Positions 1 to 64,000 of a DNA stretch of 64,000 bases are shown here, one piece after another. The notes beneath the pieces are model-generated. The model was not told the origin of the DNA, ran no database searches, and saw only the letters and a program-made list of their open reading frames with translations. The stretch is from Archaeoglobi archaeon JdFR-42 (GTDB lineage Archaea; Halobacteriota; Archaeoglobi; Archaeoglobales; JdFR-42), in assembly GCA_002010305.1 (NCBI GenBank), contig MTND01000009.1, positions 18,805 through 82,804 on the forward strand. Direction: 5' to 3'. The position numbers were made by a program, and so were the translations under genes. Numbering within the stretch: position 1 is the first letter of the stretch; each line of letters starts with the position of its first letter.

Positions 1-1
1 T

Positions 2-328
2 GGTATCCTAGACTCGGTGATGGACAGGTATGTGGATATTGCTCTGTTCATAGGGATTGGGCTAAGCGGAATAAACTGGTTGTATGTTGTAATAGCACTC
101 TCAGGTGCCTTGATGGTCAGTTATGTCCGGGCTAGATCTGAAAATGCCATCAAAAAATGCGCTGTAGGATTTGCGGAAAGAGCTGAGCGGATGATCATAC
201 TGTTTTTTGGGCTTATCACAGGATATATAGAAGTCTCTCTTATACTCATTGCTGTTTTAGCTCATGCCACTGCCATATATAGAATTCTGTACTCTCGGAG
301 AATACTCATCAAAAACTCTATAGATTAA
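2..328 (+). CDS. CDP-alcohol phosphatidyltransferase family protein, C-terminal fragment (5' end lies upstream of the window)
   Basis: The frame is open from nt 2. Translation starts GILDSVMDRYVD, the D-x3-D end of the CDP-alcohol phosphotransferase signature. Hydrophobic helices follow, and the stop is at 326-328. Confidence 0.6.
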   Translation, partial: GILDSVMDRYVDIALFIGIGLSGINWLYVVIALSGALMVSYVRARSENAIKKCAVGFAERAERMIILFFGLITGYIEVSLILIAVLAHATAIYRILYSRRILIKNSID

Positions 329-351
329 ACAGATTTTATGCTACCAACCCT

Positions 352-1167
352 TTAGCGGGATTCAAGTTCACCCACCATACACTCAAAAATTTTTGAACTG
401 ACCAGATGGTAAGACAGGTAATCTCTAAGATGAGTCATTATTTTCTTTTTTGAATAATCATCCACTTCAAAGGTCACGTCTCTATATATCACATTCTTCA
501 GGATGAGTCCATAGGGTGGTGCAGGTTCAAGATGCTCTTCATACTGCTCTGGATTCAGCATATCTTCGAACCATTCGACCTCTCGCTCTCTGTATCCTAC
601 CATTTCCAGTCCTCGAATTATGTTCCTCACCATATTCCAAGTAAATCCGTTGGCAAGAATGTCAATCATAACCAGATCAGCATCCACTCTGATATTTACA
701 CTTTTTACAGTCCTGATGTTCCTTTTTTCTCCCGCTTTTCTGGTAAAATTAGAAAAATCATGAGTGCCAACGAGGAGCTTTGCAGCTTCTCTTACCCTTG
801 GAATATTCAGATCTCTAGCATGAAGGATATAGCGATACTCTCTTGCCTCTGCATCTCCTCTGGGGTCAAACGTATCGTTCACTAAAGCTCGGGCCCATAC
901 AAATATATCATCTGGCAAGTATGAATTGATGATACGAGGGAGTACTTGTTTTGGATCTTGAACATCGAATGCAATTACCTGCCCGATGGCATGTACACCA
1001 GCATCGGTTCTGCCTGCAGTGGCAAAACGTGCTTCTCTTGGATTATCAAATAACTCCATTTTTTTAAAGGCTTTAAACAACTCTCCCTCTACTGTTCTGA
1101 CATTTTTTTGATATTGAGAGCCCTTATATCGCTCCCCTATGTATCCTACTTTGAAAGCAACTCTCAT
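352..1167 (-). CDS. truA: tRNA pseudouridine synthase A (TruA/Pus1 type)
   Basis: 271-aa ORF with the GRTDAGVHA catalytic-Asp motif and overall TruA layout. Confidence 0.9.
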   Translation of the reverse strand: MRVAFKVGYIGERYKGSQYQKNVRTVEGELFKAFKKMELFDNPREARFATAGRTDAGVHAIGQVIAFDVQDPKQVLPRIINSYLPDDIFVWARALVNDTFDPRGDAEAREYRYILHARDLNIPRVREAAKLLVGTHDFSNFTRKAGEKRNIRTVKSVNIRVDADLVMIDILANGFTWNMVRNIIRGLEMVGYREREVEWFEDMLNPEQYEEHLEPAPPYGLILKNVIYRDVTFEVDDYSKKKIMTHLRDYLSYHLVSSKIFECMVGELESR

Positions 1168-1175
1168 CGGCTACA

Positions 1176-1502
1176 TCAGCCCTTCTGCTTTTTTTTCCCA
1201 ATTATTCCATTTACAAAATCCTCTATCTCAGATATTTTAGAATTTACAATCTTTTTAACGTTGGTCTGACCTTCAGTAAATCCAATAGCAGCACCCACAA
1301 TAAATAGAAAATCAATATCATCCAGCTGATATTTCTGTTTCAATGCTTCTAGATCCTTTACTCGACTTTCCGGAAGTCGATCAATCATCTTTTCAGAAGG
1401 CAGTTCTTTTTTGTAAAATATCTGATCTTCATTTAAACTCCATTTCTCCTTCATTTCATCGAAGGCATCCCATAGAAGGCTCTTTTTATCTGCCATTTCC
1501 AT
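1176..1502 (-). CDS. hypothetical protein
   Basis: ORF 1176..1532. GGTGGT (SD-like) sits just 5' of the ATG at 1502 (MEMADKK...). No motif recognised. Confidence 0.45.
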   Translation of the reverse strand: MEMADKKSLLWDAFDEMKEKWSLNEDQIFYKKELPSEKMIDRLPESRVKDLEALKQKYQLDDIDFLFIVGAAIGFTEGQTNVKKIVNSKISEIEDFVNGIIGKKKQKG

Positions 1503-1603
1503 ACAACCACCATCAATCCATACACATGACACAATTTGTATTTTTTGGTTAACTCAATTTGCACCATATTCTCTAAGTTCGCATCATTTTCTTATTTCAC
1601 TAT

Positions 1604-1643
1604 TGTAAATCTTTGATTTACATGTTGTTAACTGTCGTTAACA
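1604..1643. promoter_or_regulatory. composite double palindrome: TGTAAATCTTTGATTTACA + TGT + TGTTAACTGTCGTTAACA
   Basis: Read directly: an 8-bp inverted repeat with a 3-nt spacer, a 3-nt gap, then a 7-bp inverted repeat with a 4-nt spacer. It lies between the purC stop (1628-1630, overlapped) and the start of gene 1176..1502. Confidence 0.6.
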
Positions 1644-2686
1644 ATACCCTGAATGATTTCGAAATACTCTTCAATGACTTCTTTAAACCCTGGAACATCA
1701 AAAAATCTGATTCCTGTTAACTCGTTGGCCATGGATTGATATATACCAGCAACTACATTTTTCACTTCTTCTTCAAGGCAAGGGGGATTCGAGCATAGAG
1801 ATCTCCAGTCTCTTAACCCTTCGACTTCCAGCTTCTTTTTAGCCCTGCACACTTCCCTATACCATTCAGTATTTCTGTAAATATTTCTGAGAATTTCCTT
1901 GCTAACATGATGGCCATTATATGTGAACCGACATTCATCAAGAGTGCCCAAAGCATCCACCACCAGCAGCTCTCTCTCAGGGGTGAAGGCCAGTTCAATC
2001 TTCCCATCCTCGTTGAACAAACCTATCTTTTCCACTTTTTTTGAAATGCAATTATTTATCTTCAAAAGAACTGTCTTTATATTCTCAATCTCACCATCGG
2101 ATAACTTTGCAAGTTCTTTTACCTCCCTCCATGTAACATACCTATCCGTATCTTCCAATTTTGTACTCACATCCAGTATCGGCGTTTCAAGTCTTTCCCC
2201 TGGCTCTGGGATCTTTTTAAGGCCGAATTCCTTTATATCCACACCTTTCTCTATCCGTTGAAAAATGGAACTCCCTGCAGGGAGACCATTTCTATAGATG
2301 AATTCAAAAGGAATGAGGAAATTCACCATTTCTGGGAAGAAGACAGAATAATCATATTCAAGCCCTCTCGATGATGATTTCACCTCTGGATGGATCACTC
2401 GCACAAGATCGATTTCCATTACGTTTACCGGGTGTGACAACTCTCCGATATGAAAGACTTCTCCATCACATACCACGCCCCTGTAGTGGGTACGGACACC
2501 TTCTTTTTCCAGCTTTTCAAAAAACATCGCAGAAGTCAGGCATAACGCTGCACCTTTGCTCGGAATCTCATCAGGCATTGCCCCCCAGTCAAATACAGAA
2601 AAACGATCTGAGAAAATGAATCTGCCCACTCCCATCTCATATTTAGTTGGTTTCCTGACGATTTCCAGATCCTTTACACTACCCAT
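1628..2686 (-). CDS. purC: phosphoribosylaminoimidazole-succinocarboxamide (SAICAR) synthase, long form
   Basis: The ORF resembles the SAICAR synthase family (MGSVKDLEIV N-terminus, FSDRFSVFDWG, LVVDALGTLDECRF). The ATG at 2686 is preceded by GGGTGTGAT. The ORF-track start at 2695 is a GTG inside that SD. Confidence 0.75.
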   Translation of the reverse strand: MGSVKDLEIVRKPTKYEMGVGRFIFSDRFSVFDWGAMPDEIPSKGAALCLTSAMFFEKLEKEGVRTHYRGVVCDGEVFHIGELSHPVNVMEIDLVRVIHPEVKSSSRGLEYDYSVFFPEMVNFLIPFEFIYRNGLPAGSSIFQRIEKGVDIKEFGLKKIPEPGERLETPILDVSTKLEDTDRYVTWREVKELAKLSDGEIENIKTVLLKINNCISKKVEKIGLFNEDGKIELAFTPERELLVVDALGTLDECRFTYNGHHVSKEILRNIYRNTEWYREVCRAKKKLEVEGLRDWRSLCSNPPCLEEEVKNVVAGIYQSMANELTGIRFFDVPGFKEVIEEYFEIIQGIVNDS

Positions 2687-2762
2687 ACATATCACACCCT
2701 ATTTTTACATTGGATACGTGTAAGCCAGAAGGTATATAATAATTAAGGACCTACCAGCAATC

Positions 2763-3050
2763 ATGGAATTCATCCGGGTTGATGGGAGTAATAATCAGCA
2801 TTCTGTAAGAATGTATGCATTAAGCACCTGTGTCTGGTGTAAAAAAACCAAGAAGCTTTTAAACGATAATGATATAACATATGAATATATAGATGTGGAC
2901 CTTCTGGATGAGATGGAACGTCAGCAGGCCACAGATGAAATGATTAAATTAGGAAGTATGGCGTTCCCCACACTCATCATTGATGGAGAGGTTATAACAG
3001 GTTTTGATCAGCAGAAAATACGAAAATCCCTTGATCTACCTAATGGATAA
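2763..3050 (+). CDS. glutaredoxin-like small redox protein
   Basis: 95 aa with a CVWC (CxxC) motif after a beta-strand and a thioredoxin-fold pattern (YALSTCVWCKKTKKLL ... FPTLIIDGE). Confidence 0.75.
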   Translation: MEFIRVDGSNNQHSVRMYALSTCVWCKKTKKLLNDNDITYEYIDVDLLDEMERQQATDEMIKLGSMAFPTLIIDGEVITGFDQQKIRKSLDLPNG

Positions 3051-3446
3051 TTTCATTCGACCGTTTCTGGTAATATACATTCTTATTGACCGTGTGAGGA
3101 CTCTGTTTCTGATAGCTCCTTCTAGCTCATTGAGGACCATGGAAACAATCTCAACGCTGGTGAGGGGGATTTTAACCTTTTTCATATCTCCTCTCTCATA
3201 TACCATTCGAGGTATGTCAAACACATCTGTGCCTGCAGGTATATCTATACTCATTACTGCACTGATCTGTTCCCAGATTTGAATGGTTTTATAGGATTTC
3301 TCAATATTCTTTCTGGCTCTTTTTTCGAGAATAGATACATTGGATTTTGTTGTCCCTAGAACAGATGCAATCTCCTCTAGGGTCATATGTCTGGCCCTCA
3401 TTTCCAAAACCTTGATCTGCAGCTCTGTTAAAAATGACTCTCCCAT
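3036..3446 (-). CDS. tfx: Tfx-family DNA-binding protein
   Basis: N-terminal FLTELQIKVLEMRARHMTLEEIASVLGTTKSNVSILEKRARKNIEK, a LuxR/sigma-70 region-4-like HTH typical of archaeal Tfx. The 3' end overlaps the convergent glutaredoxin-like gene by 15 nt. Confidence 0.75.
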   Translation of the reverse strand: MGESFLTELQIKVLEMRARHMTLEEIASVLGTTKSNVSILEKRARKNIEKSYKTIQIWEQISAVMSIDIPAGTDVFDIPRMVYERGDMKKVKIPLTSVEIVSMVLNELEGAIRNRVLTRSIRMYITRNGRMKLSIR

Positions 3447-3500
3447 CAGATGTTATTCTATATTAAAACTTAAATAGATTATCCATCTCAACCATTATGG

Positions 3501-4205
3501 ATGAAATTCAGAATAAATGGAACTAAACTCCCCAAATTTTTCCTTGGGACCAGTCCTTTCATTGGTGCTTCCCAGTTTGGAGATAAATCAAGAAAATACC
3601 GGGAATTCTGGCTGAAAAAACCTAAGAATCTCGAGAAAATATTTGAGATGGCTGGAGAAATGGATGTAGGTGTCCAGGCAATAGCCTATCCTGAAATACT
3701 TACTGCAATAAAAAATGTAGGAGTCGATTGCCTTGTGTCGGCTGGAGTTAGAGACTTTAACAGGGAAATGGAGAGGATTGGAGAGATTGACGTAAAAGGT
3801 GTACTTCTTCATGCATCTAGGGTAGACGACCGAAAAATTGCGGAAATTAAAACCTACATCGAGCTAATAACCGATATGGGCCTCATGAGCGGGATTGCAA
3901 CTCACAACCCTTCCGATACCATACCGGAAATTTTATCCCTTGAGGGTGTGGAAATTATCATGGCCCCTATAAACGAGCAGGGTATTTTTATGTACCCAAA
4001 TAGAGACTCCGTTATTGAGAGAATTTCCCTTGCAAAAAAGGCCGGAAAAATAATCATAGCCATGAAACCTCTTGGGGGAGGAAGATTACCACTAAAGGCT
4101 TTAAAATTTCCTGTTGAAAATTCTGATGGAGTTGCTGTGGGAATTGGAGAGTTCAAAGAATTTAAAGAGACCTTTGATTTTCTCTTTAAACTGGTGTCAT
4201 CATGA
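3501..4205 (+). CDS. conserved hypothetical protein (possible TIM-barrel enzyme)
   Basis: 234-aa ORF, first gene of a translationally coupled run (ATGA overlaps at 4202 and 4744). No diagnostic motif recognised. Confidence 0.5.
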   Translation: MKFRINGTKLPKFFLGTSPFIGASQFGDKSRKYREFWLKKPKNLEKIFEMAGEMDVGVQAIAYPEILTAIKNVGVDCLVSAGVRDFNREMERIGEIDVKGVLLHASRVDDRKIAEIKTYIELITDMGLMSGIATHNPSDTIPEILSLEGVEIIMAPINEQGIFMYPNRDSVIERISLAKKAGKIIIAMKPLGGGRLPLKALKFPVENSDGVAVGIGEFKEFKETFDFLFKLVSS

Positions 4206-4747
4206 AATTGATAGCTTTTGTAGGAAAACCTCTGGCTGGAAAAAGTGAAGCATCCAGAATAGCAAAAGAGATAGGTCTGACAGTGATAAACATGGGAGAT
4301 GTGGTTCGAGAGGAGGTTAAAAGACGAGGTCTGGAAATGAAAGATAAGATAGTTGGAAAAGTTGCCACAGAATTACGAGAGAGAGAAGGGAAAGACGTTA
4401 TCGCAAAAAGGTGTATAGAAAAGGTAAGACGGATTAGTGGGGAAAATGTGCTGGTCATAGACGGTATAAGGAGTATATACGAGGTTGAAAGATTTAAGAA
4501 AGAATTTGGAGAGGATTTTATTCTTATTTCCATAAAAAGCCCTCTGGAAATACGATTTGAACGTGCCAAGAGAAGACAGAGAGAAGATGACGTATCAACC
4601 ATTGAAGAATTAAAAGAGAGAGACAGAAGAGAGCTCTCATGGGGAATGGGAGAAGCCATAGCCATGGCCAATCTGGTCATAGATAATACAGGAGATATAG
4701 AAGAATTCAGAAAGAAAGTAAAATCGATTCTGGAGGAAATCATATGA
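4202..4747 (+). CDS. P-loop nucleotide kinase, UPF0200 / dephospho-CoA-kinase-like family
   Basis: Walker A GKPLAGKSE at the N-terminus. Size is 181 aa, and it pairs with the next ORF, as is typical for UPF0200/UPF0201. Confidence 0.7.
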   Translation: MKLIAFVGKPLAGKSEASRIAKEIGLTVINMGDVVREEVKRRGLEMKDKIVGKVATELREREGKDVIAKRCIEKVRRISGENVLVIDGIRSIYEVERFKKEFGEDFILISIKSPLEIRFERAKRRQREDDVSTIEELKERDRRELSWGMGEAIAMANLVIDNTGDIEEFRKKVKSILEEII

Positions 4748-5145
4748 AAGTTTCCGTAAGGGTAGAGACAAAAATTTATCCCACTGAAGAAGAAAATATA
4801 GTTATCCACGCAATAAAACAGCTTTTTCCTGAATCTACCATAAAAATAAAAAGAGATATGGTAGTCGGTGAAGTCCACGATCTCAAACATTTCAAAGAAC
4901 TTCTGAACAAACAGAAGATTCTCGATGCCGCTAGATCTGAACTCCTAAAAGGGGTTAAAAATGGACATACGGTGATATATCTTAACAAACAGACTGCTGT
5001 TATAGGAAAAGTCAATTTTACTGATGAAGATGCGTTGTTATCCCCAATCAGGCTTGAACTTAAGTCAGATGACCTTCGGACAGTAATTGACTTTCTTGCC
5101 CCTCCCACTAAAAATGGGAAGCCTCTTGTTGAGGTGGATAAGTGA
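4744..5145 (+). CDS. UPF0201-family protein (putative RNA-binding)
   Basis: VRVETKIYPTEEENIVIHAIKQLFP N-terminus, characteristic of UPF0201. Start overlaps the upstream stop (ATGA). Confidence 0.6.
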   Translation: MKVSVRVETKIYPTEEENIVIHAIKQLFPESTIKIKRDMVVGEVHDLKHFKELLNKQKILDAARSELLKGVKNGHTVIYLNKQTAVIGKVNFTDEDALLSPIRLELKSDDLRTVIDFLAPPTKNGKPLVEVDK

Positions 5146-5936
5146 AAATCGGGATTTCCTATCTTTACTGGCATCAGGATCCTGATGGGTTTAGAGCATT
5201 TCTGGAAAAAAGCAGGATCAGGCGTTGGGAAGTTGTACTGAATAGATCTAATCAGGAACATATAAGGAGACTCATATCTGAATTCTCTGAGATATTCACT
5301 CTGGATATGTCATTCCATGCCCCTTTTTCGGAGTTAAATATTGCATGCTTAACAGATGATGTTAGAAAAGATAGTCTAAAAGTGATTAAAAAAGCCATTG
5401 AGATTGCTTCAGACTTTTCCAGCAGGATTGTAATACATCCGGGACATCTTCGACCTCATGGATTCAATTTTCCAGATAAAGCATGGCTTAAAAACATAGA
5501 GTCCATCCAGATGCTGGCTGATTTCTGTCAGGATCTTGGCCTACGTATGATGCTTGAAAATATGCCTAATTACCCCCATACCATGATAAAAACCTTTCAA
5601 GAGATGGAGGGAATAATTCTTGGGACCGATAGGGACATTGGAATGGTATTTGACATAGGCCACGCACATACTGCTGGAAGTCTTCGGGGATTTATGGATA
5701 ATCTGAAAAAAATAGACCACATCCACCTCCATGACAATGATGGAAAAAAAGATACCCACCTAGCTCTCGGAGATGGAACCGTACCTTGGTACACAATATT
5801 ACCAAAATTAAAAGCATGTGAAAAAGATTTAACCTACGTGGTCGAGATGAGGAATTTTAGAGATGGGATTAAAAGTCTGGAATTTCTCAGCCAGAAGGGA
5901 TTTATAAAGTCTCCAAAAAGATGGTTATTTATATAA
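5142..5936 (+). CDS. sugar phosphate isomerase/epimerase (xylose isomerase-like TIM barrel)
   Basis: HAPF, IHPGH, LENMP, DIGHAH and HLHDNDG metal and barrel motifs. GTG start with GAGGTGGA upstream. Confidence 0.7.
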   Translation: MKIGISYLYWHQDPDGFRAFLEKSRIRRWEVVLNRSNQEHIRRLISEFSEIFTLDMSFHAPFSELNIACLTDDVRKDSLKVIKKAIEIASDFSSRIVIHPGHLRPHGFNFPDKAWLKNIESIQMLADFCQDLGLRMMLENMPNYPHTMIKTFQEMEGIILGTDRDIGMVFDIGHAHTAGSLRGFMDNLKKIDHIHLHDNDGKKDTHLALGDGTVPWYTILPKLKACEKDLTYVVEMRNFRDGIKSLEFLSQKGFIKSPKRWLFI

Positions 5937-6069
5937 AAAAGGTTTTTCAATTTCCTTAACTACTGAACAGGCTTTGAACCGTTAAATCAGATTTATCTAT
6001 AGATGAGTATCCATGACATGAAGAGAATGAAACAAATGCTGGATTCGAAAGATTCATCCAACAATCCTA

Positions 6070-7068
6070 TTACAGGATTATATTGTTCTTATATCCGCAA
6101 AAAGGACATTTTTCTGTCTTAAATAGATTTGCCACAACTTCAAATCCTCTCCGTTCGATTACCATCTCTCCACAATTAGGGCAATAGGTATTCTCATATT
6201 TATGTCCAAAAACATTCCCTAGGTAGACATATTCTACTCCTTCTTCTTTTGCAATTTCATAGGCCATTTCTAGAGTCTCTATAGGAGTTGGTGGTATATC
6301 CATCACTTTATAGTCCGGATGAAATCTAGAAAAATGAACGGGTATTCGTTTATTCAGATCTGCAACCCATCGGGTAAACTCCCTGATTTCGTCAGAGTTA
6401 TCATTTTTGGAAGGGATCACCAGATAGGTTAACTCAAGAAATATTCCTTTTTTTTCCATTAGTTTGATATTTTCGAGGACTTTTTCCAGCGAGCCGCCAC
6501 ACACCTTTCTATAAAAATTCTCCTGAAATGCTTTCACATCTACGTTGGCTGCGTTTAAAATATCTGACATGACTTTTATGGCTTCTTTCGACATGTAACC
6601 GTTAGTTACATACACCGTATACATTCCCTTTTCAATAGCTAGAGAGAAACAGTCTTCAGCATATTCATGCCAGATGCTGGGCTCATTATATGTGAGAGCA
6701 ATACCTTCACAGTTATAACGACCTACCATTTCAACAACAGTTTCTGGCGAAATGTATTTCGTAGGAAAATCCAGATTTGCAAAGGAGATGGAATAATTCT
6801 GACAGTGTTCACATCTGAAATTACAGCTAACACCTCCTAAAGAGAGTACATAAGTTCCGGGTTTAAAATTATGAAGGGGTTTCTTTTCTATCGGATCGGG
6901 ATGGATGGAAGAGACCACACCATAATTAAGGACAAATAATGTTCCATCTCTATTCTCTCTTACTCTGCATATTCCCTTTCTTCCATCTCTGATTTCACAG
7001 TAATGGGCACATGTCTGACATTTTACTCTGCCATCCTTGGACTGATACAATCTTGACTCAATTTCCAT
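6070..7068 (-). CDS. radical SAM enzyme (PflA-like / AmmeMemoRadiSam-type)
   Basis: CNFRCEHCQN radical-SAM cluster motif plus an N-terminal Cys-rich stretch (CQTCAHYC). The ATG at 7068 is preceded by GGTGA, so the longer ORF-track start at 7164 is unlikely. Confidence 0.8.
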   Translation of the reverse strand: MEIESRLYQSKDGRVKCQTCAHYCEIRDGRKGICRVRENRDGTLFVLNYGVVSSIHPDPIEKKPLHNFKPGTYVLSLGGVSCNFRCEHCQNYSISFANLDFPTKYISPETVVEMVGRYNCEGIALTYNEPSIWHEYAEDCFSLAIEKGMYTVYVTNGYMSKEAIKVMSDILNAANVDVKAFQENFYRKVCGGSLEKVLENIKLMEKKGIFLELTYLVIPSKNDNSDEIREFTRWVADLNKRIPVHFSRFHPDYKVMDIPPTPIETLEMAYEIAKEEGVEYVYLGNVFGHKYENTYCPNCGEMVIERRGFEVVANLFKTEKCPFCGYKNNIIL

Positions 7069-7248
7069 GGATCTCTCACCATCGAAGGATAAACATTTAA
7101 ACCAGATAACCTTTTTGCAGAATTTTTTACCACTCAGATATGAGATACCTGCATAAAAAATCACTTCAATCTATAACGGATGGTGCATCCTACCAGCTAA
7201 ACTTTTAAATATCAAAAAATCCATTGTTTCGAATGTTCAACTGACAAG

Positions 7249-8739
7249 GTGATTCTTATAGCAACCGAAACTGAGGCCGAGAGTCCGGAAACTGTACCGG
7301 ATATACAGGATTATGACTACATAATACTCGGCTGTGGAAGCGTTGGATTCAGAGTGATTAGAGAACTTGTTAAATCCAAGAAAAAAATTTTTGCTGTAGA
7401 CCAATCCAAGGAGAAGGTAGAGGTTCTCAGAGAGCAGAATTTTGATGCAGTAGTGGGAGATATCATAGATGAGAACATTCTTAAATCTCTTAACCTTGAT
7501 TCTGTACAGGCTGTTCTCATATTAACCCCTTCACCGGATATCAATAAAAAAGTGGTTCAGGCGATAAGGGAGCGTAACAAAGCGGTATTTATAATAACCA
7601 GAGGTAGTGACCCAAAGAGCAAGGAAGAACTCGAAGACGCTGGTGCGGATGTCGTTCTCATACCCTCGAATGTAATGGCTACCTCAGTTATCAGTTATCT
7701 GACAAGAATAGAGTCCGTTCGGCGAGCTCGACAGTTAAGTCATGTTATTGAAGATGTCCGGGAAGGTGAACTTGCTATTCTGACTCACAACAATCCTGAC
7801 CCGGATGCCATATCCAGCGCTATGACTCTTAAAGAGATTGCTGAGAGAGTGGGTGTCAACGCAGAGATTATCTATTTTGGAAACATTGGTCATCAAGAGA
7901 ACCAGGCTCTAGTGAACCTGCTGAAACTGGACATGAAGCGAGGTGAAGAGGTAGATTTGTCTTCTTTTTCCAAGATTGCTCTTGTTGACTCTTCCAGATC
8001 GGGAAACAACAACACTATCCCTTCAGACCTGGTCATCAATATCGTTATAGACCACCATCCTCCAGTAGACCAGGTAGAGGCGGAATATGTCGATATACGT
8101 TTGGATGTTGGAGCTACAGCTACTATAATGACGAAATACCTTCAGGAACTTGATATTATTCCGTCCAAAGAATTGGCAACTGCTCTATTTTTTGGAATTA
8201 AATCTGAAACTGACGAATTCAAAAGGAATACACATCCATCAGATTTTACTGCTGCAGCTTTTCTATACCCCTATGTGGATAAAGAGCTGATTGAGAAGCT
8301 GGAGACTCCTGCTATGTCTGCTGAAACCCTCGATATCCTCGGGGCTGCCATAACCAATCGACAGGTCTATGGGAGTTATCTGATATCCAACGTAGGAGTA
8401 ATCAGAAATAGGGATGCCCTCCCTCAGGCTGCTGACTATTTGCTTAAACTCGAGGGGGTCACCACCGCCATTGTTTTTGGAATTGGGAAAGAACACATTT
8501 ATATTTCTGCCAGAAACAAAGATATTCGCGTAAACATTGGTGATATCCTGAAAAGGGCCTTTGGAGATGTTGGGTCTGCTGGCGGTCATCCTCATGCTGC
8601 AGGAGCCCAGATACCTCTTGGGGTATTTGGAGACCTCTCAGACAAACAGTCTCTCATGAACCTTGTAGAGGAAGTAGTAACCAAGCGGTTTCTGGAGATT
8701 GCCGGTGTGGAAGGAGAGGAAGGGAGTCAAAAAGAGTAA
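7249..8739 (+). CDS. TrkA-N (Rossmann) domain fused to a DHH/DHHA1 phosphoesterase
   Basis: N-terminal IILGCGSVGFRV Rossmann motif. DHH motifs follow: NPDPDAISSA, DSSR, IDHHPP and GGHPHAAGAQ. The start codon (GTG at 7249) is uncertain. Confidence 0.75.
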   Translation: MILIATETEAESPETVPDIQDYDYIILGCGSVGFRVIRELVKSKKKIFAVDQSKEKVEVLREQNFDAVVGDIIDENILKSLNLDSVQAVLILTPSPDINKKVVQAIRERNKAVFIITRGSDPKSKEELEDAGADVVLIPSNVMATSVISYLTRIESVRRARQLSHVIEDVREGELAILTHNNPDPDAISSAMTLKEIAERVGVNAEIIYFGNIGHQENQALVNLLKLDMKRGEEVDLSSFSKIALVDSSRSGNNNTIPSDLVINIVIDHHPPVDQVEAEYVDIRLDVGATATIMTKYLQELDIIPSKELATALFFGIKSETDEFKRNTHPSDFTAAAFLYPYVDKELIEKLETPAMSAETLDILGAAITNRQVYGSYLISNVGVIRNRDALPQAADYLLKLEGVTTAIVFGIGKEHIYISARNKDIRVNIGDILKRAFGDVGSAGGHPHAAGAQIPLGVFGDLSDKQSLMNLVEEVVTKRFLEIAGVEGEEGSQKE

Positions 8740-8794
8740 GCGAGCAAAATTTATATAAAGCTAATTTAACACTGTTAAACAATGGTGAGTTGTA

Positions 8795-9037
8795 ATGACC
8801 GATGTGAAACCTCACAAAACTGTGGACTGTATAGGTTTATTCTGTCCCGAACCAATATTCAGAACGAGAATAGCCATGGATACACTTAAACCTGGCGAAA
8901 TACTGGAAATATGGGCAGATGACCCTGCCTCAGAGAGTGATATTCAAAGCTGGTCCAAAAGAACTGGCCATGAATTACTAAAGATTGAAAAGATAGATGG
9001 TAAATTCCGATTCCTAATCAGGAAGGTGGAAAAATGA
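8795..9037 (+). CDS. TusA/SirA-like sulfurtransferase
   Basis: 80 aa with the CIGLFCPEP (CPxP) active-site motif. Confidence 0.8.
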   Translation: MTDVKPHKTVDCIGLFCPEPIFRTRIAMDTLKPGEILEIWADDPASESDIQSWSKRTGHELLKIEKIDGKFRFLIRKVEK

Positions 9038-9399
9038 GCAAGAAGAAAATACTGTATGTGCAGACGAGTGGCGTAGATACTCCCGAGAGGCTGTATGCCC
9101 CTTTTATCCTTGCCATGACTGCGAAAAGTATGGATATGGATGCAATCATTTATTTTGTAATAAAAGGAGTTACAGTAGTTAAAAAAGGAGAGGCTGAAAA
9201 AATAAAAATTGGAGAATTCCCAACTCTTGAAGAGATTATGCAACAGGCTATTGAAAGTGGTGTTGAGTTAATGGTCTGCGATAGAAGTGCCGATTTACTG
9301 GGGATTGATAAAGGAAACATAATCGATGGAGCGAAAGTGGTAGGTGCTGCAACCCTCAATGACTTAGTTTTAGAGGCAGATGCCACGATGTTCTTCTGA
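9034..9399 (+). CDS. DsrE/DsrF-like sulfur-relay family protein
   Basis: 121 aa with a DsrE-like pattern (ILYVQTSG..., conserved Cys in ELMVCDRS). ATGA overlap with the tusA-like gene. Confidence 0.65.
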   Translation: MSKKKILYVQTSGVDTPERLYAPFILAMTAKSMDMDAIIYFVIKGVTVVKKGEAEKIKIGEFPTLEEIMQQAIESGVELMVCDRSADLLGIDKGNIIDGAKVVGAATLNDLVLEADATMFF

Positions 9400-9409
9400 A
9401 GGTGGTGAT

Positions 9410-10586
9410 ATGAACGGCAACCGTTAAAGGGTATCTGGATTATACGGCAGGATGTCCTGTCGATAAAAGGGTTATTGAAGCTATGATGCCCTATTTAACA
9501 GAGAGAATTGGTAACCCTTCTTCTCTCCATTCTCCTGGTCTTGAAGCAAGAAAAGCTCTTGATGAATCCAGAGAAAGGATTTCGAAATTTATTAATGGGG
9601 ATGGTGGTGATATTATATTTACCTCGGGTGCCACGGAATCCAACAATATTGCTATAATCGGAACGGCCATGCGAAATTCAGGTAAAGGGAAACACATCAT
9701 CACCTCCTCTATAGAACACATGTCAGTGATTAACCCCTGCAAATACCTTCAGAAACAGGGATTTGAAATAACATACCTCCCTGTAGACAGAAACGGTAGG
9801 GTAGACCCGGACATTGTAGAACAGGAGATACGAGAGGATACCATACTCATCTCCATTCAACATGCCAACGGAGAAATTGGCACCATTCAGCCTATAGAAA
9901 AAATAGGTAAGATTGCATCAGAGAGAGATGTTTATTTTCACATAGATGCTGTGGCATCCCTCGGAAAAATCGAAGTAGATGTGAAGAGAGCTAATGTTGA
10001 TCTCCTTACCATTTCTTCCAACGATATTTATGGACCAAGAGGTGTAGGGGGATTATACATCCGGAAAGGTGTTAAAATTCAACCCGTAATGTTTGGCGGA
10101 GGGCAGGAACAGGGTCTGAGAAGTGGAACCGAGAACGTTGCAGGAATAGTCGGGTTTGGAATTGCTGCAGAGATTATGAGAAAGGAGTACAAGGGTGAAG
10201 CTGAAAGACAGGCCAGATTACGGGATAAACTTATTGCAGGAATACTTGAGAACATAGAAGAGTCGTACCTGAATGGGCATCCAACTGAACGATTGCCCAA
10301 TAACGCAAATCTAAGATTTAGCTATATAGAGGGAGAATCTCTCATACTGAACCTGGATATGGAAGGGATCTATGCATCAACTGGCTCTGCTTGTTCATCC
10401 AAAACTCTTCAACCAAGCCATGTCCTGATGGCCATTGGTCTGAAACACGAGGAGGCCCACGGTTCTCTTCTATTCACACTGGGGAGAGGGACCACAGAGG
10501 CCCAAATTGATCATGTTATGGAAGTTTTACCAAAAGTAGTGGAAAAACTGAGGGAGATTTCTCCCCTGTATAAAAAGGAGAGGTAA
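9410..10586 (+). CDS. NifS/IscS-like class V aminotransferase-fold protein; 5' frame break and no PLP-binding lysine
   Basis: The ORF 9483..10586 has NifS motifs ([25 protein letters not shown]). The conserved N-terminal [24 protein letters not shown] is encoded in the same frame from 9426, but an in-frame TGA lies at 9411-9413. The only SD-preceded ATG (GGTGGTGAT-ATG at 9410) is in the -1 frame and stops after 5 codons. The usual SGHK PLP site reads SSND. Confidence 0.8.
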
Positions 10587-10588
10587 AC

Positions 10589-11053
10589 ATGTATAGTGAG
10601 AAAGTGATGGAGCATTTTCGGAATCCGAGAAATGTTGGTGAGATCGAGAACCCCGATGGTGTTGGTACGGTGGGAAATCCTGTATGCGGTGATTTGATGA
10701 CAATCACCATAAAGGTAAACGGAGATGTTATCGAGGATGTGAAATTTAAAACATTTGGATGTGGAGCTGCCATAGCCACCAGCTCCATGGTGACAGAGCT
10801 GGCAAAAGGGAAGACCCTTGAAGAGGCTGTGAAAATCAGTAAACAAACGGTTGCTGAGGCTCTTGGAGGATTACCACCCCAGAAAATGCATTGCTCCAAC
10901 CTTGCCGCTGATGGATTGAGACGTGCAATTGTAGACTACCTTAAAAAGAGGGGGGAGATGGATCGAATAAAAGAGTTAGGCCTTGAAAGAGATCTTGAAA
11001 AGATGGAGAAAGGAGAAGAAGATGACGAACACGAAGAAACGTGTGAAACATAG
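10589..11053 (+). CDS. iscU: Fe-S cluster scaffold protein IscU/NifU-like
   Basis: NPVCGD, GCGAAIA and HCSNLA cluster-ligand motifs, with an acidic C-terminal extension. Confidence 0.9.
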   Translation: MYSEKVMEHFRNPRNVGEIENPDGVGTVGNPVCGDLMTITIKVNGDVIEDVKFKTFGCGAAIATSSMVTELAKGKTLEEAVKISKQTVAEALGGLPPQKMHCSNLAADGLRRAIVDYLKKRGEMDRIKELGLERDLEKMEKGEEDDEHEETCET

Positions 11054-11062
11054 AGCGCAAGG

Positions 11063-11073
11063 TTTCTTTTTTT
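11063..11073 (+). terminator. oligo-T tract downstream of iscU
   Basis: TTTCTTTTTTT begins 10 nt after the TAG stop, in a convergent intergenic region. Confidence 0.4.
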
Positions 11074-11212
11074 ATTCTAAACATATCTTCCCTAATCCAT
11101 TAGAGTTATCCAACTGAAAACGATTTCAAGGGGGTTGTTAAGTTCTGGAATAGTTGCATCCGGTAATAATTCCAAAAGTAAAACATCTAAAATAACTTTC
11201 AAAACAATATCA

Positions 11213-12229
11213 TCATGGATAAAGGACAACTTTCAAAGAGTCATTTCCCCTAGATGCCAGTTCAAATCCTTTTTTTGCTTCTGTCAGGGGCAGACGATGA
11301 GTTATCAAATCTTCCACCTCTATTCTCCTCGAACGAATCATTTTTAAGGCGATCTCTATGTCCTGGGGACTGCCCCCATACGATGTTGTAATAGTTATCT
11401 CATTCCTCCAGAGTTCCCACACTTCCACAGGAAGAGTCTCTCCAGCCTCCAGAGGGGCAAAGAACAGTACACTTCCTCCTCTATCCACAGAATGAAAAGC
11501 AGTTTTCATGGCAGAGTAGACTGGAGCTGTGACTATCACAACGTCTGCACCACACCCAATTACCTCCTTTATTTTCTCAGGCACATTATCTGTTGCCTTA
11601 AAAGCATAGTCTGCCCCCATTTTTCCCGCCATTTTAAGCTTAAAATCACTTATATCCACAGCTATAACTTCCTCAGCACCTACAGCTTTTGCGTATTTAA
11701 TATGAAGTATGCCTGAAACACCACTTCCTATTACCAGAACTGTGTCACCAGGAGAGACTCTCACATGCCTCTGTCCCCTGACAACACAAGCGAGAGGTTC
11801 TATGAAGATTCCCTGATCATAGGAAACCTCAGGGGGGAGGAGGAACACTCCTCTATCAACGTTAATAGGAGGTATTTTTACATACTCAGCAAAACCTCCC
11901 GGATAGTAATTAGTAGATCTCAAAGTGTCGCAGACGGTATGATGTCCTTTGAGACACCACTTACAGGTATTGCATGGGACATGATGTGAAACGAAAATCC
12001 TATCTCCTTCCACATAATTCTCCACATTTTCTCCCACTTCCACCACTTTTCCTGTCATCTCATGTCCCAGTACTCTTGGAGCTGTCTTTACCCTGTACCA
12101 CTCCATAACGTCACTACCACAGATTCCGCATGCTTTAACTTCTACCAAAAGTTCCTCTGGACCTATCTCAGGTTTTTCCATTTCGATTATTTTTATATTA
12201 TTATTAGAGTAATAGAGGGCCGCTTTCAA
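11213..12229 (-). CDS. zinc-dependent alcohol / polyol / threonine dehydrogenase family protein
   Basis: CGICGSD and GHEMTGKVVEVG zinc motifs and the GSGVSG Rossmann motif. 338 aa. Confidence 0.8.
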   Translation of the reverse strand: MKAALYYSNNNIKIIEMEKPEIGPEELLVEVKACGICGSDVMEWYRVKTAPRVLGHEMTGKVVEVGENVENYVEGDRIFVSHHVPCNTCKWCLKGHHTVCDTLRSTNYYPGGFAEYVKIPPINVDRGVFLLPPEVSYDQGIFIEPLACVVRGQRHVRVSPGDTVLVIGSGVSGILHIKYAKAVGAEEVIAVDISDFKLKMAGKMGADYAFKATDNVPEKIKEVIGCGADVVIVTAPVYSAMKTAFHSVDRGGSVLFFAPLEAGETLPVEVWELWRNEITITTSYGGSPQDIEIALKMIRSRRIEVEDLITHRLPLTEAKKGFELASRGNDSLKVVLYP

Positions 12230-13023
12230 CTGCCCTCCTCCTTCTTTTTTTCCTCCAAGAAAAGTTGGTAGGCTTCGTCAGCGGTGAAGTTATCGTGAAC
12301 GACTGCTCTAACCGCTTTTATCATGGCAACAGGAGATTCAGACTGGAAGATATTTCTTCCCATATCTACTCCCACTGCTCCAGCCTGAATGGCATTATAT
12401 GTCATCTCAAGAGCATCTTTCTCCGGGATTTTCTTTCCACCTGCTATTACAACAGGAACGGGACAGGTCTCAACTACCTTTTCAAATTCCTCACAGTAGT
12501 AAGTCTTAACGATTCTAGCCCCTAATTCAGCAGCCATACGAGAAGCCAGGCTGAGATACTTTGCATCCTTGGTCATTTCTCTACCAACGGCAGTTACAGC
12601 TACAACCGGGATGCCATACCGCTCTGCCTCATCCACTACCTGTGTAAAGGCCAGAATGGTGTCTCTTTCAAATTCTGCTCCAACAAGTATAGAAAAGGCC
12701 ACTCCTACAGCATTTAACCTTATAGCTTCCTCCATAGACGTGATTATTCCTTCATGGAGGAGATTTTTATTGAGAATACTTGTTCCCCCGGAAACTCTAA
12801 GAACTATAGGAATATCGCTCTCAGGAGGAATGTAATACCTCAACGCTCCTCTGGTTAACATGAGAGTATCTGCATAGGGGAGAAGAGGTATCACCGTTTT
12901 TCCTAAATTCTCAAGCCCAGTGGTGGGCCCCAAGAAATATCCATGATCCACTGCCAGCATAACAGTTTTACCATCTTCAGGACATATTATTTTCGATAAT
13001 CTATTTCGCATACCCCAGCCCAT
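12226..13023 (-). CDS. DhnA-type class I aldolase (fructose-bisphosphate aldolase / ADH-synthase family paralogue 1)
   Basis: LAVDHG..., VKTYY and IAGG motifs shared with the second paralogue at 33853..34653. GGAGGTG lies 7 nt before the ATG. There is a 4-nt overlap with the downstream ADH gene. Confidence 0.75.
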   Translation of the reverse strand: MGWGMRNRLSKIICPEDGKTVMLAVDHGYFLGPTTGLENLGKTVIPLLPYADTLMLTRGALRYYIPPESDIPIVLRVSGGTSILNKNLLHEGIITSMEEAIRLNAVGVAFSILVGAEFERDTILAFTQVVDEAERYGIPVVAVTAVGREMTKDAKYLSLASRMAAELGARIVKTYYCEEFEKVVETCPVPVVIAGGKKIPEKDALEMTYNAIQAGAVGVDMGRNIFQSESPVAMIKAVRAVVHDNFTADEAYQLFLEEKKKEEGS

Positions 13024-13482
13024 AAGAACACCTCCTTTGAAATCACTCGTGAGAATGTATTACAACAGGATATAAAGGTTTTCACTTCACTGACGAGATT
13101 TCTTTATTTTTACCCAGTCCTTTAAACCATCCATCAACACATAATTTTAGCTTTATGGAAATGCTATAATTCCTCAAAAACCAAATAAAAGATTACGGCC
13201 CTTTCCAGTGTATGAAATTGCTAGGTAAGTTAACGGCGACTGTCTCTTCTAAAGCCCATGGATAACATTGCAATGAGTCTTTTAGAGTAATTTTAAATAT
13301 CACTTGGATAGTTTATTATCTATAATCAAAATAAAATAAAACAATTAAAACAGTATTCTGATTTCCAATATAACCAGTAAACATCGAATTATACCATTCG
13401 TAGGATTTCCGACTCCCTTTACAAGGTTATCAAAAAATACTGGTAGATAAACTTTAAATAATCATCATCCTTTCATATAACC

Positions 13483-14508
13483 ATGTTCAATACCTTTTTG
13501 CTGTACCATGAAGATTTCCTCAAACATGATACTGGATTGCACCCAGAAAACAGAGATAGGCTCACAAGCATTATGGGATATCTAAAATCAGAGGAGTTTC
13601 TAGATGATTTCGAACTGATAAGACCCAATCCTGCACGACTGGACTGGATCAAGAGGATACACGAAGAAGAGTATATCTCGTATGTTGAAACACTGTGTTC
13701 TTCTGGAGGAGGGTACCTTGACATGGACACTCCTGTTTCAGCTGAGTCATATAAAGCTGCTCTTCTGGCTGCTGGAGCAATCTTGAAAGGTATTGACCTA
13801 ACATTTCAGCATAAAAGACCAGCTTTTGCTCTGGTTCGTCCTCCAGGACATCATGCAGAGAGATCAAGAGGTATGGGATTCTGCCTTTTCAATAATGTAG
13901 CCATTGGAGCTAGATATGCTCTCGAAGAGTACTGCAAGAGCGTGGCCATAGTAGACTGGGATGTGCACCATGGTAATGGAACTCAAGAGGTTTTTTACAG
14001 CTCAAATCAGGTGTTATTCATCTCAATTCACCAGAGTCCATTATATCCCGGAACGGGTAACTATACAGAGATAGGTAGTGGAGAGGGAAAGGGATATACT
14101 ATAAATATCCCTGTACCACCTGGAACAGGTGATTCAGGTTGTATCCAGGCCTTTAACGAGATTATCACACCAATACTACATGAATTCAGACCAGAACTGA
14201 TTCTAATTTCTTCTGGTTTTGACGGTCATAATGACGACATGTTGGGTGGACTAACACTCTCTTGCAATGTTTACCACACTATGGCGTCTGCCCTTTTTAA
14301 GATAGCTGAGAAGTACTCAGGAGGAAGGATTGTTGCTACTCTTGAAGGAGGGTATGATCTGACAGCAATTCCAAAATGCTTCATCAATACAATTTGTGGA
14401 ATAGAAAAAAAAGAGCCCTATGTGGTTGAAAATCATAAAGATGGTAGAGAAATTTATGACAGACTGAGAAACCTCAAGAGCTTTTTTAATAGATTGTGGA
14501 ACATCTAA
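13483..14508 (+). CDS. histone deacetylase / acetoin-utilisation (AcuC) / acetylpolyamine amidohydrolase family protein
   Basis: RPPGHHA, DWDVHHGNGTQ and EGGY motifs. Confidence 0.85.
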   Translation: MFNTFLLYHEDFLKHDTGLHPENRDRLTSIMGYLKSEEFLDDFELIRPNPARLDWIKRIHEEEYISYVETLCSSGGGYLDMDTPVSAESYKAALLAAGAILKGIDLTFQHKRPAFALVRPPGHHAERSRGMGFCLFNNVAIGARYALEEYCKSVAIVDWDVHHGNGTQEVFYSSNQVLFISIHQSPLYPGTGNYTEIGSGEGKGYTINIPVPPGTGDSGCIQAFNEIITPILHEFRPELILISSGFDGHNDDMLGGLTLSCNVYHTMASALFKIAEKYSGGRIVATLEGGYDLTAIPKCFINTICGIEKKEPYVVENHKDGREIYDRLRNLKSFFNRLWNI

Positions 14509-14516
14509 TTATCTGA

Positions 14517-15065
14517 TTAGCGAATGGCAGGTATGTCCTTTACATACCCGTCCAGCATATACTTACAGTCTTCACAAAACAGATAGGATTTAGTATCTGT
14601 ATCCTCAATATTTTTAGAAAAATACATCACGCATCTCCTTAAATTGCAGTGTTTCAACCCCAGTGTATGACCCATCTCATGGACAGCTTCTTTCAACACC
14701 CTGCTCAAAACTAGACCTGTATCCTTTCTATCGTTCCCGTTATTTTTTAACCTGTAGATTGATACGATGGCTGCTTTTCCATGAAGTTCTGCCTGTCCAA
14801 ATATGAAACTCGCTTTATCGGCATATATGTCTACATCTGTTACTCCCAAAATCTTGTCAAATCCATTCATTACTGCCTCTTTTTTACAGAGTCTCAGCAA
14901 GGATGAGGAGCGAAACTGGTTTCTTACAGGATTAAAAGCTTCAGAAGGGATCTCAATTGCTCCTTCCATCCTGAACTCAATAGAATATATTTCTCTTAAA
15001 CGTTTGTTCAAAAAATTAAGAATAGACTGAGGAACGTCCCCAATAGAGATGATTCCAACCTGCAT
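14517..15065 (-). CDS. amzA: archaemetzincin
   Basis: HEMGHTLGLKHC zinc motif plus the C-terminal CEDC pair. 182 aa. Confidence 0.85.
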   Translation of the reverse strand: MQVGIISIGDVPQSILNFLNKRLREIYSIEFRMEGAIEIPSEAFNPVRNQFRSSSLLRLCKKEAVMNGFDKILGVTDVDIYADKASFIFGQAELHGKAAIVSIYRLKNNGNDRKDTGLVLSRVLKEAVHEMGHTLGLKHCNLRRCVMYFSKNIEDTDTKSYLFCEDCKYMLDGYVKDIPAIR

Positions 15066-15188
15066 TGGATGGAAATCAAGAAAGAGATTATTTAAACCTT
15101 TTGGAATAGAATGTCCCCAGTCTGTTAAAAAGCTTACTGCCTGTCCTTTCCTTGAAGAGGATTGAACGATTTATAAAAAAATAGACCT

Positions 15189-15395
15189 TTATCCAGCTTC
15201 TTTTTTCCCTTCTTCTGTAAGGGTCCATTTACCTTTTTCTGGAGACTCCAGCAATCCTTTTTTCCTAAGAGGAGCAACTCTGCAAGAGATCTTGGAGGTT
15301 TTCACTCCAATTTTTTCTGCAATCTCTTTAGTGGATGCTGGTCTCCCGATCTCCTTTAAGGCCTTCAATATTTCCTTATTCAGATCCTGTGTCAT
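15189..15395 (-). CDS. small winged-helix DNA-binding protein
   Basis: 68 aa. ILKALKEIGRPASTKEIAEKIGVKTSKISCRVAPLRKKGLLE fits a wHTH pattern. GGTGGT SD lies 4 nt upstream. Confidence 0.6.
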   Translation of the reverse strand: MTQDLNKEILKALKEIGRPASTKEIAEKIGVKTSKISCRVAPLRKKGLLESPEKGKWTLTEEGKKEAG

Positions 15396-15424
15396 ACTAC
15401 CACCGGTGTTAATTTATACTTTAT

Positions 15425-15464
15425 TGTAAAGCTTTGCTTTACAATTTGTTAATTTACATTAACA
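15425..15464. promoter_or_regulatory. composite double palindrome: TGTAAAGCTTTGCTTTACA + ATT + TGTTAATTTACATTAACA
   Basis: Read directly. Same 19 + 3 + 18 nt architecture as 1604..1643. It lies 30-70 nt upstream of the wHTH gene start (15395). Confidence 0.65.
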
Positions 15465-15500
15465 ATATCATAAAAATACTTTTCGATTATAAGGTATAGT

Positions 15501-16109
15501 TTATACATCAGAACTTTTATCTTCCAAACTTCTATATGTATCCACTGCTCCTTTAAATCTGTTAAGGGTCTTTCTAAGGCTCTTGAACCCTTCTTCATCA
15601 TCCCTCACACCTTGAAGGGTGTCCTTTGACCAGAAAGTAGCACCGAGATTAGCCCCAAAAGCTCCTCCTCCTACGAAAACAACACCATTGATGGTATAGA
15701 AAGTGACTATCTGGAGGATGGCCAGTTCCTGGCCCCCAATTCGATCTCCTCCAACAGCTATGGCCATACCAGCTTTACCGGCGAACACATCTGGATTAAC
15801 AGCCACCATAGCTCTTGTTCGATCTATCACTGCTTTGAGCTGGGCACTGCAACCCCCATTATATACGGGTGTGGCCATTATAATTCCATCTGCTTTCTTA
15901 AAGAGACCATAAAGTTCCTCCATATCATCAGTAAATCTGCACTTTCCATGTTTTAAACAATAATCACAATGGATACAGTAATTGATTTCCTTTCCTCTTA
16001 CTGAAAACATAGATGTTGTATAACTATCTTCTTCCAGATGTTCAAGAGCCCTCTCTAGCACGTATTCAGTGGCACCCTTTCTGGGACTTCCACTTACACC
16101 CACTATCAT
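15501..16109 (-). CDS. iron-sulfur flavoprotein (NADPH-dependent FMN reductase fold, Isf-like)
   Basis: MIVGVSGSPRKG flavodoxin-like start and a compact Cys cluster CIHCDYCLKHGKC. Confidence 0.75.
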   Translation of the reverse strand: MIVGVSGSPRKGATEYVLERALEHLEEDSYTTSMFSVRGKEINYCIHCDYCLKHGKCRFTDDMEELYGLFKKADGIIMATPVYNGGCSAQLKAVIDRTRAMVAVNPDVFAGKAGMAIAVGGDRIGGQELAILQIVTFYTINGVVFVGGGAFGANLGATFWSKDTLQGVRDDEEGFKSLRKTLNRFKGAVDTYRSLEDKSSDV

Positions 16110-16157
16110 ATGAATAACTGTGGAATCATATGTATTAAAACCACCGTATGGAATAAT

Positions 16158-16176
16158 TGTAAAGCTTCGCTTTACA
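16158..16176. promoter_or_regulatory. 19-bp palindrome TGTAAAGCTTCGCTTTACA
   Basis: Perfect 8-bp inverted repeat with a 3-nt spacer, 49-67 nt upstream of the Isf-like start (16109). 17 nt are identical to the copy at 23389..23407. Confidence 0.6.
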
Positions 16177-16208
16177 AAGATAGAAGAAAGATTATCTCAA
16201 AATGACAT

Positions 16209-17066
16209 TCAGATCTCAGACTCTCTCATGGCAATGATATCATGAACAAATCTTGCTGCAAGGACTGAAGTTACACCCGTATCATAAGCTGGCACTACTT
16301 CTACCACATCCATCCCCAAAGATCTTTTGGCGATCTCTCTTAGGATTTCTCTCACATCCCATGGAGTCAAACCAAAAGGTTCTGGAGTTGAAACTCCAGG
16401 AGCATAAGAAGGGTCCAAGGCATCCATGTCCATAGAGATGTAAATCCTATCATAGCTTCTGAGAAGGTCAATCACCTCTCCACACCCAGTTTTCCGTATT
16501 CTAGTGCTAGTAAAATAGGTGATTCCATCCGTCCTATCGGCTAGAGCCTTTTCTTCTCTGGTCCCGCTTCTTACACCAACAAGAATGATCTCTTTGATTT
16601 TCCCATTCTCCATCATATCGAGAAGTCGTTTAGTGACACAAGCATGGCTGAATCTGGTTCCATCAAATTCATTTCTGAGATCGAAGTGAGCATCGAAAAT
16701 TAACACACTTGCATTATTTAACTTCCCAGTGGTCCCTATGGAGATGCTGTGATCTCCTCCAAGGACAATGGGAAATTTTTCCTCATTCAACCACTTTAAT
16801 ATAACATCACTCAAATGAGAAAGAATATTTTTTAGAGATCCTTCAACGGCTAGGTCTCCACAATCATGTATAGGTACTTCCGACAAACTCAGCTCAAACT
16901 CAAGTGAATAACTTTCAAGGTTCCAACTGGCTTCTCTGATTCTGGAGGGGGCAAATCGTGAACCCGGCCTGAAGGACTGAGTTATATCAACGGGAACTCC
17001 CATTACAACATATCGAGCTTCTGAAAAAGATGATGTTGCATCAGCAAATTCAGTCCCGATATACAT
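16209..17066 (-). CDS. speB: agmatinase (ureohydrolase family)
   Basis: GGDHSIS, DAHFD and SMDMDALDP Mn-binding motifs. Located next to aIF5A. Confidence 0.85.
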   Translation of the reverse strand: MYIGTEFADATSSFSEARYVVMGVPVDITQSFRPGSRFAPSRIREASWNLESYSLEFELSLSEVPIHDCGDLAVEGSLKNILSHLSDVILKWLNEEKFPIVLGGDHSISIGTTGKLNNASVLIFDAHFDLRNEFDGTRFSHACVTKRLLDMMENGKIKEIILVGVRSGTREEKALADRTDGITYFTSTRIRKTGCGEVIDLLRSYDRIYISMDMDALDPSYAPGVSTPEPFGLTPWDVREILREIAKRSLGMDVVEVVPAYDTGVTSVLAARFVHDIIAMRESEI

Positions 17067-17069
17067 GAC

Positions 17070-17453
17070 TTACCTGGGAATCAGTTTTCTTCTACCCATA
17101 CTCTCAATGTAGACGACTTCTTCTCCTATAGCTACTTTCTCTTTCATCTCGTCTGGAATTGTCAGCTCGAAGGTACTGTAATCCCCCAAATCCATAAGCT
17201 GAGCCACATCTCCAGAAATCGATATCACCTGAGCAGTTTTCCTTTCTACAATCGGTACATATATCTTTGCAGTAACAGGTTCTATCAAAGATCTTTTCTG
17301 ACCATCGAAGATTCCAACCGCATCAATTCTGGCTTTTGCTGAGCCATGTTTCCCAGGTTTTGAAACAGAAATACTGATTATGGTACACGGTTCGTCTCCA
17401 ACCAGCACATACCTTCCCTCTTTAAGATTCCTAACTTCTGTTTGTTCTTTCAT
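17070..17453 (-). CDS. eif5a: translation initiation factor 5A
   Basis: The SKPGKHGSAKARI hypusine loop. The start at 17453 gives a typical ~127-aa protein. The ORF-track start at 17504 is also possible. Confidence 0.9.
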   Translation of the reverse strand: MKEQTEVRNLKEGRYVLVGDEPCTIISISVSKPGKHGSAKARIDAVGIFDGQKRSLIEPVTAKIYVPIVERKTAQVISISGDVAQLMDLGDYSTFELTIPDEMKEKVAIGEEVVYIESMGRRKLIPR

Positions 17454-17576
17454 GGTCTCGTCCAAACAGTTGGTGACTGGTAATTTAAAATTTTCGATTA
17501 CCATGCAGAAAACAATGCCAGTAAACCATTCTGAATGGATATGGAAATAGATAACTATTGAGGACTTAAAACAACA

Positions 17577-18770
17577 CTATTCTTTTTCCCTTACTTTTTC
17601 TGCAAAACTCTTTCCAAACTCAATACATTGCTGTATCTCGTCTTCTGTAGGAGTATACCTGAATATGAGCCCTGAATCAACTACCTCTATACCCCCCTCT
17701 CTTAACATTTCTTCAGCTTTTTTTACTCCCTCTCCACTCCATCCGTATGAGCCAAACACAGATGCTATTTTGTTAATAGGCTTAAGCCCCTTCATGTACG
17801 TCAAAAATCCCGCCACACTAGGATACAACTCCCGGTTCAAGGTAGGAGTACCTACAAGAATGCCTTTAGCCAGCATTATTTCCTTCATAATCCAGCTCCA
17901 GTCAGAATGTTTGAGGAGATATATCTCGTAATCCATTTTTTCTTCCTCGAGACCTTTCGCTATAGCCCACGCCATTTTTTCTGTACTTTCCCACATAGTA
18001 TCATAAACTATAATTACCTTATCTGCTGCCATTCCACTGCTCCATTTCCCATATAAATCCAAGATTTTTTCTACACCATTTCTCCATATCAGTCCGTGGC
18101 TGGGAGCTATCATTTTAATGGATATGTTCTGCTCTTTCAAATATTTCAGGACTTTCTGGACTTGTTTCGAATACAGCATGATTATGTTGGCATAATACTT
18201 GGCAGCTTCATCATAGGGATCTACGAAGCTAATTTCATCTGCAAATCTTTCCGAAGAAGCGATATGCTGGCCGAATCCGTCGTTGGGAAACAGAATTTCA
18301 TCCTCAACTAGATACGTGAACATGGTATCAGGCCAGTGAACCATGGGCGTTTCAATAAATTTGAAGGTTTTATTCCCGATTGAGAGCTCATCCCCAGTTT
18401 TTACTACATTGATGCTCCATTCATCACTGTAGATTCTCTCAATAACATCTCTTGCTCTTTTTGTGCAAAAGATTTCCCCATCTACTCTTTCCATCAAATA
18501 AGGGAGAGAGCTTGAATGATCATACTCTATATGATTCACAATCACATAATCTATTTTATCAAAATCTGTGACACTCTCTATCCTTCTGAGATACACATCC
18601 TTGAATTTCCAGTAAACTGTATCTATCAGGGCTGTTTTTTTGTCACTGACTAAATATGCATTATAGGTTGTTCCATAGGGGGTGTTGTAGCCATGAAAAT
18701 CCCTAACATTCCAATCTACAGTTCCAACCCAGTATACATTATCCGTCAGATTTATCAGTTTCATATCCAT
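17577..18770 (-). CDS. fprA: flavodiiron protein (FprA / rubredoxin:oxygen oxidoreductase family)
   Basis: N-terminal metallo-beta-lactamase-like domain (NHIEYDHSS, HWPDTMF) plus a C-terminal flavodoxin domain (IIVYDTMWESTEKMA, GSYGWSGEG). Confidence 0.85.
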   Translation of the reverse strand: MDMKLINLTDNVYWVGTVDWNVRDFHGYNTPYGTTYNAYLVSDKKTALIDTVYWKFKDVYLRRIESVTDFDKIDYVIVNHIEYDHSSSLPYLMERVDGEIFCTKRARDVIERIYSDEWSINVVKTGDELSIGNKTFKFIETPMVHWPDTMFTYLVEDEILFPNDGFGQHIASSERFADEISFVDPYDEAAKYYANIIMLYSKQVQKVLKYLKEQNISIKMIAPSHGLIWRNGVEKILDLYGKWSSGMAADKVIIVYDTMWESTEKMAWAIAKGLEEEKMDYEIYLLKHSDWSWIMKEIMLAKGILVGTPTLNRELYPSVAGFLTYMKGLKPINKIASVFGSYGWSGEGVKKAEEMLREGGIEVVDSGLIFRYTPTEDEIQQCIEFGKSFAEKVREKE

Positions 18771-18784
18771 CCCCTTCTAGACAG

Positions 18785-19291
18785 CTATTGTGAGACTTCA
18801 AGAGAGAACTCAGGAATATCAAACCAGAATCCGGTATTTCGAATATAATCAAGCTCTGATTGGATAAGAAGGTAATGAGAGAGTTCCATCTCTCCAAGCT
18901 TTTCCAGAATTTTTCTAGCAACAGGGTCTTTAACTTTTTCCTTTTGTTCCCTGTAAAACCTCATAGACCGTTCTTCCTGCTCAAGAGCCATCTCAAGGGC
19001 ATCAATCTCTTGCATACCAGATTTTCCTTTCTTTTTCTGAATTGAATCGAGCACTGGTATCAGCTTTTCTACCTCAGATTCGGGTATATCTACTTTCTCC
19101 CATCCCTTTTTCTCCCTGATATTATTCAGTTCTTTTTCAAGAATTTCCATATGAGCAAATTCATCTTTTGCGAGAGAGATAAACATATTTTTCCCAGTGA
19201 TATCTCTGGATTTTCTTGCAAATTCCAGATAACTCTTCAACCCGGCCTTCTCCACTTTAATGGCAAATTCAAGGGCCTCAACATCATCCAT
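18785..19291 (-). CDS. rubrerythrin-family diiron protein without a rubredoxin domain
   Basis: Four-helix-bundle pattern with two ExxH motifs (EFAHMEIL, EMELSHYLL) and paired Glu (EKAGLKSY, EQEERSMRFY). Confidence 0.7.
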   Translation of the reverse strand: MDDVEALEFAIKVEKAGLKSYLEFARKSRDITGKNMFISLAKDEFAHMEILEKELNNIREKKGWEKVDIPESEVEKLIPVLDSIQKKKGKSGMQEIDALEMALEQEERSMRFYREQKEKVKDPVARKILEKLGEMELSHYLLIQSELDYIRNTGFWFDIPEFSLEVSQ

Positions 19292-19327
19292 AGCAATCCC
19301 TTCATTTATTCCTTATTAAACTTCGTA

Positions 19328-19492
19328 TTAGATTTTCTCAAAATCTTCCTTTGAAGCTCCACATACCGGACAAACCCAGTCTTCTGGGAGTTCCTCCCAT
19401 TTGGTCCCGGCAGGTATATCATTCTCCTGATCTCCTTCTGCTTCATCATATATATACCCACATACCGTACATTGATACCTTGCCATTTTCAT
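19328..19492 (-). CDS. rub: rubredoxin
   Basis: Not in the ORF track (54 aa). Hand translation gives [54 protein letters not shown], with CxxCG ... CPxCG motifs. The start ATG overlaps the upstream stop (ATGA at 19489-19492). Confidence 0.85.
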
Positions 19493-19905
19493 CCCTCCAG
19501 TAACGCGCTTAATTCAGCATCATGCTTTTCTTCTTCAGATAAAATCCCTTCAAGGAGATTTTTTGTCACCACATCCCCCACATCTTCAGCCAGTTTTATA
19601 TGATTTCTGTATATATTAATGGCACCCCTTTCAGCATCGAGATCATCCTTTATCATTTCCTTAAGGGTCCCACCAACTTGGATTTCAGCCGCTTCACTGA
19701 CTGGAGAGCCACCTAGGTATCGGATTCGCTCCGCCAGTTGCTCTGCATGCATCATTTCCTGAATGGCAAATTTCCTAAAAAGTCCACTTACATCCAAGCC
19801 CCCAATGCCGATAGCCATCACACTGTGCCACATGTATTGCACAATGGATGCGAGTTCAAGTGAAAGATCCCTGTTCAGGGCCTCAATCAGCTCTTCTTTC
19901 CCCAA
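19489..19905 (-). CDS. ferritin-like / Dps-like diiron protein
   Basis: 138 aa. [24 protein letters not shown] and EEEKHDAEL fit ferritin-like ligand spacing. Confidence 0.65.
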
Positions 19906-19914
19906 AAAGATCCC

Positions 19915-20289
19915 TCACTCCACTCTTATTGATTTCGTCCCTTCCCAGACACCATGGAGATTGCATCTGGCAAGAGCTCTGAGAGGGAAATCATCATGAG
20001 GGTGATTAAGAGTGATCCGGATTACAAGCTTTGGATCGGAGAAAACCGGCGTTAAATCAAGTCTAACCAAGAAAGTGTCTCCATGCCACAGTTCAATCCA
20101 TTGAAAATGATGACCAGCTTCATTGGGATGGGCGAGTAATTTTCCCACCTCTACTTCAACTTCAAACGATTCTCCAGCTTTAACAGCATCTGGAGCTTCT
20201 ATAACAGGAGTGTGCTTTTTCTCGAGATCTGACATTTCTTTAGATTGGGCTTTTTTTATCCCACAAAACAGGTCCTCTTCACAACCCAT
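19915..20289 (-). CDS. sor: superoxide reductase (1Fe-SOR, neelaredoxin type)
   Basis: EKKHTPVIEAP, HPNEAGHHFQWIEL and CNLHGVW give the complete His4-Cys plus Glu ligand set. Confidence 0.85.
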   Translation of the reverse strand: MGCEEDLFCGIKKAQSKEMSDLEKKHTPVIEAPDAVKAGESFEVEVEVGKLLAHPNEAGHHFQWIELWHGDTFLVRLDLTPVFSDPKLVIRITLNHPHDDFPLRALARCNLHGVWEGTKSIRVE

Positions 20290-20353
20290 GATAATCCCTC
20301 ATATATACACGGCAGTGGATTTATTTTTCATCTAAACTATAAAAAAATGTTGG

Positions 20354-20476
20354 TTATCTAACGAGGGCCATATCTTCTTTGCAACACACCAGCGTGCCTC
20401 CACCAACTTTGGTAACAACGACTTCATTTCCACATACATTACATCTATATTTTTCACCTACTTTTTTAACAGGCAT
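20354..20476 (-). CDS. desulforedoxin (stand-alone Dx domain)
   Basis: Not in the ORF track (40 aa). Hand translation gives MPVKKVGEKYRCNVCGNEVVVTKVGGGTLVCCKEDMALVR, with CxxC ... GGGTLVCC as in the Dx domain of 2Fe-SOR. Confidence 0.75.
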   Translation of the reverse strand: MPVKKVGEKYRCNVCGNEVVVTKVGGGTLVCCKEDMALVR

Positions 20477-20506
20477 TGTATCACCTCAAAAACCTTTAAA
20501 AGATGT

Positions 20507-20674
20507 TTAAACCTGTTCAATAGATTTTATGGCTTTTTTTAAATAGATGTCTTTTTTAGCTTCAACTTTCATCTGGAAGTTTGCCACTACACCGCATCCA
20601 AGATATACATCTTCAATCTCGAAGATTTCATTGGAAAAGACTGATGTCGAATTGTTCTCCATCATTTCTATCAT
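20507..20674 (-). CDS. small hypothetical protein (55-57 aa)
   Basis: Hand-found ORF (M)IEMMENNSTSVFSNEIFEIEDVYLGCGVVANFQMKVEAKKDIYLKKAIKSIEQV. AAGGAGA lies 6 nt before the ATG at 20674. It would be the first gene of the ROS-defence run. Confidence 0.3.
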   Translation of the reverse strand: MIEMMENNSTSVFSNEIFEIEDVYLGCGVVANFQMKVEAKKDIYLKKAIKSIEQV

Positions 20675-20808
20675 ATACATTCTCCTTTTCAGTTCGTAAT
20701 TGTTATTATACGATAAAGATATTTAAACGTTTTTAATCTATATTAGACTAAAATTACAGATATTAGAAAAAATTATATCGAATAACGTACCAATACATAA
20801 CGACTCAC

Positions 20809-21240
20809 ATGGCTTATGTCGACTCAAAAAATATGAAGATTCTTGAAATACTGCATAAAGATGCTCGAACTCCCAATACCGAGATAGCGAGAGAGATTGG
20901 TATCAGCGAGGCTGCTGTCAGAAAGAGGATCAAAAAACTAGAAGCTCAGGGCATTATAACACGATATACTATCGAAGTGAATCCAGAAAAGATTGGATTC
21001 AGCAGTATCTCCCTTACAGGAATAGATACCGAACCAGGGCTTTTTATGAGCATAGTACAGCAAATCCGTTCTATGGAAGAGGTGAGAGCTATGTATCTGA
21101 CTTCTGGAGACCATATGATAATGGCGGAGATTTGGGGTAAAAATGGTATGGACCTGAGTAAAATTCTCACAGAAAAAATTGGGAAGCTTAAAGGGGTCAA
21201 AAAGGTTTGTCCTGCAATAATACTAGAAAAAATTAAATAA
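20809..21240 (+). CDS. Lrp/AsnC family transcriptional regulator
   Basis: An N-terminal HTH (ILEILHKDARTPNTEIAREIGISEAAVRKRIKKLE) plus a RAM domain. Confidence 0.85.
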   Translation: MAYVDSKNMKILEILHKDARTPNTEIAREIGISEAAVRKRIKKLEAQGIITRYTIEVNPEKIGFSSISLTGIDTEPGLFMSIVQQIRSMEEVRAMYLTSGDHMIMAEIWGKNGMDLSKILTEKIGKLKGVKKVCPAIILEKIK

Positions 21241-21297
21241 GCATTGGTGTCAGCAAAAATATTTAAATCAGCTTGATGAAATTGACTCGGTGAATGT

Positions 21298-21735
21298 ATG
21301 CTCACGATTGAGGGATTTGAATTCGATATAAAACGGTATTATACGAGAGATCACATCTGGGCCCTAGTGGAAGGTTCAGTTGTTCGTGCTGGAATGGATG
21401 ACTATGGAGTCAAAGGTCTTGGAAACATTGAATATCTGGAGCTTCCAGAAGTCGGAGATGAGTTTAAACAGGGAGAAGCTTTTGGATCGGTGGAATCAGA
21501 GAAATGGGTCGGTCAGTTTACCATGCCTGTAAGTGGTAGAATTGTTGAAGTGAACAGAGAGGTGGAAGATGATTTCGATCTTCTGATAGAAAGTCCATAC
21601 GAAGATGGATGGCTCGTGGTTATAGACCCTTCAAATCTGGAAGAAGAACTTGAAAATGATTTTCTCATATATGGTGAGGCTGCAATAAAGAAATGGATGG
21701 CTGAAGAATTGAAAAGAGACGATGAGCACTCATAA
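21298..21735 (+). CDS. glycine cleavage system H-like lipoyl-carrier protein
   Basis: YTRDHIWA ... GSVESEKWVGQF (E-S-x-K lipoyl-lysine context). No other gcv genes are nearby. Confidence 0.7.
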   Translation: MLTIEGFEFDIKRYYTRDHIWALVEGSVVRAGMDDYGVKGLGNIEYLELPEVGDEFKQGEAFGSVESEKWVGQFTMPVSGRIVEVNREVEDDFDLLIESPYEDGWLVVIDPSNLEEELENDFLIYGEAAIKKWMAEELKRDDEHS

Positions 21736-21944
21736 CATTTTGTCTATTCACTGGAATAACTGGGTTCAGATTTTCAAAAGGTGCAACTACTGGAGAAGTA
21801 AATTACTGGAATTTTCAGGGGGAAAAAGAGAGTTGCGTTTTTAAAGGAATAAAACTGCTCTGAAAAACCTCAAATACTACACCAGTTGTATGGAATCAGG
21901 ATACCCACATACCCTGTAGAAATGTTCTGTTAGTTGACGAGAGC

Positions 21945-22502
21945 TCAAACTCTTTTTTTCGATGTTCCATGGACGATGGCAGTAGCAACTAGATGGGCGA
22001 GGCGAAGAGATTCAGGAATATTACCTCTGTTTCTGGAGAGTGAAATCAGTTCCAGAGCATCTTGTTTATCGATACCGGTAAACTGAGCAAAGAGTCCTTT
22101 TTCAATTGCGTGAATTTTTCCAGCCTTTTTAATTATATTAAGTCTCTCTTTCCAGTTATCCAGATTTTTCAGGGCTTTTATGACCTCATCCATATCTGGC
22201 TGTTTTCTCATCAGAACCATTACGGGAATATTCAGCTTTTCGTAGAGTTCTTGAATATCAATAACATTAAAGCCTCCCACAGTGATCCCTTTCAAAAAAA
22301 TCCCTTTTACCTGTTCCAGATATGGTGATTCCACCATCATGGACACAATAGTTGAAGTAGCATCCATTCCATCCACTTCAAAGGTACGGATCATAAAGGC
22401 TTCTGGATAGACTCCACTACAGACACAACCCACCATATATCCTGTTTCAGAAGAAAAACTGTCGTCGAAACCGGCAGTTCTCACAAAAAGTTTAAACTTC
22501 AT
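21945..22502 (-). CDS. DUF99/UPF0215 family protein (endonuclease V-like fold)
   Basis: 185 aa with VRTAGFDDSF near the N-terminus. Conserved position next to rpoL/csl4. Confidence 0.6.
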   Translation of the reverse strand: MKFKLFVRTAGFDDSFSSETGYMVGCVCSGVYPEAFMIRTFEVDGMDATSTIVSMMVESPYLEQVKGIFLKGITVGGFNVIDIQELYEKLNIPVMVLMRKQPDMDEVIKALKNLDNWKERLNIIKKAGKIHAIEKGLFAQFTGIDKQDALELISLSRNRGNIPESLRLAHLVATAIVHGTSKKRV

Positions 22503-22755
22503 TTAGCTGTGTAATGAGATGGTCGCAATCTTCCAGTATCTTCTTCCCAGCTTTAATTACAGATTTAACAGGATTTTCTCCAATTATCTCAAGAATTGGC
22601 TCACCAACCAAGGGATGGGGAGTGTTGTATTTTGCCATCTCTACAGAATCATCTTTAAGGAGATAATGCACCAAAAGGTTCAGCACTGTGTGGTTTTCTC
22701 CTCGGATTTCAAGTTTCAAACTGTCTTTGCTGATATTCAGTACCTTAACCTCCAT
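22492..22755 (-). CDS. rpoL: DNA-directed RNA polymerase subunit L (Rpo11)
   Basis: 87 aa. LEIRGENHTVLNLLVHYLLKD ... YNTPHPL is characteristic of Rpo11. Confidence 0.8.
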   Translation of the reverse strand: MEVKVLNISKDSLKLEIRGENHTVLNLLVHYLLKDDSVEMAKYNTPHPLVGEPILEIIGENPVKSVIKAGKKILEDCDHLITQLNEV

Positions 22756-22764
22756 TACATCACC

Positions 22765-23325
22765 TCATATCGCACCTGATCCATAATCCACAGATAGTTT
22801 TCTCCTTTCTATTCTCCCACATGAAGGACATATAAGCTTACTACCTTTCCGGGTCAATACAACTTTACAGTTGCGGCATATGGCGTGAATAACCCCGAGA
22901 TTATCCTCTGCTATGGTTAACTGAAGTGAATTTTCATCCAGAACCCTTGCCTTGATGACATCAAAGTGTTTGAGTTCATCATCAATCTGAGAAACATATT
23001 CTTTTTTTATGTTGGAGATGTGCAATGCTGCCAGCCCTATATTCGCAAGTTCCCTATCCTCTGATCCCTTTTTCCTTGCAATTTCAACTACTGCTATGGA
23101 ATTCTTGATATCCACTATTCTTCCTACAATCACATCTCCTTTTCTTAAAAGGGGCACCGGGTTGGTCTTTGGTTCTACAGAGACGGTCTTGTCCTTTCCT
23201 ACCGCAACCTCTCCCGCAACACATGCAAAAATCTTCCCACGCTCTTCATATACTCCATAACCCGGAATAAACTCTTCGGAGGTACCTATCAAGTCTCCAG
23301 GCAATACAATTTGACTTGCTTTCAT
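22765..23325 (-). CDS. csl4: exosome complex RNA-binding protein Csl4
   Basis: An S1-like domain plus a C-terminal zinc ribbon (CRNC ... CPSC). ATG at 23325; the ORF-track start at 23331 is TTG. Confidence 0.8.
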   Translation of the reverse strand: MKASQIVLPGDLIGTSEEFIPGYGVYEERGKIFACVAGEVAVGKDKTVSVEPKTNPVPLLRKGDVIVGRIVDIKNSIAVVEIARKKGSEDRELANIGLAALHISNIKKEYVSQIDDELKHFDVIKARVLDENSLQLTIAEDNLGVIHAICRNCKVVLTRKGSKLICPSCGRIERRKLSVDYGSGAI

Positions 23326-23367
23326 TTTCAAACCTTCTCAATTTCTTAATACACTAATTTACAATCT

Positions 23368-23407
23368 TGTCAATTCCTATTGACAATTTATAAAGCTTCG
23401 CTTTACA
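23368..23407. promoter_or_regulatory. composite double palindrome, inverted order: TGTCAATTCCTATTGACA + ATT + TATAAAGCTTCGCTTTACA
   Basis: Read directly. Same 18 + 3 + 19 nt architecture as the other copies. It overlaps the last 10 codons of the methyltransferase ORF and lies 43-82 nt upstream of the csl4 ATG. On the minus strand it carries GCTTTATAAA, a canonical TATA box. Confidence 0.6.
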
Positions 23408-23985
23408 ATCCTGTATACTTCCACATATATATACCCTACATCCTTGCGATGGAACTTATAAATTTTTTTCATAGGTATCTGAAAGTAGGCCACGTCTGTT
23501 ACCCTTGCTGGTTTCACATACTCCTTTATAAATTCTTCACTCCCCCTGCTGTGAATGCTGTATATTACCTTTCCAATCTCAAGGGCTTTATCCAAGAAGA
23601 TTCTGTCTGCATGTCGTTTTTGTATCCCAAAAGGTGGGTTCATCACCACTGTATCTGCGGTACCCTCAATATCTTCAACAGAACTGTGTATAAATTCAAT
23701 CTCAACTCCCAGTTTTTCAGCATTTCTTCTGGCTATCATAAGTGCTTTTGCATCCACATCAACTCCTATAACCTTCTTCGCACCTAGAAGTTTAGCCCCT
23801 ATGGCAAGGATACCATGTCCACATCCCAGATCATACACCACTCCTTTAAGATCTCCTTTGAGATAAGCTAGAAAGAGAAGCTCTGAAGCAAGAACTGGAG
23901 GGGTTGGATATTGTTCCAAAGATAGTTGAGGATTGTCGAACATTTCAAGACCTTCCAAAAGGATTTCCAGATCTTTCTTTTTCAT
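23377..23985 (-). CDS. SAM-dependent methyltransferase (METTL5-like)
   Basis: DLGCGHGILAI SAM-binding motif and the NPPFG catalytic motif. Confidence 0.75.
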   Translation of the reverse strand: MKKKDLEILLEGLEMFDNPQLSLEQYPTPPVLASELLFLAYLKGDLKGVVYDLGCGHGILAIGAKLLGAKKVIGVDVDAKALMIARRNAEKLGVEIEFIHSSVEDIEGTADTVVMNPPFGIQKRHADRIFLDKALEIGKVIYSIHSRGSEEFIKEYVKPARVTDVAYFQIPMKKIYKFHRKDVGYIYVEVYRIVKRSFINCQ

Positions 23986-23986
23986 A

Positions 23987-25384
23987 TCAGCTCAGTAACC
24001 CTAAATGTTTTTTTATCCCTTCTGCTGCAAGAATTCCAGTGCATCCCGCAGTTACAAGACTCCTACTCATTCCTGCTCCATCCCCAATGGTATACAATCC
24101 TTTCACATCTGTTTCAAAGTTCTCACCGACCTTAACTCTCATGGCAGAGAACTTGATTTCAGGGGCATAAATCAGGGTTGAGTCAGAAGCGACCCCTTCC
24201 ACCACTCTGTCCAGCATTTCTAGTCCTTCCAGTATATCAGTCACTATCCTATGGGGCAAAGCCATACTTATGTCTCCGGGTGTGACATCTCTCAGAGTGG
24301 GTTTCACATAACTTCTATTTATTCGACTCCAAGTACTTCTTCTTCCTCTTCGTAAATCTCCCAGTCTCTGTAAGAGGGGTTTTCCTCCACCGATGGTATT
24401 GGCCAGATGAGCAATGGAAAGACCATAAGCCGTGGTATTTTCAACTGGCTCTGTGAGATTTATCCTCACTAGAAATGCAAAATTAGTATTTTCGGATCTC
24501 TCTTCCATCATAGAATGGCCGTTAACTCCCACGACATCACTATAAGTGTCCTTTATCACAAATCCATAGGGGCATGTGCAAAAAGTTCGCACCATGTCAT
24601 CGTAACTCGGGGTATGCATCCTGAATTTTGGATCCCAGTTAATTTCCACTAGATCTTCGTACACAACAGCCGGAACCTCTACTCTCACCCCAATATCAAT
24701 TGGCATAAACTCCATAGTTAGCCCCAGATCTCTTGCCACCTGTTCCATCCATTCGGTTCCAGCCCTGCCAACACCAAGAATGACAAAATCAGCAGACATT
24801 ACATTGCCTTTCGAATCTTTCACCCCGGTTACCCTACCATTTTCAACAATCACTTCCTCAATCCTAGTGTTAAGCTTGAATTTTACTCCCTTTCTTTCAA
24901 GGTTTTTCTTGATTCTCTGGATAACCCGAGGTAATTTATCCGAGCCAATATGCCTCTGTTTTATCGGTATATACTCTATTCCGGCTCCTGCTGCTCTATG
25001 CACAAGTTCATCCCATCGGTTGTTATATTCATCCTGGTCTATTGTATCCGGGCAAAAAAGTTCTTCCACTTTGTTAAGGAGTTCCCATGCTTTTTCTTCA
25101 GAGACATGCTCCAGCAGGTTCCCGCCAATCTGGGGATGGAGATTGAGCTTCCCATCTGACATTCCCCCAGCTCCTCCCACCCCACAGATTACATCACATA
25201 TCTGGCAATCTGTACAAAGACCTGTTTCTATAATGTTGCAGTGTCTTCTAGATATATCCTTACCCATATCCACTATAACGATTTCCAGTCCTGAATCAGC
25301 CAGTTCATGGGCAGCAAAGAGTCCTGCAGGTCCTGCTCCAACGATGATGACCCGCTGCATAGCCTCCCCTAAAACTAAATCCAT
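23987..25384 (-). CDS. FAD-dependent oxidoreductase of unknown specificity
   Basis: VIIVGAGPAGLFAA dinucleotide-binding motif. 465 aa. Confidence 0.7.
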   Translation of the reverse strand: MDLVLGEAMQRVIIVGAGPAGLFAAHELADSGLEIVIVDMGKDISRRHCNIIETGLCTDCQICDVICGVGGAGGMSDGKLNLHPQIGGNLLEHVSEEKAWELLNKVEELFCPDTIDQDEYNNRWDELVHRAAGAGIEYIPIKQRHIGSDKLPRVIQRIKKNLERKGVKFKLNTRIEEVIVENGRVTGVKDSKGNVMSADFVILGVGRAGTEWMEQVARDLGLTMEFMPIDIGVRVEVPAVVYEDLVEINWDPKFRMHTPSYDDMVRTFCTCPYGFVIKDTYSDVVGVNGHSMMEERSENTNFAFLVRINLTEPVENTTAYGLSIAHLANTIGGGKPLLQRLGDLRRGRRSTWSRINRSYVKPTLRDVTPGDISMALPHRIVTDILEGLEMLDRVVEGVASDSTLIYAPEIKFSAMRVKVGENFETDVKGLYTIGDGAGMSRSLVTAGCTGILAAEGIKKHLGLLS

Positions 25385-25428
25385 CAGTCAAATAATGATT
25401 AAAAGAAGGAGATATTAAAGGTTTTCCT

Positions 25429-25743
25429 TCAGCCAAAGAGTGCTCCAAGACCTTCAATAGCCTCTTCTTCAGCTTTTTCTTCCTCTTCTTCCTCCTTCTC
25501 TTCTTCTTTCTCTTCTGCTTCCTCTTTCGTCGCTGGTGCTGCTGCTGGTGCTGTTGCTACCGGAGCGACTGCCGCTGTAGAAATTGCCTCTTCAATGTCC
25601 ACATCTTCCAATGCCGTAACCAGAGCTTTCACTCGTGCCTCTTCAGGCTCTACCCCGGCAGCCTGTAATACTGATTTGATCCCATCTTCATTCACTTCTT
25701 TTCCAGCGCTGTGAAGCAACAAAGCCGCATATACATATTCCAT
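25429..25743 (-). CDS. rpl12: 50S ribosomal stalk protein P1 (L12e)
   Basis: [11 protein letters not shown] start, an Ala/Pro hinge, and an acidic tail ending [11 protein letters not shown]. Confidence 0.9.
25451..25523. repeat. 73-nt block identical to 25795..25867 (acidic-tail coding sequence of P1 and P0)
   Basis: Direct comparison of the two gene 3' regions. Confidence 0.85.
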
Positions 25744-25772
25744 TTTTCACACCTCTCCTTTATCTCATTAAC

Positions 25773-26792
25773 TTAACCGAATAAAGCACCCAATCCTTCA
25801 ATAGCCTCTTCTTCAGCTTTTTCTTCCTCTTCTTCCTCCTTCTCTTCTTCTTTCTCTTCTGCTTCCTTTTCTTCTTTCTCAACTTTTGGCTTTTCTGGAC
25901 TGACAGGGATTGTTGATACTCTTTGCTTTAAATCTTCATCAAGGGCCTCATCTGGAAGCATTGAGACAATGGTAATGAGTCGCTGGTATGCTAGAGCGAG
26001 TATATCTTTGATGATGTCCTTTTCATAAATTCCCGCATTAATGGCCAGATTTCTGGCATCCATGTGTGCTCTTACAAGGATGGTTTTTACTGTTTGTTCT
26101 GTCGGATACACCACATTGACGGAGAGATTAATGGCATTCTGAACTGCTTCCACAAACATATTAAAGTACTCGCTGGTATCCAGTCTGAGAGTCTCAGGCA
26201 GGTATATAACCCCATCCTCGTAAATGGCCCTGACGTCCAGACCAACCTTGATGGGCTTGATCTCAAGTTTTGCAAGCATCTCAGCCAGTTTTGGATTTAC
26301 TTTTTCACCCTGTTTCACAACAACTCTAGTTTCTTTTATAACCACCTTTCCTTTCTCTATGGCAGCAGGAATCCCGACATTTTGAAGTTCTCCCACAACA
26401 GGCCCCGGCCTGAAAGGAGTGGGTCCTTTTTCAATCGTTATGTCCATTGGAGAGATCGAATTAGGTTTTAAAGGAGCATCAGTCTTGCTCTCTTCCATTT
26501 TCTTGAATACCACAAAAGGATTCTCATGGGTAAAAAACAGGGCAGTCTGTCCGTAGACGTATTCTTTGAGTTTTTCCATACCATCTCTGGCCTGATCTAG
26601 TGCCAGTCTTATAAGGGTATTTCTCGAGACCCTCAGCAATCCCATGGATTTTAGCTTCTTTCGAATACTTTGCATTTGTTCCGCAGAAATACCTTCGATC
26701 CCAATAAGAGCTACTACAGGATACATATTACAAAACTCAGATAGCTCCTTGACTTCTTCCTTTTTCCACTCTGCAACGCTCTGAGCTGACAT
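25773..26792 (-). CDS. rplP0: 50S ribosomal stalk protein P0 (uL10)
   Basis: 339 aa with a uL10 N-terminal domain and the same acidic C-terminal tail as P1. Confidence 0.9.
   Translation of the reverse strand: MSAQSVAEWKKEEVKELSEFCNMYPVVALIGIEGISAEQMQSIRKKLKSMGLLRVSRNTLIRLALDQARDGMEKLKEYVYGQTALFFTHENPFVVFKKMEESKTDAPLKPNSISPMDITIEKGPTPFRPGPVVGELQNVGIPAAIEKGKVVIKETRVVVKQGEKVNPKLAEMLAKLEIKPIKVGLDVRAIYEDGVIYLPETLRLDTSEYFNMFVEAVQNAINLSVNVVYPTEQTVKTILVRAHMDARNLAINAGIYEKDIIKDILALAYQRLITIVSMLPDEALDEDLKQRVSTIPVSPEKPKVEKEEKEAEEKEEEKEEEEEEKAEEEAIEGLGALFG
25795..25867. repeat. 73-nt block identical to 25451..25523
   Basis: Direct comparison. Confidence 0.85.
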
Positions 26793-27434
26793 TTAAACCA
26801 CCCTGATTGCAGGACCCATGGTCGTCTTAACAAAGATTGATTTAATGTTTTGGTTCGGGTCTTCCAATTTGCTCTCAACTCTTTTAATTATTTCGTCTGC
26901 ATTTTCTGCAAGTTTCTCCACATCCATATCTCTTGTGCCAATTATGGCATGAAATGTGGGCTTATCTCTTGTTCGTATTTTCACTGAACTTTTCAGTCGA
27001 TTGATTAATGGACCGGGATCGCTCAGTGGAGGTATTGGTGTTGGCATTTTCCCTCGAGGCCCTAGAACCGGTCCCAGCTTTTTACCTATATCAGGCATCA
27101 AAGGAGCTTCTGCAAGGAAGAAATGATACTCATTGGCCATTTTTTTAGCTACTTTCTTATCTTTAGCGAGTTCATCTATATCTTCTGGAGATATAATCAG
27201 ATCGGCTCCACCTTCTTTAGCCTTCAGAGCGGTTTCCCCTCTGGCAAAAACAGCAACCTTTCGTGGTTTTCCTGTGCCATTAGGAAGAAATACAGCCTCA
27301 TCGATTCTATTCTGAGGCTTGGAAAGATCAACATTTTTCAGGTTGATGGCTATTTCCACACTCTCAAGAAACTTTCGCTCTTTCGCCCTGTCAATGGCTT
27401 CCTTGATAGCTTTCTCAACTGCTTTTCTGTCCAT
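26793..27434 (-). CDS. rpl1: 50S ribosomal protein uL1
   Basis: MDRKAVEKAIKEAIDRAKERKF... matches the archaeal L1 N-terminus, with GGGGTGGTGAA before the ATG at 27434. An in-frame upstream ATG at 27482 also has an SD (GTGGTGAGG). Confidence 0.9.
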   Translation of the reverse strand: MDRKAVEKAIKEAIDRAKERKFLESVEIAINLKNVDLSKPQNRIDEAVFLPNGTGKPRKVAVFARGETALKAKEGGADLIISPEDIDELAKDKKVAKKMANEYHFFLAEAPLMPDIGKKLGPVLGPRGKMPTPIPPLSDPGPLINRLKSSVKIRTRDKPTFHAIIGTRDMDVEKLAENADEIIKRVESKLEDPNQNIKSIFVKTTMGPAIRVV

Positions 27435-27448
27435 TTCACCACCCCGTA

Positions 27449-27472
27449 GTAGGCGACCCAGTGGTCTCCTAC
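27449..27472 (-). promoter_or_regulatory. stem-loop between the two candidate rpl1 start codons
   Basis: RNA sense GUAGGAGACC-ACUG-GGUCGCCUAC: a 10-bp stem with one A.G mismatch, directly 5' of the SD of the 27434 start. Confidence 0.4.
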
Positions 27473-27786
27473 GGGTTTTCATAACCTCACCACAGAACTA
27501 ATATTTTAAGGTATCGGTTATAGCTTTTTATAAGAGGTGTATTTAATCTTGTGACAATTCAAATGATAACTCACCAGAGTAGAGTTAGCTCTTTTAGTAA
27601 AGAGAGACACATAACAAAAGCTAAATATTTAATCGATAAATAATAAAGTAATAAAATTAAGAGAACTCGTAAAAGAGAGACTTTACATTTTTATTTTAAG
27701 GGAATATGTGTTATATCTGCCTGTTCAAAAAATGTCTGATATTAGCGTTATTGATTCTTGTTAAATCAAAAGGGAAAAAATGGAAA

Positions 27787-28254
27787 TTATTCCTCTATCT
27801 GTATCTCACCATTATCTATTAGCTTTTGAACCTCTTTCGGACTTTTTCCCTCTACTGTCACACCCATAGATACACAGGTACCAAGAACTTCTTTTACTGC
27901 TCCCTTAATATCATACGAGAGCATCTGATCTTTTTTCACCTTAGCTATGGAGATTACCTGCTCCATTGTCAGATTGCCCACTACTTGGCTGGAATCACTA
28001 GTACCTTTCTCTATACCTAGCTCTTTTTTTACCAATGCAGTCACAGGTGGTATCCCCACTTCTATATCAAAATTCCTGTCTTCTTTTACTATCACCTTCA
28101 CAGGTACCTGCATTCCTGCAAAATCCTTTGTAGCCTCGTTGATTCTATCCACAACATCCTTAACATTTAATCCAAGAGGGCCTATTGCAGGTCCAAGGGG
28201 TGGACCAGGATTTGCCTGTCCACCAGTTACCAGAACTTCAACGATTTCTGCCAT
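27787..28254 (-). CDS. rpl11: 50S ribosomal protein uL11
   Basis: The [12 protein letters not shown] motif and conserved gene order. Confidence 0.9.
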
Positions 28255-28255
28255 T

Positions 28256-28705
28256 TCATTCTCCCTCCTTCATATCGATAACTCTGACGTGGTCCCCTCT
28301 AACAGTAACCGGAATAGGTACAACTGCATCAATCAGCTCTACTGTGATCTCTTCATGGGTATGGTCAACCCTTTTAACCCTTGCCTTTTCTCCTTTAAAA
28401 GGTCCGGAAATTATCTCCACAATACTTCCTTCAGAGATGCTCGCAACAGTTTTCTTCGGGGTTAAAAAGTGTTCAACTTCTTCAAAACTGGTCTCTCCTT
28501 TTATAAGGCCTCTCGCATGTGGAATTCCTCTTATCGCCCTTTCAACATCATCAGATGTCTCTGCTTCAACAAGGACGTATCCTCTTAGTTCTCTGGGAGC
28601 AAGAATAGAATATATCCTGAGATCATCTTTTCTGACTGCAAGTTCCATGAGATTTGCTACTGCTTTTTCCTGATTTACTGTGGTTTTTACAGCAAAAAAG
28701 CTCAT
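28256..28705 (-). CDS. spt5: transcription elongation factor Spt5 (NusG)
   Basis: NGN domain plus KOW motif ([18 protein letters not shown]). Confidence 0.9.
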
Positions 28706-28893
28706 TTCAACAACCCCGGCACATCATTCATGAGGAGATAAATGATGAACCCAAATATACCTATGATCAGTACTCCTGCCACTGTAATTTTCGTAACTTT
28801 GAGAAACTCTTCTCTGGTAGGCTTTCGAGTCATTTTAAGTACATTATAGTATTCTTTGAGTTTCTGCTGAATGTTTTTTATTTCCATATCCAT
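28702..28893 (-). CDS. secE: protein translocase subunit SecE (Sec61-gamma)
   Basis: 63 aa with a single C-terminal TM helix. Position between ftsZ and spt5. Confidence 0.8.
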   Translation of the reverse strand: MDMEIKNIQQKLKEYYNVLKMTRKPTREEFLKVTKITVAGVLIIGIFGFIIYLLMNDVPGLLK

Positions 28894-28921
28894 CCCTGAT
28901 CTTCTTCAGATTAATTCCAGT

Positions 28922-30025
28922 TCATCGAACGAAGTCGATTCCAAACCTCTGGGTAACCCTCCCGGTCTCCTTTTTGCCATAAATTTGAGGAGATTTTACA
29001 CCAGTAACAACAACAAGGGTCCTCACAACACCTTCAAGCTCTGGCTCAATCTGAGCACCCCATATGATCCTCGCATCCGGGTCCACTCTCTGATATATTT
29101 CTTCAACAACTCCTTCTGCCTCTTCCACTGTCATATCAGGGCCCCCTGTTACATTGATCAAGGCTGCAGTTGCTCCACTTATATCCACATCCAGCAATGG
29201 ACTCTTCAGAGCCTTTCTAACAGATTCTACTGCCTTTTCCTCTCCATCTGCTTCTCCAAGACCTATCATTGCCACGCCTCCTTTCTGCATTACAGTTCTT
29301 ACATCTGCAAAGTCCAAATTGATGATACCTGGTTTGGTTATGAGTTCGGTAATTCCCTTGACAGCTCTCATCAAAACTTCATCTGCCACTTTAAAAGCTG
29401 CCTGAAGTGGGAGTCTTGGTACGACTTCCAGCAATTTATCATTCGGAACCACAATTACAGTGTCTGTAACTTCTCTCAGCCTTTCAAGACCAGCTTCTGC
29501 GTTAGCTCTTCGTATTGCACCTTCTACAGAAAATGGGAGAGTTACAACAGCAATGGTAAGGGCTCCAACTTCCTGAGCTGCTTCTGCTATAATAGGAGCC
29601 GCGCCTGTTCCTGTTCCACCTCCAAGACCACAGGTAATGAATACCATATCCGAGCCGTCAACAGCACCTCTTAACTCCTCTTCACTTTCTTTTGCAGCAT
29701 CCTCTCCAACCTGGGGTAAACTTCCGGCTCCAAGCCCTCTGGTACGTTTTCTACCGATAAGAATCTTTTTATCAGCTTTGGTATAATACAGGTGCTGAGC
29801 ATCCGTATTAACAGCTATTAGTTCCGCGCCTCTGATTCCTTCCTCACTCATCCGGGTTACAGTATTACTTCCCCCGCCTCCTACACCAATCACTCTTATG
29901 ATCGTTTTTAACTCATGTAGAACCTCTTCAATTTCCATTTCTTCATCTTCTACAGTTTCCCTGGCCATTCTTGCCCTTTTTTCCCTCTCGGCTCTTGCAA
30001 GAGCCTCTTCAACTATGGATTTCAT
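28922..30025 (-). CDS. ftsZ: cell division protein FtsZ
   Basis: GVGGGGSN and [12 protein letters not shown] tubulin signature motifs. Confidence 0.95.
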
Positions 30026-30231
30026 CTTTATCCTCCTCTGCGATAAACAATATACATTTAAGCTTATGGACTTTCTTATGTAATAAGATTTAAGGATTTT
30101 GTCTCACATGACAACTTGCTGTTTAAATATTTTTGGTTTGCATCTATTTATGAAAAATTGAGATGGGTTCCAACCAAGCTGAGGAATAAAATATTGCATA
30201 TACCATTATGGGTTTTTATCCTGCCCTCCTT

Positions 30232-32109
30232 TCACATTTTCAAAACTTTTTGGAAACATTCTCTAGCATTCCCAAAACATCCGAGGACTTTCAAAAAGGA
30301 TGCCTTTCTTTCAAGAGCTTTGATATCATCTATACTAACTTTTTCCTCCACTTCTACCATGAAAAGATATTTCCCACTCTCATTTCTTGAAGGTCTCGAG
30401 ACCAGTAGCCTCATATTGATCCCTCTCTTTCCAAAATATTCCAGAACTTTCAACAGACTACCAGGTTTATCTTCAACAGAGAAGACCATGGCAGTAATCT
30501 TTCCTCCATCAAAATTGTCTCCATTTTTTGAGATGAGGTAAAACCGAGTGAAATTATCCCTAGAATCCTGGATATCTTCCTCAATAATGTCCAGCCCACT
30601 CATCAGGGCGCCATGTCGAGAAGTTATCGCAACAGAATTCTCATCCACTTTTTCGGCTGCTTCAGATGTACTTCTGGTCAATTGGATTTCAACATCAGAT
30701 AACATGCTCTGAACAAAACTCATGCATTGAGCTAGGGCTACGGGGTGTGAATACAGAGTTAATATATCCCTACCCTCTCCACTTCTTCTCTTTTTTTTCC
30801 CTGCAAGACACATAGAAACTCTAATGGATGTTTCACCTACTACTTTTACATCCCTCCTGACAAGTTCATCGAAAGTCTGACCAATTATACCCTCCAGAGA
30901 ATTCTCTACAGGCACCAGCCCAAAAGTGACTTCCCCATTCTCTACTTTCTCAAAAACTTCCCCAATAGAGCGACAGTAAACCAGAGGTAGTCTTGTACCA
31001 ACTTCCCTTATAGCAGCTTCTTCAGAGAAACTTCCTTCTGGTCCGAGAACTGCCAGAGTGAACATACTGCCTGTTTGCTCGAATTGTACCTGTTTTGTCC
31101 ACTGTATTATCAGTTTGAAGAGCTTCTCTAGAAAAACAGGACTGAGATGTGGGTTGGATCGTATGATATTGTTTATTTTGTTCTTCTCAATTTCAATATT
31201 TGTTACAGGCTGATCCAGTTTCTTTTTCATTTCCGCCAGCTTTCTGGCAAGCTCCATCCTCCTAGATAGTAGCTTAACCATGAGATCGTCCAGTATTTCC
31301 AGCTGAGCCCTTACCTCTAGTATATCTCTCGGCTCATCTATCAGCCTAACTATTTGTAATAACTCACTGGATATGGATCTATCAGAATGGTCACGAATGG
31401 TTGAAAATACGCGCTTGAATTCATTTTTTTCTTTTATCATTGAAATAAAGTTATTGAATGATTTCTCCACCCAATCCTGATTCTTCAGCAATTCCATAAC
31501 TATATGATAATACAGAGAAGGATTTTGCTCCACCATCCTGGAAACGAGCTGGTGCATGATTTTCATAAGAGGGGAGGCCATGGAAATGTTTTTTATTGAT
31601 CCTTTATCGATCATACAATAGGCATTGAACATCAGGAGTAGATGAGGAAGAGCTTGCAACAGTTTCATTTCCCTCTCGTGCTCATCCAAAGACAGTTGGT
31701 GAAGTCTGGCTCCTCCACGTTTCAATACATCCAGCAGGTGTTCCGCCCTTTCATCAGGGATGTCACCTACCACAATAATGTGGCCTCCTGTTATTGGTGA
31801 GGTAGGACCAAACATGGGATGGAGAGATAAAACCGGATTGCCCAGTTCATGCAATGGTCTGGCCATAGATTTAACAGAAGATATATCCACAAGCAAAGCA
31901 TCTTTTTTGATGTTTAATTCACTCACCACATCTTTAATGGATTCCATGGGTACTGAAATCAGAATTATATCAAACTCATCCACCTGGTTTGCTTCAATGG
32001 TGGAGCGGTCGTTTGAAATATCGTAGCTCTCAACTTTCCATCCAGCTTCCTTGAAAAAATCACCAAACAGCCTCCCCATCCCTCCATAACCCACCACAAG
32101 CATTCTCAT
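30232..32109 (-). CDS. trifunctional prephenate dehydrogenase / chorismate mutase / prephenate dehydratase fusion
   Basis: 625 aa. An N-terminal Rossmann TyrA part (VVGYGGMGRLF). A central AroQ-like helical segment (LEILDDLMVKLLSRRMELARKLAEMKK). A PheA domain (TLAVLGPEGSFSEEAA) and a C-terminal ACT domain (DKPGSLLKVL ... SRPSRNESGKYLFMVE). Confidence 0.85.
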   Translation of the reverse strand: MRMLVVGYGGMGRLFGDFFKEAGWKVESYDISNDRSTIEANQVDEFDIILISVPMESIKDVVSELNIKKDALLVDISSVKSMARPLHELGNPVLSLHPMFGPTSPITGGHIIVVGDIPDERAEHLLDVLKRGGARLHQLSLDEHEREMKLLQALPHLLLMFNAYCMIDKGSIKNISMASPLMKIMHQLVSRMVEQNPSLYYHIVMELLKNQDWVEKSFNNFISMIKEKNEFKRVFSTIRDHSDRSISSELLQIVRLIDEPRDILEVRAQLEILDDLMVKLLSRRMELARKLAEMKKKLDQPVTNIEIEKNKINNIIRSNPHLSPVFLEKLFKLIIQWTKQVQFEQTGSMFTLAVLGPEGSFSEEAAIREVGTRLPLVYCRSIGEVFEKVENGEVTFGLVPVENSLEGIIGQTFDELVRRDVKVVGETSIRVSMCLAGKKKRRSGEGRDILTLYSHPVALAQCMSFVQSMLSDVEIQLTRSTSEAAEKVDENSVAITSRHGALMSGLDIIEEDIQDSRDNFTRFYLISKNGDNFDGGKITAMVFSVEDKPGSLLKVLEYFGKRGINMRLLVSRPSRNESGKYLFMVEVEEKVSIDDIKALERKASFLKVLGCFGNARECFQKVLKM

Positions 32110-32732
32110 TTCAGAGCCCCCACGATTTTTCTTGCTTCTGAAGTATGCAACTGGCCTTCTGCTGCCTTATCTCCCAGAAAAGTGTATAAAAATGGTGCGC
32201 CCAGCAAAAAAGCCACTATCCGTGTGAATTTAAAAGTTTCCCCTATGCAAAAAGCAGTTACATTGTCCAGCTCAGATACCAGCTTTAAAAGATTTATAGC
32301 ATCACTGTTTGAACGGCCCATAGTGGCTATTTTCACAGGTCCATAAGAAGAATAATCCTTTACCATAGTTTTTAGATAACGAAAAGAGGGAGTTTTTTTC
32401 AAATTATGATATGAAACCAGAAATGGAACATCTCCGAGTATTTTTTCAGCTTTTTCCACAACATCAACTTCAACATCAAATAGCTCGACTGAACCAATAT
32501 AGGAGGACATCAGCTCGAGTCTTGCATTGTTATCTCCAGCGTAATATCCTCCATCCTGTTTCCGGCGCACTGTAAGTATGATCGGTACGTCTTCAAAGCC
32601 TCTGAGAATTGATGGGGGAATGGGATTCTTATCTAGTCTTACCTCAGCTATATCTCCTCCTTTTTTTCTGACCGTAGGTAATAGAGACTCCTGTTCTGAA
32701 ATTAACGTTGAAACAATTCCTGCCAGAGTCAT
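32106..32732 (-). CDS. aroD: 3-dehydroquinate dehydratase, type I
   Basis: AEVRLD, VSYHNLKKTP and VKIATM (Schiff-base Lys context). Confidence 0.8.
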   Translation of the reverse strand: MTLAGIVSTLISEQESLLPTVRKKGGDIAEVRLDKNPIPPSILRGFEDVPIILTVRRKQDGGYYAGDNNARLELMSSYIGSVELFDVEVDVVEKAEKILGDVPFLVSYHNLKKTPSFRYLKTMVKDYSSYGPVKIATMGRSNSDAINLLKLVSELDNVTAFCIGETFKFTRIVAFLLGAPFLYTFLGDKAAEGQLHTSEARKIVGALK

Positions 32733-32756
32733 ATCTCCAACTATATCTCCAATACT

Positions 32757-33878
32757 TCACTTCTCAATTATCGTCTCGTTAACCTTAATTCCGAAATGTC
32801 TAGCCTGTTCTTCAATGTAGGCGAGAACTTTCATCCCTTCTTTCAGAGCGGTGACTGAGACAGGTCCATCTGGAGTTACCAGCTCTACAGTCTCAGCATT
32901 CTGGAGAATGATCGTCCCTAGAATCCCATTATGATCGGCTTCAACCATAATAAGGGGTCTTTTTTCTATTTTTACCCTTCCGATATATGCTATCCTACCT
33001 TTTCCGTGCATGTCAACGATTTCTACTTCATCTCCGGTTTCGAGTTCAGAAAGGTACTTTGTTGTTTCTCCAACCCTGACGTATGAACTGATGGCTCCAG
33101 CATTCACTCTGAAGGGCCTTGGAGCAGAATACTCACTCCCCCTAGACTCATTATGAACAAGAAACAGAAAACCTGCCCGTGAACCTACTAGCAGCCCTTC
33201 CCCCTCAACCATAAGATCGGTGGTATCGACACATGCTCTCGCACCCATTCCAAGTTTTTTAATCTTGACAATGACTGCATCTTCCAGCCTTAAAAAAGAT
33301 TCCAGTTCCTTAATTGATTCCATAACCTGTGAGAGCTCATCCCTTGTAACATTTTCAAGCAAGATACCATCTGCCCCTTTCTCTAGTGTCAACAATGCAG
33401 TCTTGATGTCGTCCATACTGTCCATTTTTGCGATGATCCTGCACGTCTGTGAAAAGGCTATCAGATTCTCAAGGGGAATGATCTTCCAGTCTGAGAAATC
33501 AAGAAACAGGTAATCGGCAAGTTTTGCCATTTCAACTGCAAACTTCTGAGACTTCTCATCTCTGATCTTGACGAATCCTCCAGTTTTCTTATTTTTTTCT
33601 TTCAGAGTGACCATCAGATTTAAATCCCAGCTTCCTGATAGCTCATCGGGCAATTCTTTAATCCCCTCCCCCTCGCCATCAAATCCTACAACTACCATTC
33701 CATGACTTTCTCCATTTCTGTAAATTCCGCCAACCTGAAGATTACCAAGTTTTCGAATATTGTCAACAAACTCTTCTCGAACTATGATTCCGGTTATTCC
33801 GGTTTCCAGAGCATTGATGGCATTTTTTTTAACTTTATCCCAGTCCTCATTTCTATCCAATAACCATACTTCCTTCAT
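32757..33878 (-). CDS. aroB': 3-dehydroquinate synthase II (archaeal type)
   Basis: MKEVWLLD ... follows the DHQS-II family layout. GGAGGT lies 6 nt before the ATG at 33878. The gene is immediately downstream of the ADH-synthase homologue. Confidence 0.8.
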   Translation of the reverse strand: MKEVWLLDRNEDWDKVKKNAINALETGITGIIVREEFVDNIRKLGNLQVGGIYRNGESHGMVVVGFDGEGEGIKELPDELSGSWDLNLMVTLKEKNKKTGGFVKIRDEKSQKFAVEMAKLADYLFLDFSDWKIIPLENLIAFSQTCRIIAKMDSMDDIKTALLTLEKGADGILLENVTRDELSQVMESIKELESFLRLEDAVIVKIKKLGMGARACVDTTDLMVEGEGLLVGSRAGFLFLVHNESRGSEYSAPRPFRVNAGAISSYVRVGETTKYLSELETGDEVEIVDMHGKGRIAYIGRVKIEKRPLIMVEADHNGILGTIILQNAETVELVTPDGPVSVTALKEGMKVLAYIEEQARHFGIKVNETIIEK

Positions 33879-34653
33879 ACAGTACCTCCAGCGCCATTTC
33901 TGCAGTCCAGTTATCATGGACGATCCTTTTTATAGCCTTCGTAATCTTCTCTGGATTTTTATGCTGGAACACATTTCTCCCTATGGCCACTCCTCCTGCT
34001 CCTGCTTTGATGGCCTCATGAATCATATTCAGCAGATCTATATCTGAATTTACTTTTGGACCTCCAGCTATTACAACAGGAACAGGGCACCCATCCACAA
34101 CTTCTGCAAAGCTCTCAATACTCCCGGTGTAATTTGTCTTGATAATGTCTGCCCCAAGCTCTGCTCCGATTCTTGCGGCATGTTTCACTGCACTGACATC
34201 ATGCTCATGCTTTACCTTTTCACCTCTCGGATACATCATGGCAATTAGGGGTATACCCCATTCTTCTGCTTCTTTCGCAATTTTTCCCAATAGTTCAAGC
34301 TGCCTGCTTTCAGTATCTGAACCAACATTGACATGGATGCTAATCGCATCCGCACCCATTTTGATGGCCTCATCAACTTCCGCGACTATTACCTTATTGT
34401 TTGGATCTTTTCCAAGAGCTGTTGATGCACTCATATGCATTATCAGCCCCATCTTGATTCTATCGGCCATTTTTCTTGCAATTCCTTTATGAAGAACTAC
34501 AGCATCAGCGTCGATCAGGCTCAGAGTTTCTTCAATTACGTCGATTCCGTGAATTGGGCCTACTGTTACTCCATGGTCCATCGGCACTATAACCGTTCTT
34601 CCACTTTTTTCCTTTACTATCTTTTTCATCCTTCTTCTTTTTCCGGTTTCCAT
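33853..34653 (-). CDS. aroA': 2-amino-3,7-dideoxy-D-threo-hept-6-ulosonate (ADH) synthase, DhnA aldolase family paralogue 2
   Basis: DhnA-family motifs (VPMDHG, IKTNY, VIAGG). GGAGGTG lies 7 nt before the ATG at 34653. Adjacent to DHQS-II. Confidence 0.75.
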   Translation of the reverse strand: METGKRRRMKKIVKEKSGRTVIVPMDHGVTVGPIHGIDVIEETLSLIDADAVVLHKGIARKMADRIKMGLIMHMSASTALGKDPNNKVIVAEVDEAIKMGADAISIHVNVGSDTESRQLELLGKIAKEAEEWGIPLIAMMYPRGEKVKHEHDVSAVKHAARIGAELGADIIKTNYTGSIESFAEVVDGCPVPVVIAGGPKVNSDIDLLNMIHEAIKAGAGGVAIGRNVFQHKNPEKITKAIKRIVHDNWTAEMALEVLYEGSMVIG

Positions 34654-34822
34654 TTATACACCTCCTTTTTATATTTTTTGTAAATATATGTTTATAAAAA
34701 AATATTCGCAAAAAGTTGAAAGCAAACAAAGCCTATGCAGGAATTTTCAGTAACTAAACCTATAATAGAAATAGCGGAAGCTAAACCAAAAATCTGGAAT
34801 ATTAACTTCCATTACATTGTTA

Positions 34823-35641
34823 TCATATATCATAGTCATCCACTCCCACTTCCTTACTATATTTAAAATTTTCGGTTCCTTCCTTAAGAGACCTCACTTT
34901 TCTCCTTAACACAGGAGCTGCTGACTCACCATACTTTTCTATTATTCTCACCAAAATACTGCCAGCAACCACTCCGTCGGCCCCTGACATAATCATTTTC
35001 CTGACATCCCGTCTCTCCGTTATCCCAAACCCAACACATACTGGTGTATGCCCTATGGTTTTCTTTATCTCCCGGATTTTCGATCCCACCAGAGCAGATG
35101 GGCTTGAACCTGTTGTTCCATAGGTAGAAACTAGATAAATAAAGCCCGTTGAATACTCTGAGATCTCTTTCAATCTATCTTCAGGTGTATTTAAAGCAGC
35201 AAGCATTATGTTCTCAATTTCATGTTCTTTACTCAGCATACTCACTTCTTCTATCTCCTCGACTGGAATATCCACTATCAACAACCCATCTAGGCCTGAT
35301 TTTTCTGCTTTTGAGAAAAATTCTTCCAGACCTATTGTAAAAATAGGATTACAGTAGCTCATGAGAACTACAGGTATGTTTATACTCTTTTTCACTTCTT
35401 TCACGAAGGCAAGAATTTCAGGTAACCGTACATTGGAGATAAGAGCTCTCCGGTAAGAAGACTGGATTACAGTACCGTCTGCCATCGGATCTGAAAAAGG
35501 CACTCCTAACTCTACCACATCAGCTCCACCATCTGCAATAGCCTTTATATACCTGAAACTCCATTCAAAATTGGGATCTCCTGCCGTGATAAATGCAATG
35601 AGACTTTTTCTCTTTTCTATGGTTTTTCTGATCGAAGCCAT
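34823..35641 (-). CDS. trpA: tryptophan synthase alpha chain
   Basis: ELGVPFSDPMADG and GFGI motifs. Confidence 0.9.
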   Translation of the reverse strand: MASIRKTIEKRKSLIAFITAGDPNFEWSFRYIKAIADGGADVVELGVPFSDPMADGTVIQSSYRRALISNVRLPEILAFVKEVKKSINIPVVLMSYCNPIFTIGLEEFFSKAEKSGLDGLLIVDIPVEEIEEVSMLSKEHEIENIMLAALNTPEDRLKEISEYSTGFIYLVSTYGTTGSSPSALVGSKIREIKKTIGHTPVCVGFGITERRDVRKMIMSGADGVVAGSILVRIIEKYGESAAPVLRRKVRSLKEGTENFKYSKEVGVDDYDI

Positions 35642-35650
35642 TTTTTACCC

Positions 35651-36832
35651 TCATTTCATATTACCTGATCCAATTACCATTTCCAGATCCTTATCTCCCC
35701 TACCAGAAAGACATATAACCACTTTCTCATTATTTCCCATACTCTTTGCGAGCTTAAGAGCGTAATACAGAGCATGAGACGATTCAAGAGCGGGAATAAT
35801 ACCCTCCAGCCTAGACAATAGATGAAAAGCTTTCAGTGCATCTTTGTCACATACAGATACAACTTCCATTCTTCCGCACTCTTTCAGGAAAGCAAGTTCA
35901 GGTCCAACACCTGGATAATCAAGACCTGCTGCGATACTGTGGGTTTCACAAATCTGCCCATCATGCTGGAGAAAATACGAGTACATTCCATGGAATACCC
36001 CCTTCTCTCCTTCACAAAGAGTTGCTGCGCCTTTTTTGCCGTCTCCGCCTGCTTCAACTCCAATCAGTCTTACACTTTCATCAAGAAAAGGATGGAAAAA
36101 ACCAATGGCATTACTTCCTCCCCCTACACATGCCACAAGTACATCCGGGTGTGCCATTTTTTTCTTAACTTCCTGGCCTATGATAGATTGAAAATCCCTT
36201 ACAATAGTGGGATACGGATGAGGACCAACAACAGAGCCAATGAGATAATGGGTTGTTTCAAAGCTGGCAACCCAGTCTTTCAGGGCCTGATTAATAGCCT
36301 CTTTCAGCGTCATGGAACTTTCTCTTACCACATGAATCTTAGCCCCCAGTAACTTCATTCTGAAGACGTTTGTATTCTGGCGTTCGACATCCTTCGCACC
36401 CATATAAATTTCAGTTTTCAATCCAAACAGAGCTCCAACCATCGCTACTGCAGTTCCATGCTGTCCTGCTCCAGTCTCAGCAATTATCCGATTCTTTCCC
36501 ATTTTGAGAGCGAGTAATGCCTGACCGATGGCATTGTTAATCTTGTGGGCACCTCCATGCAAGAGGTCTTCTCTCTTGAGATAAATCTCCGCACCACCAC
36601 TTATTTTCGTGAGATTTCTTGCAAGAGTTAAAGGAGTTGGTCTGCCAGCGTACTCTTTCAGACAGCTCTTGTATAGCCTCCAGAATTCTCGATTCTTTTT
36701 TACCTTCTCATATTCCCTTATGAGCTCTCTCAGAGGCTGAATGAGAGGTTCTGGGACATAATATCCACCAAATTTACCAAATTTTCCAGATGTACCATAT
36801 TTGGTATATTTATTAATCTCTTTCACCACCAT
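35651..36832 (-). CDS. trpB: tryptophan synthase beta chain
   Basis: [12 protein letters not shown]-lysine motif and GGGSNAIG. Confidence 0.95.
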
Positions 36833-36853
36833 ATTCTTCTTCTTTCTATTCCG

Positions 36854-37435
36854 TCACCTTATGTATTCGTTATACCAGTTCTCCATAAGCAGAAATCCCT
36901 GCGGGGATAGAACGCTTTCTGGATGAAACTGAACTCCCTCCAGTGGACGATTTTTATGTCTTAATGCCATAATTATTCCATCTGAAGTTCTAGCAGAAAC
37001 TTCCATAATTCGGGGTGGATTTTCTACAACTAGTGAGTGATACCTCCCAACCCTCATGGGTTCTGGCAATCCTTTGAAAATTGTTTTTCTATCATGAAAT
37101 ATCTTAGAGATCTTTCCATGAACCGGGCCAGATGGACTTAACTTTATTTCGGCGCCATATGCAAATCCAAGAGCTTGATGCCCCAGACATATACCCAGTA
37201 TCGGAATTTCTACTAGATTTTTAATGATCTCTATACAGCTTCCTACATCCCTTTTCCGTCGTGGTGTACCTGGTCCTGGAGAGATTACCACTCCCTTCAG
37301 ATTGCTGAATCTCTTCTCAAGAAAGGCTGAAGTAATAATGTTGGACACCACTTTCACATCTGATTCTATTCTGGATAAATATTCCACCAGATTCCATACA
37401 AAGGAGTCCTTGTTATCTACAACTACCACGGTCAT
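36854..37435 (-). CDS. trpG: anthranilate synthase component II (glutamine amidotransferase)
   Basis: GICLGHQ catalytic Cys motif and the HPES His-Glu. Confidence 0.9.
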   Translation of the reverse strand: MTVVVVDNKDSFVWNLVEYLSRIESDVKVVSNIITSAFLEKRFSNLKGVVISPGPGTPRRKRDVGSCIEIIKNLVEIPILGICLGHQALGFAYGAEIKLSPSGPVHGKISKIFHDRKTIFKGLPEPMRVGRYHSLVVENPPRIMEVSARTSDGIIMALRHKNRPLEGVQFHPESVLSPQGFLLMENWYNEYIR

Positions 37436-37451
37436 TTCATAATCCCCAATT

Positions 37452-38846
37452 TTATAACCCCAGAGCTTTTTTTAACCCCATCATCTTATGTTCTGTCTCG
37501 CGGTATTCTTTCTCCGGGACAGAATCTGCCACAATACCTGCTCCTGCCCTTAGAGTAGCAATCTTCCTTTCAGAATCGTAAATACAGGTTCTAATCGCTA
37601 TAGCAAAGTCTGCATTTCCATTAATTGAGAAATAACCCACTGTTCCACCATATATTCCTCTAGGGGAGTTTTCAAGGCTGTTAATGAGCTCAATGGCCCT
37701 CAGTTTTGGTGCTCCTGTTACTGTCCCTGCTGGAAAGCCAGCTTCTACTGCATCGAACTGATCCTTGTTGTTGTCAAGCTCCCCTTCCACCATACTTTCA
37801 ATATGCTGGACGTGAGAATATTTTACTACTTGCATAAAATCTCTCACTCTGACACTTCCGGGCTTCGAAACCTTTCTGACATCATTTCTAGCCAGATCAA
37901 CAAGCATTACATGTTCTGCTCTCTCTTTCTCATTTTCCAGTAGCTTTCTGGCAAGTTCTTCATCTTCTTTGCTGTTTCTCCCCCTTGGACAGGTTCCAGC
38001 TATAGGATTTATGATCACTTTCCCATTATGAACACTCACCAAGGTCTCAGGACTTGATCCAAAAATATACAGAGGGTTAAAGTCGAGGAAAAACATGTAG
38101 GGGCTTGGATTTAACAACCTGAGCCTGTTATATACATCTCTTATGTTTCCTTCGTAATAAAAATCCAGTTTCCTGGAAATAACAAGCTGAAAAACATCTC
38201 CTTTCATTATGTAATCTCTGGCTTTTTCCACTTTTTCTACAAACTCTAGTTTTTCCATATCTCCTGAAACAAAACGACAGACTTCTTTTTTTGGTTTACC
38301 CTCAGACTTTCTGAACACTCCAAGAATATCTGAATTTCTGTCTGTGAATTCAACGATAAACATCTTTTTCAAAACATGATCCAAAACAACGACTTTATCA
38401 TAGAAGGCGAAATCAGCAAATATCTTTCCCCCTGTACCTTTTCCACTTTCTCCTATCATCAAGCTGGCAGTGTCGTGGGAAATATATCCAACAAGACCTC
38501 CGAGGAAAACCGATGTTTCTAGGCTGATAGAAGGTAACGATACAGGCTTTATCCCTTCCACCATACAGTTCATCACAGCTCTTAATATGGAGAATGGATT
38601 TCCAGTTGAATGATTCAGAGAATCAAGGATTCGTTCTTCAATAGAGGTCTCCCCAACCATCGTTACACCTCTTTCACCAATTTTTATCCTGAAGAGAGGG
38701 TTTCCTCCAACAAAAGTAAACCTACCTTTCTTATTCATCTTCTCTCTAGACTCTAGAATAAATGGGAGATCTGTCATCCTAAATCTCTCATACACATCAA
38801 TTTCCTTCATGTAAGGTCTTTCTGTGATTCTAATCGTAAAATTCAA
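37452..38846 (-). CDS. trpE: anthranilate synthase component I
   Basis: GTVTGAPK and the chorismate-binding C-terminal domain. Confidence 0.9.
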
Positions 38847-39519
38847 AACTTTTCACCTCCCTGACGAACTCAGAGACTTTTTGCCTGTTTTTACGTCCTC
38901 TAATTTCCACCCCTGACGAGACATCTACTCCAGCAGGACGCAGGAAGAGAGCTTGTTGGACATTCTCCGGATTTAATCCACCTGCCAGAATTACCGGAAT
39001 ACTGCTTCCCTGAATTACTTCCCGGCTGACCCTCCAATCATGAGGTATACCAGTTCCTCCTTCCAAGAGATCTGTATCCAAGACAAGACCATCTACCTCA
39101 TATATTTGCTGCAAAAAGAGGAGCTTTTTTGCCTCAATTTCTGGATTTTCAGCTTTTATCGGGACTTTCAGTACTTTGAAAATCTTTCCTGAAAAATCCT
39201 CTTTTATCTTCTCTACTTCCTCAGACGTAATATCTCCGTGAAGCTGAATTGCATCTGGTTTTATATGCTCGATGATCCTAATAATCTCCTCTGAAGATGT
39301 TGAGGTAGTGACAAAGAAACTAGTCAGCCCATTACCTCTTGCCATAGATATCAGTTCTCTCGCTTTATTTGCTGTGATTCTCCTTTTAGAGTTCACCTTT
39401 CCAACTACAAACCCAATTCCGTCCACACCACTCTGAGTAAGGAGTTCAATATCCTTTTCCTCTTTGATTCCACAAATTTTGATAAAAACCTGGTCTTTCA
39501 GAATTTCAAACACGTCCAC
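38830..39519 (-). CDS. trpF: phosphoribosylanthranilate isomerase
   Basis: KICGI start, QLHG, and position within the trp operon. Confidence 0.85.
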   Translation of the reverse strand: MDVFEILKDQVFIKICGIKEEKDIELLTQSGVDGIGFVVGKVNSKRRITANKARELISMARGNGLTSFFVTTSTSSEEIIRIIEHIKPDAIQLHGDITSEEVEKIKEDFSGKIFKVLKVPIKAENPEIEAKKLLFLQQIYEVDGLVLDTDLLEGGTGIPHDWRVSREVIQGSSIPVILAGGLNPENVQQALFLRPAGVDVSSGVEIRGRKNRQKVSEFVREVKSFEFYD

Positions 39520-40522
39520 ACCTCAATCTCCTATAATATGCCATAACTCTTTTCACGTGTTTCAACACTGTACCATCCTCAAAACCGTGTCTGCATGCTT
39601 CAATCCCATCTTCTATACTCTGAACTCTTTCAGCAGCATAAAGAGCCATTCCAGCGTTTATGAGTATAAAATCTCTGATTGGGCCCTCTTTATTGGAAAA
39701 AGCATCCAAGATGACTCTCTTATTATACCTACTGTCTCCTCCAGCAACCTCTGTGAGTTTTCTTCTCTCAAATCCAAAGTCTTCTGGCTGTATAGCATAG
39801 CTATCAACACAATTCCTCACTTCATACACCTGAGTTGCCTCTGCTATAGATACCTCATCCAGTCCAGAGCCATGTACTACAATACCCCTAATACCCAGCA
39901 TCAGCATCGATTCGGCTAGGATCTTGCATAGATGTGGGCTATAAACACCAATAAGCTGATAATCTGGTTCCACAGGATTGGATAATGGTCCCAGGATATT
40001 GAAGATAGTAGGTATCTTCAAAATTTTGCGTACTCCTGCAACTCTGGACATAGTTCGATGGATCAAAGGGGCGTACAGAAAAGAGAGACCAGCTTCCTGG
40101 AGAGTTAGATTCACCATCTCGGATGTCAGGGAAGGATGAATCCCTAATTCTTTCAGTAAATCTGCACTTCCACACCTTGATGTTATACCAGAGTTTCCAT
40201 GCTTGGCAACCGGAATAAAGCATGATAAAACGAGGGCTGATGCAGTGCTCACATTTATTGTATTCAGGCCATCTCCTCCTGTACCACATGTGTCCGCAAC
40301 ATGCATGGAGACCTCTATCTTTCCCGCCATATGCCTTAGTGCTCTTGCAAATCCTGTGACTTCTTCTGAAGTGATCTGTTTAGTCTGTAAGGCTGAAAGG
40401 ATGGCTGCCACTTCAACATCACTTGCATATACCATTTGCCTTAAAAGCTGGTCAGCTTCATCTACTCCCAGATCCTCTCCTGACATCAGTTTGTTTAATG
40501 CTAGAGAAATGCTTGAAACCAT
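39506..40522 (-). CDS. trpD: anthranilate phosphoribosyltransferase
   Basis: DTCGTGGDG and KHGN motifs. Confidence 0.9.
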   Translation of the reverse strand: MVSSISLALNKLMSGEDLGVDEADQLLRQMVYASDVEVAAILSALQTKQITSEEVTGFARALRHMAGKIEVSMHVADTCGTGGDGLNTINVSTASALVLSCFIPVAKHGNSGITSRCGSADLLKELGIHPSLTSEMVNLTLQEAGLSFLYAPLIHRTMSRVAGVRKILKIPTIFNILGPLSNPVEPDYQLIGVYSPHLCKILAESMLMLGIRGIVVHGSGLDEVSIAEATQVYEVRNCVDSYAIQPEDFGFERRKLTEVAGGDSRYNKRVILDAFSNKEGPIRDFILINAGMALYAAERVQSIEDGIEACRHGFEDGTVLKHVKRVMAYYRRLRCGRV

Positions 40523-41199
40523 TATATCGCCTCCACAAAAGATCTTACAGTCTTTTCCGGGTTACTAGCTAGCATAAAGGCTGTTCCAACAAGTATGCCA
40601 TCTACAACTTTCATGACCTCTCTAACATCGGATATAGAGCCTATTCCACTCTCACTGATAAGGATAGATGATTTTGGGACAAACTTCGAGAGTAAGAGAG
40701 TTCTAGAGATATCACCGTCATCCTTTTCCAGCTTTGTAATGTCCCTATTGTTTATGCCAATAAGCTTTGCATGATACTTTTTCGCAATATCAATATCATC
40801 CTTGCAACTGGTTTCTACCAGACCAGCAATACCATAATCGTGACAGTAATCAAGCATGATCCCCAGTCTGTCTTTTACCATGCCTGCGAGGAACAGGACA
40901 GCATCAACTCCACAATCCACACTGTCATCGATATCTTGTATATCCAGAATGAAGTCTTTTCTTAACACAGGTAAGTTGCTCACTGAACACAAATCTTTGA
41001 GAAGTCTCATATCCCCACCAAAAAATCTGCTCTCAGTTATATACGAAATTGCTCTTGCGCCTCCTTTTTCATATGCATCCAGAAGTGTAAAAGGGTCTCT
41101 CCCCCTCATCAGATCTCCATATTTTGGGGATCTCGGTTTGATCTCAGCAATCACCGCATTGGCGCCATTGTCTATACTGAGAGCTCGAATAAACCTCAT
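40522..41199 (-). CDS. trpC: indole-3-glycerol-phosphate synthase
   Basis: IAEIKPRSP and LRKDF motifs. First gene of the trp run. Confidence 0.85.
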   Translation of the reverse strand: MRFIRALSIDNGANAVIAEIKPRSPKYGDLMRGRDPFTLLDAYEKGGARAISYITESRFFGGDMRLLKDLCSVSNLPVLRKDFILDIQDIDDSVDCGVDAVLFLAGMVKDRLGIMLDYCHDYGIAGLVETSCKDDIDIAKKYHAKLIGINNRDITKLEKDDGDISRTLLLSKFVPKSSILISESGIGSISDVREVMKVVDGILVGTAFMLASNPEKTVRSFVEAI

Positions 41200-41297
41200 A
41201 CCACACCCTCTCTTATATTTTTACAATATATCCCGCAAAACAAGCAAACTGTCCAGAAATATCTTTTCAGAGATTTTCTCGAGAAATACTGACTGTA

Positions 41298-41316
41298 TGT
41301 AAATCCGGTATTTACA
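41298..41316. promoter_or_regulatory. 19-bp palindrome TGTAAATCCGGTATTTACA in the trp / ACT-regulator divergent region
   Basis: 7-bp inverted repeat with a 5-nt spacer and the same TGTAAA-N7-TTTACA geometry as the other copies, 99-117 nt upstream of the trpC ATG. A separate perfect 12-bp palindrome TTTCTCGAGAAA lies at 41275..41286. Confidence 0.5.
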
Positions 41317-41611
41317 GTTTCTTTCAAAAAACTGGATTTAAAGGCCGTATATAACTCTGAACCTAATCCTAAATAAAATAACTTTCTGAGATTATAAGGC
41401 CCTAACAGGCCAAACGCATTCACCTCTGGTATTACTTGGTATCACTGTAGCGATTCCTATCATCCATATCACTCGACAATCAACCACATATATGGTATTT
41501 AAATCTTTCTATTATGAATAAACTCAAAAATTGGTATTGAACTACTATAATGTGGTGTAAACCTATAATACAGGGGAAACCTTTAAAAGTTTCTTTATAA
41601 ATCTTCATTTA

Positions 41612-42109
41612 ATGTGGGATCGAATCAAGAGTAAATTTGATAAGTACCCTTCAAGGATGGAAGTAGCCAAAGAATTTCTGAGACTGGGCATTTCGGTCAG
41701 AGATGGAAAAGCCTGGTGTGGCAATATTGAATTAACACCGTCTAAAATAGCCAGAACCCTTGGAGTAGACAGAAAAGTAGTTCTTTCAACTATTCAGATT
41801 ATTGAACGTGATGAAGTCCTCAAAAAGGTATATTCTCTTATAAAACCCATCGCATATATTGGAGATGTGGCCCAACTTTTTGACTTTGGGGTACTGGAGA
41901 TATATGCAGAATCTGAAAAAAGCGGTATTGTTGGAAGTATTGCAGGGATACTTGGGAAAGAGGGTATATCCATTCGGTTTATAATAGCAGAAGACCCTGA
42001 GTTGAGTATTGACCCTAAACTCACCATTGTTACAGAAAAAAGAGTGCCGGGTCGAATTATAGACCAGTTACTAAAAGTCAATGGAGTGAAAAAAATTGTG
42101 GTTTCCTGA
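41612..42109 (+). CDS. ACT-domain putative regulator of amino-acid metabolism (N-terminal DNA-binding-like region + ACT)
   Basis: 165 aa. The N-terminal half is HTH-like (PSKIARTLGVDRKVVLSTIQ). The C-terminal half has an ACT pattern (LEIYAESEKSGIVGSIAGILGKEGISIR). It is divergent from the trp operon. Confidence 0.65.
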   Translation: MWDRIKSKFDKYPSRMEVAKEFLRLGISVRDGKAWCGNIELTPSKIARTLGVDRKVVLSTIQIIERDEVLKKVYSLIKPIAYIGDVAQLFDFGVLEIYAESEKSGIVGSIAGILGKEGISIRFIIAEDPELSIDPKLTIVTEKRVPGRIIDQLLKVNGVKKIVVS

Positions 42110-42110
42110 A

Positions 42111-43286
42111 TTACCTTCTCGAGATGCTCAGCATTTCTACTGTGAAAGCTATGAAGGAGAGCAACAGAATTATCCCTCCTACCATCACTACATATGCCGT
42201 TAAAGGCTGAAGAACGAACAGTATTATACCTGCATTTGTTGAATATAAAAGAGTTCTGGCTAGTTTTGCATTGTACATATCCTTGATCATAGGAACATCC
42301 TGAACTCCAAGTTTCGTGCTGTATTTTTCAATCCAGACCATCATAGGCACTATGTGGTACATGGCACCGATAATGGTGAGAGTTATCCATCCTACCAAGA
42401 TGAAATGCACATGAAGAAACCGGAGAGGATATACAAGATTCAACAGTCCAAGAGTTACCCCAATGACGCTGTAGAATAATCCATACACAAAGAAGACTGC
42501 ACTTATGTCGACTTCATCATGATCTCCCGGCTGAAAGTATGAGCGCACCATATTGTAGAAGAATAGATAAAAAGATACAACAAAGATAGAGCCGGATAAA
42601 ATCAGATAACTTCTGTCGAAAGTGAATGCCAAGAACATTCCCACCAAGCCGACATTAGAGAGCCAAAATTGCCATTTAGCTAAGGTAAGAGAATGGAGCT
42701 TTTTGAGAGCCAGCATTGGCAATAATTCATGGAGACCACCCATGGTAGTTATAACAACCCATCCAATAACAAGCAAGTGGGCATGAGCTAGAACGTTAAA
42801 AGGTACAATCCCCAATCTAGATAACACAACCAGGATGACACCCACAATAAAGTATATAATAGCAGCAACAAAGAACCAACCAGCTGGGCTCATTTTATGC
42901 CATCCTTTCACCCTGAATACTGTGTCAAAAATCATGTAAGCAAAGATAATAGATGCAAGGGCAAAAATCGTTCCAAAGAGTTTCAAAAGGCCGTAATTAT
43001 ACAGGAATGCGAAAAACATACCCATAATACCAATGTTAGACAACCAGAATTGAAGATCAGGCAACCTAGAAAAACGAAGATTGACCCCTAGGAAAGTGGG
43101 AACTATCTGGTACATGGCTCCCATGATTGTCAGAGAGACAAAACCAAGAAGCATCAAATGAACATGAGCAGCTCTGAATTCAGGCTTTAAAGTTACAATG
43201 ATCCCGAAAATAGCTCCCACAACCAAGTAGAATAAAGACGTGATTAGGAATCTCAGCGGTAATTTTTTGTATAGAACATTTTCCAT
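42111..43286 (-). CDS. 12-TM histidine-rich membrane protein with a threefold internal repeat (possibly NnrS-like or heme-copper-oxidase-subunit-I-like; family not assigned)
   Basis: 391 aa. HVHLMLLGFVSLTIMGAMYQIVP (res 41-63), HAHLLVIGWVVITTMGGLHELLP (168-190) and HVHFILVGWITLTIIGAMYHIVP (292-314). Also QFWLSNIGIMGMFFAF (79-94) versus QFWLSNVGLVGMFLAF (206-221). Confidence 0.6.
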   Translation of the reverse strand: MENVLYKKLPLRFLITSLFYLVVGAIFGIIVTLKPEFRAAHVHLMLLGFVSLTIMGAMYQIVPTFLGVNLRFSRLPDLQFWLSNIGIMGMFFAFLYNYGLLKLFGTIFALASIIFAYMIFDTVFRVKGWHKMSPAGWFFVAAIIYFIVGVILVVLSRLGIVPFNVLAHAHLLVIGWVVITTMGGLHELLPMLALKKLHSLTLAKWQFWLSNVGLVGMFLAFTFDRSYLILSGSIFVVSFYLFFYNMVRSYFQPGDHDEVDISAVFFVYGLFYSVIGVTLGLLNLVYPLRFLHVHFILVGWITLTIIGAMYHIVPMMVWIEKYSTKLGVQDVPMIKDMYNAKLARTLLYSTNAGIILFVLQPLTAYVVMVGGIILLLSFIAFTVEMLSISRR

Positions 43287-43314
43287 ACTTTGTTTCCTCC
43301 TTTTTTATCTGTAG

Positions 43315-43479
43315 TTAGATGTATTGCTCTAGTTCTTTGATCAGCTTACCTGTATCAAGATTTTTTTGTTGAGCATGCTTTTCCAGACTCAAATTCCCTC
43401 CACAGCAGTCACAGATTCCATATTTTAAGAGAATTTGTTTTAAATTTGGATACGACCGCAGAACTTCTGAAAGAGTCAT
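43315..43479 (-). CDS. DUF1858-type small redox-disulfide domain protein
   Basis: MTLSEVLRSYPNLKQILLKYGICDCCGG... The ATG at 43479 begins 2 nt after the upstream stop. The ORF-track start at 43506 would overlap it. Confidence 0.65.
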   Translation of the reverse strand: MTLSEVLRSYPNLKQILLKYGICDCCGGNLSLEKHAQQKNLDTGKLIKELEQYI

Positions 43480-43480
43480 G

Positions 43481-43999
43481 TCAGGTCTGATTTTCATTTT
43501 TTTCACGCTCCTTACGAATGTATTTTCTAAGATCAGGAAGTGGTCTACTGAGAGCCTCTTTTACCTTCATCACTTCCATAATCTTTTCGTATTTTTCATC
43601 TCCAACACATTTCTTTGCGTACTCACACCACTCAATACAGCTATCTATATCAAAGATTATCTCTCTTCCACAATTGTCACACGTTCCCTTTATCTCATCC
43701 GTCCACCGTTCCACTTCAGCACCACAGTCAGGACAGTTAACTATCTCCAACTTTGGCCTGAGAATGGTGGCAGCCCCAGGACATCTTCCCGGAACAATCT
43801 CAGGTTTGCGAATCTCCAGTTTCACATAATCTCCCTGCTGAGTAGTAGTCACAGAATAACCTTCATCCTTTAATCGTTTAATAAGAGGAGTAGGCTCTGT
43901 TTCTATGATCACATCTAGCTCTTCAGATTCCCTCAGTTTTTCAAAGATAAGAGGGTACTTCTCTTCTCTTTTCAGATTCCTGACATCCAGAACTTCCAT
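43481..43999 (-). CDS. DUF2249 domain fused to an 8-cysteine zinc-ribbon-like C-terminal domain
   Basis: N-terminal LDVRNLKREEKYPLIFEKL ... DVIIETEPTPLI (DUF2249 pattern). The C-terminal Cys pattern is C-x16-C-x2-C-x14-C-x2-C-x10-C-x3-C-x5-C. Confidence 0.6.
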   Translation of the reverse strand: MEVLDVRNLKREEKYPLIFEKLRESEELDVIIETEPTPLIKRLKDEGYSVTTTQQGDYVKLEIRKPEIVPGRCPGAATILRPKLEIVNCPDCGAEVERWTDEIKGTCDNCGREIIFDIDSCIEWCEYAKKCVGDEKYEKIMEVMKVKEALSRPLPDLRKYIRKEREKNENQT

Positions 44000-44003
44000 G
44001 ACC

Positions 44004-44201
44004 TCACCTTCGGATTTCTACCCTCCAGTGATCTTCTTCTTTAATACTCTTGCATGAATATCCTTTCTGGGTAAGCATCTGGATGAGAGGAACAGGATTT
44101 ACTTCTACGATCAAATCCAATTCCCCTTCTTCCTCAAGCTTCTGTATGACGAGAGGAGGCCTCTCAGGATGAGGTATTTTTCTGACATCAAGGGTTGTCA
44201 T
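44004..44201 (-). CDS. DUF2249 domain protein
   Basis: 65 aa. LDVRKIPHPERPPLVIQKLEE ... LIVEVNPVPLI. Confidence 0.65.
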   Translation of the reverse strand: MTTLDVRKIPHPERPPLVIQKLEEEGELDLIVEVNPVPLIQMLTQKGYSCKSIKEEDHWRVEIRR

Positions 44202-44480
44202 CTAAACCTCCTTCAACATTTCTTCAACTTCTTTATCCCGTATGTAGTCTACTACTTTGATCTCTATTTCCTTCGCTCCCGCTTCCCTTACTGCCTTTTT
44301 AATGGCCACTGCCAGTTGCATTCCAATAGGACAGAAAGGACTGGAAGGTTTGAAGGTTAGCTTAACCAAATCTCCATCCACTGTCAGATCCTCTATGAGA
44401 CCCATATCATACACACTCTGAGCTGTATGAGGGTCCATCACATTTTTTAATTTTTCAATTACTTCTTCTTGTGTTACCAT
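44202..44480 (-). CDS. DUF59 / MIP18-family Fe-S assembly-related protein
   Basis: VMDPHTAQSVYDMGLI ... SSPFCP motif. AGGTGAT lies 5 nt upstream of the ATG. Confidence 0.7.
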   Translation of the reverse strand: MVTQEEVIEKLKNVMDPHTAQSVYDMGLIEDLTVDGDLVKLTFKPSSPFCPIGMQLAVAIKKAVREAGAKEIEIKVVDYIRDKEVEEMLKEV

Positions 44481-44767
44481 CTATATCACCTGTAATACTT
44501 TTATATCTACCACATAATTAAGATATTCCCTTATATGTCAGGTAGAAACAGGCTAGGAGTGAGTATTCTAACCCCCAGAATATGTTTACCCCTCCCCCCA
44601 TAATAGTGAGAGGTACTACCACTTTATTTCTGCAAAGTACTATATCACAAACGAGTCAAGCTTACAATTTTCATAGAGAATGATTATAAAAATATAGAAG
44701 AGAGGATTATCCATTAATGAATTTTTTGCTTTCATTTCTCACAAAAGGAAGTCTCCTAACCTCTATT

Positions 44768-45763
44768 TCATGTCTTCCTTCTTCTTTTCTCATATACTGA
44801 ATTCAAAATTCCCATTATACCTTTGGGAGTTGCAATTATAACAACTATTATAAGAATACCTATGAATATCAGATAATTACGGAAAGTCGTACTCACATAG
44901 TTGATGAACAACACCATGATGGCTGTACCAATGATAGGGCCAGCAATGGTTCCGGACCCCCCAATCAGAGTCCATATAACCGGTTCACCTGAAACGGCTA
45001 TGGTAAAGAGGTTGGCACTAGTGTAGTGAGAGATCAGATTGGCATTTAATGCTCCACTCAGACCAGCAAATCCCCCAGCAACTATGAAAGAAGTTAGTTT
45101 AATCCTCTTGACATTATAACCGATAACGGATGCTCTTAGTTCGTTTTCCCGTATAGACTGAAGAACTTTTCCATATGGAGATTCAACTATCCTCTTGTAT
45201 ATAAGAAAGGCAATTACAAAAAAGATTAGGGCAAAATAATAATCGTTGGTGAGATTGTGGAAAGAGATTGTTGTACCAAAAAACTTCCAGGCTGGCACTC
45301 TGAAGGTTAAACCATCATCTCCTCCAGCAATCCATTTCCAGTTTAATGCAGCGAGATACATCACAACTGAGAATATTATAGTGATAATAGCAAAATAGAG
45401 ACCTGTCACTCTTATAGCAAAAAAACCGATCAACCATGCCGCACCGAGGCACACTATTACAGCAAAAAGGATAGAGGTGAGAAAACCCCCTGAGAGGTGC
45501 TGAATGGTGAGAGCTACCGTGCTGGCACCCAGACCGTAGAATATAGACTGGCCAAAGCTCAGTTCACCGGTATAACCGAATAGAACATTGAATCCCATGG
45601 CAAAAATACTGAATACCAGAATTTGAGTTACCAGCACTTTATAGAAATAACCCAGAAAGGGCTGAAGAATGGCTATAACTATCACCACCACTGTAAATAT
45701 AAAGTAATAAAGGATCTCTTTATTGAGAGCAAATAACTTTCTCTCCATTGGATTTGATCCCAT
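44768..45763 (-). CDS. livM: branched-chain amino acid ABC transporter permease (LivM type)
   Basis: Polytopic membrane protein with a LivM-like pattern. GGAGGT lies upstream of the ATG. Confidence 0.8.
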   Translation of the reverse strand: MGSNPMERKLFALNKEILYYFIFTVVVIVIAILQPFLGYFYKVLVTQILVFSIFAMGFNVLFGYTGELSFGQSIFYGLGASTVALTIQHLSGGFLTSILFAVIVCLGAAWLIGFFAIRVTGLYFAIITIIFSVVMYLAALNWKWIAGGDDGLTFRVPAWKFFGTTISFHNLTNDYYFALIFFVIAFLIYKRIVESPYGKVLQSIRENELRASVIGYNVKRIKLTSFIVAGGFAGLSGALNANLISHYTSANLFTIAVSGEPVIWTLIGGSGTIAGPIIGTAIMVLFINYVSTTFRNYLIFIGILIIVVIIATPKGIMGILNSVYEKRRRKT

Positions 45764-45776
45764 TCTGCATTACCTC

Positions 45777-46634
45777 CTAACGCTTGAACAACCCCTTTGG
45801 ACGCACAAGCAACACAACAGCTAAAACCAGCAGCGATATCATTCTGGCCTCTGTAGGATTGAGTAGCACACTGCCTATTCCTTCAAGCTCTCCGATGATT
45901 ATGGCTCCAATCAGGGTTCCCTTCAGACTACCTATACCCCCGACAATGACAACGATAAAAGCCAGGACTGTCATTTCCAAGCCCATACTATACTCGATGG
46001 CAAGAATCGGAGAAGCCAGAACTCCTCCAATAGCTCCCAGAGCAGCTCCCAGTCCAAAAGTCCACATAAAGACACGGTTTACTGGAATACCCATAGCCAT
46101 GGCCATATCTCTATCCTGAGTTGATGCACGGATCCACAAACCAAATTTCGTACGATAGAGCATAAAATACAGACCTATCAGAATTATGACAGCGATAATT
46201 CCCACTACAATTCTGTATATGGGATAATCAAAGGATAGTGCATGGAATGACTCAGTAATGGGTGGCTCAATTCGTCTTGGAGCACCTCCAAATACAATGA
46301 GCGCCACATGCTGAAACACAAAAATTAAACCGAAAGTTGCAATTAGAATTCGTATAGGATCGTCCTCAATGGGTCTTAAAATCCCTCTCTCAATGGCAAC
46401 GCCCAGAAAAAACACCACTACTATAGCAACTCCAAGACCGGGCCAGAAAAATCCGAGTTTATCTATGGCAAAAAAGCCAATAACAGCCCCAATCATATAT
46501 AGTTCTCCATGTGCCACGTTAGGGACATCCATTGTAAGAATGAGAGATAAACCTAGAGTGATCAGGGCAAGTATTAAACCCCATACAATTCCATTAATAC
46601 CTCCCAATATCAGCTGATCTATCATATTCTGCAC
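45777..46634 (-). CDS. livH: branched-chain amino acid ABC transporter permease (LivH type)
   Basis: 285-aa polytopic protein with a LivH-like pattern (NVAHGELYMIGA). Confidence 0.8.
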   Translation of the reverse strand: MQNMIDQLILGGINGIVWGLILALITLGLSLILTMDVPNVAHGELYMIGAVIGFFAIDKLGFFWPGLGVAIVVVFFLGVAIERGILRPIEDDPIRILIATFGLIFVFQHVALIVFGGAPRRIEPPITESFHALSFDYPIYRIVVGIIAVIILIGLYFMLYRTKFGLWIRASTQDRDMAMAMGIPVNRVFMWTFGLGAALGAIGGVLASPILAIEYSMGLEMTVLAFIVVIVGGIGSLKGTLIGAIIIGELEGIGSVLLNPTEARMISLLVLAVVLLVRPKGLFKR

Positions 46635-46658
46635 CTGAAAAATTAAAAAATAAAAAAG

Positions 46659-47966
46659 TTACATTTTTGTGTAATCTATCTCAGCCGGATACATAGAGTC
46701 TTCCATTGGAATTTCCCATTTCACTTTTAGTTTGCCGTTTTCAACCCTAGACATCCATGTCCTGACGAAGGCTTGATGATCCTGAGCCCTCATATAGAAG
46801 GGTCCCTGGGGATAGGATTTACTTTCCTCACCCCTCATATCCTCAATGGTCTGGATCAACTCCATATTGTCATCCTTGCTTTCCCATCCACTCTTTTCAA
46901 TAGCTTCTTTGAGAAGGAATACAGTCTCAAAATGAGCCCAATAATGAGAACCCACTACAACATTTTTGGGATCATTCACATCTCTTCCTTCAGGATCGAC
47001 TCCACATGCTTCTCTGAAAGCTCTGTGGTATGGCGTATCGAGGCCTTCAAGTCTTCTTGGTAAATATTCTAACATCCATTGGCCTTCTATAATGTCCTTA
47101 ATACCCTCAGTATCTATCCCGTCATTGGCACATATCACACTGAATAGCTCTGCTTCTTTACCCAGCTCTCTGTAAGTGTTCAGGAATCCAATGGTAGTTG
47201 ATCCCAAGGTTGCATAGTACACTGCATCTGATTCATCTGCTATTTTGCTTACATAGGGAACCAGATCCTTAGAACCAAGGGGTATTGGCACGTCTGCTAC
47301 CACTTTTCCCCCATACTCCTCAACTTTCTTTGAGAACCAGTCTCTGTGAGATTGACCCCATGCGTAGTCCAGATATACAATACTCCACTTCTTTCCGATG
47401 TTTTCCAGAACCCAGTCTCCAGCGGCCTCAACCTGAAGTCTTACTTCTGTAATCAATCTGAACATATACCTGTTCCCTTTACTGGCTGTTATAGCATGCG
47501 ACATTCCGGTCGGAAAATACAGAGTGTTGAACTGTTCTGCAAGAGGAGCACTGGCGATACACACTCCAGAATGAACGGATCCGAGAACAAAATCAGCATT
47601 CTGCTCCAGAATTAGCTTTTTCATTTTTTCTGCTCCGACATCTGCTTTAGTCTGAGTGTCTTCAGGCCCCACATACTCAACTGGTCTGTCTGCAATACCT
47701 CCCATCTGATTTACAATGTCTATGGCTGCTTTCGTTGCCCGGTCATACCACAGGCCATAAGTAGCAAGCAGTCCGGTCATTTCATACTGACCGCCTATTC
47801 GTATTGGTTTTCCTTCAGGTTTGGGTGTCTCCTCGGGCTTCTTTTCCGGTGTTGGAGTTGGTTTCTCTTCAGCACATCCAAGGAACGAGGATCCGAGTAG
47901 AAGAGTGCTCCCTACTGCCACCCCCTTGAGGAAATCCCTCCGAGTTACTCCATAGTATTTCCTCAT
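46659..47966 (-). CDS. ABC transporter substrate-binding lipoprotein (LivK/amide-binding family) with a Tat-type signal
   Basis: MRKYYGVTRRDFLKG twin-arginine motif, the LGC lipobox-like cysteine, a P/T/E/K-rich linker, then a type I periplasmic-binding fold. The ATG at 47966 is preceded by GGTGA. Confidence 0.8.
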   Translation of the reverse strand: MRKYYGVTRRDFLKGVAVGSTLLLGSSFLGCAEEKPTPTPEKKPEETPKPEGKPIRIGGQYEMTGLLATYGLWYDRATKAAIDIVNQMGGIADRPVEYVGPEDTQTKADVGAEKMKKLILEQNADFVLGSVHSGVCIASAPLAEQFNTLYFPTGMSHAITASKGNRYMFRLITEVRLQVEAAGDWVLENIGKKWSIVYLDYAWGQSHRDWFSKKVEEYGGKVVADVPIPLGSKDLVPYVSKIADESDAVYYATLGSTTIGFLNTYRELGKEAELFSVICANDGIDTEGIKDIIEGQWMLEYLPRRLEGLDTPYHRAFREACGVDPEGRDVNDPKNVVVGSHYWAHFETVFLLKEAIEKSGWESKDDNMELIQTIEDMRGEESKSYPQGPFYMRAQDHQAFVRTWMSRVENGKLKVKWEIPMEDSMYPAEIDYTKM

Positions 47967-48022
47967 CCAATTCACCACAATTCAACATGATTAAATTAAT
48001 ATATATCTTTATCGATACCTGA

Positions 48023-48964
48023 TTATCGATGACCCCCGGTGAGTAACTGTCCATCTTCTACCAAAGGAGATCCGTCCACCTTTAATGTAGAATTTAAGAT
48101 CATGGCGTCAATATGGATCGCGCTCCTGATCTTTCCCCCAATGGTGTGATTATCCCCAAATGCAATATGAATACTCCCCATAACCTTCTTGGCCATCGCA
48201 AGATTTTCTTCGAGGCTCGCCCATCTACTCGTTCCCACAGCTATTTCACATACCACACTGGAATTTATATCTCGCTGAAAGATGTTCTCCAATCTCCTAT
48301 CTCCATCCACCGAGACTACCTTTCCTTCTCTAATTTCCAAGATCGTTGGTTCTTTAAGCCATCCAATATTATCGACTGGGCCATTAATCAGTAGAACACC
48401 ATTGGTTTTAACTTCATCAGGGGTGATTGCACATTCTCCATCAGGAAGAGCACAAAAAGTGCCTTTCTCAAGAGCCATCCCGTAAAGAGGAATGGATTTT
48501 CTGCCCTGGAGACTGAATTCCAGCGTACCGGCAGAGGTCTCAATTATTCCTTCTTTTCCTTTATTAAAAATATCTGCTACCTGCTCAGTGACCCATTTCA
48601 GTTCTTGGTAATCTACTTCCCCTGCTTTTTTTAAAAGATCCTCTGAAACTCCCCTCAAAATGAGAGTTCTTGCTCCTTTTCTGCTGGCTTTGATTCTAGC
48701 CTGGGTATGGGTTATGGAAGCGGATGTTGCTCCCACTATGACATCTGACGCCATCATCAAAGATTCTGTAAGACTATTGAGTTCTTCATTGTGATATCTT
48801 CTCAAGGGAGTCAGAGCGAGTAGTGTCTCATTATTCATCTTGGAAGCCGCCTCAAAAAAATATTTTGCTATAGACAGCTTATCTTCATCCGTTACTACAC
48901 AGATTTTCTCGTCTTTCTTAACTCCAAGATTCTCTTTTAATATTTTTTGAGCCAGATCTATCAT
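48023..48964 (-). CDS. M29 (AmpS / aminopeptidase T / NicX-like) family protein
   Basis: 313 aa with the overall pattern of short archaeal M29 homologues (ICVVTD..., HIAFGDN). 4-nt overlap with nrpR. Confidence 0.55.
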   Translation of the reverse strand: MIDLAQKILKENLGVKKDEKICVVTDEDKLSIAKYFFEAASKMNNETLLALTPLRRYHNEELNSLTESLMMASDVIVGATSASITHTQARIKASRKGARTLILRGVSEDLLKKAGEVDYQELKWVTEQVADIFNKGKEGIIETSAGTLEFSLQGRKSIPLYGMALEKGTFCALPDGECAITPDEVKTNGVLLINGPVDNIGWLKEPTILEIREGKVVSVDGDRRLENIFQRDINSSVVCEIAVGTSRWASLEENLAMAKKVMGSIHIAFGDNHTIGGKIRSAIHIDAMILNSTLKVDGSPLVEDGQLLTGGHR

Positions 48965-49920
48965 GGCATCTCCAGAGAATTGTAGTCCAGTACATCAACC
49001 ATAATCTCTACTTCCACCTCTATTCCTCTTTCCTGTGCAACTGCCAGAGGAGTAGATGACGTTGCAAGAGCCACACCCGCCCTGTCCACACTCACCGGGA
49101 TGCCAAGAACTTCCTGATTTGGCTTGCCTATACTGAGAACACCATCAATATAGTACTCCTCAAGCTTTTTCTTAATTTTGATCAGTTCGTTATAGGCTAT
49201 TCCTGGTACTTCCCTGAAAGTGGCTGGACACTCACCATCACCCTTATCCAGCACACTTAAAACAGAATAAGGTCTAGCTGAAAAAAGCTCTAGAGAACTT
49301 ATAGATGCAGATTCATATCCCACCATATCGATAAATCTCACAGGAACGAAGTCTTTGAATTCCACAACTCCTCCATATCTCAGATTGACGTTCATCCCAT
49401 GTCTGAGCAGTATACCATCAATTGCAATACCACTGATGTAGTACAACCCAACTTCATTATGGTTCAACAAAGCATTGGTTTCTGTGGTCTTAACCAAGGG
49501 GGAGGTGGCAAGTCCAAGTCGGTAGCATTCCTTGAATATATCGAGAATCTGATCCAGATACTTTCTTTCAAATTTACACAGATTCACAAGGATCTCACCG
49601 GTTCCACTTTCAATATCAAAATTAGAACGGTACATCTGCTCTTCTTTTTTAGCCAGAAAGGAGCCCACACGATACGGAACATTTGCCCTCTTCAATTCAG
49701 ACAGACCTTTCGAAGTAATTTTCCTTCCAAAGTTCCCAACTTTCGTTATATATCCCCTTTCTTCAAGAATCCTAAGGTGATATCGTATCGCTGCTTCACT
49801 TAGCTCGAGACCTATTTCCTTCAACTTATCTGAAAGTTTTCTGGAGCCAATGGGCCCTGTCTCTTCTTTTACTATACTCAGTATAGTGTGCCGTACTTTA
49901 TCATCTGATAACAGCATCAC
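48961..49920 (-). CDS. nrpR: nitrogen regulatory repressor NrpR-like (wHTH + one NrpR domain)
   Basis: N-terminal GSRKLSDKLKEIGLELSEAAIRYHLRILEERGYITKVG wHTH, followed by a ~230-aa NrpR-type domain. Confidence 0.75.
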   Translation of the reverse strand: MMLLSDDKVRHTILSIVKEETGPIGSRKLSDKLKEIGLELSEAAIRYHLRILEERGYITKVGNFGRKITSKGLSELKRANVPYRVGSFLAKKEEQMYRSNFDIESGTGEILVNLCKFERKYLDQILDIFKECYRLGLATSPLVKTTETNALLNHNEVGLYYISGIAIDGILLRHGMNVNLRYGGVVEFKDFVPVRFIDMVGYESASISSLELFSARPYSVLSVLDKGDGECPATFREVPGIAYNELIKIKKKLEEYYIDGVLSIGKPNQEVLGIPVSVDRAGVALATSSTPLAVAQERGIEVEVEIMVDVLDYNSLEMP

Positions 49921-49960
49921 CGAATTTGAGGTGTTATTTTTATTAAAATTTTACCCCAAA

Positions 49961-50004
49961 ACCGATTATCATATTCTCTCTATAAATTATGTCACGAAAT
50001 CGGT
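49961..50004. promoter_or_regulatory. inverted repeat ACCGATT-N30-AATCGGT bracketing a TATAAATT element
   Basis: Read directly. It lies 41-84 nt upstream of the nrpR start in the nrpR / amidohydrolase divergent region. Confidence 0.35.
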
Positions 50005-50020
50005 AAACCTTCATCCTCTT

Positions 50021-50034
50021 TGAAAAATGTTTCC
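50021..50034. promoter_or_regulatory. NrpR-operator-like site TGAA-N6-TTCC (7/8 match to GGAA-N6-TTCC)
   Basis: Read directly, embedded in the 21-nt imperfect palindrome CTTTGAAAAATGTTTCCAAAG. A second 7/8 site, GGAA-N6-ATCC, lies at 50085..50098. Confidence 0.3.
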
Positions 50035-50217
50035 AAAGATGTTATTTCAAGAACCACGATTCTGGAGTGAGAAAGAGAATGGGGGGAAGGTGATATCCCT
50101 AAAAAATGTCTGAAATTAAGATATTTTAAAATAAACGCCTTCAGCTCGTGATTTTGTGTTTTATCAAAATCTATAAATATTTTCATAGTTCATCAGTAAT
50201 CATATATCGGTGATAAC

Positions 50218-51381
50218 ATGCGGTTAAAGATCTCTCAAATAGGGACTATTCTTTCAGGAGATATCTCGAATCCAATTTTAAAAGGAGACTGCATCGTTGT
50301 AGAAAACAATACTATTACCTTTGTGGGTTATGAGGAGGACTATGATGGGAAAGTTGACAAGGAAATAGATGCCAGAGGTATGACTGTCACTCCAGGATTG
50401 ATTGACTCCCATGTTCATCCTGTTCTCGGCGACTTCACTCCTCGGCAACGAACCCTTGATTTCATAGACAGTTCTCTTCATGGAGGAGTTACTACCATGA
50501 TTTCTGCTGGTGAAGCCCATACACCTGGTAGACCCAGAGATATAGCTGGCATCAAAGCTCTCGCTATTCTGGCTAAAAAATCCTTTGAAAATTTCAGACC
50601 AAGCGGAGTAAAAGTACACGCGGGAGCACTTATCTTAGAGAAAGGACTGGTTGAAAAAGATTTTGAGGAAGTTACAGCCCAGGGAGTATGGCTTGTTGGA
50701 GAAATAGGATTGGGTAGCATTTTTACACCCGAAGATGCTAAACCCATGGTTGAGATGGCCCAGAAATACGGGATGAAGGTAACCATGCATACGGGAGGGA
50801 CTTCCATCCCGGGAAGCAGTACTGTTACAGCCGATGATGTGATGGCCATCGAGCCAGATGTAGTATCCCATATAAACGGAGGGCCGACCGCTATCGCTAT
50901 AAATGAATGTCTGAAGCTCGTGGATGAGACCGATTTTCCCCTCGAACTTGTCCATTGTGGGAATCCAAAAGTGCTTATTGAAGTTATCAATGCTGTGGAG
51001 GATAGAGGGGATTTACACCGCATAATTGTTGGAAATGACGCTCCTTCAGGTACAGGTGTCATTCCTCTTGGGATTCTCAGAACTTTGTGTTTGATATCTT
51101 CAATTGGGGGTATATCAGGAGATCTAGCTGTTGCAATGGCCACAGGAAACACTAGATCAGTGTTCGGCCTTAACACGGGCATTATCGAAATAGGGAAAGA
51201 GGCGGATCTTGTGATTATGGATGCGCCAATGGGGAGTGTAGGAAACACTGCTGTAGAAGCAATAGAGGCTGGAGATGTACCGGGTATTGCTCTTGTCATG
51301 ATAGATGGGGAGATTAGGGTGGTAAAGAGCAGGAACACACCCCCGCCCGAGAGGATGGTTAAAATTAAGGAGGTGGAATAG
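50218..51381 (+). CDS. amidohydrolase superfamily protein, enamidase-like
   Basis: GLIDSHVHP metal motif, MHTGGTSIPGSS, VSHINGGP and GNDAPSGTG. GGTGAT SD lies upstream. Confidence 0.6.
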   Translation: MRLKISQIGTILSGDISNPILKGDCIVVENNTITFVGYEEDYDGKVDKEIDARGMTVTPGLIDSHVHPVLGDFTPRQRTLDFIDSSLHGGVTTMISAGEAHTPGRPRDIAGIKALAILAKKSFENFRPSGVKVHAGALILEKGLVEKDFEEVTAQGVWLVGEIGLGSIFTPEDAKPMVEMAQKYGMKVTMHTGGTSIPGSSTVTADDVMAIEPDVVSHINGGPTAIAINECLKLVDETDFPLELVHCGNPKVLIEVINAVEDRGDLHRIIVGNDAPSGTGVIPLGILRTLCLISSIGGISGDLAVAMATGNTRSVFGLNTGIIEIGKEADLVIMDAPMGSVGNTAVEAIEAGDVPGIALVMIDGEIRVVKSRNTPPPERMVKIKEVE

Positions 51382-52263
51382 ATGAAGATAACTCATGGAT
51401 TGATGGGGTCTCTTGTGACTCCTTTTACCAACGGAGAAGTAGATGAGAACAGTTTGAGAAGGCTCATCAATTTTCTCCTTGAGCAGAATGTGGATAGTGT
51501 TTCCACAACTTTGCCAACAGGGGAATTTACAAGCCTGAATTTTGACGAGATGAAAAAGGTAATAGAGATCACCGTTGACGAGGTTAATGGCAGAGTCCCT
51601 GTATGTGCTGGAACAGGCTGGAGTGCAACCAGAGAGACCATAGAATTGAGTAAATTTGCTGAAGATGTCGGAGCTGATGGAGTGATGCCTGTAGTTCCTT
51701 TTTTCGTGAGACCCATGGATAAGGGCATTTTAGCTCACTTCAATGAACTAGCAGAAAAAATCAACATACCCATAATTGTGTACAATGGCCCGGGTAGAAC
51801 AGGGGTTAATCTCAAACCAGAGGTTGTAAAAGAATTGAGCTCTCTTGAGAATATAGTGGGGGTTAAAGAAACAGATAGAGAAATGAGTCAGGTGTACAAA
51901 GTGATACAGATGACGGAAGGGAAAGTGGATGTAATGCAGGGATGGGAAGATCTCCTCCTTCCTTCCCTCGCTCTGGGAGCTACAGGAGTGGTATCAGTAG
52001 CCGCAAGTGTGATAGGAAAGGATATTGCCGAAATGATTAAAGCTTTCAATAAGGGAGACTTAAATAAAGCCAGGGAAATTCATTACAGCATACTTCCCAT
52101 CCTTGACGCTCTTTTCTGTGAATCCAACCCTGTTCCTCTGAAAGAAGCTCTTTTTATGATGGGTGCCATAGAATCTCCGGAAGTTCGTAAACCCCTTATG
52201 CCCATGTTGGAGACCAATAGAGAGGGGCTCAAAAACATCTTGTCAGAAAGGGGATACATTTAG
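51382..52263 (+). CDS. DapA/NAL-family class I (Schiff-base) aldolase
   Basis: LPTGEFTSL (GxTGE-type), VYNGPGRTG (Tyr motif) and VGVKETD (Schiff-base Lys context). The start abuts the upstream stop. Confidence 0.7.
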   Translation: MKITHGLMGSLVTPFTNGEVDENSLRRLINFLLEQNVDSVSTTLPTGEFTSLNFDEMKKVIEITVDEVNGRVPVCAGTGWSATRETIELSKFAEDVGADGVMPVVPFFVRPMDKGILAHFNELAEKINIPIIVYNGPGRTGVNLKPEVVKELSSLENIVGVKETDREMSQVYKVIQMTEGKVDVMQGWEDLLLPSLALGATGVVSVAASVIGKDIAEMIKAFNKGDLNKAREIHYSILPILDALFCESNPVPLKEALFMMGAIESPEVRKPLMPMLETNREGLKNILSERGYI

Positions 52264-53174
52264 CAAAATTCAATTTTTTCATACTCTTTTTTTAGTGTAA
52301 TTCCTTTTAAATCTTCGGGGTACATGGCAACATAGTTTCCCACTTTGATTATACAGGCTTTTACACCCATCTGTTTAGCTCTTTCAAAACCATTTTTTAA
52401 GGCCTCTTTCTGCTCTTCCTTGGTTAACTTTCCTACTCTCACCACTATTTCTTCTCTTGGAATGTCCGTCAATGGTTGTAATACTCCTGCTTTTACCTTC
52501 TTAATAGCCGGTGAATCCACAGAGACTGAATTACCGATTACTGTCGCAAAAGCATCTGCCATAGAAGCAGAGTTTTCAATGCAAGTTACTGCATCAGCTA
52601 TTCCTTTAGTAAAACTTCTCCCCCCAAACCCACTGGTACAAATCCCTCCAGCTACTTTCTCATCACTTATGGGCGGTTCTATTTCCAAATAACCAAAATG
52701 TGTTCCTGAGGCATCAATTAGCCCAACTATCAGTTTACTCGCCTTAAAAGCTATGTCACCATAGTTATTGACCACGATTTTATCCAGTCCGTTCTCCCCC
52801 AGTTCTTCCAGCTCTTTGACCATGAGTTCAGCAATACTTCCTGCCACGGCAGCCATTGGAGTGATTGGTTCACCACTCTTTCTCCAGACTGTTTGAGCTG
52901 CTCTGAACATCATTGCTACCACATCTGGTACATCTCTCCGCAATTCTTCCGGTTCTCTTTCTTCAACCCATCTGAAAAGGAGATCTTTGTGAGATGAGAC
53001 TTCCGATAATAGCTTTACCGCTTTCAATACGCATTTATCCATCACTTCTTCCGTGAAAATACTTCTATTTTCTTTTTCTGCCGTAATAACCAGACCCATA
53101 GGACCCAAGTAAATGTGCAATCTTCCACGGGCATCTATAAAAGTATTCAGATCATTATAATCTCTCAATTTCAT
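52260..53174 (-). CDS. UPF0280 / ApbE-like family protein
   Basis: ICTSGFGGRSFTKGIADAV and ADAFATVIGN resemble the ApbE motifs (ATSG.Y, AKG.A.D, ADA.sTA). 304 aa. Confidence 0.55.
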   Translation of the reverse strand: MKLRDYNDLNTFIDARGRLHIYLGPMGLVITAEKENRSIFTEEVMDKCVLKAVKLLSEVSSHKDLLFRWVEEREPEELRRDVPDVVAMMFRAAQTVWRKSGEPITPMAAVAGSIAELMVKELEELGENGLDKIVVNNYGDIAFKASKLIVGLIDASGTHFGYLEIEPPISDEKVAGGICTSGFGGRSFTKGIADAVTCIENSASMADAFATVIGNSVSVDSPAIKKVKAGVLQPLTDIPREEIVVRVGKLTKEEQKEALKNGFERAKQMGVKACIIKVGNYVAMYPEDLKGITLKKEYEKIEFC

Positions 53175-54894
53175 GTTCTCTCAAAAATTTGCTTAATGGA
53201 GTTACATTCTTAAGATGTCCTCCTATCCGGATAAATACATCTTTAGGCATGGTGTACTCCATAGGGGCAACTGTAGCTGGTGTGGGTATGTATGTGAACG
53301 GTCTCTCACCCATCACCTTTTCAACGTCCACATAGAAGTTTATTCCCCCTCCCGGTAATATGAAAGCCTTTGCTCCCCCTACAGTTACTTTTATTTCACC
53401 TTTATGCACTGCTTCAGTCACTGCTAGAGGGTTATTTGCTATACCGGCTCGAGCGCTACCTCCAACCCCTCCGCAGTAAAGGGCCGATACCTTAGCCTTT
53501 TCACAGTTTTTAGAGATGGTTTTAACAACATCCAATGCCTTTTTATCCGGTTCAATTTCCTTTAAATTCTTTTTTTCTAAGATAAACACGGAAATATGAT
53601 CGCCTGTTGTATCTGTAACAAGAATTCTCATTCCGTCCCAGGCTTGATCAAAATCGATAGATCGGATTGCATCTCTTGGATCTTTTACAGGGGTTCCACC
53701 GATTCCATCTCCATGTTCACCAAAATACCTCCCGTCTGTGCTCTTAATTCCAAAAGGAACTACACCAGAATATTTCATCCCCAAGAACTTGCCTGCTGAA
53801 TGTTCTGAAAGTAGACCAGTTATATGAGAATCCAGCACTATTACCTCATCAGCCACTTCTTTCAACAGGGGTGCAAACATGGCTATTACGGCACTTCCAC
53901 ATCCAAGACGCATTCTTTTAATAACTTCTCCATTGATGACCGGAGGTTTACCAATCTTCACACTCACTTTCACTCTCTTTCTCCCGACTCTGAGTTCCAC
54001 TTCTTCTCCGTTGGCTATTTCAACAACAGTCCTAGCAGCAGTAATTCCATTTTTACCCTGGAATACATTTACCCCACCGATATCTATCATTTTAGAACCA
54101 TATTCCTCTGTAACGATCATACCTACCTTTTTCCCATTTCTGTAAACAGCCTCACCTTCTTCACCGATGAACTCATCCGTGTCAATCTTCAACTTTAATA
54201 AACTAAAACTGAGAGGTGTAGCAGAAACAACGGTAACCACATCCACATCTTCTACAGTGTCCTCAACTATCACAGGAGCAGGAACAAAACATGGCTGAGT
54301 ATTGCCAGCACCAACCCCAGTAACCAGCGGTAAATCTGGAGTTTTCTCTGAGGGAACCGCGATTTTCCTGGCAAGGACTAATGAACCATTCAAATTTTTA
54401 TATCTCAGACAAGCTCCCAGATCTCCTTCTTTAATCTGACAGTTAACAGGACAGTAAGAACATATCACACCCTCAGAGGGATGAATTGAGATAGCATTTT
54501 TGGGACAAACCTTAACACATGTATTACAGTCGACGCAGATGGATGGATTTACATATGCCCTATCTTCTCCAAGGGAAATCGCTTTTTTCGGACACTCCTG
54601 TACACAGACTCCACATTTATTGCAGACATCTGAAACTACAGCATCTCCGCCTCCAATGGGTGGAACAATAACAACAGAATCCCCTTCCTGTATCTCCTCT
54701 GATTCAAAATCTTTCCAGATTACTTTACCATTGATCATAACCCTCGCATGCAACCCCCGTTCGAAAAGAGAATATTTTTCGTTCAGCGTATCAATGAGTT
54801 CCTGAACGGTACCTGTGTATAAGCTTATTATTTCTTTATCTTTTCCAGTTACATCCCTGATATTCGCCAGATATGTTACCCTGATCTCTTTCAT
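53155..54894 (-). CDS. MoaD/ThiS-like domain + 2x[4Fe-4S] ferredoxin domain + third Cys cluster + large uncharacterised catalytic domain (possibly 6-hydroxynicotinate-reductase-like)
   Basis: Residues 1-83 fit a MoaD pattern ending PPIGGG. Then CNKCGVCVQECP, CVDCNTCVKVCP and CSYCPVNC-x9-C. About 410 aa follow with no motif I recognise. Confidence 0.55.
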   Translation of the reverse strand: MKEIRVTYLANIRDVTGKDKEIISLYTGTVQELIDTLNEKYSLFERGLHARVMINGKVIWKDFESEEIQEGDSVVIVPPIGGGDAVVSDVCNKCGVCVQECPKKAISLGEDRAYVNPSICVDCNTCVKVCPKNAISIHPSEGVICSYCPVNCQIKEGDLGACLRYKNLNGSLVLARKIAVPSEKTPDLPLVTGVGAGNTQPCFVPAPVIVEDTVEDVDVVTVVSATPLSFSLLKLKIDTDEFIGEEGEAVYRNGKKVGMIVTEEYGSKMIDIGGVNVFQGKNGITAARTVVEIANGEEVELRVGRKRVKVSVKIGKPPVINGEVIKRMRLGCGSAVIAMFAPLLKEVADEVIVLDSHITGLLSEHSAGKFLGMKYSGVVPFGIKSTDGRYFGEHGDGIGGTPVKDPRDAIRSIDFDQAWDGMRILVTDTTGDHISVFILEKKNLKEIEPDKKALDVVKTISKNCEKAKVSALYCGGVGGSARAGIANNPLAVTEAVHKGEIKVTVGGAKAFILPGGGINFYVDVEKVMGERPFTYIPTPATVAPMEYTMPKDVFIRIGGHLKNVTPLSKFLREHEIERL

Positions 54895-56735
54895 GAGACT
54901 AAACCCAGTTCTTTAAGTTTTTCTTTATGTGGTATGCCATTTTCACTCCATCCTCTTAAACGGTAATATTCATCTAGCATGACTTCCAGTTCTACCACCT
55001 GATTTAAGGCTCCTTTGCTGGGATTGGGCTCATGGGTAAACCTTTTAGGAAGGGTATCATCTTTTCTTGTTACACCATGCTTAACAAGATACATTCTTTC
55101 AAGATTGATTATTCTTTCCCCTATGACCATCAGATCCTTCTCAGTAAATCTCACTCCCGTAGCAAAGGTTAACAATCTCGCCATATGCTCTACTGAAAAC
55201 CCATAAATAAGGTTGGTCATGAATTCACAAATTCCAAGAGAATCTGCCAGAGCTGCCACATGCTCACTCCATATTACTAACTTGGCCTTTCCTTCCACGG
55301 CAAATCTGTCAGAGGCTTTTTCTGTTCCAAACATCTCTTTTGCTCTTTCTGGTGGAAAGGCATACTCTGCTGTTGGAAGAGCCCTCAAATGATCGCCACC
55401 TCGACTTGCAACAGCATATCCAAGACCATAAGCTTTTTTTCCTCTTGGATCCGAAGCACAATGTAACAGCCCCTTTGTATGGATTACAAATTCTTCCCCA
55501 CCCAGCTTTTTTGCGGCTTCATAAGCTCCCTCAGCTAGGATGTCACCGAACCCTTCCCGATGAGCAATCATATCTACAAGGCGAATGATGGAGTCACTAT
55601 CTCCCCATTTAAGCTCAAAACCCACTGTTTTTTTATCTATAATGCCTTTTTCGTAAGCCTCCAGAGCCCAGCTCACCGTTCTAGAGGTGGTTATAACATC
55701 CAGTCCAAGCTTGTTCAGCATAGTATTGAGATATAGCACTGCCTCAGGATCTGATATCCCACATCCTGATCCAAAACCTCCAGTTTGCTCATATTCAGGC
55801 CCCTCACCATATGTTTTATACTTACCATCTTTCACCACATAAAAATGACTGCAATGGATGTAACACATATAGCAACCTTTACTCTTGGTTATATATTTAT
55901 CCAGCAATGTTTCAGCGCTTAAATTTTCAGCAAATTCAAAATCCCCTCTTTGACTGTTATAGGTATTCAGCCACCCCTGTTCATTGGCTATCATTAATAG
56001 GGCTGGAGTTCCGTATGTCGAAAGGCTTCGAGCCATAGGATCAGTCAGTATATCATCTCTGGTTGCAAGAGCTTCTTCAAGGAATTTATCAGGATCATAC
56101 AGACTCACACCTTTCGTCCCTCTAACCACAACACCCTTGAGATTCTTTGAGCCCATCACAGCACCCATGCCACATTTTCCTGCTGCTCTAGACAGGTTAC
56201 TCAGAACACATGCAGTTTTAACAAGATTTTCTCCAGCAGGTCCTATCACAAGTGTTTGGGCTTCTATATCGGTCTCTTCCCTGAGAATTCTATCGGTTTC
56301 CCAGACATTCTGGCCCCATATGTGATTGGCATTTCTTATCTCAATATCATCATCCCTGATTGAGATGTAACAGGGCGTTTTTGCCTTACCTGTCACAATA
56401 AGATGGTCATAGCCAGCAAATCTGAGCTCTGGTCCAAAGTGCCCTCCACTATTTCCATCACAGAGCATTCCATTTATCGGAGACTTTGAGGTGACTGTCC
56501 ATCTGCCTGAAGAAGGAGCGAATGTTCCTCCAAGGGGACCTGTTCCTACAATAAAGGGATTTTCTTCACTGAATGGATGTGTATTCTCATCTGTAAGGTC
56601 ATAAAGTAACTTCGAGTTTCCACCTCGTCCACCTAGAAAATTCAGCCTGATGTCTTCGGGCGTTGGATATACCTTGACATTACCTGATGAAAGGTCCACT
56701 TTGACAATTCTTCCACTCCACCCATAAATATTCAT
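54891..56735 (-). CDS. aor: aldehyde:ferredoxin oxidoreductase family tungsto/molybdopterin enzyme
   Basis: GWSGRIVKVDLSSG start and the LGGRGG motif. 614 aa with typical AOR layout. Confidence 0.85.
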   Translation of the reverse strand: MNIYGWSGRIVKVDLSSGNVKVYPTPEDIRLNFLGGRGGNSKLLYDLTDENTHPFSEENPFIVGTGPLGGTFAPSSGRWTVTSKSPINGMLCDGNSGGHFGPELRFAGYDHLIVTGKAKTPCYISIRDDDIEIRNANHIWGQNVWETDRILREETDIEAQTLVIGPAGENLVKTACVLSNLSRAAGKCGMGAVMGSKNLKGVVVRGTKGVSLYDPDKFLEEALATRDDILTDPMARSLSTYGTPALLMIANEQGWLNTYNSQRGDFEFAENLSAETLLDKYITKSKGCYMCYIHCSHFYVVKDGKYKTYGEGPEYEQTGGFGSGCGISDPEAVLYLNTMLNKLGLDVITTSRTVSWALEAYEKGIIDKKTVGFELKWGDSDSIIRLVDMIAHREGFGDILAEGAYEAAKKLGGEEFVIHTKGLLHCASDPRGKKAYGLGYAVASRGGDHLRALPTAEYAFPPERAKEMFGTEKASDRFAVEGKAKLVIWSEHVAALADSLGICEFMTNLIYGFSVEHMARLLTFATGVRFTEKDLMVIGERIINLERMYLVKHGVTRKDDTLPKRFTHEPNPSKGALNQVVELEVMLDEYYRLRGWSENGIPHKEKLKELGLVS

Positions 56736-57199
56736 CAGACCACCCTTTCTCCAGAAAGAAATCTTTTTACGAGCTCAATCCTTTTTTCACTCCCGGATTT
56801 AAATTCTTCACCGAAGAATATAGCATGGGTGGGACATATTGTCGCGCAAAAAGGGTCTCCACCACATAGATCGCACTTAATAGGTCTATTCCCCCTGACA
56901 GATATTGATCCAAAGGGACAGGCGATAACACATAACTTGCAACCAATGCATCTCTCATCATTTATTATAACGGCTTTTCCCTCCCGTACTACTGCCCCAA
57001 CTGGACACACATTCATACAAGGAGGGTCCTCACAGTGAAAACATAGCACAGGAAAATCTATTCCTTTTTCTTCGAATTTAACTACCTTCACTCTGGAAAA
57101 TGATGGATTCGCTATTTTTTCTTTTATCAAAGAACAACCAGACTCACATATCCTGCAACCGGTGCATTTATCCGGGTCGGATAACAGGATGAACTCCAT
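56735..57199 (-). CDS. 4x[4Fe-4S] ferredoxin-domain electron-transfer protein
   Basis: CTGCRICESGC, CFHCEDPPCMNVCP, CIGCKLCVIACP and CDLCGGDPFCATICP. Start is at 57199 or 57226. Confidence 0.8.
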   Translation of the reverse strand: MEFILLSDPDKCTGCRICESGCSLIKEKIANPSFSRVKVVKFEEKGIDFPVLCFHCEDPPCMNVCPVGAVVREGKAVIINDERCIGCKLCVIACPFGSISVRGNRPIKCDLCGGDPFCATICPTHAIFFGEEFKSGSEKRIELVKRFLSGERVV

Positions 57200-57240
57200 A
57201 ATACCACGTCGCCAATTGCTTATCATCTTACGATATTTAA

Positions 57241-58278
57241 TTATTTCGAATTTATTGAATTAAATACCTCTAAAACTTCTATTGTGAGTTCAATGGAGCT
57301 ACTGGACTTTTTAGCAGATAGTGGATCGAATTCACATATATCAAGGCCCACCACATTGCAATTTTTGATGATCCAAATAACAGAGTCGATAAATGGTTTA
57401 CACCCAATTCCGTTATAGTCATTAAATCTAACTCCAGAGATGCATGTGCCTGATGCCACATCCAAATCGATGGACAGCAAGACTGGTTGCCTTTCGAAAC
57501 CTTTCATCACTTTTTTAAAAAATCCTGCAGGATTGCTCCTGAGTCTATCTCTCTGTATGATTTTCACACCCTGTTTTTCAAATCCAGTGTAGAAATCCAG
57601 ATATTTCTTTACTCTTTCATCATCGATTTCCCATGCATGTTCAGGGGGATAGTCTGCCACTCCAGCTACAACAGTATTTTCAGGGTTCACAATGTTATTT
57701 TCCCATAGATGATACAGATATGAATCAGCATTGTAAGAATTGGGCCTTCCATAGATATACGGGTTGTATAGAGAATATCTGGATTCAGGATTTGTCTCAG
57801 CATCATACTGGATCAAATTGCATCTGATTTCCGGTATTATAGCATCAAAATGAGCATCCAGTACCACATATACAAGATTTTCATAGATATTCGAAAGATA
57901 CTCTGCCAGTCCTCCCGAAAGACTGTGATCAACTCCCACCATCACAGGAATTCCTTCCGCATGATTAACACATGCCTTGAATACTTCCTCTGCATACTCA
58001 TAACATCCATTCGAGTCTATAAAAGCCACAAAGTTATCCACAGTGAGCATGGGTAAATCATATATATCAGGAACAGGTCGCAACCAACTTTCCACTTCAA
58101 TTTTAAAAAAAGAGACACCAACTCGTTTCTCTAGTTCAGTGGATGGATCTATCCAAGAGAGACTAGATGGGTTTAAAACCGCCCTCCTTTTACTTTCTAT
58201 TCTTGGTTCCCTTTCATCTGGATCAAGAGAACAGCTGAGGAACCAACATTCACCGGCAAAATCCCTCATTGAACTCAT
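57241..58278 (-). CDS. ureohydrolase (arginase / agmatinase / formiminoglutamase) family protein with an N-terminal extension
   Basis: VGVDHSLSGG, VLDAHFDA and LSIDLDVASG give a complete binuclear-Mn ligand pattern. The start overlaps the upstream gene by 20-29 nt. Confidence 0.7.
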   Translation of the reverse strand: MSSMRDFAGECWFLSCSLDPDEREPRIESKRRAVLNPSSLSWIDPSTELEKRVGVSFFKIEVESWLRPVPDIYDLPMLTVDNFVAFIDSNGCYEYAEEVFKACVNHAEGIPVMVGVDHSLSGGLAEYLSNIYENLVYVVLDAHFDAIIPEIRCNLIQYDAETNPESRYSLYNPYIYGRPNSYNADSYLYHLWENNIVNPENTVVAGVADYPPEHAWEIDDERVKKYLDFYTGFEKQGVKIIQRDRLRSNPAGFFKKVMKGFERQPVLLSIDLDVASGTCISGVRFNDYNGIGCKPFIDSVIWIIKNCNVVGLDICEFDPLSAKKSSSSIELTIEVLEVFNSINSK

Positions 58279-59284
58279 CAGCAGCCTTTACCATGGCTTT
58301 AAGATTATCCAGAGGTGCCTGAGGAGGTATGGCACACGCACCACATAGCACATCAATCCCATCTTTCAAAGCCTGGAGGGAGAGCTCTTTCACCACCTCA
58401 GGAGTTCCATTGAGCAATCCCTCTACCGTTGGGACGTTGCCGAACAGAGCCAGTTTTCCACCAAGCTTCTCTTTTGCTGTTTTAACATCCACCATAGAAT
58501 CAAATGAATATGCTTCAAATCCAGAATCTGGAATGAAATCCAAGAAATAGCTGGTATTACCACAAATATGCAATATTATTTCACCCTTTACACTCCTGGC
58601 TATTTCTCTGTAAATAGGAATTAATAATTCTTTGAAACTCCTAGGACTGATTAAATCACCACTAGCAGTCGGGTCTGCTATGCATAAAATGTTTCCGCCA
58701 CTTTCCATCACTCTGTTACCATACTCTATATTGAATTTTGTTACTTCATTCAAACCCTCTTTTACTGCTTCTTTTTCCTTCAATGTCATCCTCAGCATTT
58801 TTTCTGTACCAATCAGATGACCTAAAAGCGTGAAAGGACCGACAATTTGAGGGTATATTGGGAGGAAATCTCCATATTTCTCATTTAATATTTCAAGACT
58901 CTTGAAAACCAGGTCAAACCTTCCTTTCTCAAAGACGTCATCGGTGAAGGTCAATTGAGAGACATCCTCGAAAGCTGGTTTGATCACATATGGATTTCTG
59001 CCCATTTTTCCCATATTTAACGTGCTACCAAAAGCTTCTGCTTCCACTGTTAGTTCGAATGGAACTTTAATACCTTTCAAACCCACCACTTCAAAAGCTG
59101 CAGAGGCTAACTTCACCATCAATTCCACATCAGAGTGAGCTTCTGGCCAGAAGGCATTAACAGCTTTCATTTGATCGAAAGTTGGAGTGGTTAAGGGGCT
59201 CGAGGCCAGTGTTTCACATTCTCTTCCTCTTTTTTTCAGAATATCCTTGGTTAATTCCAGATAATTCATGTTTATCCCTTCCAT
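58250..59284 (-). CDS. uroporphyrinogen decarboxylase (URO-D) superfamily protein, MtaA/CmuA-like methyltransferase type
   Basis: N-terminal pattern FDQMKAVNAFWPEAH, and ILHICGNT plus a late Cys (LCGACAIPP), consistent with Zn ligands of MtaA-type enzymes. GGTGA lies before the ATG. Confidence 0.65.
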   Translation of the reverse strand: MEGINMNYLELTKDILKKRGRECETLASSPLTTPTFDQMKAVNAFWPEAHSDVELMVKLASAAFEVVGLKGIKVPFELTVEAEAFGSTLNMGKMGRNPYVIKPAFEDVSQLTFTDDVFEKGRFDLVFKSLEILNEKYGDFLPIYPQIVGPFTLLGHLIGTEKMLRMTLKEKEAVKEGLNEVTKFNIEYGNRVMESGGNILCIADPTASGDLISPRSFKELLIPIYREIARSVKGEIILHICGNTSYFLDFIPDSGFEAYSFDSMVDVKTAKEKLGGKLALFGNVPTVEGLLNGTPEVVKELSLQALKDGIDVLCGACAIPPQAPLDNLKAMVKAADEFNEGFCR

Positions 59285-59310
59285 TTCACCATTCTCATGT
59301 ATTAAAAAAT

Positions 59311-60456
59311 TTAAAGGGAGCGCTGGACAAGCTCCATTATATCATATACCGGTATCGAGGGCTGAGCATCCTGAAGGTTTCTCACACAGAAAGGACATGA
59401 TGTAACAATTGCCTCTACCCCTAAAGATTCTGCTTCTTTTACCCTATCCTTAGAAGTCTGAATAGCAAGATCTGGGAAAGCTCCTTTAACTCCTCCACCA
59501 GCCCCACAGCAGAAAGAGTTGCCTCTGTTTCTCGGCATTTCAATCAACTCAATCCCAAGCTTGTTCAGTATTTCTCTGGGTTCTTCGTATATCTCAGCAT
59601 GTCTTCCCAAATGACATGGATCATGGTAAGTAACTTTCATACCAAGAGATGCTGAGGGTCCCAGTCGGTCTTTCAGGAACTGGGTTATGTGATAGAAATT
59701 CAGTTTGTCATACCCAGGAAACTCAAAACTGGCATAATCTTTGCTGAGGGTTTTGTAACACCCAGCACATGTAGCGACTACATCCTTAATACCCGTCTCT
59801 TTGATCTTATCAATATTTTCACCCATTACTTGCTCTGCAACATCCCACTGCCCAATTCTGATTAATGGAGATCCACAACAAACCTCATCTTTCCCTAAAA
59901 CTGTGAATTCAATACCCAGCTTGTCAAAGACGTCTGCGGTCGCTTTCGGTATGTGGGGTTCTCTTAAAGCAGCTGTGCATCCTACAAAATACAGCACCTC
60001 TCTTCCATCTGCCTTTTTAACCATCCACTCTTCTTTTTTCTCTGGACTCTCTCCATATGGATTTTTAAACTGGAGAACATTCTGGGATATCCTTTCATGC
60101 TCCTTCAGAGATTTTCCATTTTTAACAGCTTCATATCTGAGAGCCTCAATGGTATTCAGAATTTCAGGCTTGAAATCAGTCTGACATTGATATTCACACC
60201 CACCACACACATTGCATGTAAATAGGGCTTTAATCATGGTGTCACTCCAATCCACTTCTTTATTTAGGATGGCTTTAGCCATTGCTGACTTGGATCTACT
60301 TCCCAGAAAAGCGTCAAATTTGAAAGTATTTCCTTGAGGACAGATGGGAGCAAAAAGTGGAGGAGGACCATAGCTGTAAGCAACTTTACATGTTCCACAG
60401 TAGGTGCACATGTACACCGCATCCTTTAATTCCTCAAGTGTTTTAAACCCCATCAT
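59311..60456 (-). CDS. Fe-S oxidoreductase with two CCG domains (GlcF / HdrD-like)
   Basis: CTYCGTCKVAYS and CNVCGGCEYQC ferredoxin-like motifs. Two CCG motifs (VCCGSP, FCCGAGGG). Confidence 0.8.
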   Translation of the reverse strand: MMGFKTLEELKDAVYMCTYCGTCKVAYSYGPPPLFAPICPQGNTFKFDAFLGSRSKSAMAKAILNKEVDWSDTMIKALFTCNVCGGCEYQCQTDFKPEILNTIEALRYEAVKNGKSLKEHERISQNVLQFKNPYGESPEKKEEWMVKKADGREVLYFVGCTAALREPHIPKATADVFDKLGIEFTVLGKDEVCCGSPLIRIGQWDVAEQVMGENIDKIKETGIKDVVATCAGCYKTLSKDYASFEFPGYDKLNFYHITQFLKDRLGPSASLGMKVTYHDPCHLGRHAEIYEEPREILNKLGIELIEMPRNRGNSFCCGAGGGVKGAFPDLAIQTSKDRVKEAESLGVEAIVTSCPFCVRNLQDAQPSIPVYDIMELVQRSL

Positions 60457-60457
60457 C

Positions 60458-61885
60458 TCACCTCACGAGCAGCTTACCAGGATTCATGATATTGTTTGGA
60501 TCGAGCATATCCTTAACCTTCTTCAGCAACTCCACATATCCTGTATCAGCTCGCTTGTATATCTCTTCCTGGAATTCCAGCGGTGGTTTATAGGGTATTC
60601 CCCCCACATCCAGCGCCACTCTTAACGCTTCTACGATAGCATCTCTCGCATTCTTGATCTTCTCTGGGTCTCTTTTATCAAAAGGTGTCATTGCTCTGAG
60701 CATCCCGTAATGGGTCCCCCTATAAAGGGTAATTCTGACAGAAGGGGAAAGATTTCTCCGAATATATATTTCCTTCCATCTATTGTAGGCTTCAGGCCAT
60801 TTAGGAGCTGGAGTGAAGGTCCCTGGCCATGAAATTCCACCCCCTGCCGATTTGGCATAATTTTTGGTAGAGCCAACAATCTGACTTGGAAGCTGAGTCC
60901 TTGCCTTTTTTGCCTCTTCAGGATACTCATACTCCTTCACACTGCTTCCACTTTCCTGTTCTTTTTTAAGGGACATCTCCCACATTTCTCGTTTAGCTTC
61001 TAGCTCTTTTTCTGTAAACCCGGTTATTACACTGTAACTGTACCATTCAGGCTCATCATCCGGTTTAGGTTTATAAGGGTACGGAATAGGGATCTGAGCT
61101 AGCCACCAGCTCACTGCGGTCAAATCATCCGCTGCTTCATATCTACCCCATCGGATCATGTAATTTGTCATATCTTCAACGTTCTCAGCCGAGACTGTTA
61201 ACACATCACTGTAGTCTGGGATTCCTGATACAACAATACCCAGCTTTGTTACGATCCCTGTGGTACCGAGGGTTCCTATAAACAAGCCATCCAGTCTAGG
61301 AACTGGATATAACGAATGCCATGAACCTGTTATCCCTGCACTACCAAGTCTTACCAATTCTCCTGTGGGAAGAATAACCTCCATACTGGTTATCATCTGA
61401 CTGTTAAGGCCATATCTACCGGTAAGATGTCCAATTCCATGATTTATGGCACAAGCCAGTACAGATGCCGATGGTGGACCCACAGGCCATCCAAACCTTA
61501 AGCCCTTTTCATATAGAGCGTCGGCCAGCTGTGCATGGCTGACTCCTGGCTCAATCACCGCATACCTCATTTCTTCATTGATCTCCACAATTTTATTCAT
61601 TCTTTTTAAATCTAAAATTATACCCCCTTTTTCTGGAATGCACAGTCCCCCTATATTGGTCCCCCCTGTAAATGGGATCACCGGGACTTTCTCTTCGTTA
61701 GCCATTTTCATAATAGCCTGAATCTCTTCAACAGTTTCCGGTAGGGCAATGATGTCTGGCATTTTTGGATCCACAAATGACATATCATATGAATACGTGT
61801 ATCTGACGAACTCGTCGTCGGATACCCACTCATCCCCCAGAATGTCAACTAGCCTTCTGTAAACCCTCTTTTTATCCCAACTCAT
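60458..61885 (-). CDS. FAD-linked oxidase (GlcD / D-lactate dehydrogenase family)
   Basis: FAD-binding PCMH-type domain (PFTGGTNIGG). The ATG at 61885 is preceded by GGGTGAT; the ORF-track start at 61918 is a GTG. Confidence 0.8.
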   Translation of the reverse strand: MSWDKKRVYRRLVDILGDEWVSDDEFVRYTYSYDMSFVDPKMPDIIALPETVEEIQAIMKMANEEKVPVIPFTGGTNIGGLCIPEKGGIILDLKRMNKIVEINEEMRYAVIEPGVSHAQLADALYEKGLRFGWPVGPPSASVLACAINHGIGHLTGRYGLNSQMITSMEVILPTGELVRLGSAGITGSWHSLYPVPRLDGLFIGTLGTTGIVTKLGIVVSGIPDYSDVLTVSAENVEDMTNYMIRWGRYEAADDLTAVSWWLAQIPIPYPYKPKPDDEPEWYSYSVITGFTEKELEAKREMWEMSLKKEQESGSSVKEYEYPEEAKKARTQLPSQIVGSTKNYAKSAGGGISWPGTFTPAPKWPEAYNRWKEIYIRRNLSPSVRITLYRGTHYGMLRAMTPFDKRDPEKIKNARDAIVEALRVALDVGGIPYKPPLEFQEEIYKRADTGYVELLKKVKDMLDPNNIMNPGKLLVR

Positions 61886-61981
61886 AACATCACCCGATAA
61901 AGGATAACCATTTATCACACATCAATAATGTTAAATAAACCTTTTTATTTTTCAATCTAATAAGTAAAGGGATAGGAGCAT

Positions 61982-63154
61982 ATGGAGGTACCATCACCAA
62001 AAAAAATTGGATTCAGATATTTCTATCGAAAAAGAGTTAGAACATTTGTAGCAATATTTGTAATTGCTCTCTCAGTGGGAATTGTGATTTCCAGTTCACT
62101 TCTCATCTCTCACTCTATAACAGAAGTAAACAAACTTGGTAATCTGGCCGGGGCAGATCTTGTGGTGATTCCCAAGGGTAGCAAACACGCTTATGAAGGG
62201 CTTATGCTTGTTGGGGAGCCTTCCACATTTTTTATGGAAGATTCAATACTGAGTGAAATCCAGAATATGGATCATGTGAAACAGGCAACACCCCATCTGT
62301 ATATGATTACTCTTTCAGAGTCTTTTGGATGCTGTGGCCTATCTAATACTGAGGTTGTAGGAATAGATCCAGAAACAGATTTTGTTTTCAAAAATTTCCT
62401 TCCGGATGAGTTTGTTTTAAAAACAGGTGAATGTATTCTCCCATTCACTGTTCCTGGAAATCCTGGTCAGACCATTCCTTTATTTGGAAAATCCTTTACC
62501 ATAGCTTATAATCTGCCTTATACGGGCACACCACTGGATTACTTCATAGTTATCAGATTGGATGACATGAGAGATGTGTTAAAAAGTAATCCTGATGTAA
62601 AGATAGACTATTCCACTCTTATATCAGCAGTGCTGATCAAAGTGGATGATCCCATCTATATAGACTTACTGAGGGCGAAGATCACTCATGCTGAGGATGT
62701 GGAAGTCATCACTCAGGATACACTGGTCGCTTCAGCTTTAAGAGCCCTTCAGAGCACAGTGAGTGTTTTCAAAATTGCCATCCCTGTGGTAATCGCCTTT
62801 TCAGCTCTGTCCATGGGAGGAGTGATGCTGGCAGGAATGGGTGAGAGAAAAAGAGAGATAGGTCTCCTTAAAGCTATTGGTGCATATGACAGCTACATAC
62901 TCCAGATTTTCTTAGTAGAGGGCTTCCTGAATGTCATTACAGGCTGGATAATCGGGCTAGGAGTAGGATATCTGATGTACATGTTCCTATCTTCTTCTCC
63001 CGGGATTCAGATAACCACTGAAATAGAATTGAGAGAGTTTCTTGAAGTGAGTGGAACTGGTCTGGCTATTGCTTTAGTCCTTGGAATGATGCCGGCATTA
63101 TATTCATATTTCGTTTCTAAGAAGGAGATGATAACCCGTATTGTGAGGGAATAA
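61982..63154 (+). CDS. ABC transporter permease, FtsX/MacB type
   Basis: An N-terminal TM helix, a large extracytoplasmic domain, and a C-terminal FtsX-like 3-TM bundle. Confidence 0.75.
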   Translation: MEVPSPKKIGFRYFYRKRVRTFVAIFVIALSVGIVISSSLLISHSITEVNKLGNLAGADLVVIPKGSKHAYEGLMLVGEPSTFFMEDSILSEIQNMDHVKQATPHLYMITLSESFGCCGLSNTEVVGIDPETDFVFKNFLPDEFVLKTGECILPFTVPGNPGQTIPLFGKSFTIAYNLPYTGTPLDYFIVIRLDDMRDVLKSNPDVKIDYSTLISAVLIKVDDPIYIDLLRAKITHAEDVEVITQDTLVASALRALQSTVSVFKIAIPVVIAFSALSMGGVMLAGMGERKREIGLLKAIGAYDSYILQIFLVEGFLNVITGWIIGLGVGYLMYMFLSSSPGIQITTEIELREFLEVSGTGLAIALVLGMMPALYSYFVSKKEMITRIVRE

Positions 63155-63202
63155 CTATGGACAGATGGAGTGAGGACAATGCCATCTGAAATAGGAGGGA
63201 GC

Positions 63203-63880
63203 ATGATTGAACTTGTCAATATCAAAAAAACATATATAGATGGAGACATCAGGGTGGAAGCTCTTAAGGGTATCAGTCTTACAATCAACCCGGGAGAGAT
63301 TATCTGCATTACCGGACCATCTGGTGGGGGAAAAACAACCCTGCTTAATATTACGGGAGGGCTTGACAGACCCACTTCTGGCAAAGTTATCATACGAGGG
63401 GAGAATCTAGCTGATTTTTCCAGTTCTCAGCTGAATGAGTTTAGAAAAAGTATTGGATATATATTCCAGTATGATTTTTTTATCTCGACTCTGAACCTTA
63501 TAGAAAACCTGCTTGTTCCTGCATCAATATTACAACTAAACTCTGAAGAAAGAGAGCAGATTGTGACTAAAGCTGAGACCTTGCTGGATTTCATGGACCT
63601 CTCTCATCGTGCAGATCACCTTCCTTTCCAGTTGAGTGGTGGAGAATTAAGGAGGGCTACCATAATACGCGCTTTATTGTATGAGCCAGATGTCCTCCTG
63701 GCAGATGAGCCCACTTCTAACATAGATAAAGAGAATAAAGAGATTGTTATGGAAATGCTGAGGAAAGAACGGGGTAAAAGAACGATAGTGATTGCCACAC
63801 ATGATATAGAATTGCTAAATATTGCTGATAGAGGCTTTAAAATGAATTTTGGAGAGTTAATTCCTCTTGATTTTCAGTAA
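63203..63880 (+). CDS. ABC transporter ATP-binding protein (MacB/LolD type)
   Basis: Walker A GPSGGGKTT, signature LSGGELRR and Walker B LLADEPT. GGAGG lies 5 nt before the ATG at 63203. Confidence 0.9.
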   Translation: MIELVNIKKTYIDGDIRVEALKGISLTINPGEIICITGPSGGGKTTLLNITGGLDRPTSGKVIIRGENLADFSSSQLNEFRKSIGYIFQYDFFISTLNLIENLLVPASILQLNSEEREQIVTKAETLLDFMDLSHRADHLPFQLSGGELRRATIIRALLYEPDVLLADEPTSNIDKENKEIVMEMLRKERGKRTIVIATHDIELLNIADRGFKMNFGELIPLDFQ

Positions 63881-64000
63881 TTTTTATGGATTATTTTGAT
63901 GGATGGGTATATGCAGAGCATATACACCAATTTCATAACTAAATCACTGTTTGTCAAATATCATGTTAAGAGGGGGCACATACATCCACACCAGAAGAAA

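What the first reader, a model, noticed from the sequence alone, without database searches (positions are those of the whole stretch)
42111..43286. 12-TM membrane protein built from three sequence-detectable 4-TM repeats, each carrying an HxH-...-G-x-x-[YH]-x-x-x-P motif
The motif H-[VA]-H-hhhhG-[FW]-[VI]-x-hT-hhG-[AG]-h-[YH]-x-[IL]-[VL]-P occurs at residues 41-63, 168-190 and 292-314, a period of about 125 aa. A second block, QFWLSN[IV]G[IL][MV]GMF[FL]AF, repeats at 79-94 and 206-221. Heme-copper oxidase/NOR catalytic subunits also have 12 core helices with pseudo-threefold symmetry and an HxH pair on helix X. Their repeats, however, are not recognisable at the sequence level, and they carry the helix VI/VII CuB histidines that are missing here. 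NnrS-type heme/copper proteins are of similar size. A six-histidine triplicated 4-helix protein could be a minimal or ancestral-like metal or heme membrane scaffold.
Basis: partly seen in the sequence, partly recalled or inferred. Interest (0 to 1): 0.7.

Follow-up and report, generated by a model that had tools for sequence, protein, structure and literature searches.

The report
Copper-less oxidase-fold protein with three repeats
This archaeal membrane protein has the fold of the respiratory oxidase catalytic subunit, but it is built from three still-recognisable copies of one four-helix unit, each keeping a histidine pair, so it probably holds up to three hemes and no copper; the architecture was already described in 2014, and databases wrongly call the protein a cbb3 oxidase subunit.

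Summary
**Observation: confirmed.** The ORF 42111-43286 (minus strand, 391 aa) carries the HxH motif at residues 41-63, 168-190 and 292-314, exactly as described. The three 4-helix units are clearly homologous: Smith-Waterman z is 15-23 and hhalign E is 1e-37 to 1e-43.

**What it is.**
- It belongs to the heme-copper oxidase (HCO) superfamily. Pfam COX1 scores 79.7 bits. The AlphaFold model (pLDDT 95.8) matches cbb3 CcoN with TM-score 0.8.
- It is not an oxidase. The helix-VII His-His copper ligands and the partner subunits are missing.
- H41, H170, H292 and H294 align with the real heme b, CuB and heme b3 ligands of CcoN.
- H43 and H168 have no oxidase counterpart, yet they are the most conserved histidines across relatives.
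- Histidines are kept or lost in pairs (43+168, 170+292, 41+294). This points to three symmetric sites between units, most likely bis-His heme b sites.
- The all-six-histidine form was found only in archaea (Archaeoglobaceae, Hydrothermarchaeota).

**Context.** It is the last gene of a conserved five-gene operon: DUF59, DUF2249, DUF2249 with a zinc ribbon, the N-domain of the RIC/ScdA iron-centre repair protein, and this protein. The context suggests an NnrS-like role in handling NO or iron centres.

**Novelty.** The "HCO-homology" concept (Pei et al. 2014) already describes this architecture. Novelty is therefore modest, and nothing here has been shown biochemically.

The parts
42111..43286 (-). 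Gene for the 391-aa, 12-helix HCO-homology protein made of three 4-helix units. Databases name it 'cbb3-type cytochrome oxidase subunit 1'.
   Evidence: ORF. Pfam COX1 79.7 bits. AlphaFold2 pLDDT 95.8. Foldseek best hits are cbb3 CcoN, TM-score 0.77-0.81. Database names.
42906..43286 (-). Unit 1 (residues 1-127, helices I-IV).
   Evidence: Repeat alignments. Matches COX1 profile positions 308-404.
42534..42905 (-). Unit 2 (residues 128-251, helices V-VIII).
   Evidence: Matches COX1 profile positions 343-400.
42114..42533 (-). Unit 3 (residues 252-391, helices IX-XII). It has a longer loop between helices X and XI.
   Evidence: Matches COX1 profile positions 346-399.
43098..43166 (-). Helix II motif HVHLMLLGFVSLTIMGAMYQIVP (residues 41-63). 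H41 aligns with the heme b ligand H60 of CcoN. H43 has no oxidase counterpart (CcoN has N62) but is near-invariant in relatives.
   Evidence: motif. (collinear profile alignment to 3mk7_A). (H43 present in 198 of 207 relatives).
42717..42785 (-). Helix VI motif HAHLLVIGWVVITTMGGLHELLP (residues 168-190). H168 aligns with Y205 of CcoN and is near-invariant in relatives. H170 aligns with the CuB ligand H207 of CcoN.
   Evidence: H168 in 190 of 207, H170 in 103 of 207.
42345..42413 (-). Helix X motif HVHFILVGWITLTIIGAMYHIVP (residues 292-314). H292 and H294 align with H345 (heme b3) and H347 (heme b) of CcoN.
42291..42335 (-). Conserved loop W318-P332 (WIEKYSTKLGVQDVP) after helix X. It is predicted to face the cytoplasm. 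W318, G327 and P332 are invariant even in distant bacterial relatives. It is a candidate docking surface for the soluble partners (inference).
   Evidence: Invariant columns in alignments A2 and A3. Topology inferred from the HCO fold and the positive-inside rule (sequence).
43315..43497 (-). 60-aa stand-alone ScdA_N/DUF1858 protein. It corresponds to the N-domain of the RIC/ScdA/YtfE iron-centre repair proteins and keeps the CCGG motif. A 63-aa form is possible from the GTG at 43506.
   Evidence: Pfam ScdA_N 41.2 bits. Aligns to ScdA 9r7j_A residues 7-57. Gene call of 60 aa in L001.
43481..43999 (-). 172-aa protein: an N-terminal DUF2249 domain followed by a C-terminal Cys-rich zinc-ribbon-like domain.
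   Evidence: Pfam DUF2249 30.8 bits plus weak zinc-ribbon hits. Only weak zinc-ribbon matches in the PDB. Conserved next to the target in archaeal loci.
44004..44201 (-). 65-aa DUF2249 protein.
   Evidence: Pfam DUF2249 35.7 bits. Synteny.
44202..44480 (-). 92-aa DUF59 / FeS_assembly_P protein, the first gene of the operon.
   Evidence: Pfam PF01883 52.4 bits. Adjacent to the target's relatives in 50 of the 59 genome loci, archaeal and bacterial.
44499..44506 (-). TATA-like ATATAAAA about 20-25 nt upstream of the DUF59 start codon. It is a possible archaeal promoter for a five-gene, nearly leaderless operon. This rests on sequence reading only.
   Evidence: Sequence. The genes abut or overlap, and a GGAGG lies before the target's ATG.

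Best explanation
**What it is.** The gene encodes a copper-less member of the heme-copper-oxidase superfamily, a three-unit 'HCO-homology' protein. It is not a cbb3 oxidase subunit. Twelve helices form three homologous 4-helix units around a pseudo-threefold axis.

**How the histidines are arranged.** The second helix of each unit (helices II, VI and X) carries HxH near the outer membrane face. On a helix the two histidines point to opposite sides. Each helix can therefore serve two pockets, as helix X does in real oxidases. This gives three equivalent pockets between units:
- Site C: H294 + H41. This is the low-spin heme site of oxidases.
- Site B: H292 + H170. This corresponds to the oxidase catalytic-heme proximal ligand plus the helix-VI CuB histidine.
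- Site A: H43 + H168. This pocket is empty in oxidases.

**Likely cofactors (inferred).** Each site most likely binds one b-type heme through two histidines. That would give up to three hemes at one depth in the membrane and no CuB or FeB.

**Likely function (inferred).** The protein is made from a five-gene operon with small cytoplasmic proteins: DUF59, two DUF2249 proteins and the N-domain of RIC/ScdA. The most likely role is NnrS-like. The hemes would bind or turn over membrane-dissolved NO (or O2). Through the conserved cytoplasmic loop, the protein would work with its partners to protect or repair iron and Fe-S centres in an anaerobic hydrothermal archaeon.

**Shown versus inferred.** Shown: the repeat, the fold, ligand-position homology, pairwise conservation of the histidines and the conserved operon. 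Inferred: heme as the ligand, the 3:1 stoichiometry and the NO/iron-centre function.
For: **Fold and family.**
- Pfam COX1 scores 79.7 bits, above the cut-off, and all three units hit the helix IX-XI part of the profile.
- The AlphaFold2 model has pLDDT 95.8.
- Foldseek aligns the full length to cbb3, bo3, aa3 and NOR subunit I, with TM-score up to 0.81.
- The A1 profile hits CcoN in the PDB at E=2.5e-24.

**Ligand mapping.**
- The collinear alignment to P. stutzeri CcoN puts H41 on H60, H170 on H207 and H292/H294 on H345/H347.
- A NorB-like protein (L074) shows the pattern H-N-V-H-H-H at the same six columns.

**Pairing of the histidines.**
- Among 207 relatives, H43 (198) and H168 (190) are near-invariant.
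- H41 and H294 co-occur strongly: phi 0.92, and 13/3/3/149 once the six-His family is excluded.
- Some subfamilies keep only 43+168 (Campylobacterota, Aquibacillus). Aquificota keep only 170+292. Others keep 41+43+168+294.
- On a neighbour-joining tree, same-branch changes are 3-4 for each predicted pair against 0.09-0.19 expected. They are 0-1 for other pairs, except the neighbouring 168/170.

**Operon and context.**
- DUF59-DUF2249-DUF2249/Zn-ScdA_N-target recurs in different flanking contexts.
- DUF59 is adjacent in 50 of 59 genome loci, archaeal and bacterial.

**Link to NO.**
- The ScdA_N protein aligns to the N-domain of ScdA/YtfE.
- DUF2249 genes are induced under denitrification in Haloferax, and the literature links them to the HCO superfamily.
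- Crp/Fnr regulators sit next to bacterial homologues.
- A stand-alone single-unit relative lies between a NorB-like gene and a DUF1858 gene.
Against: - No cofactor has been shown.
His-His distances and pocket volumes were therefore not measured, and the three-site geometry rests on homology and symmetry.
- H170 often occurs without H292 (61 of 99 cases), so site B may not be a simple bis-His site.
- In oxidases the equivalent of H170 binds copper, not heme iron.
- The predicted hemes sit near the outer face, while all operon partners look cytoplasmic. A direct electron-transfer link between them is hard to picture.
- The functional inference rests entirely on gene neighbourhood and on NnrS literature recalled from memory.
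- The conservation statistics use related sequences and a rough neighbour-joining tree.
Confidence: 0.6

Rival explanations
1. It is what databases call it: the catalytic subunit I (CcoN) of a cbb3-type cytochrome c oxidase, or a NOR, reducing O2 or NO at a heme-copper or heme-iron centre.
For: - Sources name it 'cbb3-type cytochrome (c) oxidase subunit I'.
- Pfam COX1 is above its cut-off.
- The best structural and sequence matches are CcoN.
Against: - NCBIfam ccoN scores 53 bits against a cut-off of 583.
- The helix-VII His-His ligands of CuB/FeB fall in a CcoN insertion that is absent here.
- The protein has 391 aa, against ~470 for CcoN.
- No CcoO/CcoP, subunit II or NorC gene is in the operon.
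- The host window looks anaerobic, with AFOR and a flavodiiron protein.
Confidence: 0.03
2. Only one site carries heme: the universally conserved H43/H168 pair, as in most two-histidine HCO-homology proteins. The other four histidines of the archaeal subfamily would serve other roles, such as proton or ligand relay, metal binding or helix packing.
For: - H43 and H168 are the only near-invariant histidines across 207 relatives.
- By my recollection of the Pei et al. 2014 abstract, most three-unit HCOH proteins have two conserved histidines and one predicted heme.
- H170 often occurs without H292.
Against: - H41, H292 and H294 sit at the exact positions of real heme ligands in CcoN.
- H41/H294 and H170/H292 are gained and lost together.
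- The Aquificota subfamily keeps only H170+H292, so that pair can stand alone as a functional unit.
Confidence: 0.22
3. The histidine pairs bind metal ions (Fe, Cu, Zn, Ni) rather than heme. The protein would be a membrane metal-handling or transport protein feeding the DUF59 / RIC-like iron-centre machinery.
For: - The operon partners belong to Fe-S and iron-centre families.
- H170 is equivalent to a copper ligand.
- A review-type statement links HCO homologues to iron homeostasis and export of N-compounds.
Against: - Two histidines on different helices with no third or fourth conserved ligand make a poor metal site.
- Four of the six histidines map to heme-pocket positions of oxidases.
- No acidic or Cys/Met ligands are conserved near them in alignments A1 or A3.
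Confidence: 0.12
4. The repeat is a recent, lineage-specific internal triplication, an assembly artefact or a pseudogene, with no functional meaning.
For: The units are unusually similar for a polytopic protein: 24-31% identical here and up to 59% in P0007.
Against: - The identical protein occurs on 7 contigs from independent samples.
- Orthologues occur in 27 archaeal genome loci with all six histidines in nearly all.
- Units group by position rather than by protein: units 1 and 3 are each monophyletic, so there was one ancient triplication.
- Bacterial relatives share the same three-unit layout.
Confidence: 0.01

Closest known systems
HCO-homology (HCOH) three-unit proteins (Pei, Li, Kinch & Grishin 2014, Protein Sci 23:1220)
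   Same: - 12 helices made of three 4-helix evolutionary units, each most similar to oxidase helices IX-XII.
- No complete catalytic metal site.
- Gene-neighbourhood link to DUF2249 and to denitrification/NO genes.
- Stand-alone single-unit relatives exist.
   Different: By my recollection of the abstract, most three-unit HCOH families keep two histidines and are predicted to bind one heme. This archaeal subfamily keeps all six, as three HxH pairs. Its units are still 24-59% identical to each other. I could not read the paper, so I cannot say whether this subfamily is one of its named families.
CcoN, subunit I of cbb3-type cytochrome c oxidase (PDB 3mk7, 8smr, 9g6b)
   Same: - Same 12-helix fold, TM-score 0.77-0.81.
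- Helix II histidine, helix VI histidine and helix X HxH at aligned positions.
- Very similar helix X sequence, G-W-V..T.IGA.YH.VP.
   Different: - No helix-VII His-His, so no CuB.
- About 80 residues shorter.
- Two extra histidines (H43, H168) form a third site.
- No CcoO/CcoP partners.
- NCBIfam ccoN scores 53 against a cut-off of 583.
NorB (cNOR/qNOR catalytic subunit)
   Same: Same fold (4xyd_A and 3o0r_B, TM-score 0.66). A single-unit relative of the target sits in a NorB-like operon.
   Different: The FeB ligands (helix-VII His-His, and the glutamate of HLWVEG) are absent. There is no NorC.
NnrS (Pfam PF05940), a heme- and copper-containing 12-helix NO-response protein
   Same: Similar size and helix number. 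One distant relative (P0042) is even labelled 'NnrS protein' by a source. NnrS is the proposed functional analogy: protection of iron-dependent metabolism from NO (own knowledge).
   Different: No Pfam NnrS match, even at E<=1. The relationship was not tested with NnrS sequences here.
RIC / YtfE / ScdA di-iron repair proteins (for the 60-aa partner)
   Same: The partner matches the N-terminal ScdA_N domain, including the CCGG motif.
   Different: The hemerythrin-like di-iron domain, which carries the known chemistry, is absent. Only the N-domain is present, as a free protein.

Membership tests
Heme-copper oxidase superfamily (Pfam PF00115 COX1; subunit I fold) | Sequence match to the COX1 profile above Pfam's gathering score | tested here: met
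   79.7 bits against a 34.8 cut-off, in three stretches. Each unit alone scores 36.6, 39.6 and 25.8 bits.
Heme-copper oxidase superfamily (Pfam PF00115 COX1; subunit I fold) | 12-helix core with pseudo-threefold arrangement | tested here: met
   AlphaFold2 model with pLDDT 95.8 and 12 long helices. Full-length Foldseek alignments to cbb3, bo3, aa3 and NOR subunit I, TM-score up to 0.81.
Catalytic HCO/NOR subunit I (e.g. CcoN, NorB) | Helix II histidine (low-spin heme ligand) and helix X HxH (ligands of both hemes) | tested here: met
   H41 aligns with H60. H292 and H294 align with H345 and H347 of 3mk7_A.
Catalytic HCO/NOR subunit I (e.g. CcoN, NorB) | Helix VI histidine (CuB/FeB ligand) | tested here: met
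   H170 aligns with H207 of 3mk7_A. This shows position only; the bound metal is unknown.
Catalytic HCO/NOR subunit I (e.g. CcoN, NorB) | Helix VII His-His pair completing the CuB/FeB site | tested here: not met
   CcoN H257/H258 fall in or beside an insertion with no histidine in the query. The query region KWQFWLSNVGLVGMFLAFTFDRS has none.
Catalytic HCO/NOR subunit I (e.g. CcoN, NorB) | Curated equivalog score (NCBIfam TIGR00780 ccoN; TIGR02891 CtaD) | tested here: not met
   53.3 bits against 583.15, and 21.2 against 670.75.
Catalytic HCO/NOR subunit I (e.g. CcoN, NorB) | Electron-entry partner subunit (CcoO/CcoP, subunit II or NorC) encoded alongside | tested here: not met
   The operon partners are DUF59, DUF2249 (two) and ScdA_N. 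The same holds in relatives.
HCO-homology (HCOH) three-unit proteins (Pei et al. 2014) | Detectable homology to HCO subunit I with three 4-helix units, each resembling helices IX-XII, but without the full catalytic ligand set | tested here: met
HCO-homology (HCOH) three-unit proteins (Pei et al. 2014) | Genomic association with DUF2249, denitrification or NO-detoxification genes | tested here: met
   Synteny. The literature statement on DUF2249 and the HCO superfamily. A NorB-like neighbour of a single-unit relative.
HCO-homology (HCOH) three-unit proteins (Pei et al. 2014) | Assignment to one of the paper's named families, and their histidine count (two in most) | not testable with these tools
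   The paper is not held. Here there are six conserved histidines, not two.
NnrS (Pfam PF05940) | Match to the NnrS profile | tested here: not met
   No NnrS hit at E<=1 in Pfam for the target.
NnrS (Pfam PF05940) | Heme and copper content of the purified protein | not testable with these tools
   Needs biochemistry.

The most novel reading that the evidence does not exclude
The archaeal six-histidine subfamily would be a surviving near-symmetric form of the oxidase fold that binds three bis-His b hemes in a ring, one in each inter-unit pocket. It would preserve the state from which O2/NO reductases arose. In that scenario site C became the low-spin heme site. Site B became the catalytic heme, with its second histidine (the H170 position) recruited to CuB/FeB. 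Site A was filled in. That would make the origin of the respiratory oxidase active site experimentally testable on a living protein.
Probability: 0.25. Interest if true: 0.8.

Novelty: new member of a known kind. Interest (0 to 1): 0.45.

Why it matters
**Annotation.** The protein and its relatives are named 'cbb3-type cytochrome c oxidase subunit I' in public records. They lack the copper site and the partner subunits. Taking the name at face value would wrongly assign aerobic respiration to anaerobic Archaeoglobi and Hydrothermarchaeota genomes.

**Evolution.** This subfamily is the most symmetric version of the oxidase fold seen here. It keeps the complete HxH set. Four of its histidines align with oxidase ligands, and the other two form a third site that oxidases have lost. 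If it binds three hemes, it is a tractable model for how the heme-copper active site was built from a triplicated 4-helix heme protein.

**Physiology.** The operon is tightly conserved: DUF59, DUF2249, the RIC N-domain and this membrane protein. It links four families of unknown or poorly known function into one testable system, probably for nitrosative or oxidative damage to iron centres.

Tried and rejected
- **Model coordinates.** They are not exposed to the script environment. His-His distances and pocket geometry could not be measured, and I relied on alignment to CcoN ligands instead.
- **AFDB fold library.** It was unavailable.
- **Pei et al. 2014.** The paper could not be read by PMC id or DOI. 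Its content is cited from memory of the abstract and from papers that cite it.
- **Literature searches.** Searches for triplication or threefold symmetry of HCOs, for NnrS/DUF59/DUF2249, and for cbb3 in Hydrothermarchaeota or Archaeoglobi found nothing on this subfamily.
- **NnrS membership.** There is no Pfam hit. I had no NnrS sequence for a profile-profile test.
- **DUF4149 neighbour.** A 4-helix DUF4149 protein sits next to the Aquificota homologue. I tested whether it is a free unit of this fold; hhalign probability was below 1%, so I rejected the idea.
- **Organism identity.** The cluster look-up gave no organism or accession. Rfam found no RNA genes in the window. Taxonomy therefore rests on the nearest genome hit, an Archaeoglobaceae MAG at 59% identity.
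- **Central hexa-histidine metal site.** I rejected this because i/i+2 histidines on a helix point to opposite sides.
- **Conserved glycines below the histidines (G48, G175, G299).** I did not use these as evidence for heme. They are conserved even in subfamilies that lack the corresponding histidine.
Full report
**1. The observation**

The region 42111-43286 is one ORF on the minus strand (391 aa).

The three segments are residues 1-127, 128-251 and 252-391. They are homologous well beyond what membrane-protein composition could give:
- blastp E-values are 3e-20, 2e-12 and 1e-9.
- Smith-Waterman z-scores against 1000 shuffles are 22.7, 15.2 and 15.1. Two unrelated permeases from the same window score no better than shuffles.
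- Profile-profile comparison of the three units, built from 22 orthologues, gives probability 99.95-100% and E=1e-37 to 4e-43 over 116-119 columns. That covers all four helices of each unit.

AlphaFold2, run with a 62-sequence alignment, gives a very confident model (pLDDT 95.8, pTM 0.94) with 12 long helices.

**2. What it is**

Pfam assigns the protein to COX1 (PF00115) at 79.7 bits against a cut-off of 34.8. There are three matched stretches. When each unit is scanned alone, all three hit the same part of the profile, positions ~308-404 of 436, which is the helix IX-XI region with the HxH.

The best solved-structure matches are cbb3 oxidase CcoN chains. By sequence profile the E-value is 2.5e-24. 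By fold, Foldseek TM-score is 0.77-0.81 over the full length. bo3, aa3 and NOR subunits follow. The fold is therefore that of heme-copper oxidase subunit I.

The protein is not a catalytic oxidase:
- NCBIfam's ccoN equivalog scores 53 bits against a cut-off of 583.
- The two helix-VII histidines that complete CuB/FeB lie in a CcoN insertion with no histidine counterpart here.
- No CcoO/CcoP, subunit II or NorC gene is nearby.

**3. Mapping the six histidines**

The collinear profile alignment to P. stutzeri CcoN (3mk7_A) gives the mapping below. The roles of the CcoN residues are from my own knowledge of that structure.

| This protein | CcoN residue | CcoN role |
|---|---|---|
| H41 | H60 | heme b ligand, helix II |
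| H170 | H207 | CuB ligand, helix VI |
| H292 | H345 | heme b3 ligand, helix X |
| H294 | H347 | heme b ligand, helix X |
| H43 | N62 | none |
| H168 | Y205 | none |

A genuine NorB-like protein met later (L074) shows H-N-V-H-H-H at these six columns, which confirms the register.

The oxidase metal ligands on helices II, VI and X therefore occupy subsets of one repeated HxH position.

**4. Evidence for three paired sites**

On a helix, residues i and i+2 point to opposite sides. In oxidases, helix X uses this to ligate one heme on each side.

By the threefold symmetry, the second histidine of one unit should face the first histidine of the next. The predicted pairs are 43+168 (site A), 170+292 (site B) and 294+41 (site C). 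Conservation behaves accordingly.

- A profile search of 1.84 billion representatives finds 304 relatives at E<=1e-30 and 2076 at E<=1e-10.
- Among the 207 proteins analysed, H43 (198) and H168 (190) are near-invariant. H170 occurs in 103, H41 in 50, H292 in 44 and H294 in 54. All six occur together in 33.
- H41 and H294 co-occur with phi 0.92. With the six-histidine family excluded, the counts are 13 both, 3+3 single and 149 neither.
- Subfamilies keep whole pairs:
  - Campylobacterota and Aquibacillus keep only 43+168.
  - Aquificota keep only 170+292.
  - Some proteins keep 41+43+168+294 and have lost both 170 and 292.
- On a neighbour-joining tree of 259 proteins, parsimony puts 3-4 changes of each predicted pair on the same branch, against 0.09-0.19 expected. 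Other combinations give 0-1, except the adjacent 168/170.

These statistics use related sequences and a rough tree, but they all point the same way. I could not measure the distances in the model because coordinates are not exposed. The geometry is therefore inferred.

**5. Origin of the repeat**

Units group by position, not by protein. The nearest neighbours of each unit are the orthologous units of other species, and units 1 and 3 are each monophyletic. There was therefore one ancient triplication that predates the family, and the bacterial relatives share it.

The units have diverged unusually little: 24-31% identity here and up to 59% in P0007.

A profile of single units (A4) has invariant Y20, H41, H43, T53, G56, P63 and N84. 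It finds complete stand-alone 4-helix genes with HxH: P0214 (153 aa) and P0215/P0216 (146 and 139 aa). As trimers these would recreate the same six-histidine arrangement.

**6. Context**

The target is the last gene of a compact five-gene minus-strand operon. The order is DUF59/FeS_assembly_P, DUF2249, DUF2249 plus a Cys-rich zinc ribbon, a 60-aa ScdA_N/DUF1858 protein, then the target. The genes abut or overlap, and a GGAGG precedes the target's ATG.

The same cassette recurs next to different flanking genes. It is present in most of the 27 archaeal genome loci.

Across 59 genome loci, DUF59 is adjacent in 50. It lies upstream in archaea and immediately downstream in bacteria. DUF2249 is often upstream.

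Other context points:
- The 60-aa protein aligns with the N-domain of ScdA/YtfE iron-centre repair proteins, including CCGG.
- Bacterial clusters carry Crp/Fnr-type regulators.
- DUF2249 genes are induced under denitrification in Haloferax, and the literature ties them to the HCO superfamily.
- One stand-alone unit (P0216) lies between a NorB-like gene, which has a c-type cytochrome gene upstream, and a DUF1858 gene.

The window also encodes an aldehyde:ferredoxin oxidoreductase and a flavodiiron protein, which fits an anaerobe. The closest genome hit is an Archaeoglobaceae MAG at 59% identity. The six-histidine form was found only in Archaeoglobaceae, Ferroglobus, Geoglobus, Hydrothermarchaeota and unclassified euryarchaeal MAGs.

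**7. Mechanism**

Shown:
- the oxidase fold;
- three homologous units;
- histidines at real ligand positions;
- pairwise conservation of the histidines;
- no helix-VII copper ligands;
- a conserved operon with cytoplasmic proteins related to iron centres.

Inferred:
- Each pair ligates one b heme, giving up to three hemes at one depth near the outer face, as for hemes a and a3 in oxidases.
- The protein binds or turns over membrane-dissolved NO or O2. It cooperates with DUF59, DUF2249 and the RIC N-domain protein in protecting or repairing iron centres, an NnrS-like role. The coupling may run through the invariant loop W318-P332, which is predicted to be cytoplasmic.

Weak points:
- No cofactor data exist.
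- H170 is frequently present without H292.
- The predicted hemes and the partners are on opposite sides of the membrane.

**8. Comparison with what is known, and novelty**

The closest described concept is the 'HCO homology' (HCOH) proteins of Pei, Li, Kinch and Grishin (2014). By my recollection of the abstract, it covers:
- 4-helix evolutionary units most similar to helices IX-XII;
- free single-unit proteins proposed to trimerise;
- three-unit 12-helix families, including NnrS, most with two conserved histidines and one predicted heme;
- links to denitrification and NO detoxification.

The reference's existence, and its link to DUF2249 and to the trimer-like HCO topology, are confirmed. The paper itself could not be read.

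The present protein fits that kind. It differs in keeping all six histidines, in its strikingly similar units, and in the ScdA_N partner. I cannot tell whether this subfamily is among the paper's named families. I therefore file it as a new member of a known kind. It is experimentally uncharacterised and mis-annotated as a cbb3 oxidase subunit.

**9. Verdict**

Interest is moderate (0.45). A specialist would recognise the published framework.

The near-symmetric six-histidine form, and the finding that the family's most conserved pair occupies the pocket that oxidases leave empty, are still worth an experiment. The most novel reading not excluded is a three-heme, ancestor-like precursor state of the oxidase active site (probability about 0.25).

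Noticed in passing
L074:1-2661 (groundwater metagenome contig): The gene order is: a c-type cytochrome (two CxxCH motifs), a 440-aa NorB-like subunit (HLWVEG and GTGHHYYW motifs), a 139-aa stand-alone single 4-helix unit with HGH (P0216), and a 65-aa DUF1858 protein. A free unit of this fold therefore sits inside a NOR-like operon.
   Followed up: partly
L061, L064-L072 (Aquificota loci), e.g. L065:5875-7020: This bacterial subfamily has lost H41, H43, H168 and H294. It keeps only H170+H292 (plus H311, and D at position 294), which is the pair equivalent to the oxidase catalytic-heme pocket. Its neighbours differ (DUF4149 and a cupin, no DUF59).
   Followed up: partly
window 17577-18770 (-): A flavodiiron protein (ODP metallo-beta-lactamase domain plus flavodoxin), a known O2/NO-scavenging enzyme type, is encoded 24 kb from the operon.
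   Followed up: no
window 41612-42109 (+) and 34823-41199 (-): A TrpY-family regulator (NCBIfam 184.8 bits) lies convergent to the target's 3' end; its stop codon is 1 nt from the target's. Beyond TrpY, on the minus strand, lies a complete trp operon (trpC, D, F, E, G, B, A). The TrpY adjacency is shared with the 58%-identical relative in L006, but the trp operon is not.
   Followed up: partly
P0007 / P0008 (Hydrothermarchaeota; L027, L005): In these orthologues the three units are 40-59% identical to each other, far more than in the window protein (24-31%). The cause is not resolved; it could be slower divergence, stronger symmetry constraint or gene conversion between repeats.
   Followed up: partly
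L007:5530-5772 and L035, L038-L040: In Hydrothermarchaeales the Cys-rich zinc-ribbon C-terminal half of the window's 172-aa DUF2249 protein occurs as a separate ~80-aa gene. A PCP_red/CGGC protein precedes the cassette (L005, L007).
   Followed up: no
window 42111-43286, residues Y59-Q60/N84, H186-E187/N211 and Y310-H311/N345: Each unit has a conserved polar cluster toward the cytoplasmic half of its bundle: Tyr plus Gln/Glu/His on the second helix, and Asn on the third. Q206 of the QFWLSN block aligns with the H of CcoN's VHFWAL segment on helix VII. These clusters could be polar paths to each pocket; this is unexplained.
   Followed up: no
window 53155-56735 (-): An aldehyde:ferredoxin oxidoreductase gene is followed by a 579-aa protein with an N-terminal ThiS-like domain and 4Fe-4S ferredoxin domains. 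Further on are a URO-D-family gene, a CCG-domain protein and an FAD-linked oxidase (57241-61918). This is typical of anaerobic Archaeoglobi-like metabolism.
   Followed up: no
Public records of P0001, P0003, P0008, P0012, P0016, P0017: Source annotations call these copper-site-less proteins 'cbb3-type cytochrome c oxidase subunit I'. The name could mislead metabolic reconstructions of anaerobic archaeal MAGs.
   Followed up: yes

What the first reader, a model, noticed from the sequence alone, without database searches (positions are those of the whole stretch)
42111..44480. Tightly coupled five-gene operon: DUF59, DUF2249, DUF2249-Cys8, DUF1858 and the HxH membrane protein
Gene junctions are 0, 4, 1 and 28 nt, and the first gene has an SD/TATA. 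DUF2249 and DUF1858 (the redox-disulfide domain also found at the N-terminus of ScdA/RIC-type proteins) are domains that, in bacteria, accompany NnrS, hemerythrin and NO/nitrosative-stress genes. DUF59 proteins act in Fe-S cluster handling. The combination suggests a membrane-anchored metal-centre repair or NO/O2-responsive system. None of the five components has a defined biochemical function, and the set lies 22 kb from the ROS island on the same strand.
Basis: inference. Interest (0 to 1): 0.65.

Follow-up and report, generated by a model that had tools for sequence, protein, structure and literature searches.

The report
Symmetric oxidase-like haem protein operon
A five-gene archaeal operon encodes a membrane protein related to respiratory oxidases but built from three near-identical units, plus four small metal- and thiol-handling partners. 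The gene set is conserved in archaea and bacteria, has never been tested, and is probably tied to nitric-oxide or redox stress.

Summary
The five genes are real. They lie on the minus strand at 42111-44480 and are packed as described, except that gene 4 starts at 43497 and overlaps gene 3 by 17 nt instead of lying 1 nt after it.

The "HxH membrane protein" belongs to the haem-copper-oxidase (HCO) superfamily (Pfam COX1, 79.7 bits). Its AlphaFold model (pLDDT 95) matches cbb3 oxidase subunit N at TM-score 0.81. It is not an oxidase, because it has no CuB histidine pair and no partner subunits. It consists of three four-helix units that are 24-40% identical, each carrying an HxH. It looks like a fused form of free-standing four-helix HxH proteins, which also exist.

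The neighbourhood is strongly conserved. DUF59 is adjacent in 91 of 96 loci from archaea and bacteria, and a DUF2249-like gene is present in 85 of 96. The full five-gene order occurs in Archaeoglobaceae and Ferroglobus.

Pei et al. (2014) predicted the superfamily link and the DUF2249 association in silico as "HCO-homology" proteins, a group that includes NnrS. Context in other genomes (YgbA_NO, DrpB-like fusions, ferredoxins) points to NO or redox stress.

The most likely role is a haem-binding, NnrS-like protective or sensing module. No experiment supports this. I class it as a new variant of a known, uncharacterised kind.

The parts
44529..44542 (-). Conserved inverted repeat (CCTGA-CATA-TAAGG) directly upstream of the TATA-like box. 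Candidate operator for an unknown regulator.
   Evidence: The same element (consensus about CCCnnAA-N4-TTnAGGG) sits at the same place upstream of g1 in L005, L017, L018, L021, L022, L025, L027 and L006. A leave-one-out PWM scores the window site at 13.6 bits, second best in 128 kb scanned. That is not significant window-wide, but p is about 6e-4 for falling in this 40-nt stretch.
44514..44521 (-). TATA-like box TTAATTAT, about 37 nt upstream of the g1 ATG.
   Evidence: Read from the sequence. It aligns with TTTAATTATA in L005/L017 and with TATA-like boxes in the other archaeal loci.
44485..44490 (-). Shine-Dalgarno-like GGTGAT upstream of g1.
   Evidence: Read from the sequence. The same AGGTGAT is present in L018, L025, L027 and L006.
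44202..44480 (-). g1: 92-aa DUF59 / FeS_assembly_P protein with the conserved motif RPSSPFCPIG.
   Evidence: Pfam PF01883, 52.4 bits. Scores far below the NCBIfam SufT and PaaD cut-offs. A homologue is adjacent to the membrane gene in 91/96 loci. Motif conservation shown.
44004..44201 (-). g2: 65-aa DUF2249 (TusA-like fold without the Cys). The motif DVRGLPHPERPP is conserved in the archaeal homologues aligned (the window itself reads DVRKIPHPERPP).
   Evidence: Pfam PF10006, 35.7 bits. Alignment. A DUF2249-like gene is present in 85/96 loci.
43481..43999 (-). g3: 172-aa fusion of a DUF2249 domain (residues 1-65) with a Cys8 module (residues about 72-131, nt 43607-43786). The module has a CPxC...CxNC zinc-ribbon plus C73 and C-x3-C-x5-C.
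   Evidence: Pfam DUF2249, 30.8 bits, plus weak zinc-ribbon hits. All 8 Cys are invariant in 7 homologues and in stand-alone 80-107-aa versions in L010, L030, L031 and L032. The AF2 N-domain matches SirA/TusA structures 3hz7 and 3lvj_C. Only 7 clusters of the fusion exist among 5.8 billion proteins.
43315..43497 (-). g4: 60-aa ScdA_N/DUF1858 domain protein with the conserved motif GIC[DN]CCGG. It overlaps g3 by 17 nt.
   Evidence: Pfam PF04405, 41.2 bits. NCBIfam hits to the N-termini of RIC/YtfE/ScdA. The start codon was fixed by the homologue alignment and the SD.
42111..43286 (-). g5: 391-aa, 12-TM haem-copper-oxidase-superfamily homologue made of three 4-TM units (EU1 43286-42897, EU2 42896-42513, EU3 42512-42114). 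HxH pairs are H41/H43 (43166-43158), H168/H170 (42785-42777) and H292/H294 (42413-42405), plus H311.
   Evidence: Pfam COX1, 79.7 bits. AF2 pLDDT 95.3, pTM 0.93. Foldseek top hit is cbb3 CcoN 3mk7 at TMq 0.81, and all top 50 hits are HCO/NOR subunit I. EU-EU BLASTP E-values run from 6.5e-25 to 5e-15. His conservation. Topology: 10 K+R in the inside loops against 1 in the outside loops.
42089..42095 (-). T7 run 16 nt after the g5 stop. A likely archaeal terminator, lying inside the 3' end of the convergent trpY gene.
   Evidence: T-run scan and sequence.

Best explanation
One operon encodes a haem-binding membrane protein of the haem-copper-oxidase (HCO) superfamily and four small cytoplasmic partners.

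Shown:
- g5 has the 12-helix oxidase subunit-I fold.
- g5 consists of three 4-helix units that are still 24-40% identical. Each unit has an HxH at the outer end of its second helix.
- g5 lacks the helix-VII His-His pair of the CuB/FeB site and has no oxidase partner subunits.
- The pair H43+H168 is invariant in every relative. The other four His and H311 are kept only in the archaeal clade.
- A DUF59 gene and a DUF2249 and/or ScdA_N gene accompany the membrane gene in essentially every complete locus.

Inferred:
- H43+H168 bind a low-spin b-type haem at the site equivalent to the low-spin haem of oxidases.
- The archaeal protein binds up to two more haems (or a haem plus a metal) at the two symmetry-related sites, H41/H294 and H170/H292.
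- The partners are DUF59, two DUF2249 domains, a Cys8 zinc-ribbon/possible Fe-S module, and a CC-motif ScdA_N domain. Together they amount to a split Thermus DrpB plus a SufT-like protein. They act at the conserved cytoplasmic face (Q60, D260, H/K311, W318-P332).
- The physiological role is protection from, or sensing of, nitric oxide or a related membrane-soluble reactive species, as proposed for the distant relative NnrS. It is not energy-conserving respiration.
For: Fold and family:
- Pfam COX1 above its gathering score.
- AF2 pLDDT 95.3.
- Foldseek TMq 0.81 to cbb3 CcoN, and the top 50 hits are all oxidase or NOR subunit I.

Haem ligands:
- A HMMER profile against PDB sequences aligns EU1's HxH-(20)-P with the CcoN helix-X 'GHVHAGALGW...YHLVP'.
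- It aligns H168 with the helix-II His and H294 with the helix-VI His.
- The two His kept in all 18 bacterial sequences and in every bacterial locus (H43, H168) are exactly the pair this register predicts to sandwich the low-spin haem. The chance that a random pair of the six is a cognate inter-unit pair is 3/15.

Symmetry:
- EU-EU E-values from 6.5e-25 to 5e-15 in the window protein, and down to 2e-43 (49% identity) in Hydrothermarchaeota members.
- Free-standing 4-TM proteins of 115-160 aa are 35-45% identical to EU1. All 14 full-length single-unit proteins read carry HxH, and most have the Y-H-[IL]-L-P motif.

Partners:
- DUF59 in 91/96 loci, DUF2249-like in 85/96. The loci without DUF2249 carry ScdA_N instead or are truncated contigs.
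- DUF1858-DUF2249-DUF2249 fusions sit directly upstream of the membrane gene in L033 and L035.
- SufT-DUF1858 fusions are reported in PMC4982691.

NO or redox context:
- YgbA_NO (PF11756) lies in the operon in 5 Arcobacteraceae loci.
- A CRP/FNR regulator is adjacent in L013-15.
- ScdA_N is the N-domain of RIC/YtfE.
- DUF2249 genes are induced under denitrification in Haloferax (PMC11218638).
- A DUF1858 gene is NnrR-dependent in Bradyrhizobium (PMC6710368).
- DrpA/DrpB affect nitrate-respiration control and nitrate-reductase activity, and DrpB is membrane-associated (PMC6282519).
- nnrS belongs to NO regulons and contributes to NO resistance (PMC3345576, PMC1274295).

Regulation:
- A conserved promoter-proximal inverted repeat suggests regulated expression.
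Against: - There are no expression, binding or cofactor data for any member of this family.
- The archaeal loci have no nitrogen-oxide genes next to them. In the window the flanks are a trp operon and an amino-acid ABC transporter.
- Geoglobus and Hydrothermarchaeota are not known denitrifiers (own knowledge).
- I could not read the model coordinates, so His-His distances and cavity sizes for three haems were not measured.
- The three-fold pseudo-symmetry makes the register against real oxidases ambiguous.
- The His sit near the outer face while all partners look cytoplasmic (no signal peptides). Direct electron transfer from the partners to the haems would therefore span too great a distance, and the partners' role is unresolved.
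- g5 does not match Pfam NnrS, so the NnrS analogy rests on superfamily membership only.
Confidence: 0.45

Rival explanations
1. It is a signal-transduction device like Thermus DrpA/DrpB. The haem membrane protein senses a gas or redox signal. The DUF1858/DUF2249 proteins then relay that signal to transcription by protein-protein interaction, without catalysis.
For: g2+g3+g4 together reproduce the DrpB domain set. Fused DrpB-like genes sit directly upstream of the membrane gene in L033 and L035. DrpB is membrane-associated and modulates the Dnr regulators (PMC6282519). Regulators lie nearby in some loci: CRP/FNR in L013, ArsR-type HTH_5 in L009 and a response regulator in L012/L065.
Against: No regulator is conserved across loci. 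The invariant partner is DUF59, which has no known signalling role. The drp double mutant also lost nitrate-reductase activity despite normal protein levels, which points to maturation rather than pure signalling (PMC6282519).
Confidence: 0.2
2. It is a catalytic membrane reductase, for example a new NO or O2 reductase for anaerobes. It would be fed by ferredoxin-type Fe-S proteins or by quinol, with a haem-haem or haem-metal active site in place of haem-CuB.
For: It has the oxidase fold, retains the proximal His of the high-spin haem and one CuB-type His (H41, H294), and has invariant polar residues on the cytoplasmic side (Q60, D260, H/K311) that could form a proton path. In L031 four ferredoxin or polyferredoxin genes are embedded in the operon and a cysteine desulfurase follows it. 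In L033 a Fer4_5 polyferredoxin, a flavoprotein-FeS oxidoreductase and a Rieske protein flank it. In L035 a flavin reductase lies nearby.
Against: The helix-VII His pair required in all known HCO and NOR active sites is absent in every register. Most relatives keep only two His, enough for one bis-His haem, which would have no open coordination site. The cytoplasmic donors are far from haems that lie near the outer face.
Confidence: 0.15
3. It is a cofactor- or metal-handling machine. DUF59, the Cys8 module and ScdA_N would assemble, insert or salvage Fe-S clusters, iron or haem at the membrane. The membrane protein would be the client or a conduit rather than the effector.
For: DUF59 proteins (SufT, CIA2) act in Fe-S maturation (PMC4982691). 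A cysteine desulfurase is adjacent in L031, and CGGC-domain proteins are adjacent in Hydrothermarchaeota. ScdA_N belongs to iron-centre repair proteins. The drpAB double mutant shows little nitrate-reductase activity despite normal production of the enzyme's structural components (PMC6282519).
Against: g1 scores far below the SufT and PaaD equivalog cut-offs. No suf or isc genes are conserved nearby. The membrane protein itself has no Cys, so it is not an Fe-S client.
Confidence: 0.15
4. It is what databases call it: a cbb3-type cytochrome c oxidase subunit I that reduces O2.
For: The Pfam COX1 hit, the source annotations and the best structural match being cbb3 CcoN.
Against: NCBIfam ccoN scores 53 bits against a cut-off of 583. 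There is no CuB His pair. No ccoO/ccoP or subunit II gene occurs in any of the 96 loci. At 391 aa it is shorter than CcoN (about 474 aa). The hosts include strict anaerobes.
Confidence: 0.03

Closest known systems
HCO-homology (HCOH) proteins with three evolutionary units, including NnrS (Pei, Li, Kinch & Grishin 2014, Protein Sci 23:1220). The paper is not held in the library. Its content is known to me from memory and from its citation in PMC11218638.
   Same: A 12-TM protein homologous to oxidase subunit I and made of three 4-TM units. Two universally conserved His are predicted to bind one haem. Genomic association with DUF2249. Presumed link to denitrification or NO detoxification. No biochemical function established.
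   Different: The archaeal clade keeps all three HxH pairs plus H311 (7 conserved His), and its units are unusually alike (up to 49% identical). It does not match Pfam NnrS. I do not know of, and could not check for, a published description of the near-universal DUF59 partner or of the five-gene archaeal arrangement with the Cys8 module.
cbb3-type cytochrome c oxidase subunit CcoN (PDB 3MK7)
   Same: Same fold (TMq 0.81). The helix-X signature HxH...G..YH[IL]VP is reproduced almost literally in EU3 and EU1.
   Different: No helix-VII HH pair, so no CuB. No CcoO/CcoP. About 80 residues shorter. Two extra His occupy positions that are not His in oxidases. All three units resemble TM9-12 of CcoN.
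Free-standing single-unit (4-TM) HCOH proteins
   Same: 35-45% identical to each unit of g5, with the same HxH and mostly the same Y-H-[IL]-L-P motif. One sits in the same operon as a three-unit protein in Ignavibacterium (L033).
   Different: They would have to trimerise to form the fold. g5 is the covalent three-unit version, with a unit-specific conserved cytoplasmic loop in EU3.
Thermus thermophilus DrpA/DrpB (PMC6282519)
   Same: DrpB is DUF1858 + 2 x DUF2249 and DrpA is DUF2249. That is the same domain set as g4+g2+g3. DrpB associates with the membrane.
   Different: Here the domains are split over three genes, one is fused to a Cys8 module, and they are linked to an HCOH gene and DUF59 rather than to a nar operon. 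No regulatory role has been shown here.
RIC / YtfE / ScdA di-iron repair proteins
   Same: g4 is homologous to their N-terminal ScdA_N domain, including the CC motif.
   Different: g4 is only 60 aa and lacks the hemerythrin-like di-iron domain that carries the RIC activity.
SufT / DUF59 Fe-S maturation factors (PMC4982691)
   Same: A single DUF59 domain with the conserved Cys-Pro motif.
   Different: Scores far below the SufT and PaaD family cut-offs. Not in a suf operon. Its constant neighbour is the HCOH gene.

Membership tests
Haem-copper oxidase / NO reductase catalytic subunit (functional enzyme) | 12-TM subunit-I fold with three-fold pseudo-symmetry | tested here: met
   AF2 pLDDT 95.3 with 12 long helices. 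Foldseek TMq 0.73-0.82 to many oxidases and NORs. Pfam COX1 79.7 bits against GA 34.8.
Haem-copper oxidase / NO reductase catalytic subunit (functional enzyme) | His ligands of the low-spin haem (helix II + helix X) and proximal His of the high-spin haem (helix X) | tested here: inconclusive
   His residues align with these positions. The register is ambiguous because of the pseudo-symmetry, and cofactor binding itself cannot be tested here.
Haem-copper oxidase / NO reductase catalytic subunit (functional enzyme) | Three His ligands of CuB/FeB (one in helix VI, an adjacent HH pair in helix VII) | tested here: not met
   No His at all in helices 3, 7 or 11 (residues 75-96, 200-222, 340-358), which are the helix-VII equivalents in all three possible registers.
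Haem-copper oxidase / NO reductase catalytic subunit (functional enzyme) | Partner redox subunit encoded nearby (subunit II, CcoO/CcoP or NorC) | tested here: not met
   None in the window operon or in any of the 96 loci. NCBIfam ccoN scores 53 bits against a cut-off of 583.
Three-unit HCO-homology (HCOH) proteins (Pei et al. 2014) | Detectable homology to subunit I, three 4-TM units, incomplete canonical His set, and two conserved His | tested here: met
   The definition is recalled from the paper's abstract, which I could not re-read.
Three-unit HCO-homology (HCOH) proteins (Pei et al. 2014) | Genomic association with DUF2249 genes | tested here: met
   85/96 loci. The association is stated in PMC11218638, citing Pei et al.
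NnrS (PF05940) | Match to the NnrS family model | tested here: not met
   hmmscan of g5, P0052 and P0037 at E<=0.01 returns only COX1 or nothing.
NnrS (PF05940) | Haem and copper content; membership of an NO-responsive regulon | not testable with these tools
   Needs protein chemistry and expression data.
DrpB-type proteins (Thermus) | DUF1858 followed by two DUF2249 domains in one polypeptide | tested here: not met
   In the window the three domains are on three separate genes. The fused form occurs next to the orthologous membrane gene in L033 and L035.
DrpB-type proteins (Thermus) | Located beside a nar operon and controlling it | tested here: not met
   The flanks are a trp operon with trpY and an amino-acid ABC transporter. 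Control of nar was not testable.
RIC / YtfE / ScdA | ScdA_N domain plus a hemerythrin-like di-iron domain | tested here: not met
   g4 is 60 aa and has the ScdA_N domain only. Scores of 29-32 bits fall far below cut-offs above 200.
SufT (TIGR02945 / TIGR03406) | Score above the equivalog cut-off; suf operon context | tested here: not met
   39 bits against 143, and 19 bits against 203. No suf genes are adjacent.

The most novel reading that the evidence does not exclude
The archaeal protein is a covalently fused, still nearly symmetric version of the homotrimeric four-helix HxH haem protein from which haem-copper oxidases and NO reductases arose. It would bind three equivalent bis-His haems in a ring, including one in the pore that is empty in every known oxidase. 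It would work with a dedicated DUF59/DUF2249/ScdA_N/Cys8 cytoplasmic module to handle NO or O2 in strict anaerobes. That would make it a living representative of the pre-oxidase architecture with a function of its own.
Probability: 0.3. Interest if true: 0.8.

Novelty: new variant of a known kind. Interest (0 to 1): 0.55.

Why it matters
Haem-copper oxidases and NO reductases underlie aerobic respiration and denitrification, and how their 12-helix catalytic subunit arose is an open question. This locus offers a tractable protein in which the three ancestral units are still recognisably alike and each keeps its HxH. Free-standing single-unit relatives and two-His bacterial relatives are available for comparison.

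The haem stoichiometry is easy to measure. The prediction is three haems in the archaeal clade and one in the bacterial clade. Measuring it would test the trimer-fusion model directly.

The locus also ties four widespread 'domains of unknown function' (DUF59 outside suf operons, DUF2249, DUF1858/ScdA_N and a new Cys8 module) to one membrane partner. The linkage holds in at least 432 of the 185,579 species-representative genomes scanned, including cultivable Campylobacterota and Bacillales. Their function therefore becomes experimentally approachable.

It also corrects a recurrent mis-annotation, 'cbb3-type cytochrome c oxidase subunit I' in strict anaerobes, which can mislead metabolic reconstructions of MAGs.

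Tried and rejected
1. A weak NCBIfam rusticyanin hit on the 115-aa ORF upstream of the Campylobacterota genes suggested a cupredoxin or subunit-II analogue. Alignment of 25 copies and jackhmmer showed it is a divergent DUF2249 (FDTSxxGPPxPM...). The idea was dropped.

2. I first read the ATATAAAAG at 44506-44498 as the TATA box. Comparison with orthologous promoters favours TTAATTAT at 44521-44514.

3. The promoter inverted repeat is not significant as a window-wide PWM search. The maximum over shuffles is 13.8±2.7 bits against 13.6 observed. Only its position is significant. A 10.3-bit hit upstream of the SOR gene (20313-20292) overlaps that gene's own TATA/SD and was not taken as a shared operator.

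4. An Rfam search of 41000-45000 found nothing.

5. The AF2 model of g3 is good only for the DUF2249 domain. The Cys8 part (pLDDT about 60-80) gave no structural match, so Fe-S versus zinc binding is undecided.

6. The afdb50 fold library was unavailable.

7. The key paper (PMC4243994) is not held. Searches for 'HCOH', for 'DUF59 + NnrS' and for Pei's title together with NnrS found nothing.

8. I asked whether the high unit-to-unit identity reflects a recent or independent triplication. An NJ tree of units groups them mostly by position, so the triplication predates the archaeal clade.

9. The 165-aa convergent neighbour is conserved in L005, so I considered it a possible sixth member. It is a TrpY-family regulator and was excluded.

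10. An all-against-all comparison of archaeal flanks found no further conserved family beyond g1-g5.

11. No paralogue of any of the five genes exists elsewhere in the window.

Full report
OBSERVATION

Five ORFs lie head to tail on the minus strand at 42111-44480.
- g1 (44480-44202, 92 aa) is FeS_assembly_P/DUF59.
- g2 (44201-44004, 65 aa) is DUF2249.
- g3 (43999-43481, 172 aa) is DUF2249 followed by a region with eight cysteines.
- g4 is ScdA_N, with DUF1858 from the same clan just below threshold.

The junctions g1/g2 (0 nt), g2/g3 (4 nt) and g4/g5 (28 nt) are as stated. The g3/g4 junction is not. All homologues of g4 begin M-x-I-x-P-[DE]-M-T. An AAGGAG precedes the ATG at 43497, and gene callers on identical metagenome contigs choose that start. 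So g4 overlaps g3 by 17 nt.

Every gene has a Shine-Dalgarno-like sequence. There is no T5+ run within g1-g4 or at the junctions, and a T7 run follows the g5 stop. The sequence therefore supports one transcription unit, but transcription cannot be tested here.

WHAT THE MEMBRANE PROTEIN IS

g5 (391 aa) matches Pfam COX1 at 79.7 bits, well above the gathering score, in three separate stretches. An AlphaFold2 model built on 40 homologues is very confident (pLDDT 95.3, pTM 0.93) and has 12 long helices. Its best matches among solved structures are cbb3 oxidase CcoN (3mk7, TM 0.81 normalised to the query). The next 49 matches are all oxidase or NO-reductase subunit I.

Lys and Arg are 10:1 in favour of the loops predicted to face the cytoplasm. 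The N-terminus is therefore inside and the HxH motifs sit at the outer ends of helices 2, 6 and 10, as in oxidases.

It is nevertheless not an oxidase:
- The helix that should carry the adjacent His-His pair of the CuB/FeB site has no histidine in any of the three possible registers.
- The NCBIfam ccoN model scores 53 bits against a cut-off of 583.
- No subunit II, CcoO/P or NorC gene occurs in any related locus.

The public annotation 'cbb3-type cytochrome c oxidase subunit I' is therefore misleading.

INTERNAL SYMMETRY AND THE HISTIDINES

The protein is three repeats of a four-helix unit (residues 1-130, 131-258, 259-391). Pairwise BLASTP gives 24-40% identity with E-values of 6.5e-25, 7e-15 and 5e-15. 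In Hydrothermarchaeota members the units reach 49% identity (E 2e-43). In bacterial relatives the similarity is weak (E 1e-3 to 1e-8). A tree of units groups them mostly by position, so the triplication is older than the archaeal clade.

An exhaustive phmmer search with unit 1 alone against 1.84 billion representatives found 558 proteins. Dozens are free-standing 115-160-aa proteins, 35-45% identical. All 14 full-length single-unit proteins that I read carry the same HxH, and most have Y-H-[IL]-L-P.

Conservation splits the family:
- All archaeal sequences keep H41, H43, H168, H170, H292, H294 and H311.
- All bacterial sequences keep only H43 and H168, with K at 311.
- Q60, D260 and W318 are invariant throughout.

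A HMMER profile against PDB sequences aligns unit 1 with CcoN helices 9-12, so that HxH falls on the helix-X 'GHVH'. It aligns H168 with the helix-II histidine and H294 with the helix-VI histidine. From my recollection of the cbb3 structure, not re-checked here, these are respectively the ligands of haem b3 and haem b, the second ligand of haem b, and one CuB ligand.

In that register:
- The universally conserved pair H43+H168 is the low-spin haem site.
- H41/H294 occupy the binuclear-centre side.
- H170/H292 define a third, symmetry-related site that is empty in oxidases.

Retention of exactly a cognate pair in the bacterial clade (chance 3/15) supports inter-unit bis-His ligation. I could not access the model coordinates, so the geometry was not measured.

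DISTRIBUTION AND NEIGHBOURHOOD

A word-index search of 5.8 billion proteins gave 63 clusters. A pattern scan of one genome per species found 432 relatives.

The seven-His clade occurs in Archaeoglobaceae (closest 59% identity), Ferroglobus, Geoglobus, Hydrothermarchaeota and unclassified Methanobacteriota MAGs. The window is thus from an uncultured Archaeoglobaceae relative. The two-His clade is mostly Campylobacterota (Sulfurimonas, Sulfurospirillum, Arcobacter), with some Bacillales, Ignavibacterium and Chloroflexota.

Across 96 loci:
- A DUF59 gene lies next to the membrane gene on the same strand in 91.
- A DUF2249-like gene is present in 85. This count includes the ~115-aa upstream ORF of Campylobacterota, which proved to be a divergent DUF2249.
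- The loci without DUF2249 carry ScdA_N instead or are truncated contigs.

Gene orders in different lineages:
- The exact five-gene order recurs in L005, L017, L018, L021 and L022.
- Geoglobus has g1-g2-g5.
- Hydrothermarchaeota have ScdA_N-DUF59-g5, or CGGC-DUF59-Cys8-ScdA_N-g5.

The flanks differ between genomes and no further family is conserved.

THE PARTNERS

- g1 is a bare DUF59 with the conserved SPFCP motif. It is far below the SufT and PaaD cut-offs.
- g2 and the N-domain of g3 have the TusA/SirA fold but no active-site Cys. In g2 that site carries the conserved PHPERPP motif; g3 reads KREEKYP there.
- The Cys8 module of g3 has a CPxC...CxNC zinc ribbon plus C73 and C-x3-C-x5-C. It is invariant. 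It also exists as a separate gene in four archaeal loci, so it is an independent module. The fusion itself is rare, with 7 clusters.
- g4 carries the conserved GIC[DN]CCGG motif of the ScdA_N domain found at the N-terminus of RIC/YtfE.

None of the four has a signal peptide, as read from their N-termini.

Together g4+g2+g3 reproduce the domain set of Thermus DrpB (DUF1858 + 2 x DUF2249). Fused DrpB-like genes sit directly upstream of the membrane gene in Ignavibacterium and Chloroflexota. DrpB is membrane-associated. The drpAB genes influence both the regulation of nitrate respiration and the activity of nitrate reductase (PMC6282519). DUF59-DUF1858 fusions have been reported (PMC4982691).

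FUNCTIONAL CONTEXT ELSEWHERE

- Five Arcobacteraceae loci extend the operon with an FmdE-like gene and a YgbA_NO gene. From my own knowledge and PMC1274295, E. coli ygbA is an NsrR-repressed, NO-induced gene.
- L013-15 have a divergent CRP/FNR regulator and a second HCOH-DUF59 pair.
- In L031 four ferredoxin or polyferredoxin genes are embedded in the operon and a cysteine desulfurase follows it.
- In L033 the cluster also holds a single-unit HxH protein. It is flanked by a Fer4_5 polyferredoxin, a flavoprotein-FeS oxidoreductase and a Rieske protein.
- Published data link the accessory families to nitrogen-oxide metabolism. DUF2249 genes are induced in denitrifying Haloferax (PMC11218638). 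A DUF1858 gene is strongly NnrR-dependent in Bradyrhizobium (PMC6710368).
- The distant relative NnrS is a member of NO regulons and contributes to NO resistance (PMC3345576, PMC1274295).

REGULATION

All archaeal loci compared share an inverted repeat immediately upstream of a TATA-like box in front of g1. In the window it is CCTGA-CATA-TAAGG at 44542-44529, with the TATA-like box at 44521-44514. As a window-wide motif it is not significant, but its position is. It is a candidate operator.

MOST LIKELY MECHANISM

Shown:
- The fold.
- The three-unit symmetry.
- The histidine pattern.
- The absence of a CuB site.
- The conserved partnership with DUF59 and DUF2249/ScdA_N.

Inferred:
- A low-spin b haem at H43/H168 in all members.
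- Up to two further haems, or a haem plus a metal, in the archaeal clade.
- Partners acting at the conserved cytoplasmic face (Q60, D260, H/K311, W318-P332).
- A role in protection from, or sensing of, NO or a related reactive species.

I put this at 0.45. The rivals are a DrpAB-like signalling device (0.2), a true ferredoxin- or quinol-fed reductase (0.15), a cofactor or metal-handling machine (0.15), and a genuine cbb3 oxidase (0.03).

One difficulty applies to every electron-transfer model. The partners are cytoplasmic, but the histidines lie near the outer face.

COMPARISON WITH WHAT IS KNOWN, AND NOVELTY

Pei et al. (2014) described 'HCO homology' proteins in silico. These comprise single-unit and three-unit families, including NnrS, most with two conserved His, and linked by context to DUF2249 and to denitrification or NO. 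I know the abstract from memory and its use in PMC11218638. The paper itself was not available.

The locus therefore belongs to a known but experimentally untouched kind. The following appear to go beyond that description, though I could not verify this:
- The seven-His, highly symmetric archaeal clade.
- The near-universal DUF59 partner.
- The Cys8 module.
- The split-DrpB arrangement.
- The conserved promoter element.

The ROS island 22 kb away is real, but nothing links it to this operon.

Noticed in passing
window 41612-42109 (+): The convergent 165-aa gene is a TrpY-family trp regulator (NCBIfam NF053754, 184.8 bits). Its stop lies 1 nt from the g5 stop, so the operon's T7 terminator sits inside the trpY 3' end. 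The same convergent gene neighbours the operon in L005, although no trp operon is adjacent there.
   Followed up: partly
window 35651-41199 (-): A complete-looking trp operon (IGPS, anthranilate phosphoribosyltransferase, PRAI, anthranilate synthase I/II, TrpB) lies directly downstream of trpY (Pfam labels from the identical contig L001).
   Followed up: no
window 15501-20289 (-): An oxidative-stress cluster: FMN reductase, flavodiiron protein (ODP + flavodoxin), rubrerythrin, ferritin/Dps-like protein and desulfoferrodoxin. The flavodiiron protein is itself a candidate O2/NO reductase. No link to the five-gene operon was found.
   Followed up: partly
window 44529-44542 (-), and upstream of g1 in L005, L017, L018, L021, L022, L025, L027, L006: A conserved inverted repeat (about CCCnnAA-N4-TTnAGGG) lies 8-10 nt upstream of the TATA-like box. 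It is a candidate binding site for an unidentified regulator.
   Followed up: partly
L031:370-5660: In a groundwater archaeal MAG the operon reads DUF59 - Cys8 - 2x[4Fe-4S] ferredoxin - DUF1858 - polyferredoxin - Fer4 protein - RnfB-like FeS protein - HCOH - class-V aminotransferase (cysteine desulfurase-like).
   Followed up: partly
L033:60-8123: An Ignavibacterium album MAG has a single-unit HxH HCO homologue (187 aa), DUF2249, a DrpB-like fusion, a three-unit HCOH and DUF59 in a row. The cluster is flanked by a Fer4_5 membrane polyferredoxin, a Pyr_redox_2/Fer4_20 flavoprotein and a Rieske protein.
   Followed up: partly
L040, L042, L051, L057, L075 (e.g. L051:5607-6543): Arcobacteraceae versions of the operon carry an FmdE-like gene and a YgbA_NO (PF11756) gene directly after DUF59. 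The FmdE-like gene alone occurs in 11 loci.
   Followed up: partly
L009/L010/L011/L023/L024/L028 (e.g. L010:3697-4233): Hydrothermarchaeota loci have a PCP_red + CGGC-domain protein just upstream of the cluster. L009 also has an ArsR-type HTH_5 gene just downstream.
   Followed up: no
L013:7373-9174 (-): A bacterial metagenome locus carries a second, divergent HCOH paralogue (483 aa, different His pattern) with its own DUF59. It converges on the first HCOH, and a CRP/FNR regulator lies next to it.
   Followed up: no
window 44481-44767: The 287-nt intergenic region upstream of g1 contains a G-rich stretch (GGGGGGAGGGG, about 44597-44587). It has no ORF and no Rfam match.
   Followed up: partly

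Follow-up and report, generated by a model that had tools for sequence, protein, structure and literature searches.

The window, by which we mean the whole 64-kb stretch of DNA analyzed from the uncultured archaeon JdFR-42, raises the question of which nitrogen-containing ring is processed by its adjoining enamidase-like, reductase-like, ApbE-like, and DapA-like proteins. A sequence-only reading had proposed a new kind of ring-opening module with a substrate other than nicotinate. On balance, we regard the cluster as probably an archaeal, NrpR-linked form of the branch of nicotinate catabolism that passes through 1,4,5,6-tetrahydro-6-oxonicotinate (THON), with ring nitrogen as its probable harvest. 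All four open reading frames (ORFs) described by that reading were found in place, and each has very strong homologs, which argues against chance ORFs. The features of the locus are listed below.

44768..47978, minus strand: branched-chain-amino-acid-type ABC transporter (Peripla_BP_6 and BPD_transp_2), with the binding protein at 46659-47978 and permeases at 45777-46634 and 44768-45763
48961..49920, minus strand: NrpR-family nitrogen repressor, divergent from ena (PF08461 and PF01995)
50218..51381, plus strand: ena, enamidase (THON amidohydrolase/deaminase), 387 aa (PDB 2VUN match, invariant columns, motifs)
51382..52263, plus strand: DapA-derived enzyme of the DHDPS family, 293 aa (TIGR00674, PDB 2YXG)
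52260..53174, minus strand: UPF0280/ApbE-superfamily protein, 304 aa (NF003322, PDB 2O34, PF27030)
53155..54894, minus strand: hnr, 6-hydroxynicotinate reductase homolog, whole gene, 579 aa (similarity to the Hnr of locus L015)
53158..54474, minus strand: third Cys cluster and ~420-aa catalytic domain of Hnr (invariant residues, AlphaFold2 model)
54475..54639, minus strand: 2x[4Fe-4S] ferredoxin domain of Hnr, residues 86-140 (Fer4 families, Foldseek)
54640..54894, minus strand: N-terminal MoaD/ThiS (SAMP-like) beta-grasp domain of Hnr, residues 1-85 (PF02597, TIGR01687, Foldseek)
54891..56735, minus strand: tungsten-type aldehyde:ferredoxin oxidoreductase (AOR), 614 aa (AFOR_N and AFOR_C, PDB matches)
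56735..57226, minus strand: AorA/PadI-like poly-[4Fe-4S] electron-transfer subunit, 163 aa (Fer4_11 and related families, PadI)
57241-58278, minus strand: divergent arginase-family protein (Pfam and NCBIfam)
58250-59284, minus strand: URO-D/MtaA-like protein (Pfam and NCBIfam)
59311-60456, minus strand: CCG/HdrD-GlcF-like Fe-S protein (Pfam and NCBIfam)
60458-61918, minus strand: GlcD-like FAD oxidase (Pfam and NCBIfam)

Archaeal genes lie on both sides of the cluster within a 113-kb contig, making bacterial contamination of the metagenome-assembled genome an unlikely source.

Its sequence identifies the amidohydrolase as a true enamidase (Ena), bearing out the earlier enamidase-like assignment: identity to Eubacterium barkeri Ena (PDB 2VUN) was 63-65% over the full length (E 8e-152), and each of the motifs quoted previously was recovered, namely HVH (residue 65), MHTGGTSIPGSS (190), and GNDAPSGTG (272). 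The 579-aa protein, previously called Hnr-like, is a 6-hydroxynicotinate reductase (Hnr) extended at its N-terminus by a MoaD-like domain. It shares 48% identity over 492 aa (E 1e-135) with the Hnr of L015, a cluster of the E. barkeri type whose Ena is 97% identical to that of E. barkeri, and 50-54% identity with Firmicutes proteins of ~500 aa, some named 6-hydroxynicotinate reductase. Both 4Fe-4S motifs noted earlier (CxxCxxCxxxC, residues 91 and 120) and the third four-Cys group (C145-x2-C148-x3-C152-x9-C162) were confirmed; the eight ferredoxin-domain Cys are invariant, as is the third group in 119 homologs, and Foldseek matches of the ferredoxin domain (residues 86-140) were clostridial ferredoxins. 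AlphaFold2 modeled Hnr with a pLDDT of 94, and further invariant features lie in its ~420-aa catalytic domain (C332-G-S334-A, H365, R389, and GGxGGSxR). This domain, described before as large and unknown, matched no Pfam family, and we found no relative of it with a solved structure: the 50 best PDB matches from Foldseek all left it uncovered. Overlooked in the earlier reading of this protein were the first ~85 residues, a MoaD/ThiS beta-grasp domain (residues 1-85; PF02597, E 5e-13; TIGR01687, E 9e-15) that ends in PPIGGG and matched 1vjk, SAMP1, and MoaD in Foldseek. This N-terminus occurred in all six archaeal-type Hnr homologs and was absent from the bacterial ones.

The UPF0280 protein (NF003322, E 1e-52; structural match PDB 2O34; precomputed family PF27030 AbpE_bact) shared 30% identity (E 2e-32) with the product of the gene that follows hnr in the E. 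barkeri-type cluster. Its bacterial orthologs matched Pfam ApbE (PF02424, E 1.6e-7), the window protein itself fell below the PF02424 threshold in the Pfam search, and its profile matched PDB 6NXJ weakly. The ApbE-like label given to it previously therefore holds at the level of the superfamily, if distantly, but the ApbE-type flavinylation motif [ST]GA[ST] was absent from the window Hnr sequence, which counts against our reading. The last 20 nt of hnr are shared with the UPF0280 gene, which came immediately after hnr in every locus that has a true Hnr and available downstream sequence (window, L004, L005, L006/L016, L022, L008, L015, L023, and L024); its product is a probable maturation factor of Hnr.

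At least five archaeal lineages, and bacteria as well, kept the module genes together, so the neighborhood conservation that was to be checked does exist. Hnr-UPF0280-Ena, usually with a DUF1185/AA_synth gene, also forms the conserved core of the E. barkeri-type nicotinate cluster of Firmicutes. Hence, the trio is no new module, contrary to what had been proposed, but the core already known from the THON branch of nicotinate catabolism. What is new is the archaeal wiring, namely the lack of a Mo hydroxylase and of the B12-dependent lower pathway, other downstream enzymes, the coupling to AOR, and the NrpR and ABC transporter neighbors; in line with the earlier statement that no archaeal pathway of this kind had been characterized, we found no report of one with such a gene set in the open-access literature. 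Canonical clusters (L015, L008, and L023) encode NdhFSLM and/or Hgd-Hmd-Mgm-Mii-Dml-Dmd, none of which was found in the archaeal loci or the 64-kb window. Two absences count against our reading: no nicotinate (Mo) hydroxylase was visible in the archaeal loci or the window, and no glutarate or glutaryl-CoA catabolic genes were found in the window.

Upstream, the cluster reaches beyond the limits previously set for it, which missed a translationally coupled AOR and its Fe-S subunit. The AorA-like subunit gives PadI as its top NCBIfam hit (E 6e-25). The stop of its gene and the AOR start overlap (TGATG), as do the AOR stop and the hnr start (ATGA), so that AorA, AOR, hnr, and UPF0280 are translationally coupled, an order shared with L004, L006, and L016, the last of which also carries a PadH/AorC-like flavoprotein. 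AOR comprises AFOR_N and AFOR_C domains and aligned with PDB 9MQX_D (E 1e-142) and 1AOR (E 2e-139) at the cluster Cys and at the Glu/His near W; it is canonical and close to 1AOR. Four further genes (57241..61918, minus strand) belong to the same compact operon, with gaps of at most 26 nt; their order was kept in L004, and they were absent from the L006/L016 locus.

On the opposite side, a nrpR gene adjoined the module in every archaeal locus, five distinct ones in total (window, L004, L005, L016, and L022), which fits the nitrogen-scavenging role suggested earlier. NrpR may regulate the cluster, but no operator of the Methanococcus maripaludis type was found in the nrpR-ena intergenic region, a point against our reading. 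The ABC transporter genes were syntenic in L004, L005, and L022 and encode a candidate uptake system for the module.

Under our preferred reading, the cluster would scavenge nitrogen from 6-hydroxynicotinate or nicotinate and oxidize the resulting aldehyde toward glutarate or glutaryl-CoA. 6-Hydroxynicotinate, or nicotinate that an enzyme encoded elsewhere would hydroxylate, would be taken up, probably via the adjacent ABC transporter. Hnr, an Fe-S flavoenzyme probably matured by the co-translated UPF0280/ApbE-like protein, would use low-potential electrons to reduce 6-hydroxynicotinate to THON, which enamidase would convert to 2-formylglutarate and NH3. Oxidative removal of the aldehyde would then take the place of the B12-dependent fermentative route of E. 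barkeri. In the window genome, the DapA-derived enzyme and tungsten AOR may yield glutarate, possibly via glutarate semialdehyde, and the AorA-like polyferredoxin would return electrons from AOR to Hnr, balancing ring reduction against aldehyde oxidation. In sister archaea, an aldehyde dehydrogenase (ALDH) of the methylmalonate-semialdehyde dehydrogenase (MMSDH) type may instead convert 2-formylglutarate to glutaryl-CoA and CO2. By its chemistry, 2-formylglutarate would be a malonate semialdehyde with a substituent at C2, and would therefore match the kind of substrate used by the subfamily described by TIGR01722, the model for CoA-acylating MMSDH (curated cutoff 448.5 bits). The ALDH lies directly downstream of ena in L005 (484 bits) and ~7 kb off, beside transporter genes, in L022 (472 bits), and TIGR01722 was also the best match (394 bits) of the ALDH in the Thermodesulfobacteriota cluster L024, which is without the B12 route. 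The Hydrothermarchaeum locus (L005) carries ALDH instead of AOR, a frameshifted relic of the AOR 3' end remaining directly upstream of hnr. L006/L016 have both AOR and ALDH; the two are thus not simple alternatives, which counts against our reading.

Alternatively, the module may comprise Hnr, UPF0280, and Ena only, with a housekeeping lysine dapA and a general aldehyde-detoxifying AOR as chance neighbors, an explanation we regard as unlikely. The DapA-like protein does belong to the DHDPS family, as stated previously (Pfam E 2e-82; TIGR00674 294 bits, over the model cutoff; best PDB match 2YXG, M. jannaschii DHDPS), AOR is of the canonical broad type, and the Hydrothermarchaeum locus is without a DapA-like gene or AOR in its visible sequence. 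However, a broken catalytic triad sets the protein apart from a normal DapA: K161, Y133, and R138 are kept, but G43L, T44P, Y106F, and Y107F have occurred, of which T44P and Y107F remove two of the three triad residues (numbering follows the E. coli sequence, cross-checked against 2YXG). Among the 150 representatives closest to it in a set of 1.84e9 proteins, the L43/P44/F106/F107 combination was confined to a single 50%-identity cluster. The nearest representative outside that cluster was only 45% identical, and the enzyme forms a tiny isolated clade. Its gene lies directly 3' of ena in all three genomes of the JdFR-42 lineage, with the ATG immediately after the ena stop codon (TAG/ATG junction). 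The AOR/hnr overlap likewise argues against chance, the adjacency being repeated in L004 and L006/L016 and preserved as the relic in L005. Across loci, the DapA-derived gene and AA_synth/DUF1185 were mutually exclusive. The DapA-derived enzyme is a candidate for processing 2-formylglutarate; a role as a decarboxylase feeding AOR is weakened by L022, where it occurs together with the MMSDH-type ALDH.

That the module acts on another N-heterocycle, be it a different carboxylate of pyridine or pyridone or a ring resembling pyrimidine, was the view of the sequence-only reading, and we consider it improbable. No archaeal copy has an adjoining Mo hydroxylase, the DapA-derived enzyme stands in for AA_synth, and bacterial Hnr-like/Ena-like paralog modules exist (L011, L012, L018, and L019), showing that the pair can be retargeted. 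Moreover, all six archaeal Hnrs differ at five positions at least 98% conserved in bacteria (R174L, E225A, Y230F, T336V, and W535Y), which could reflect a modified substrate or partner and counts against our reading. Against this view, among columns at least 98% conserved in the bacterial clade, the window proteins kept 110 of 111 Ena and 111 of 116 Hnr positions, compared with 62-82 and 87-99, respectively, in the paralog modules, and archaeal and bacterial Hnrs were 47-54% identical, close to the 55% between the Hnrs of L015 and L008. Given this retention, 6-hydroxynicotinate and THON are the most likely ring substrates, and the claim of a different substrate is weak.

It is very improbable that AOR and its AorA-like subunit replace the Mo nicotinate dehydrogenase, hydroxylating C6 and passing two electrons straight to Hnr in what would be a redox-neutral hydration of nicotinate to THON: AorA-AOR does lie directly upstream of hnr where L018, L019, and L008 have NdhS-L-M, no archaeal locus has Ndh, and AOR in L006/L016, accompanied by an ALDH, would not be needed for aldehyde removal, but the active-site pattern of this canonical AOR is unchanged, its decay in the Hydrothermarchaeum locus beside intact hnr and ena makes it dispensable there unless another copy exists, and we know of no heterocycle hydroxylation by an AOR-family enzyme.

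Our preferred reading thus describes an uncultured archaeon with niacin-ring reduction and opening enzymes close to bacterial ones, which would release ammonia and have other downstream enzymes attached. Among the closest known systems is the cluster for nicotinate fermentation in E. barkeri (Alhapel et al. 2006, PNAS 103:12341), for which L015, L008, and L023 serve as representatives. It shares with the archaeal cluster orthologous Hnr (48%) with the same Fe-S motifs, Ena (63-65%), and a UPF0280 gene overlapping the hnr end. Unlike that cluster, the archaeal loci lack NdhFSLM nicotinate dehydrogenase and Hgd/Hmd/Mgm/Mii/Dmd/Dml, their Hnr has the MoaD-like N-terminus, AOR/AorA is coupled to hnr, the neighboring regulator is NrpR rather than LysR, and the JdFR-42 lineage lacks AA_synth.

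[quoted passage not shown] Decarboxylation, then oxidation to glutarate, and then formation of glutaryl-CoA were reportedly described by Kitts and colleagues in 1992. [quoted passage not shown] The proposed archaeal route would resemble it in passing the carbon skeleton through glutarate rather than the B12 route, in the ABC transporter within the cluster, and in the link to nitrogen supply. In contrast, those aerobic bacteria have a nicotinate hydroxylase within the cluster, the archaeal aldehyde oxidizer would be tungsten AOR, or MMSDH-type ALDH in sister archaea, and the window cluster has the DapA-derived enzyme.

The Thermodesulfobacteriota cluster L024 (GCA_052744235.1) also keeps Ena-Hnr-UPF0280 without the B12 lower pathway, and its AA_synth and MMSDH-like ALDH suggest an oxidative logic in common with archaeal L005 and L016; unlike the archaeal loci, it retains an NdhS-F-LM hydroxylase, has a TRAP transporter, and is without AOR, the DapA-derived gene, and NrpR. 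The window UPF0280 protein shares its superfamily with the ApbE/Ftp FAD:protein FMN transferases (PF02424; PDB 6NXJ) and is paired with an enzyme, Hnr, reported to carry covalent flavin, but it is a cytoplasmic member of a family of its own, UPF0280/DUF375 (PDB 2O34), which is without demonstrated activity. The aor operons are known to include MoaD-like genes. Like the AorABC-type tungsten aldehyde oxidoreductases (Aromatoleum aromaticum, PDB 8C0Z) and the AOR of P. furiosus (1AOR), the window cluster has an AOR catalytic subunit with a poly-[4Fe-4S] partner; unlike in these systems, its MoaD-like module is fused to Hnr, and its AOR operon runs straight into hnr-UPF0280.

The sequence-only reading had placed four open reading frames here; all were recovered at the same positions, together with the motifs it quoted, and all four are considered real genes because each has strong homologs. 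With the two genes upstream of hnr they are:

50218-51381, + strand, 387-aa enamidase-like amidohydrolase (ena)
51382-52263, + strand, 293-aa DapA-derived protein
52260-53174, - strand, 304-aa UPF0280 protein
53155-54894, - strand, 579-aa homolog of 6-hydroxynicotinate reductase (hnr)
54891-56735, - strand, tungsten aldehyde:ferredoxin oxidoreductase (AOR)
56735-57226, - strand, AorA, the poly-[4Fe-4S] subunit of AOR

The amidohydrolase matched Eubacterium barkeri Ena (PDB 2VUN) over its full length (residues 5-383 vs. 6-385, E = 7.8e-152), with 63% identity in a MAFFT multiple alignment. Of the 111 columns conserved to 98% or more across 205 bacterial Ena-clade sequences, it kept 110; Ena-like paralogs at other loci kept 62 to 82. 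The proposed enamidase-like character is borne out, and by homology the protein is an enamidase (EC 3.5.2.18), predicted to convert 1,4,5,6-tetrahydro-6-oxonicotinate (THON) to 2-formylglutarate and NH3.

The 579-aa protein had been described as Hnr-like and has the following domains:

residues 1-85 (54640-54894, - strand), MoaD/ThiS beta-grasp domain, ending PPIGGG
residues 86-140, 2x[4Fe-4S] ferredoxin domain
C145/148/152/162, third invariant Cys group
remaining ~420 aa, catalytic domain with no Pfam family

As a stand-in for the E. barkeri Hnr sequence, the comparison used the Hnr encoded on a metagenomic contig found with the 2VUN query (L015:1344-2843). The Ena of this contig is 97% identical to that of E. 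barkeri, and its gene order (LysR, Hnr, UPF0280, Hgd, NdhFSLM, transporter, Ena, AA_synth, Mgm, Mii, MutL, Dml, Hmd, DmdAB) agrees with what we take to be that of the E. barkeri nic cluster, where NdhFSLM is the molybdenum nicotinate dehydrogenase (Ndh) and Hgd, Hmd, Mgm, Mii, Dml, and DmdAB form the B12-dependent lower pathway. Window Hnr was 48% identical to L015 Hnr over 492 residues (E = 1e-135) and shared 50 to 54% identity with ~500-aa proteins of Firmicutes, which number in the hundreds and in some cases carry the annotation 6-hydroxynicotinate reductase. It retained 111 of 116 clade-invariant columns, compared with 87 to 99 in paralogs, and its five differences (R174L, E225A, Y230F, T336V, and W535Y) were common to all archaeal members. 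Both [4Fe-4S] motifs and the further Cys cluster (C91/94/97/101, C120/123/126/130, and C145/148/152/162) were invariant in 119 sequences. On this comparison the Hnr-like description holds, and we assign the protein as a homolog of 6-hydroxynicotinate reductase (EC 1.3.7.1). Among the 50 best Foldseek matches in the PDB, the AlphaFold2 model (pLDDT 94, pTM 0.85) was matched only in its MoaD and ferredoxin domains, none of them covering the catalytic domain. The MoaD-like extension was present in all six archaeal Hnr proteins and in no bacterial one, and is probably what remains of a MoaD-like gene, a common member of aor operons, after fusion. The PPIGGG end of this MoaD/SAMP-like domain is now internal to archaeal Hnr.

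Work by Alhapel in 2006 is said to have found covalently bound flavin in Hnr and ferredoxin-dependent reduction of 6-hydroxynicotinate. The UPF0280 protein had been proposed to be ApbE-like, and a distant superfamily relationship is probable. The window protein matched NF003322 (E = 1e-52), albeit at 179 bits against an equivalog cutoff of 290 bits, and PDB 2O34, the solved member of UPF0280/DUF375 (PRK04334), at E = 7e-5 as a single sequence and 5e-15 as a profile; its precomputed Pfam label was PF27030 (AbpE_bact). The PF02424 (ApbE) model did not match the window protein itself but was matched by three of seven UPF0280 orthologs (best E = 1.6e-7), and the profile match to ApbE 6NXJ was weak (E = 0.03). 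Hence our reading of UPF0280, from profile matches, as a distant ApbE-superfamily member and not an ApbE ortholog. With regard to the ApbE target motif, Dxx(s/t)gA(T/S), neither window Hnr nor L015 Hnr contained [ST]GA[ST]. S334 (GCGSA), invariant in true Hnrs, is T in two Clostridia loci (L011 and L012) and A in two further bacterial loci (L018 and L019); considered as a UPF0280-linked flavin target, it did not track cleanly with the presence of UPF0280. The single-sequence AlphaFold2 model of UPF0280 (pLDDT 40) was unusable for fold search. Wherever sequence beyond a true hnr was available, UPF0280 was the next gene downstream, including in the bacterial loci L008, L015, L023, and L024, and the window protein was 30% identical (E = 2e-32) to the L015 gene overlapping the end of hnr. 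In L008 (Thermanaeromonas toyohensis) the order was NdhFSLM-Ena-Hnr-UPF0280-AA_synth-Hgd-Hmd-Mgm-Mii-MutL-Dml-Dmd. Two long-uncharacterized families thereby gain concrete candidate partners, hnr for UPF0280/DUF375 and a neighboring ena or UPF0280 gene for AA_synth/DUF1185.

The gene neighborhood proved to be conserved, with Ena, Hnr, and UPF0280 also present in further archaeal and bacterial loci (co-occurrence statistics cover ~15 distinct loci from genome and metagenome scans). Five distinct archaeal arrangements were recovered. The window, L004 (GCA_054013995.1), and L022, whose sequence stops inside hnr, have nrpR, ena-dapA-like, and UPF0280-hnr in common; the window and L004 further agree in the region upstream of hnr, with AOR, AorA, and genes for arginase-family, URO-D/MtaA-like, and CCG proteins and an FAD oxidase. 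L006/L016 read AorA-AOR-Hnr-UPF0280 ... Ena-ALDH-AA_synth-PadH-like flavoprotein-NrpR, where ALDH is an aldehyde dehydrogenase. The Candidatus Hydrothermarchaeum profundi JdFR-18 contig (L005/L009/L010/L017) carries NrpR, an ABC transporter, and Ena-ALDH-AA_synth-relic-Hnr-UPF0280. One 13.3-kb contig sequence (L009 and L010) is deposited twice, in a MAG named 'Thermoplasmatales archaeon JdFR-43' and in another named 'Ca. Hydrothermarchaeum profundi JdFR-18', so at least one binning is doubtful. NrpR adjoined the module in all five arrangements and a branched-chain-type ABC transporter in four (window, L004, L022, and L005). The M. maripaludis-type NrpR operator GGAA-N6-TTCC occurred twice in the window, both times within genes and at chance level, and alignment of the nrpR-ena intergenic region from three genomes revealed conservation only in TATA-like and start-proximal sequence, with no NrpR operator. 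A tblastn panel and Pfam found no NdhFSLM in the 64-kb window or any archaeal locus, and Hgd, Hmd, Mgm, Mii, DmdAB, and Dml were likewise absent from the window and the archaeal loci. The window was placed on a 113-kb contig of an uncultured archaeon (GCA_003935005.1, RSFX01000020.1; also JGI 3300037583), and the neighboring genes are of archaeal type, with ribosomal proteins L10P/L1, type II 3-dehydroquinate synthase, an exosome subunit, and NrpR among them. Two further features flank the module:

48023-48964, - strand, 313-aa M29-peptidase-family protein, precomputed Pfam PF26233 'NicX'
57241-61918, - strand, four further genes of the AorA-AOR-hnr-UPF0280 operon, tightly spaced and kept in L004

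The M29/'NicX' gene overlaps the nrpR stop, is followed by the ABC transporter, and is absent from L004 and L022. A close relationship to NicX, the aerobic nicotinate-pathway dioxygenase, was rejected, no PDB relative being found at E 0.01. The products of the four genes at 57241-61918 are an arginase-family protein of divergent sequence, a URO-D/MtaA-like protein that exceeds the cutoff of the methylcobalamin:CoM methyltransferase subfamily, an Fe-S protein of CCG/HdrD type, and an FAD oxidase resembling GlcD; a canonical arginase-family protein is encoded separately at 16209-17066 (Pfam Arginase, E = 7e-75). The dapA-like and UPF0280 genes converge with a 4-nt stop-codon overlap (52260-52263), so that terminators would not fit between the two operons. 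Beside the transporter, 42111-44480 encodes a COX1-like heme-copper oxidase family protein with DUF2249, ScdA_N/DUF1858 small proteins, and an Fe-S assembly protein, and resembles a cluster for detoxification of NO or O2. Elsewhere in the window are a rubrerythrin and a flavodiiron-type protein (17577-19291) and a long aromatic amino acid and tryptophan biosynthesis block (30232-41199) containing a 625-aa fusion of prephenate dehydrogenase, chorismate mutase, prephenate dehydratase, and an ACT domain (30232-32109, - strand).

Window AOR has the domains PF02730 (AFOR_N) and PF01314 (AFOR_C) and matched 9MQX_D (E = 1e-142) and 1AOR (E = 2e-139). In alignment with 1AOR, CxxCxxxC, GPEYE, RGGxH, and DSxGxC coincided, which we take to be the cluster Cys ligands and the Glu and His near the metal. 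By these matches it is classed as a canonical AOR. Translational coupling links AorA to AOR (TGATG) and AOR to hnr (ATGA), and hnr and UPF0280 overlap by 20 nt. In Hydrothermarchaeum, the 190 nt directly upstream of hnr contain a frameshifted relic of the AOR C terminus with in-frame stops, matching AOR residues 528-592 (L005:9746-9936; also in L009, L010, and L017); automatic gene calling had made it a 100-aa hypothetical protein. This relic argues that AOR-hnr adjacency is ancestral and that AOR was lost where an ALDH of the methylmalonate-semialdehyde dehydrogenase (MMSDH) type adjoins ena. We had predicted that an ALDH acting on 2-formylglutarate should resemble MMSDH, the substrate being a 2-substituted malonate semialdehyde. 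The L005 and L022 ALDHs scored 484 and 472 bits against TIGR01722 (CoA-acylating MMSDH; cutoff 448.5), which was also the best match of the L024 ALDH from Thermodesulfobacteriota (394 bits). These MMSDH-type ALDHs point to an oxidative-decarboxylative exit to glutaryl-CoA. In the window, AOR would be the aldehyde-oxidizing candidate, and its low-potential electrons could return to Hnr.

The second + strand protein had been called a DapA-family aldolase, which holds for the family match (TIGR00674, 294 bits, cutoff 206) and the retained Schiff-base Lys161 but not for DapA itself, Thr44 and Tyr107 being lost. Tyr133 and Arg138 are also present (E. coli numbering, cross-checked against the 2YXG alignment), whereas the window, L004, and L022 proteins all carry G43L, T44P, Y106F, and Y107F; T44P and Y107F thus remove two of the three catalytic-triad residues. 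Among 1.84 billion representatives, the sole close relative was the cluster holding the L022 protein (71%); the next, at 45%, was canonical, and the next nearest representatives read GTTE(S/A)...YY. Pro44 occurred in one cluster only among the 150 best matches. In each of the lineage's three genomes the DapA-like gene comes immediately after ena, with TAG abutting ATG in the window. These proteins form a small, derived, ena-linked clade and are almost certainly not the 4-hydroxy-tetrahydrodipicolinate synthase of their automatic annotation. AA_synth was absent from the three DapA-like loci and DapA-like genes from AA_synth loci, and the DapA-derived enzyme is a candidate for the role of AA_synth. 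The DHDPS family has a decarboxylating member, KdgD, and a second candidate reaction is decarboxylation of 2-formylglutarate via a Schiff base, yielding glutarate semialdehyde; the AA_synth role is favored because L022 encodes both the DapA-derived protein and an MMSDH-type ALDH. That same co-occurrence eliminates the DapA-derived enzyme as a plain substitute for the ALDH.

Gene identities and synteny suggest a pathway in which the substrate would be taken up and Hnr, matured by UPF0280, would reduce 6-hydroxynicotinate to THON, from which Ena would release NH3 and 2-formylglutarate. The aldehyde would then be converted by the DapA-derived enzyme and AOR into glutarate or glutaryl-CoA, a step assigned elsewhere to the MMSDH-type ALDH, with AOR electrons passing back to Hnr via the polyferredoxin and NrpR gating expression by nitrogen status. 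The 6-hydroxynicotinate may come from a hydroxylase encoded elsewhere or may be taken up from neighbors; hydroxylation by AOR itself has a low probability. Fuller still, and very improbable in our judgment, would be a scheme in which AOR and the polyferredoxin take the Ndh role, hydroxylating nicotinate and feeding the electrons into MoaD-Hnr to give THON without net redox input, and in which the product of ring opening undergoes a new Schiff-base reaction catalyzed by the DapA-derived enzyme. If true, this would make AOR the first enzyme of its family to hydroxylate a heterocycle and would add a new activity to the DHDPS family.

The sequence-only reading had proposed a candidate N-heterocycle ring-opening module acting on a substrate other than nicotinate. 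The Hnr-UPF0280-Ena trio is instead the known reductive ring-opening core of nicotinate catabolism, as in L008, L015, L023, and L024, here in Archaea, and the column conservation of Ena and Hnr (110/111 and 111/116) indicates that it very probably acts on the same ring substrates. What is new is its archaeal rewiring: Hnr fused to MoaD, AOR coupling, the DapA-derived enzyme or an ALDH of MMSDH type, linkage to NrpR, and the local absence of both hydroxylase and B12 pathway. To our knowledge, no nicotinate or pyridine-ring catabolism has been characterized in Archaea, and the open-access literature yielded no paper that connects enamidase or nicotinate catabolism with archaea or Hydrothermarchaeota. 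The reductive THON route is indicated for the window lineage and for no fewer than four related ones in Archaea, among them Ca. Hydrothermarchaeum of the subseafloor crust, with an apparent tie to the nitrogen regulator NrpR and with tungsten or ALDH chemistry replacing the B12 pathway.

Bacterial loci also varied. L024 (GCA_052744235.1, Thermodesulfobacteriota) has an 'oxidative' version of the bacterial nicotinate cluster: a TRAP transporter and an MMSDH-like ALDH are encoded together with NdhS-F-LM, Ena, Hnr, UPF0280, and AA_synth, and the B12 lower pathway is missing. Located 3 kb downstream is a gene resembling quinolinate/nicotinate phosphoribosyltransferase. The Clostridia loci L012:6315-12621 and L011:5418-11512 carry AA_synth, two tandem Ena-like genes, and an Hnr-like gene with no Ndh or lower pathway (31 to 43% and 37 to 39% identity to window Ena and Hnr, respectively; UPF0280 follows in L012 only), and this paralogous module probably acts on a different heterocycle. 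L018 and L019 have NdhS-L-M-like genes 34 to 38% identical to the E. barkeri type, Hnr-like proteins 45 to 47% identical to the window's with S334A and H365G, a 42% identical Ena-like protein, and no UPF0280 in view. Within one nic cluster of Tepidanaerobacter acetatoxydans Re1 (L007), two Ena genes (~64 to 66% identity) lie 8 kb apart, one beside AA_synth and a fumarate-reductase-like flavoprotein and the other beside NdhFSLM and hnr. Unlike complete E. barkeri-type fermentation, neither the window nor the archaeal loci combine the core with NdhFSLM or the lower pathway. A parallel to the archaeal oxidative-decarboxylative exit proposed here is the Azorhizobium route, in which, as Kitts reportedly found in 1992, decarboxylation is followed by oxidation to glutarate and then by glutaryl-CoA formation. 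The Azorhizobium-type THON cluster, whose route runs via glutarate, was already described in a 2012 paper on Bradyrhizobiaceae (PMC3511419).
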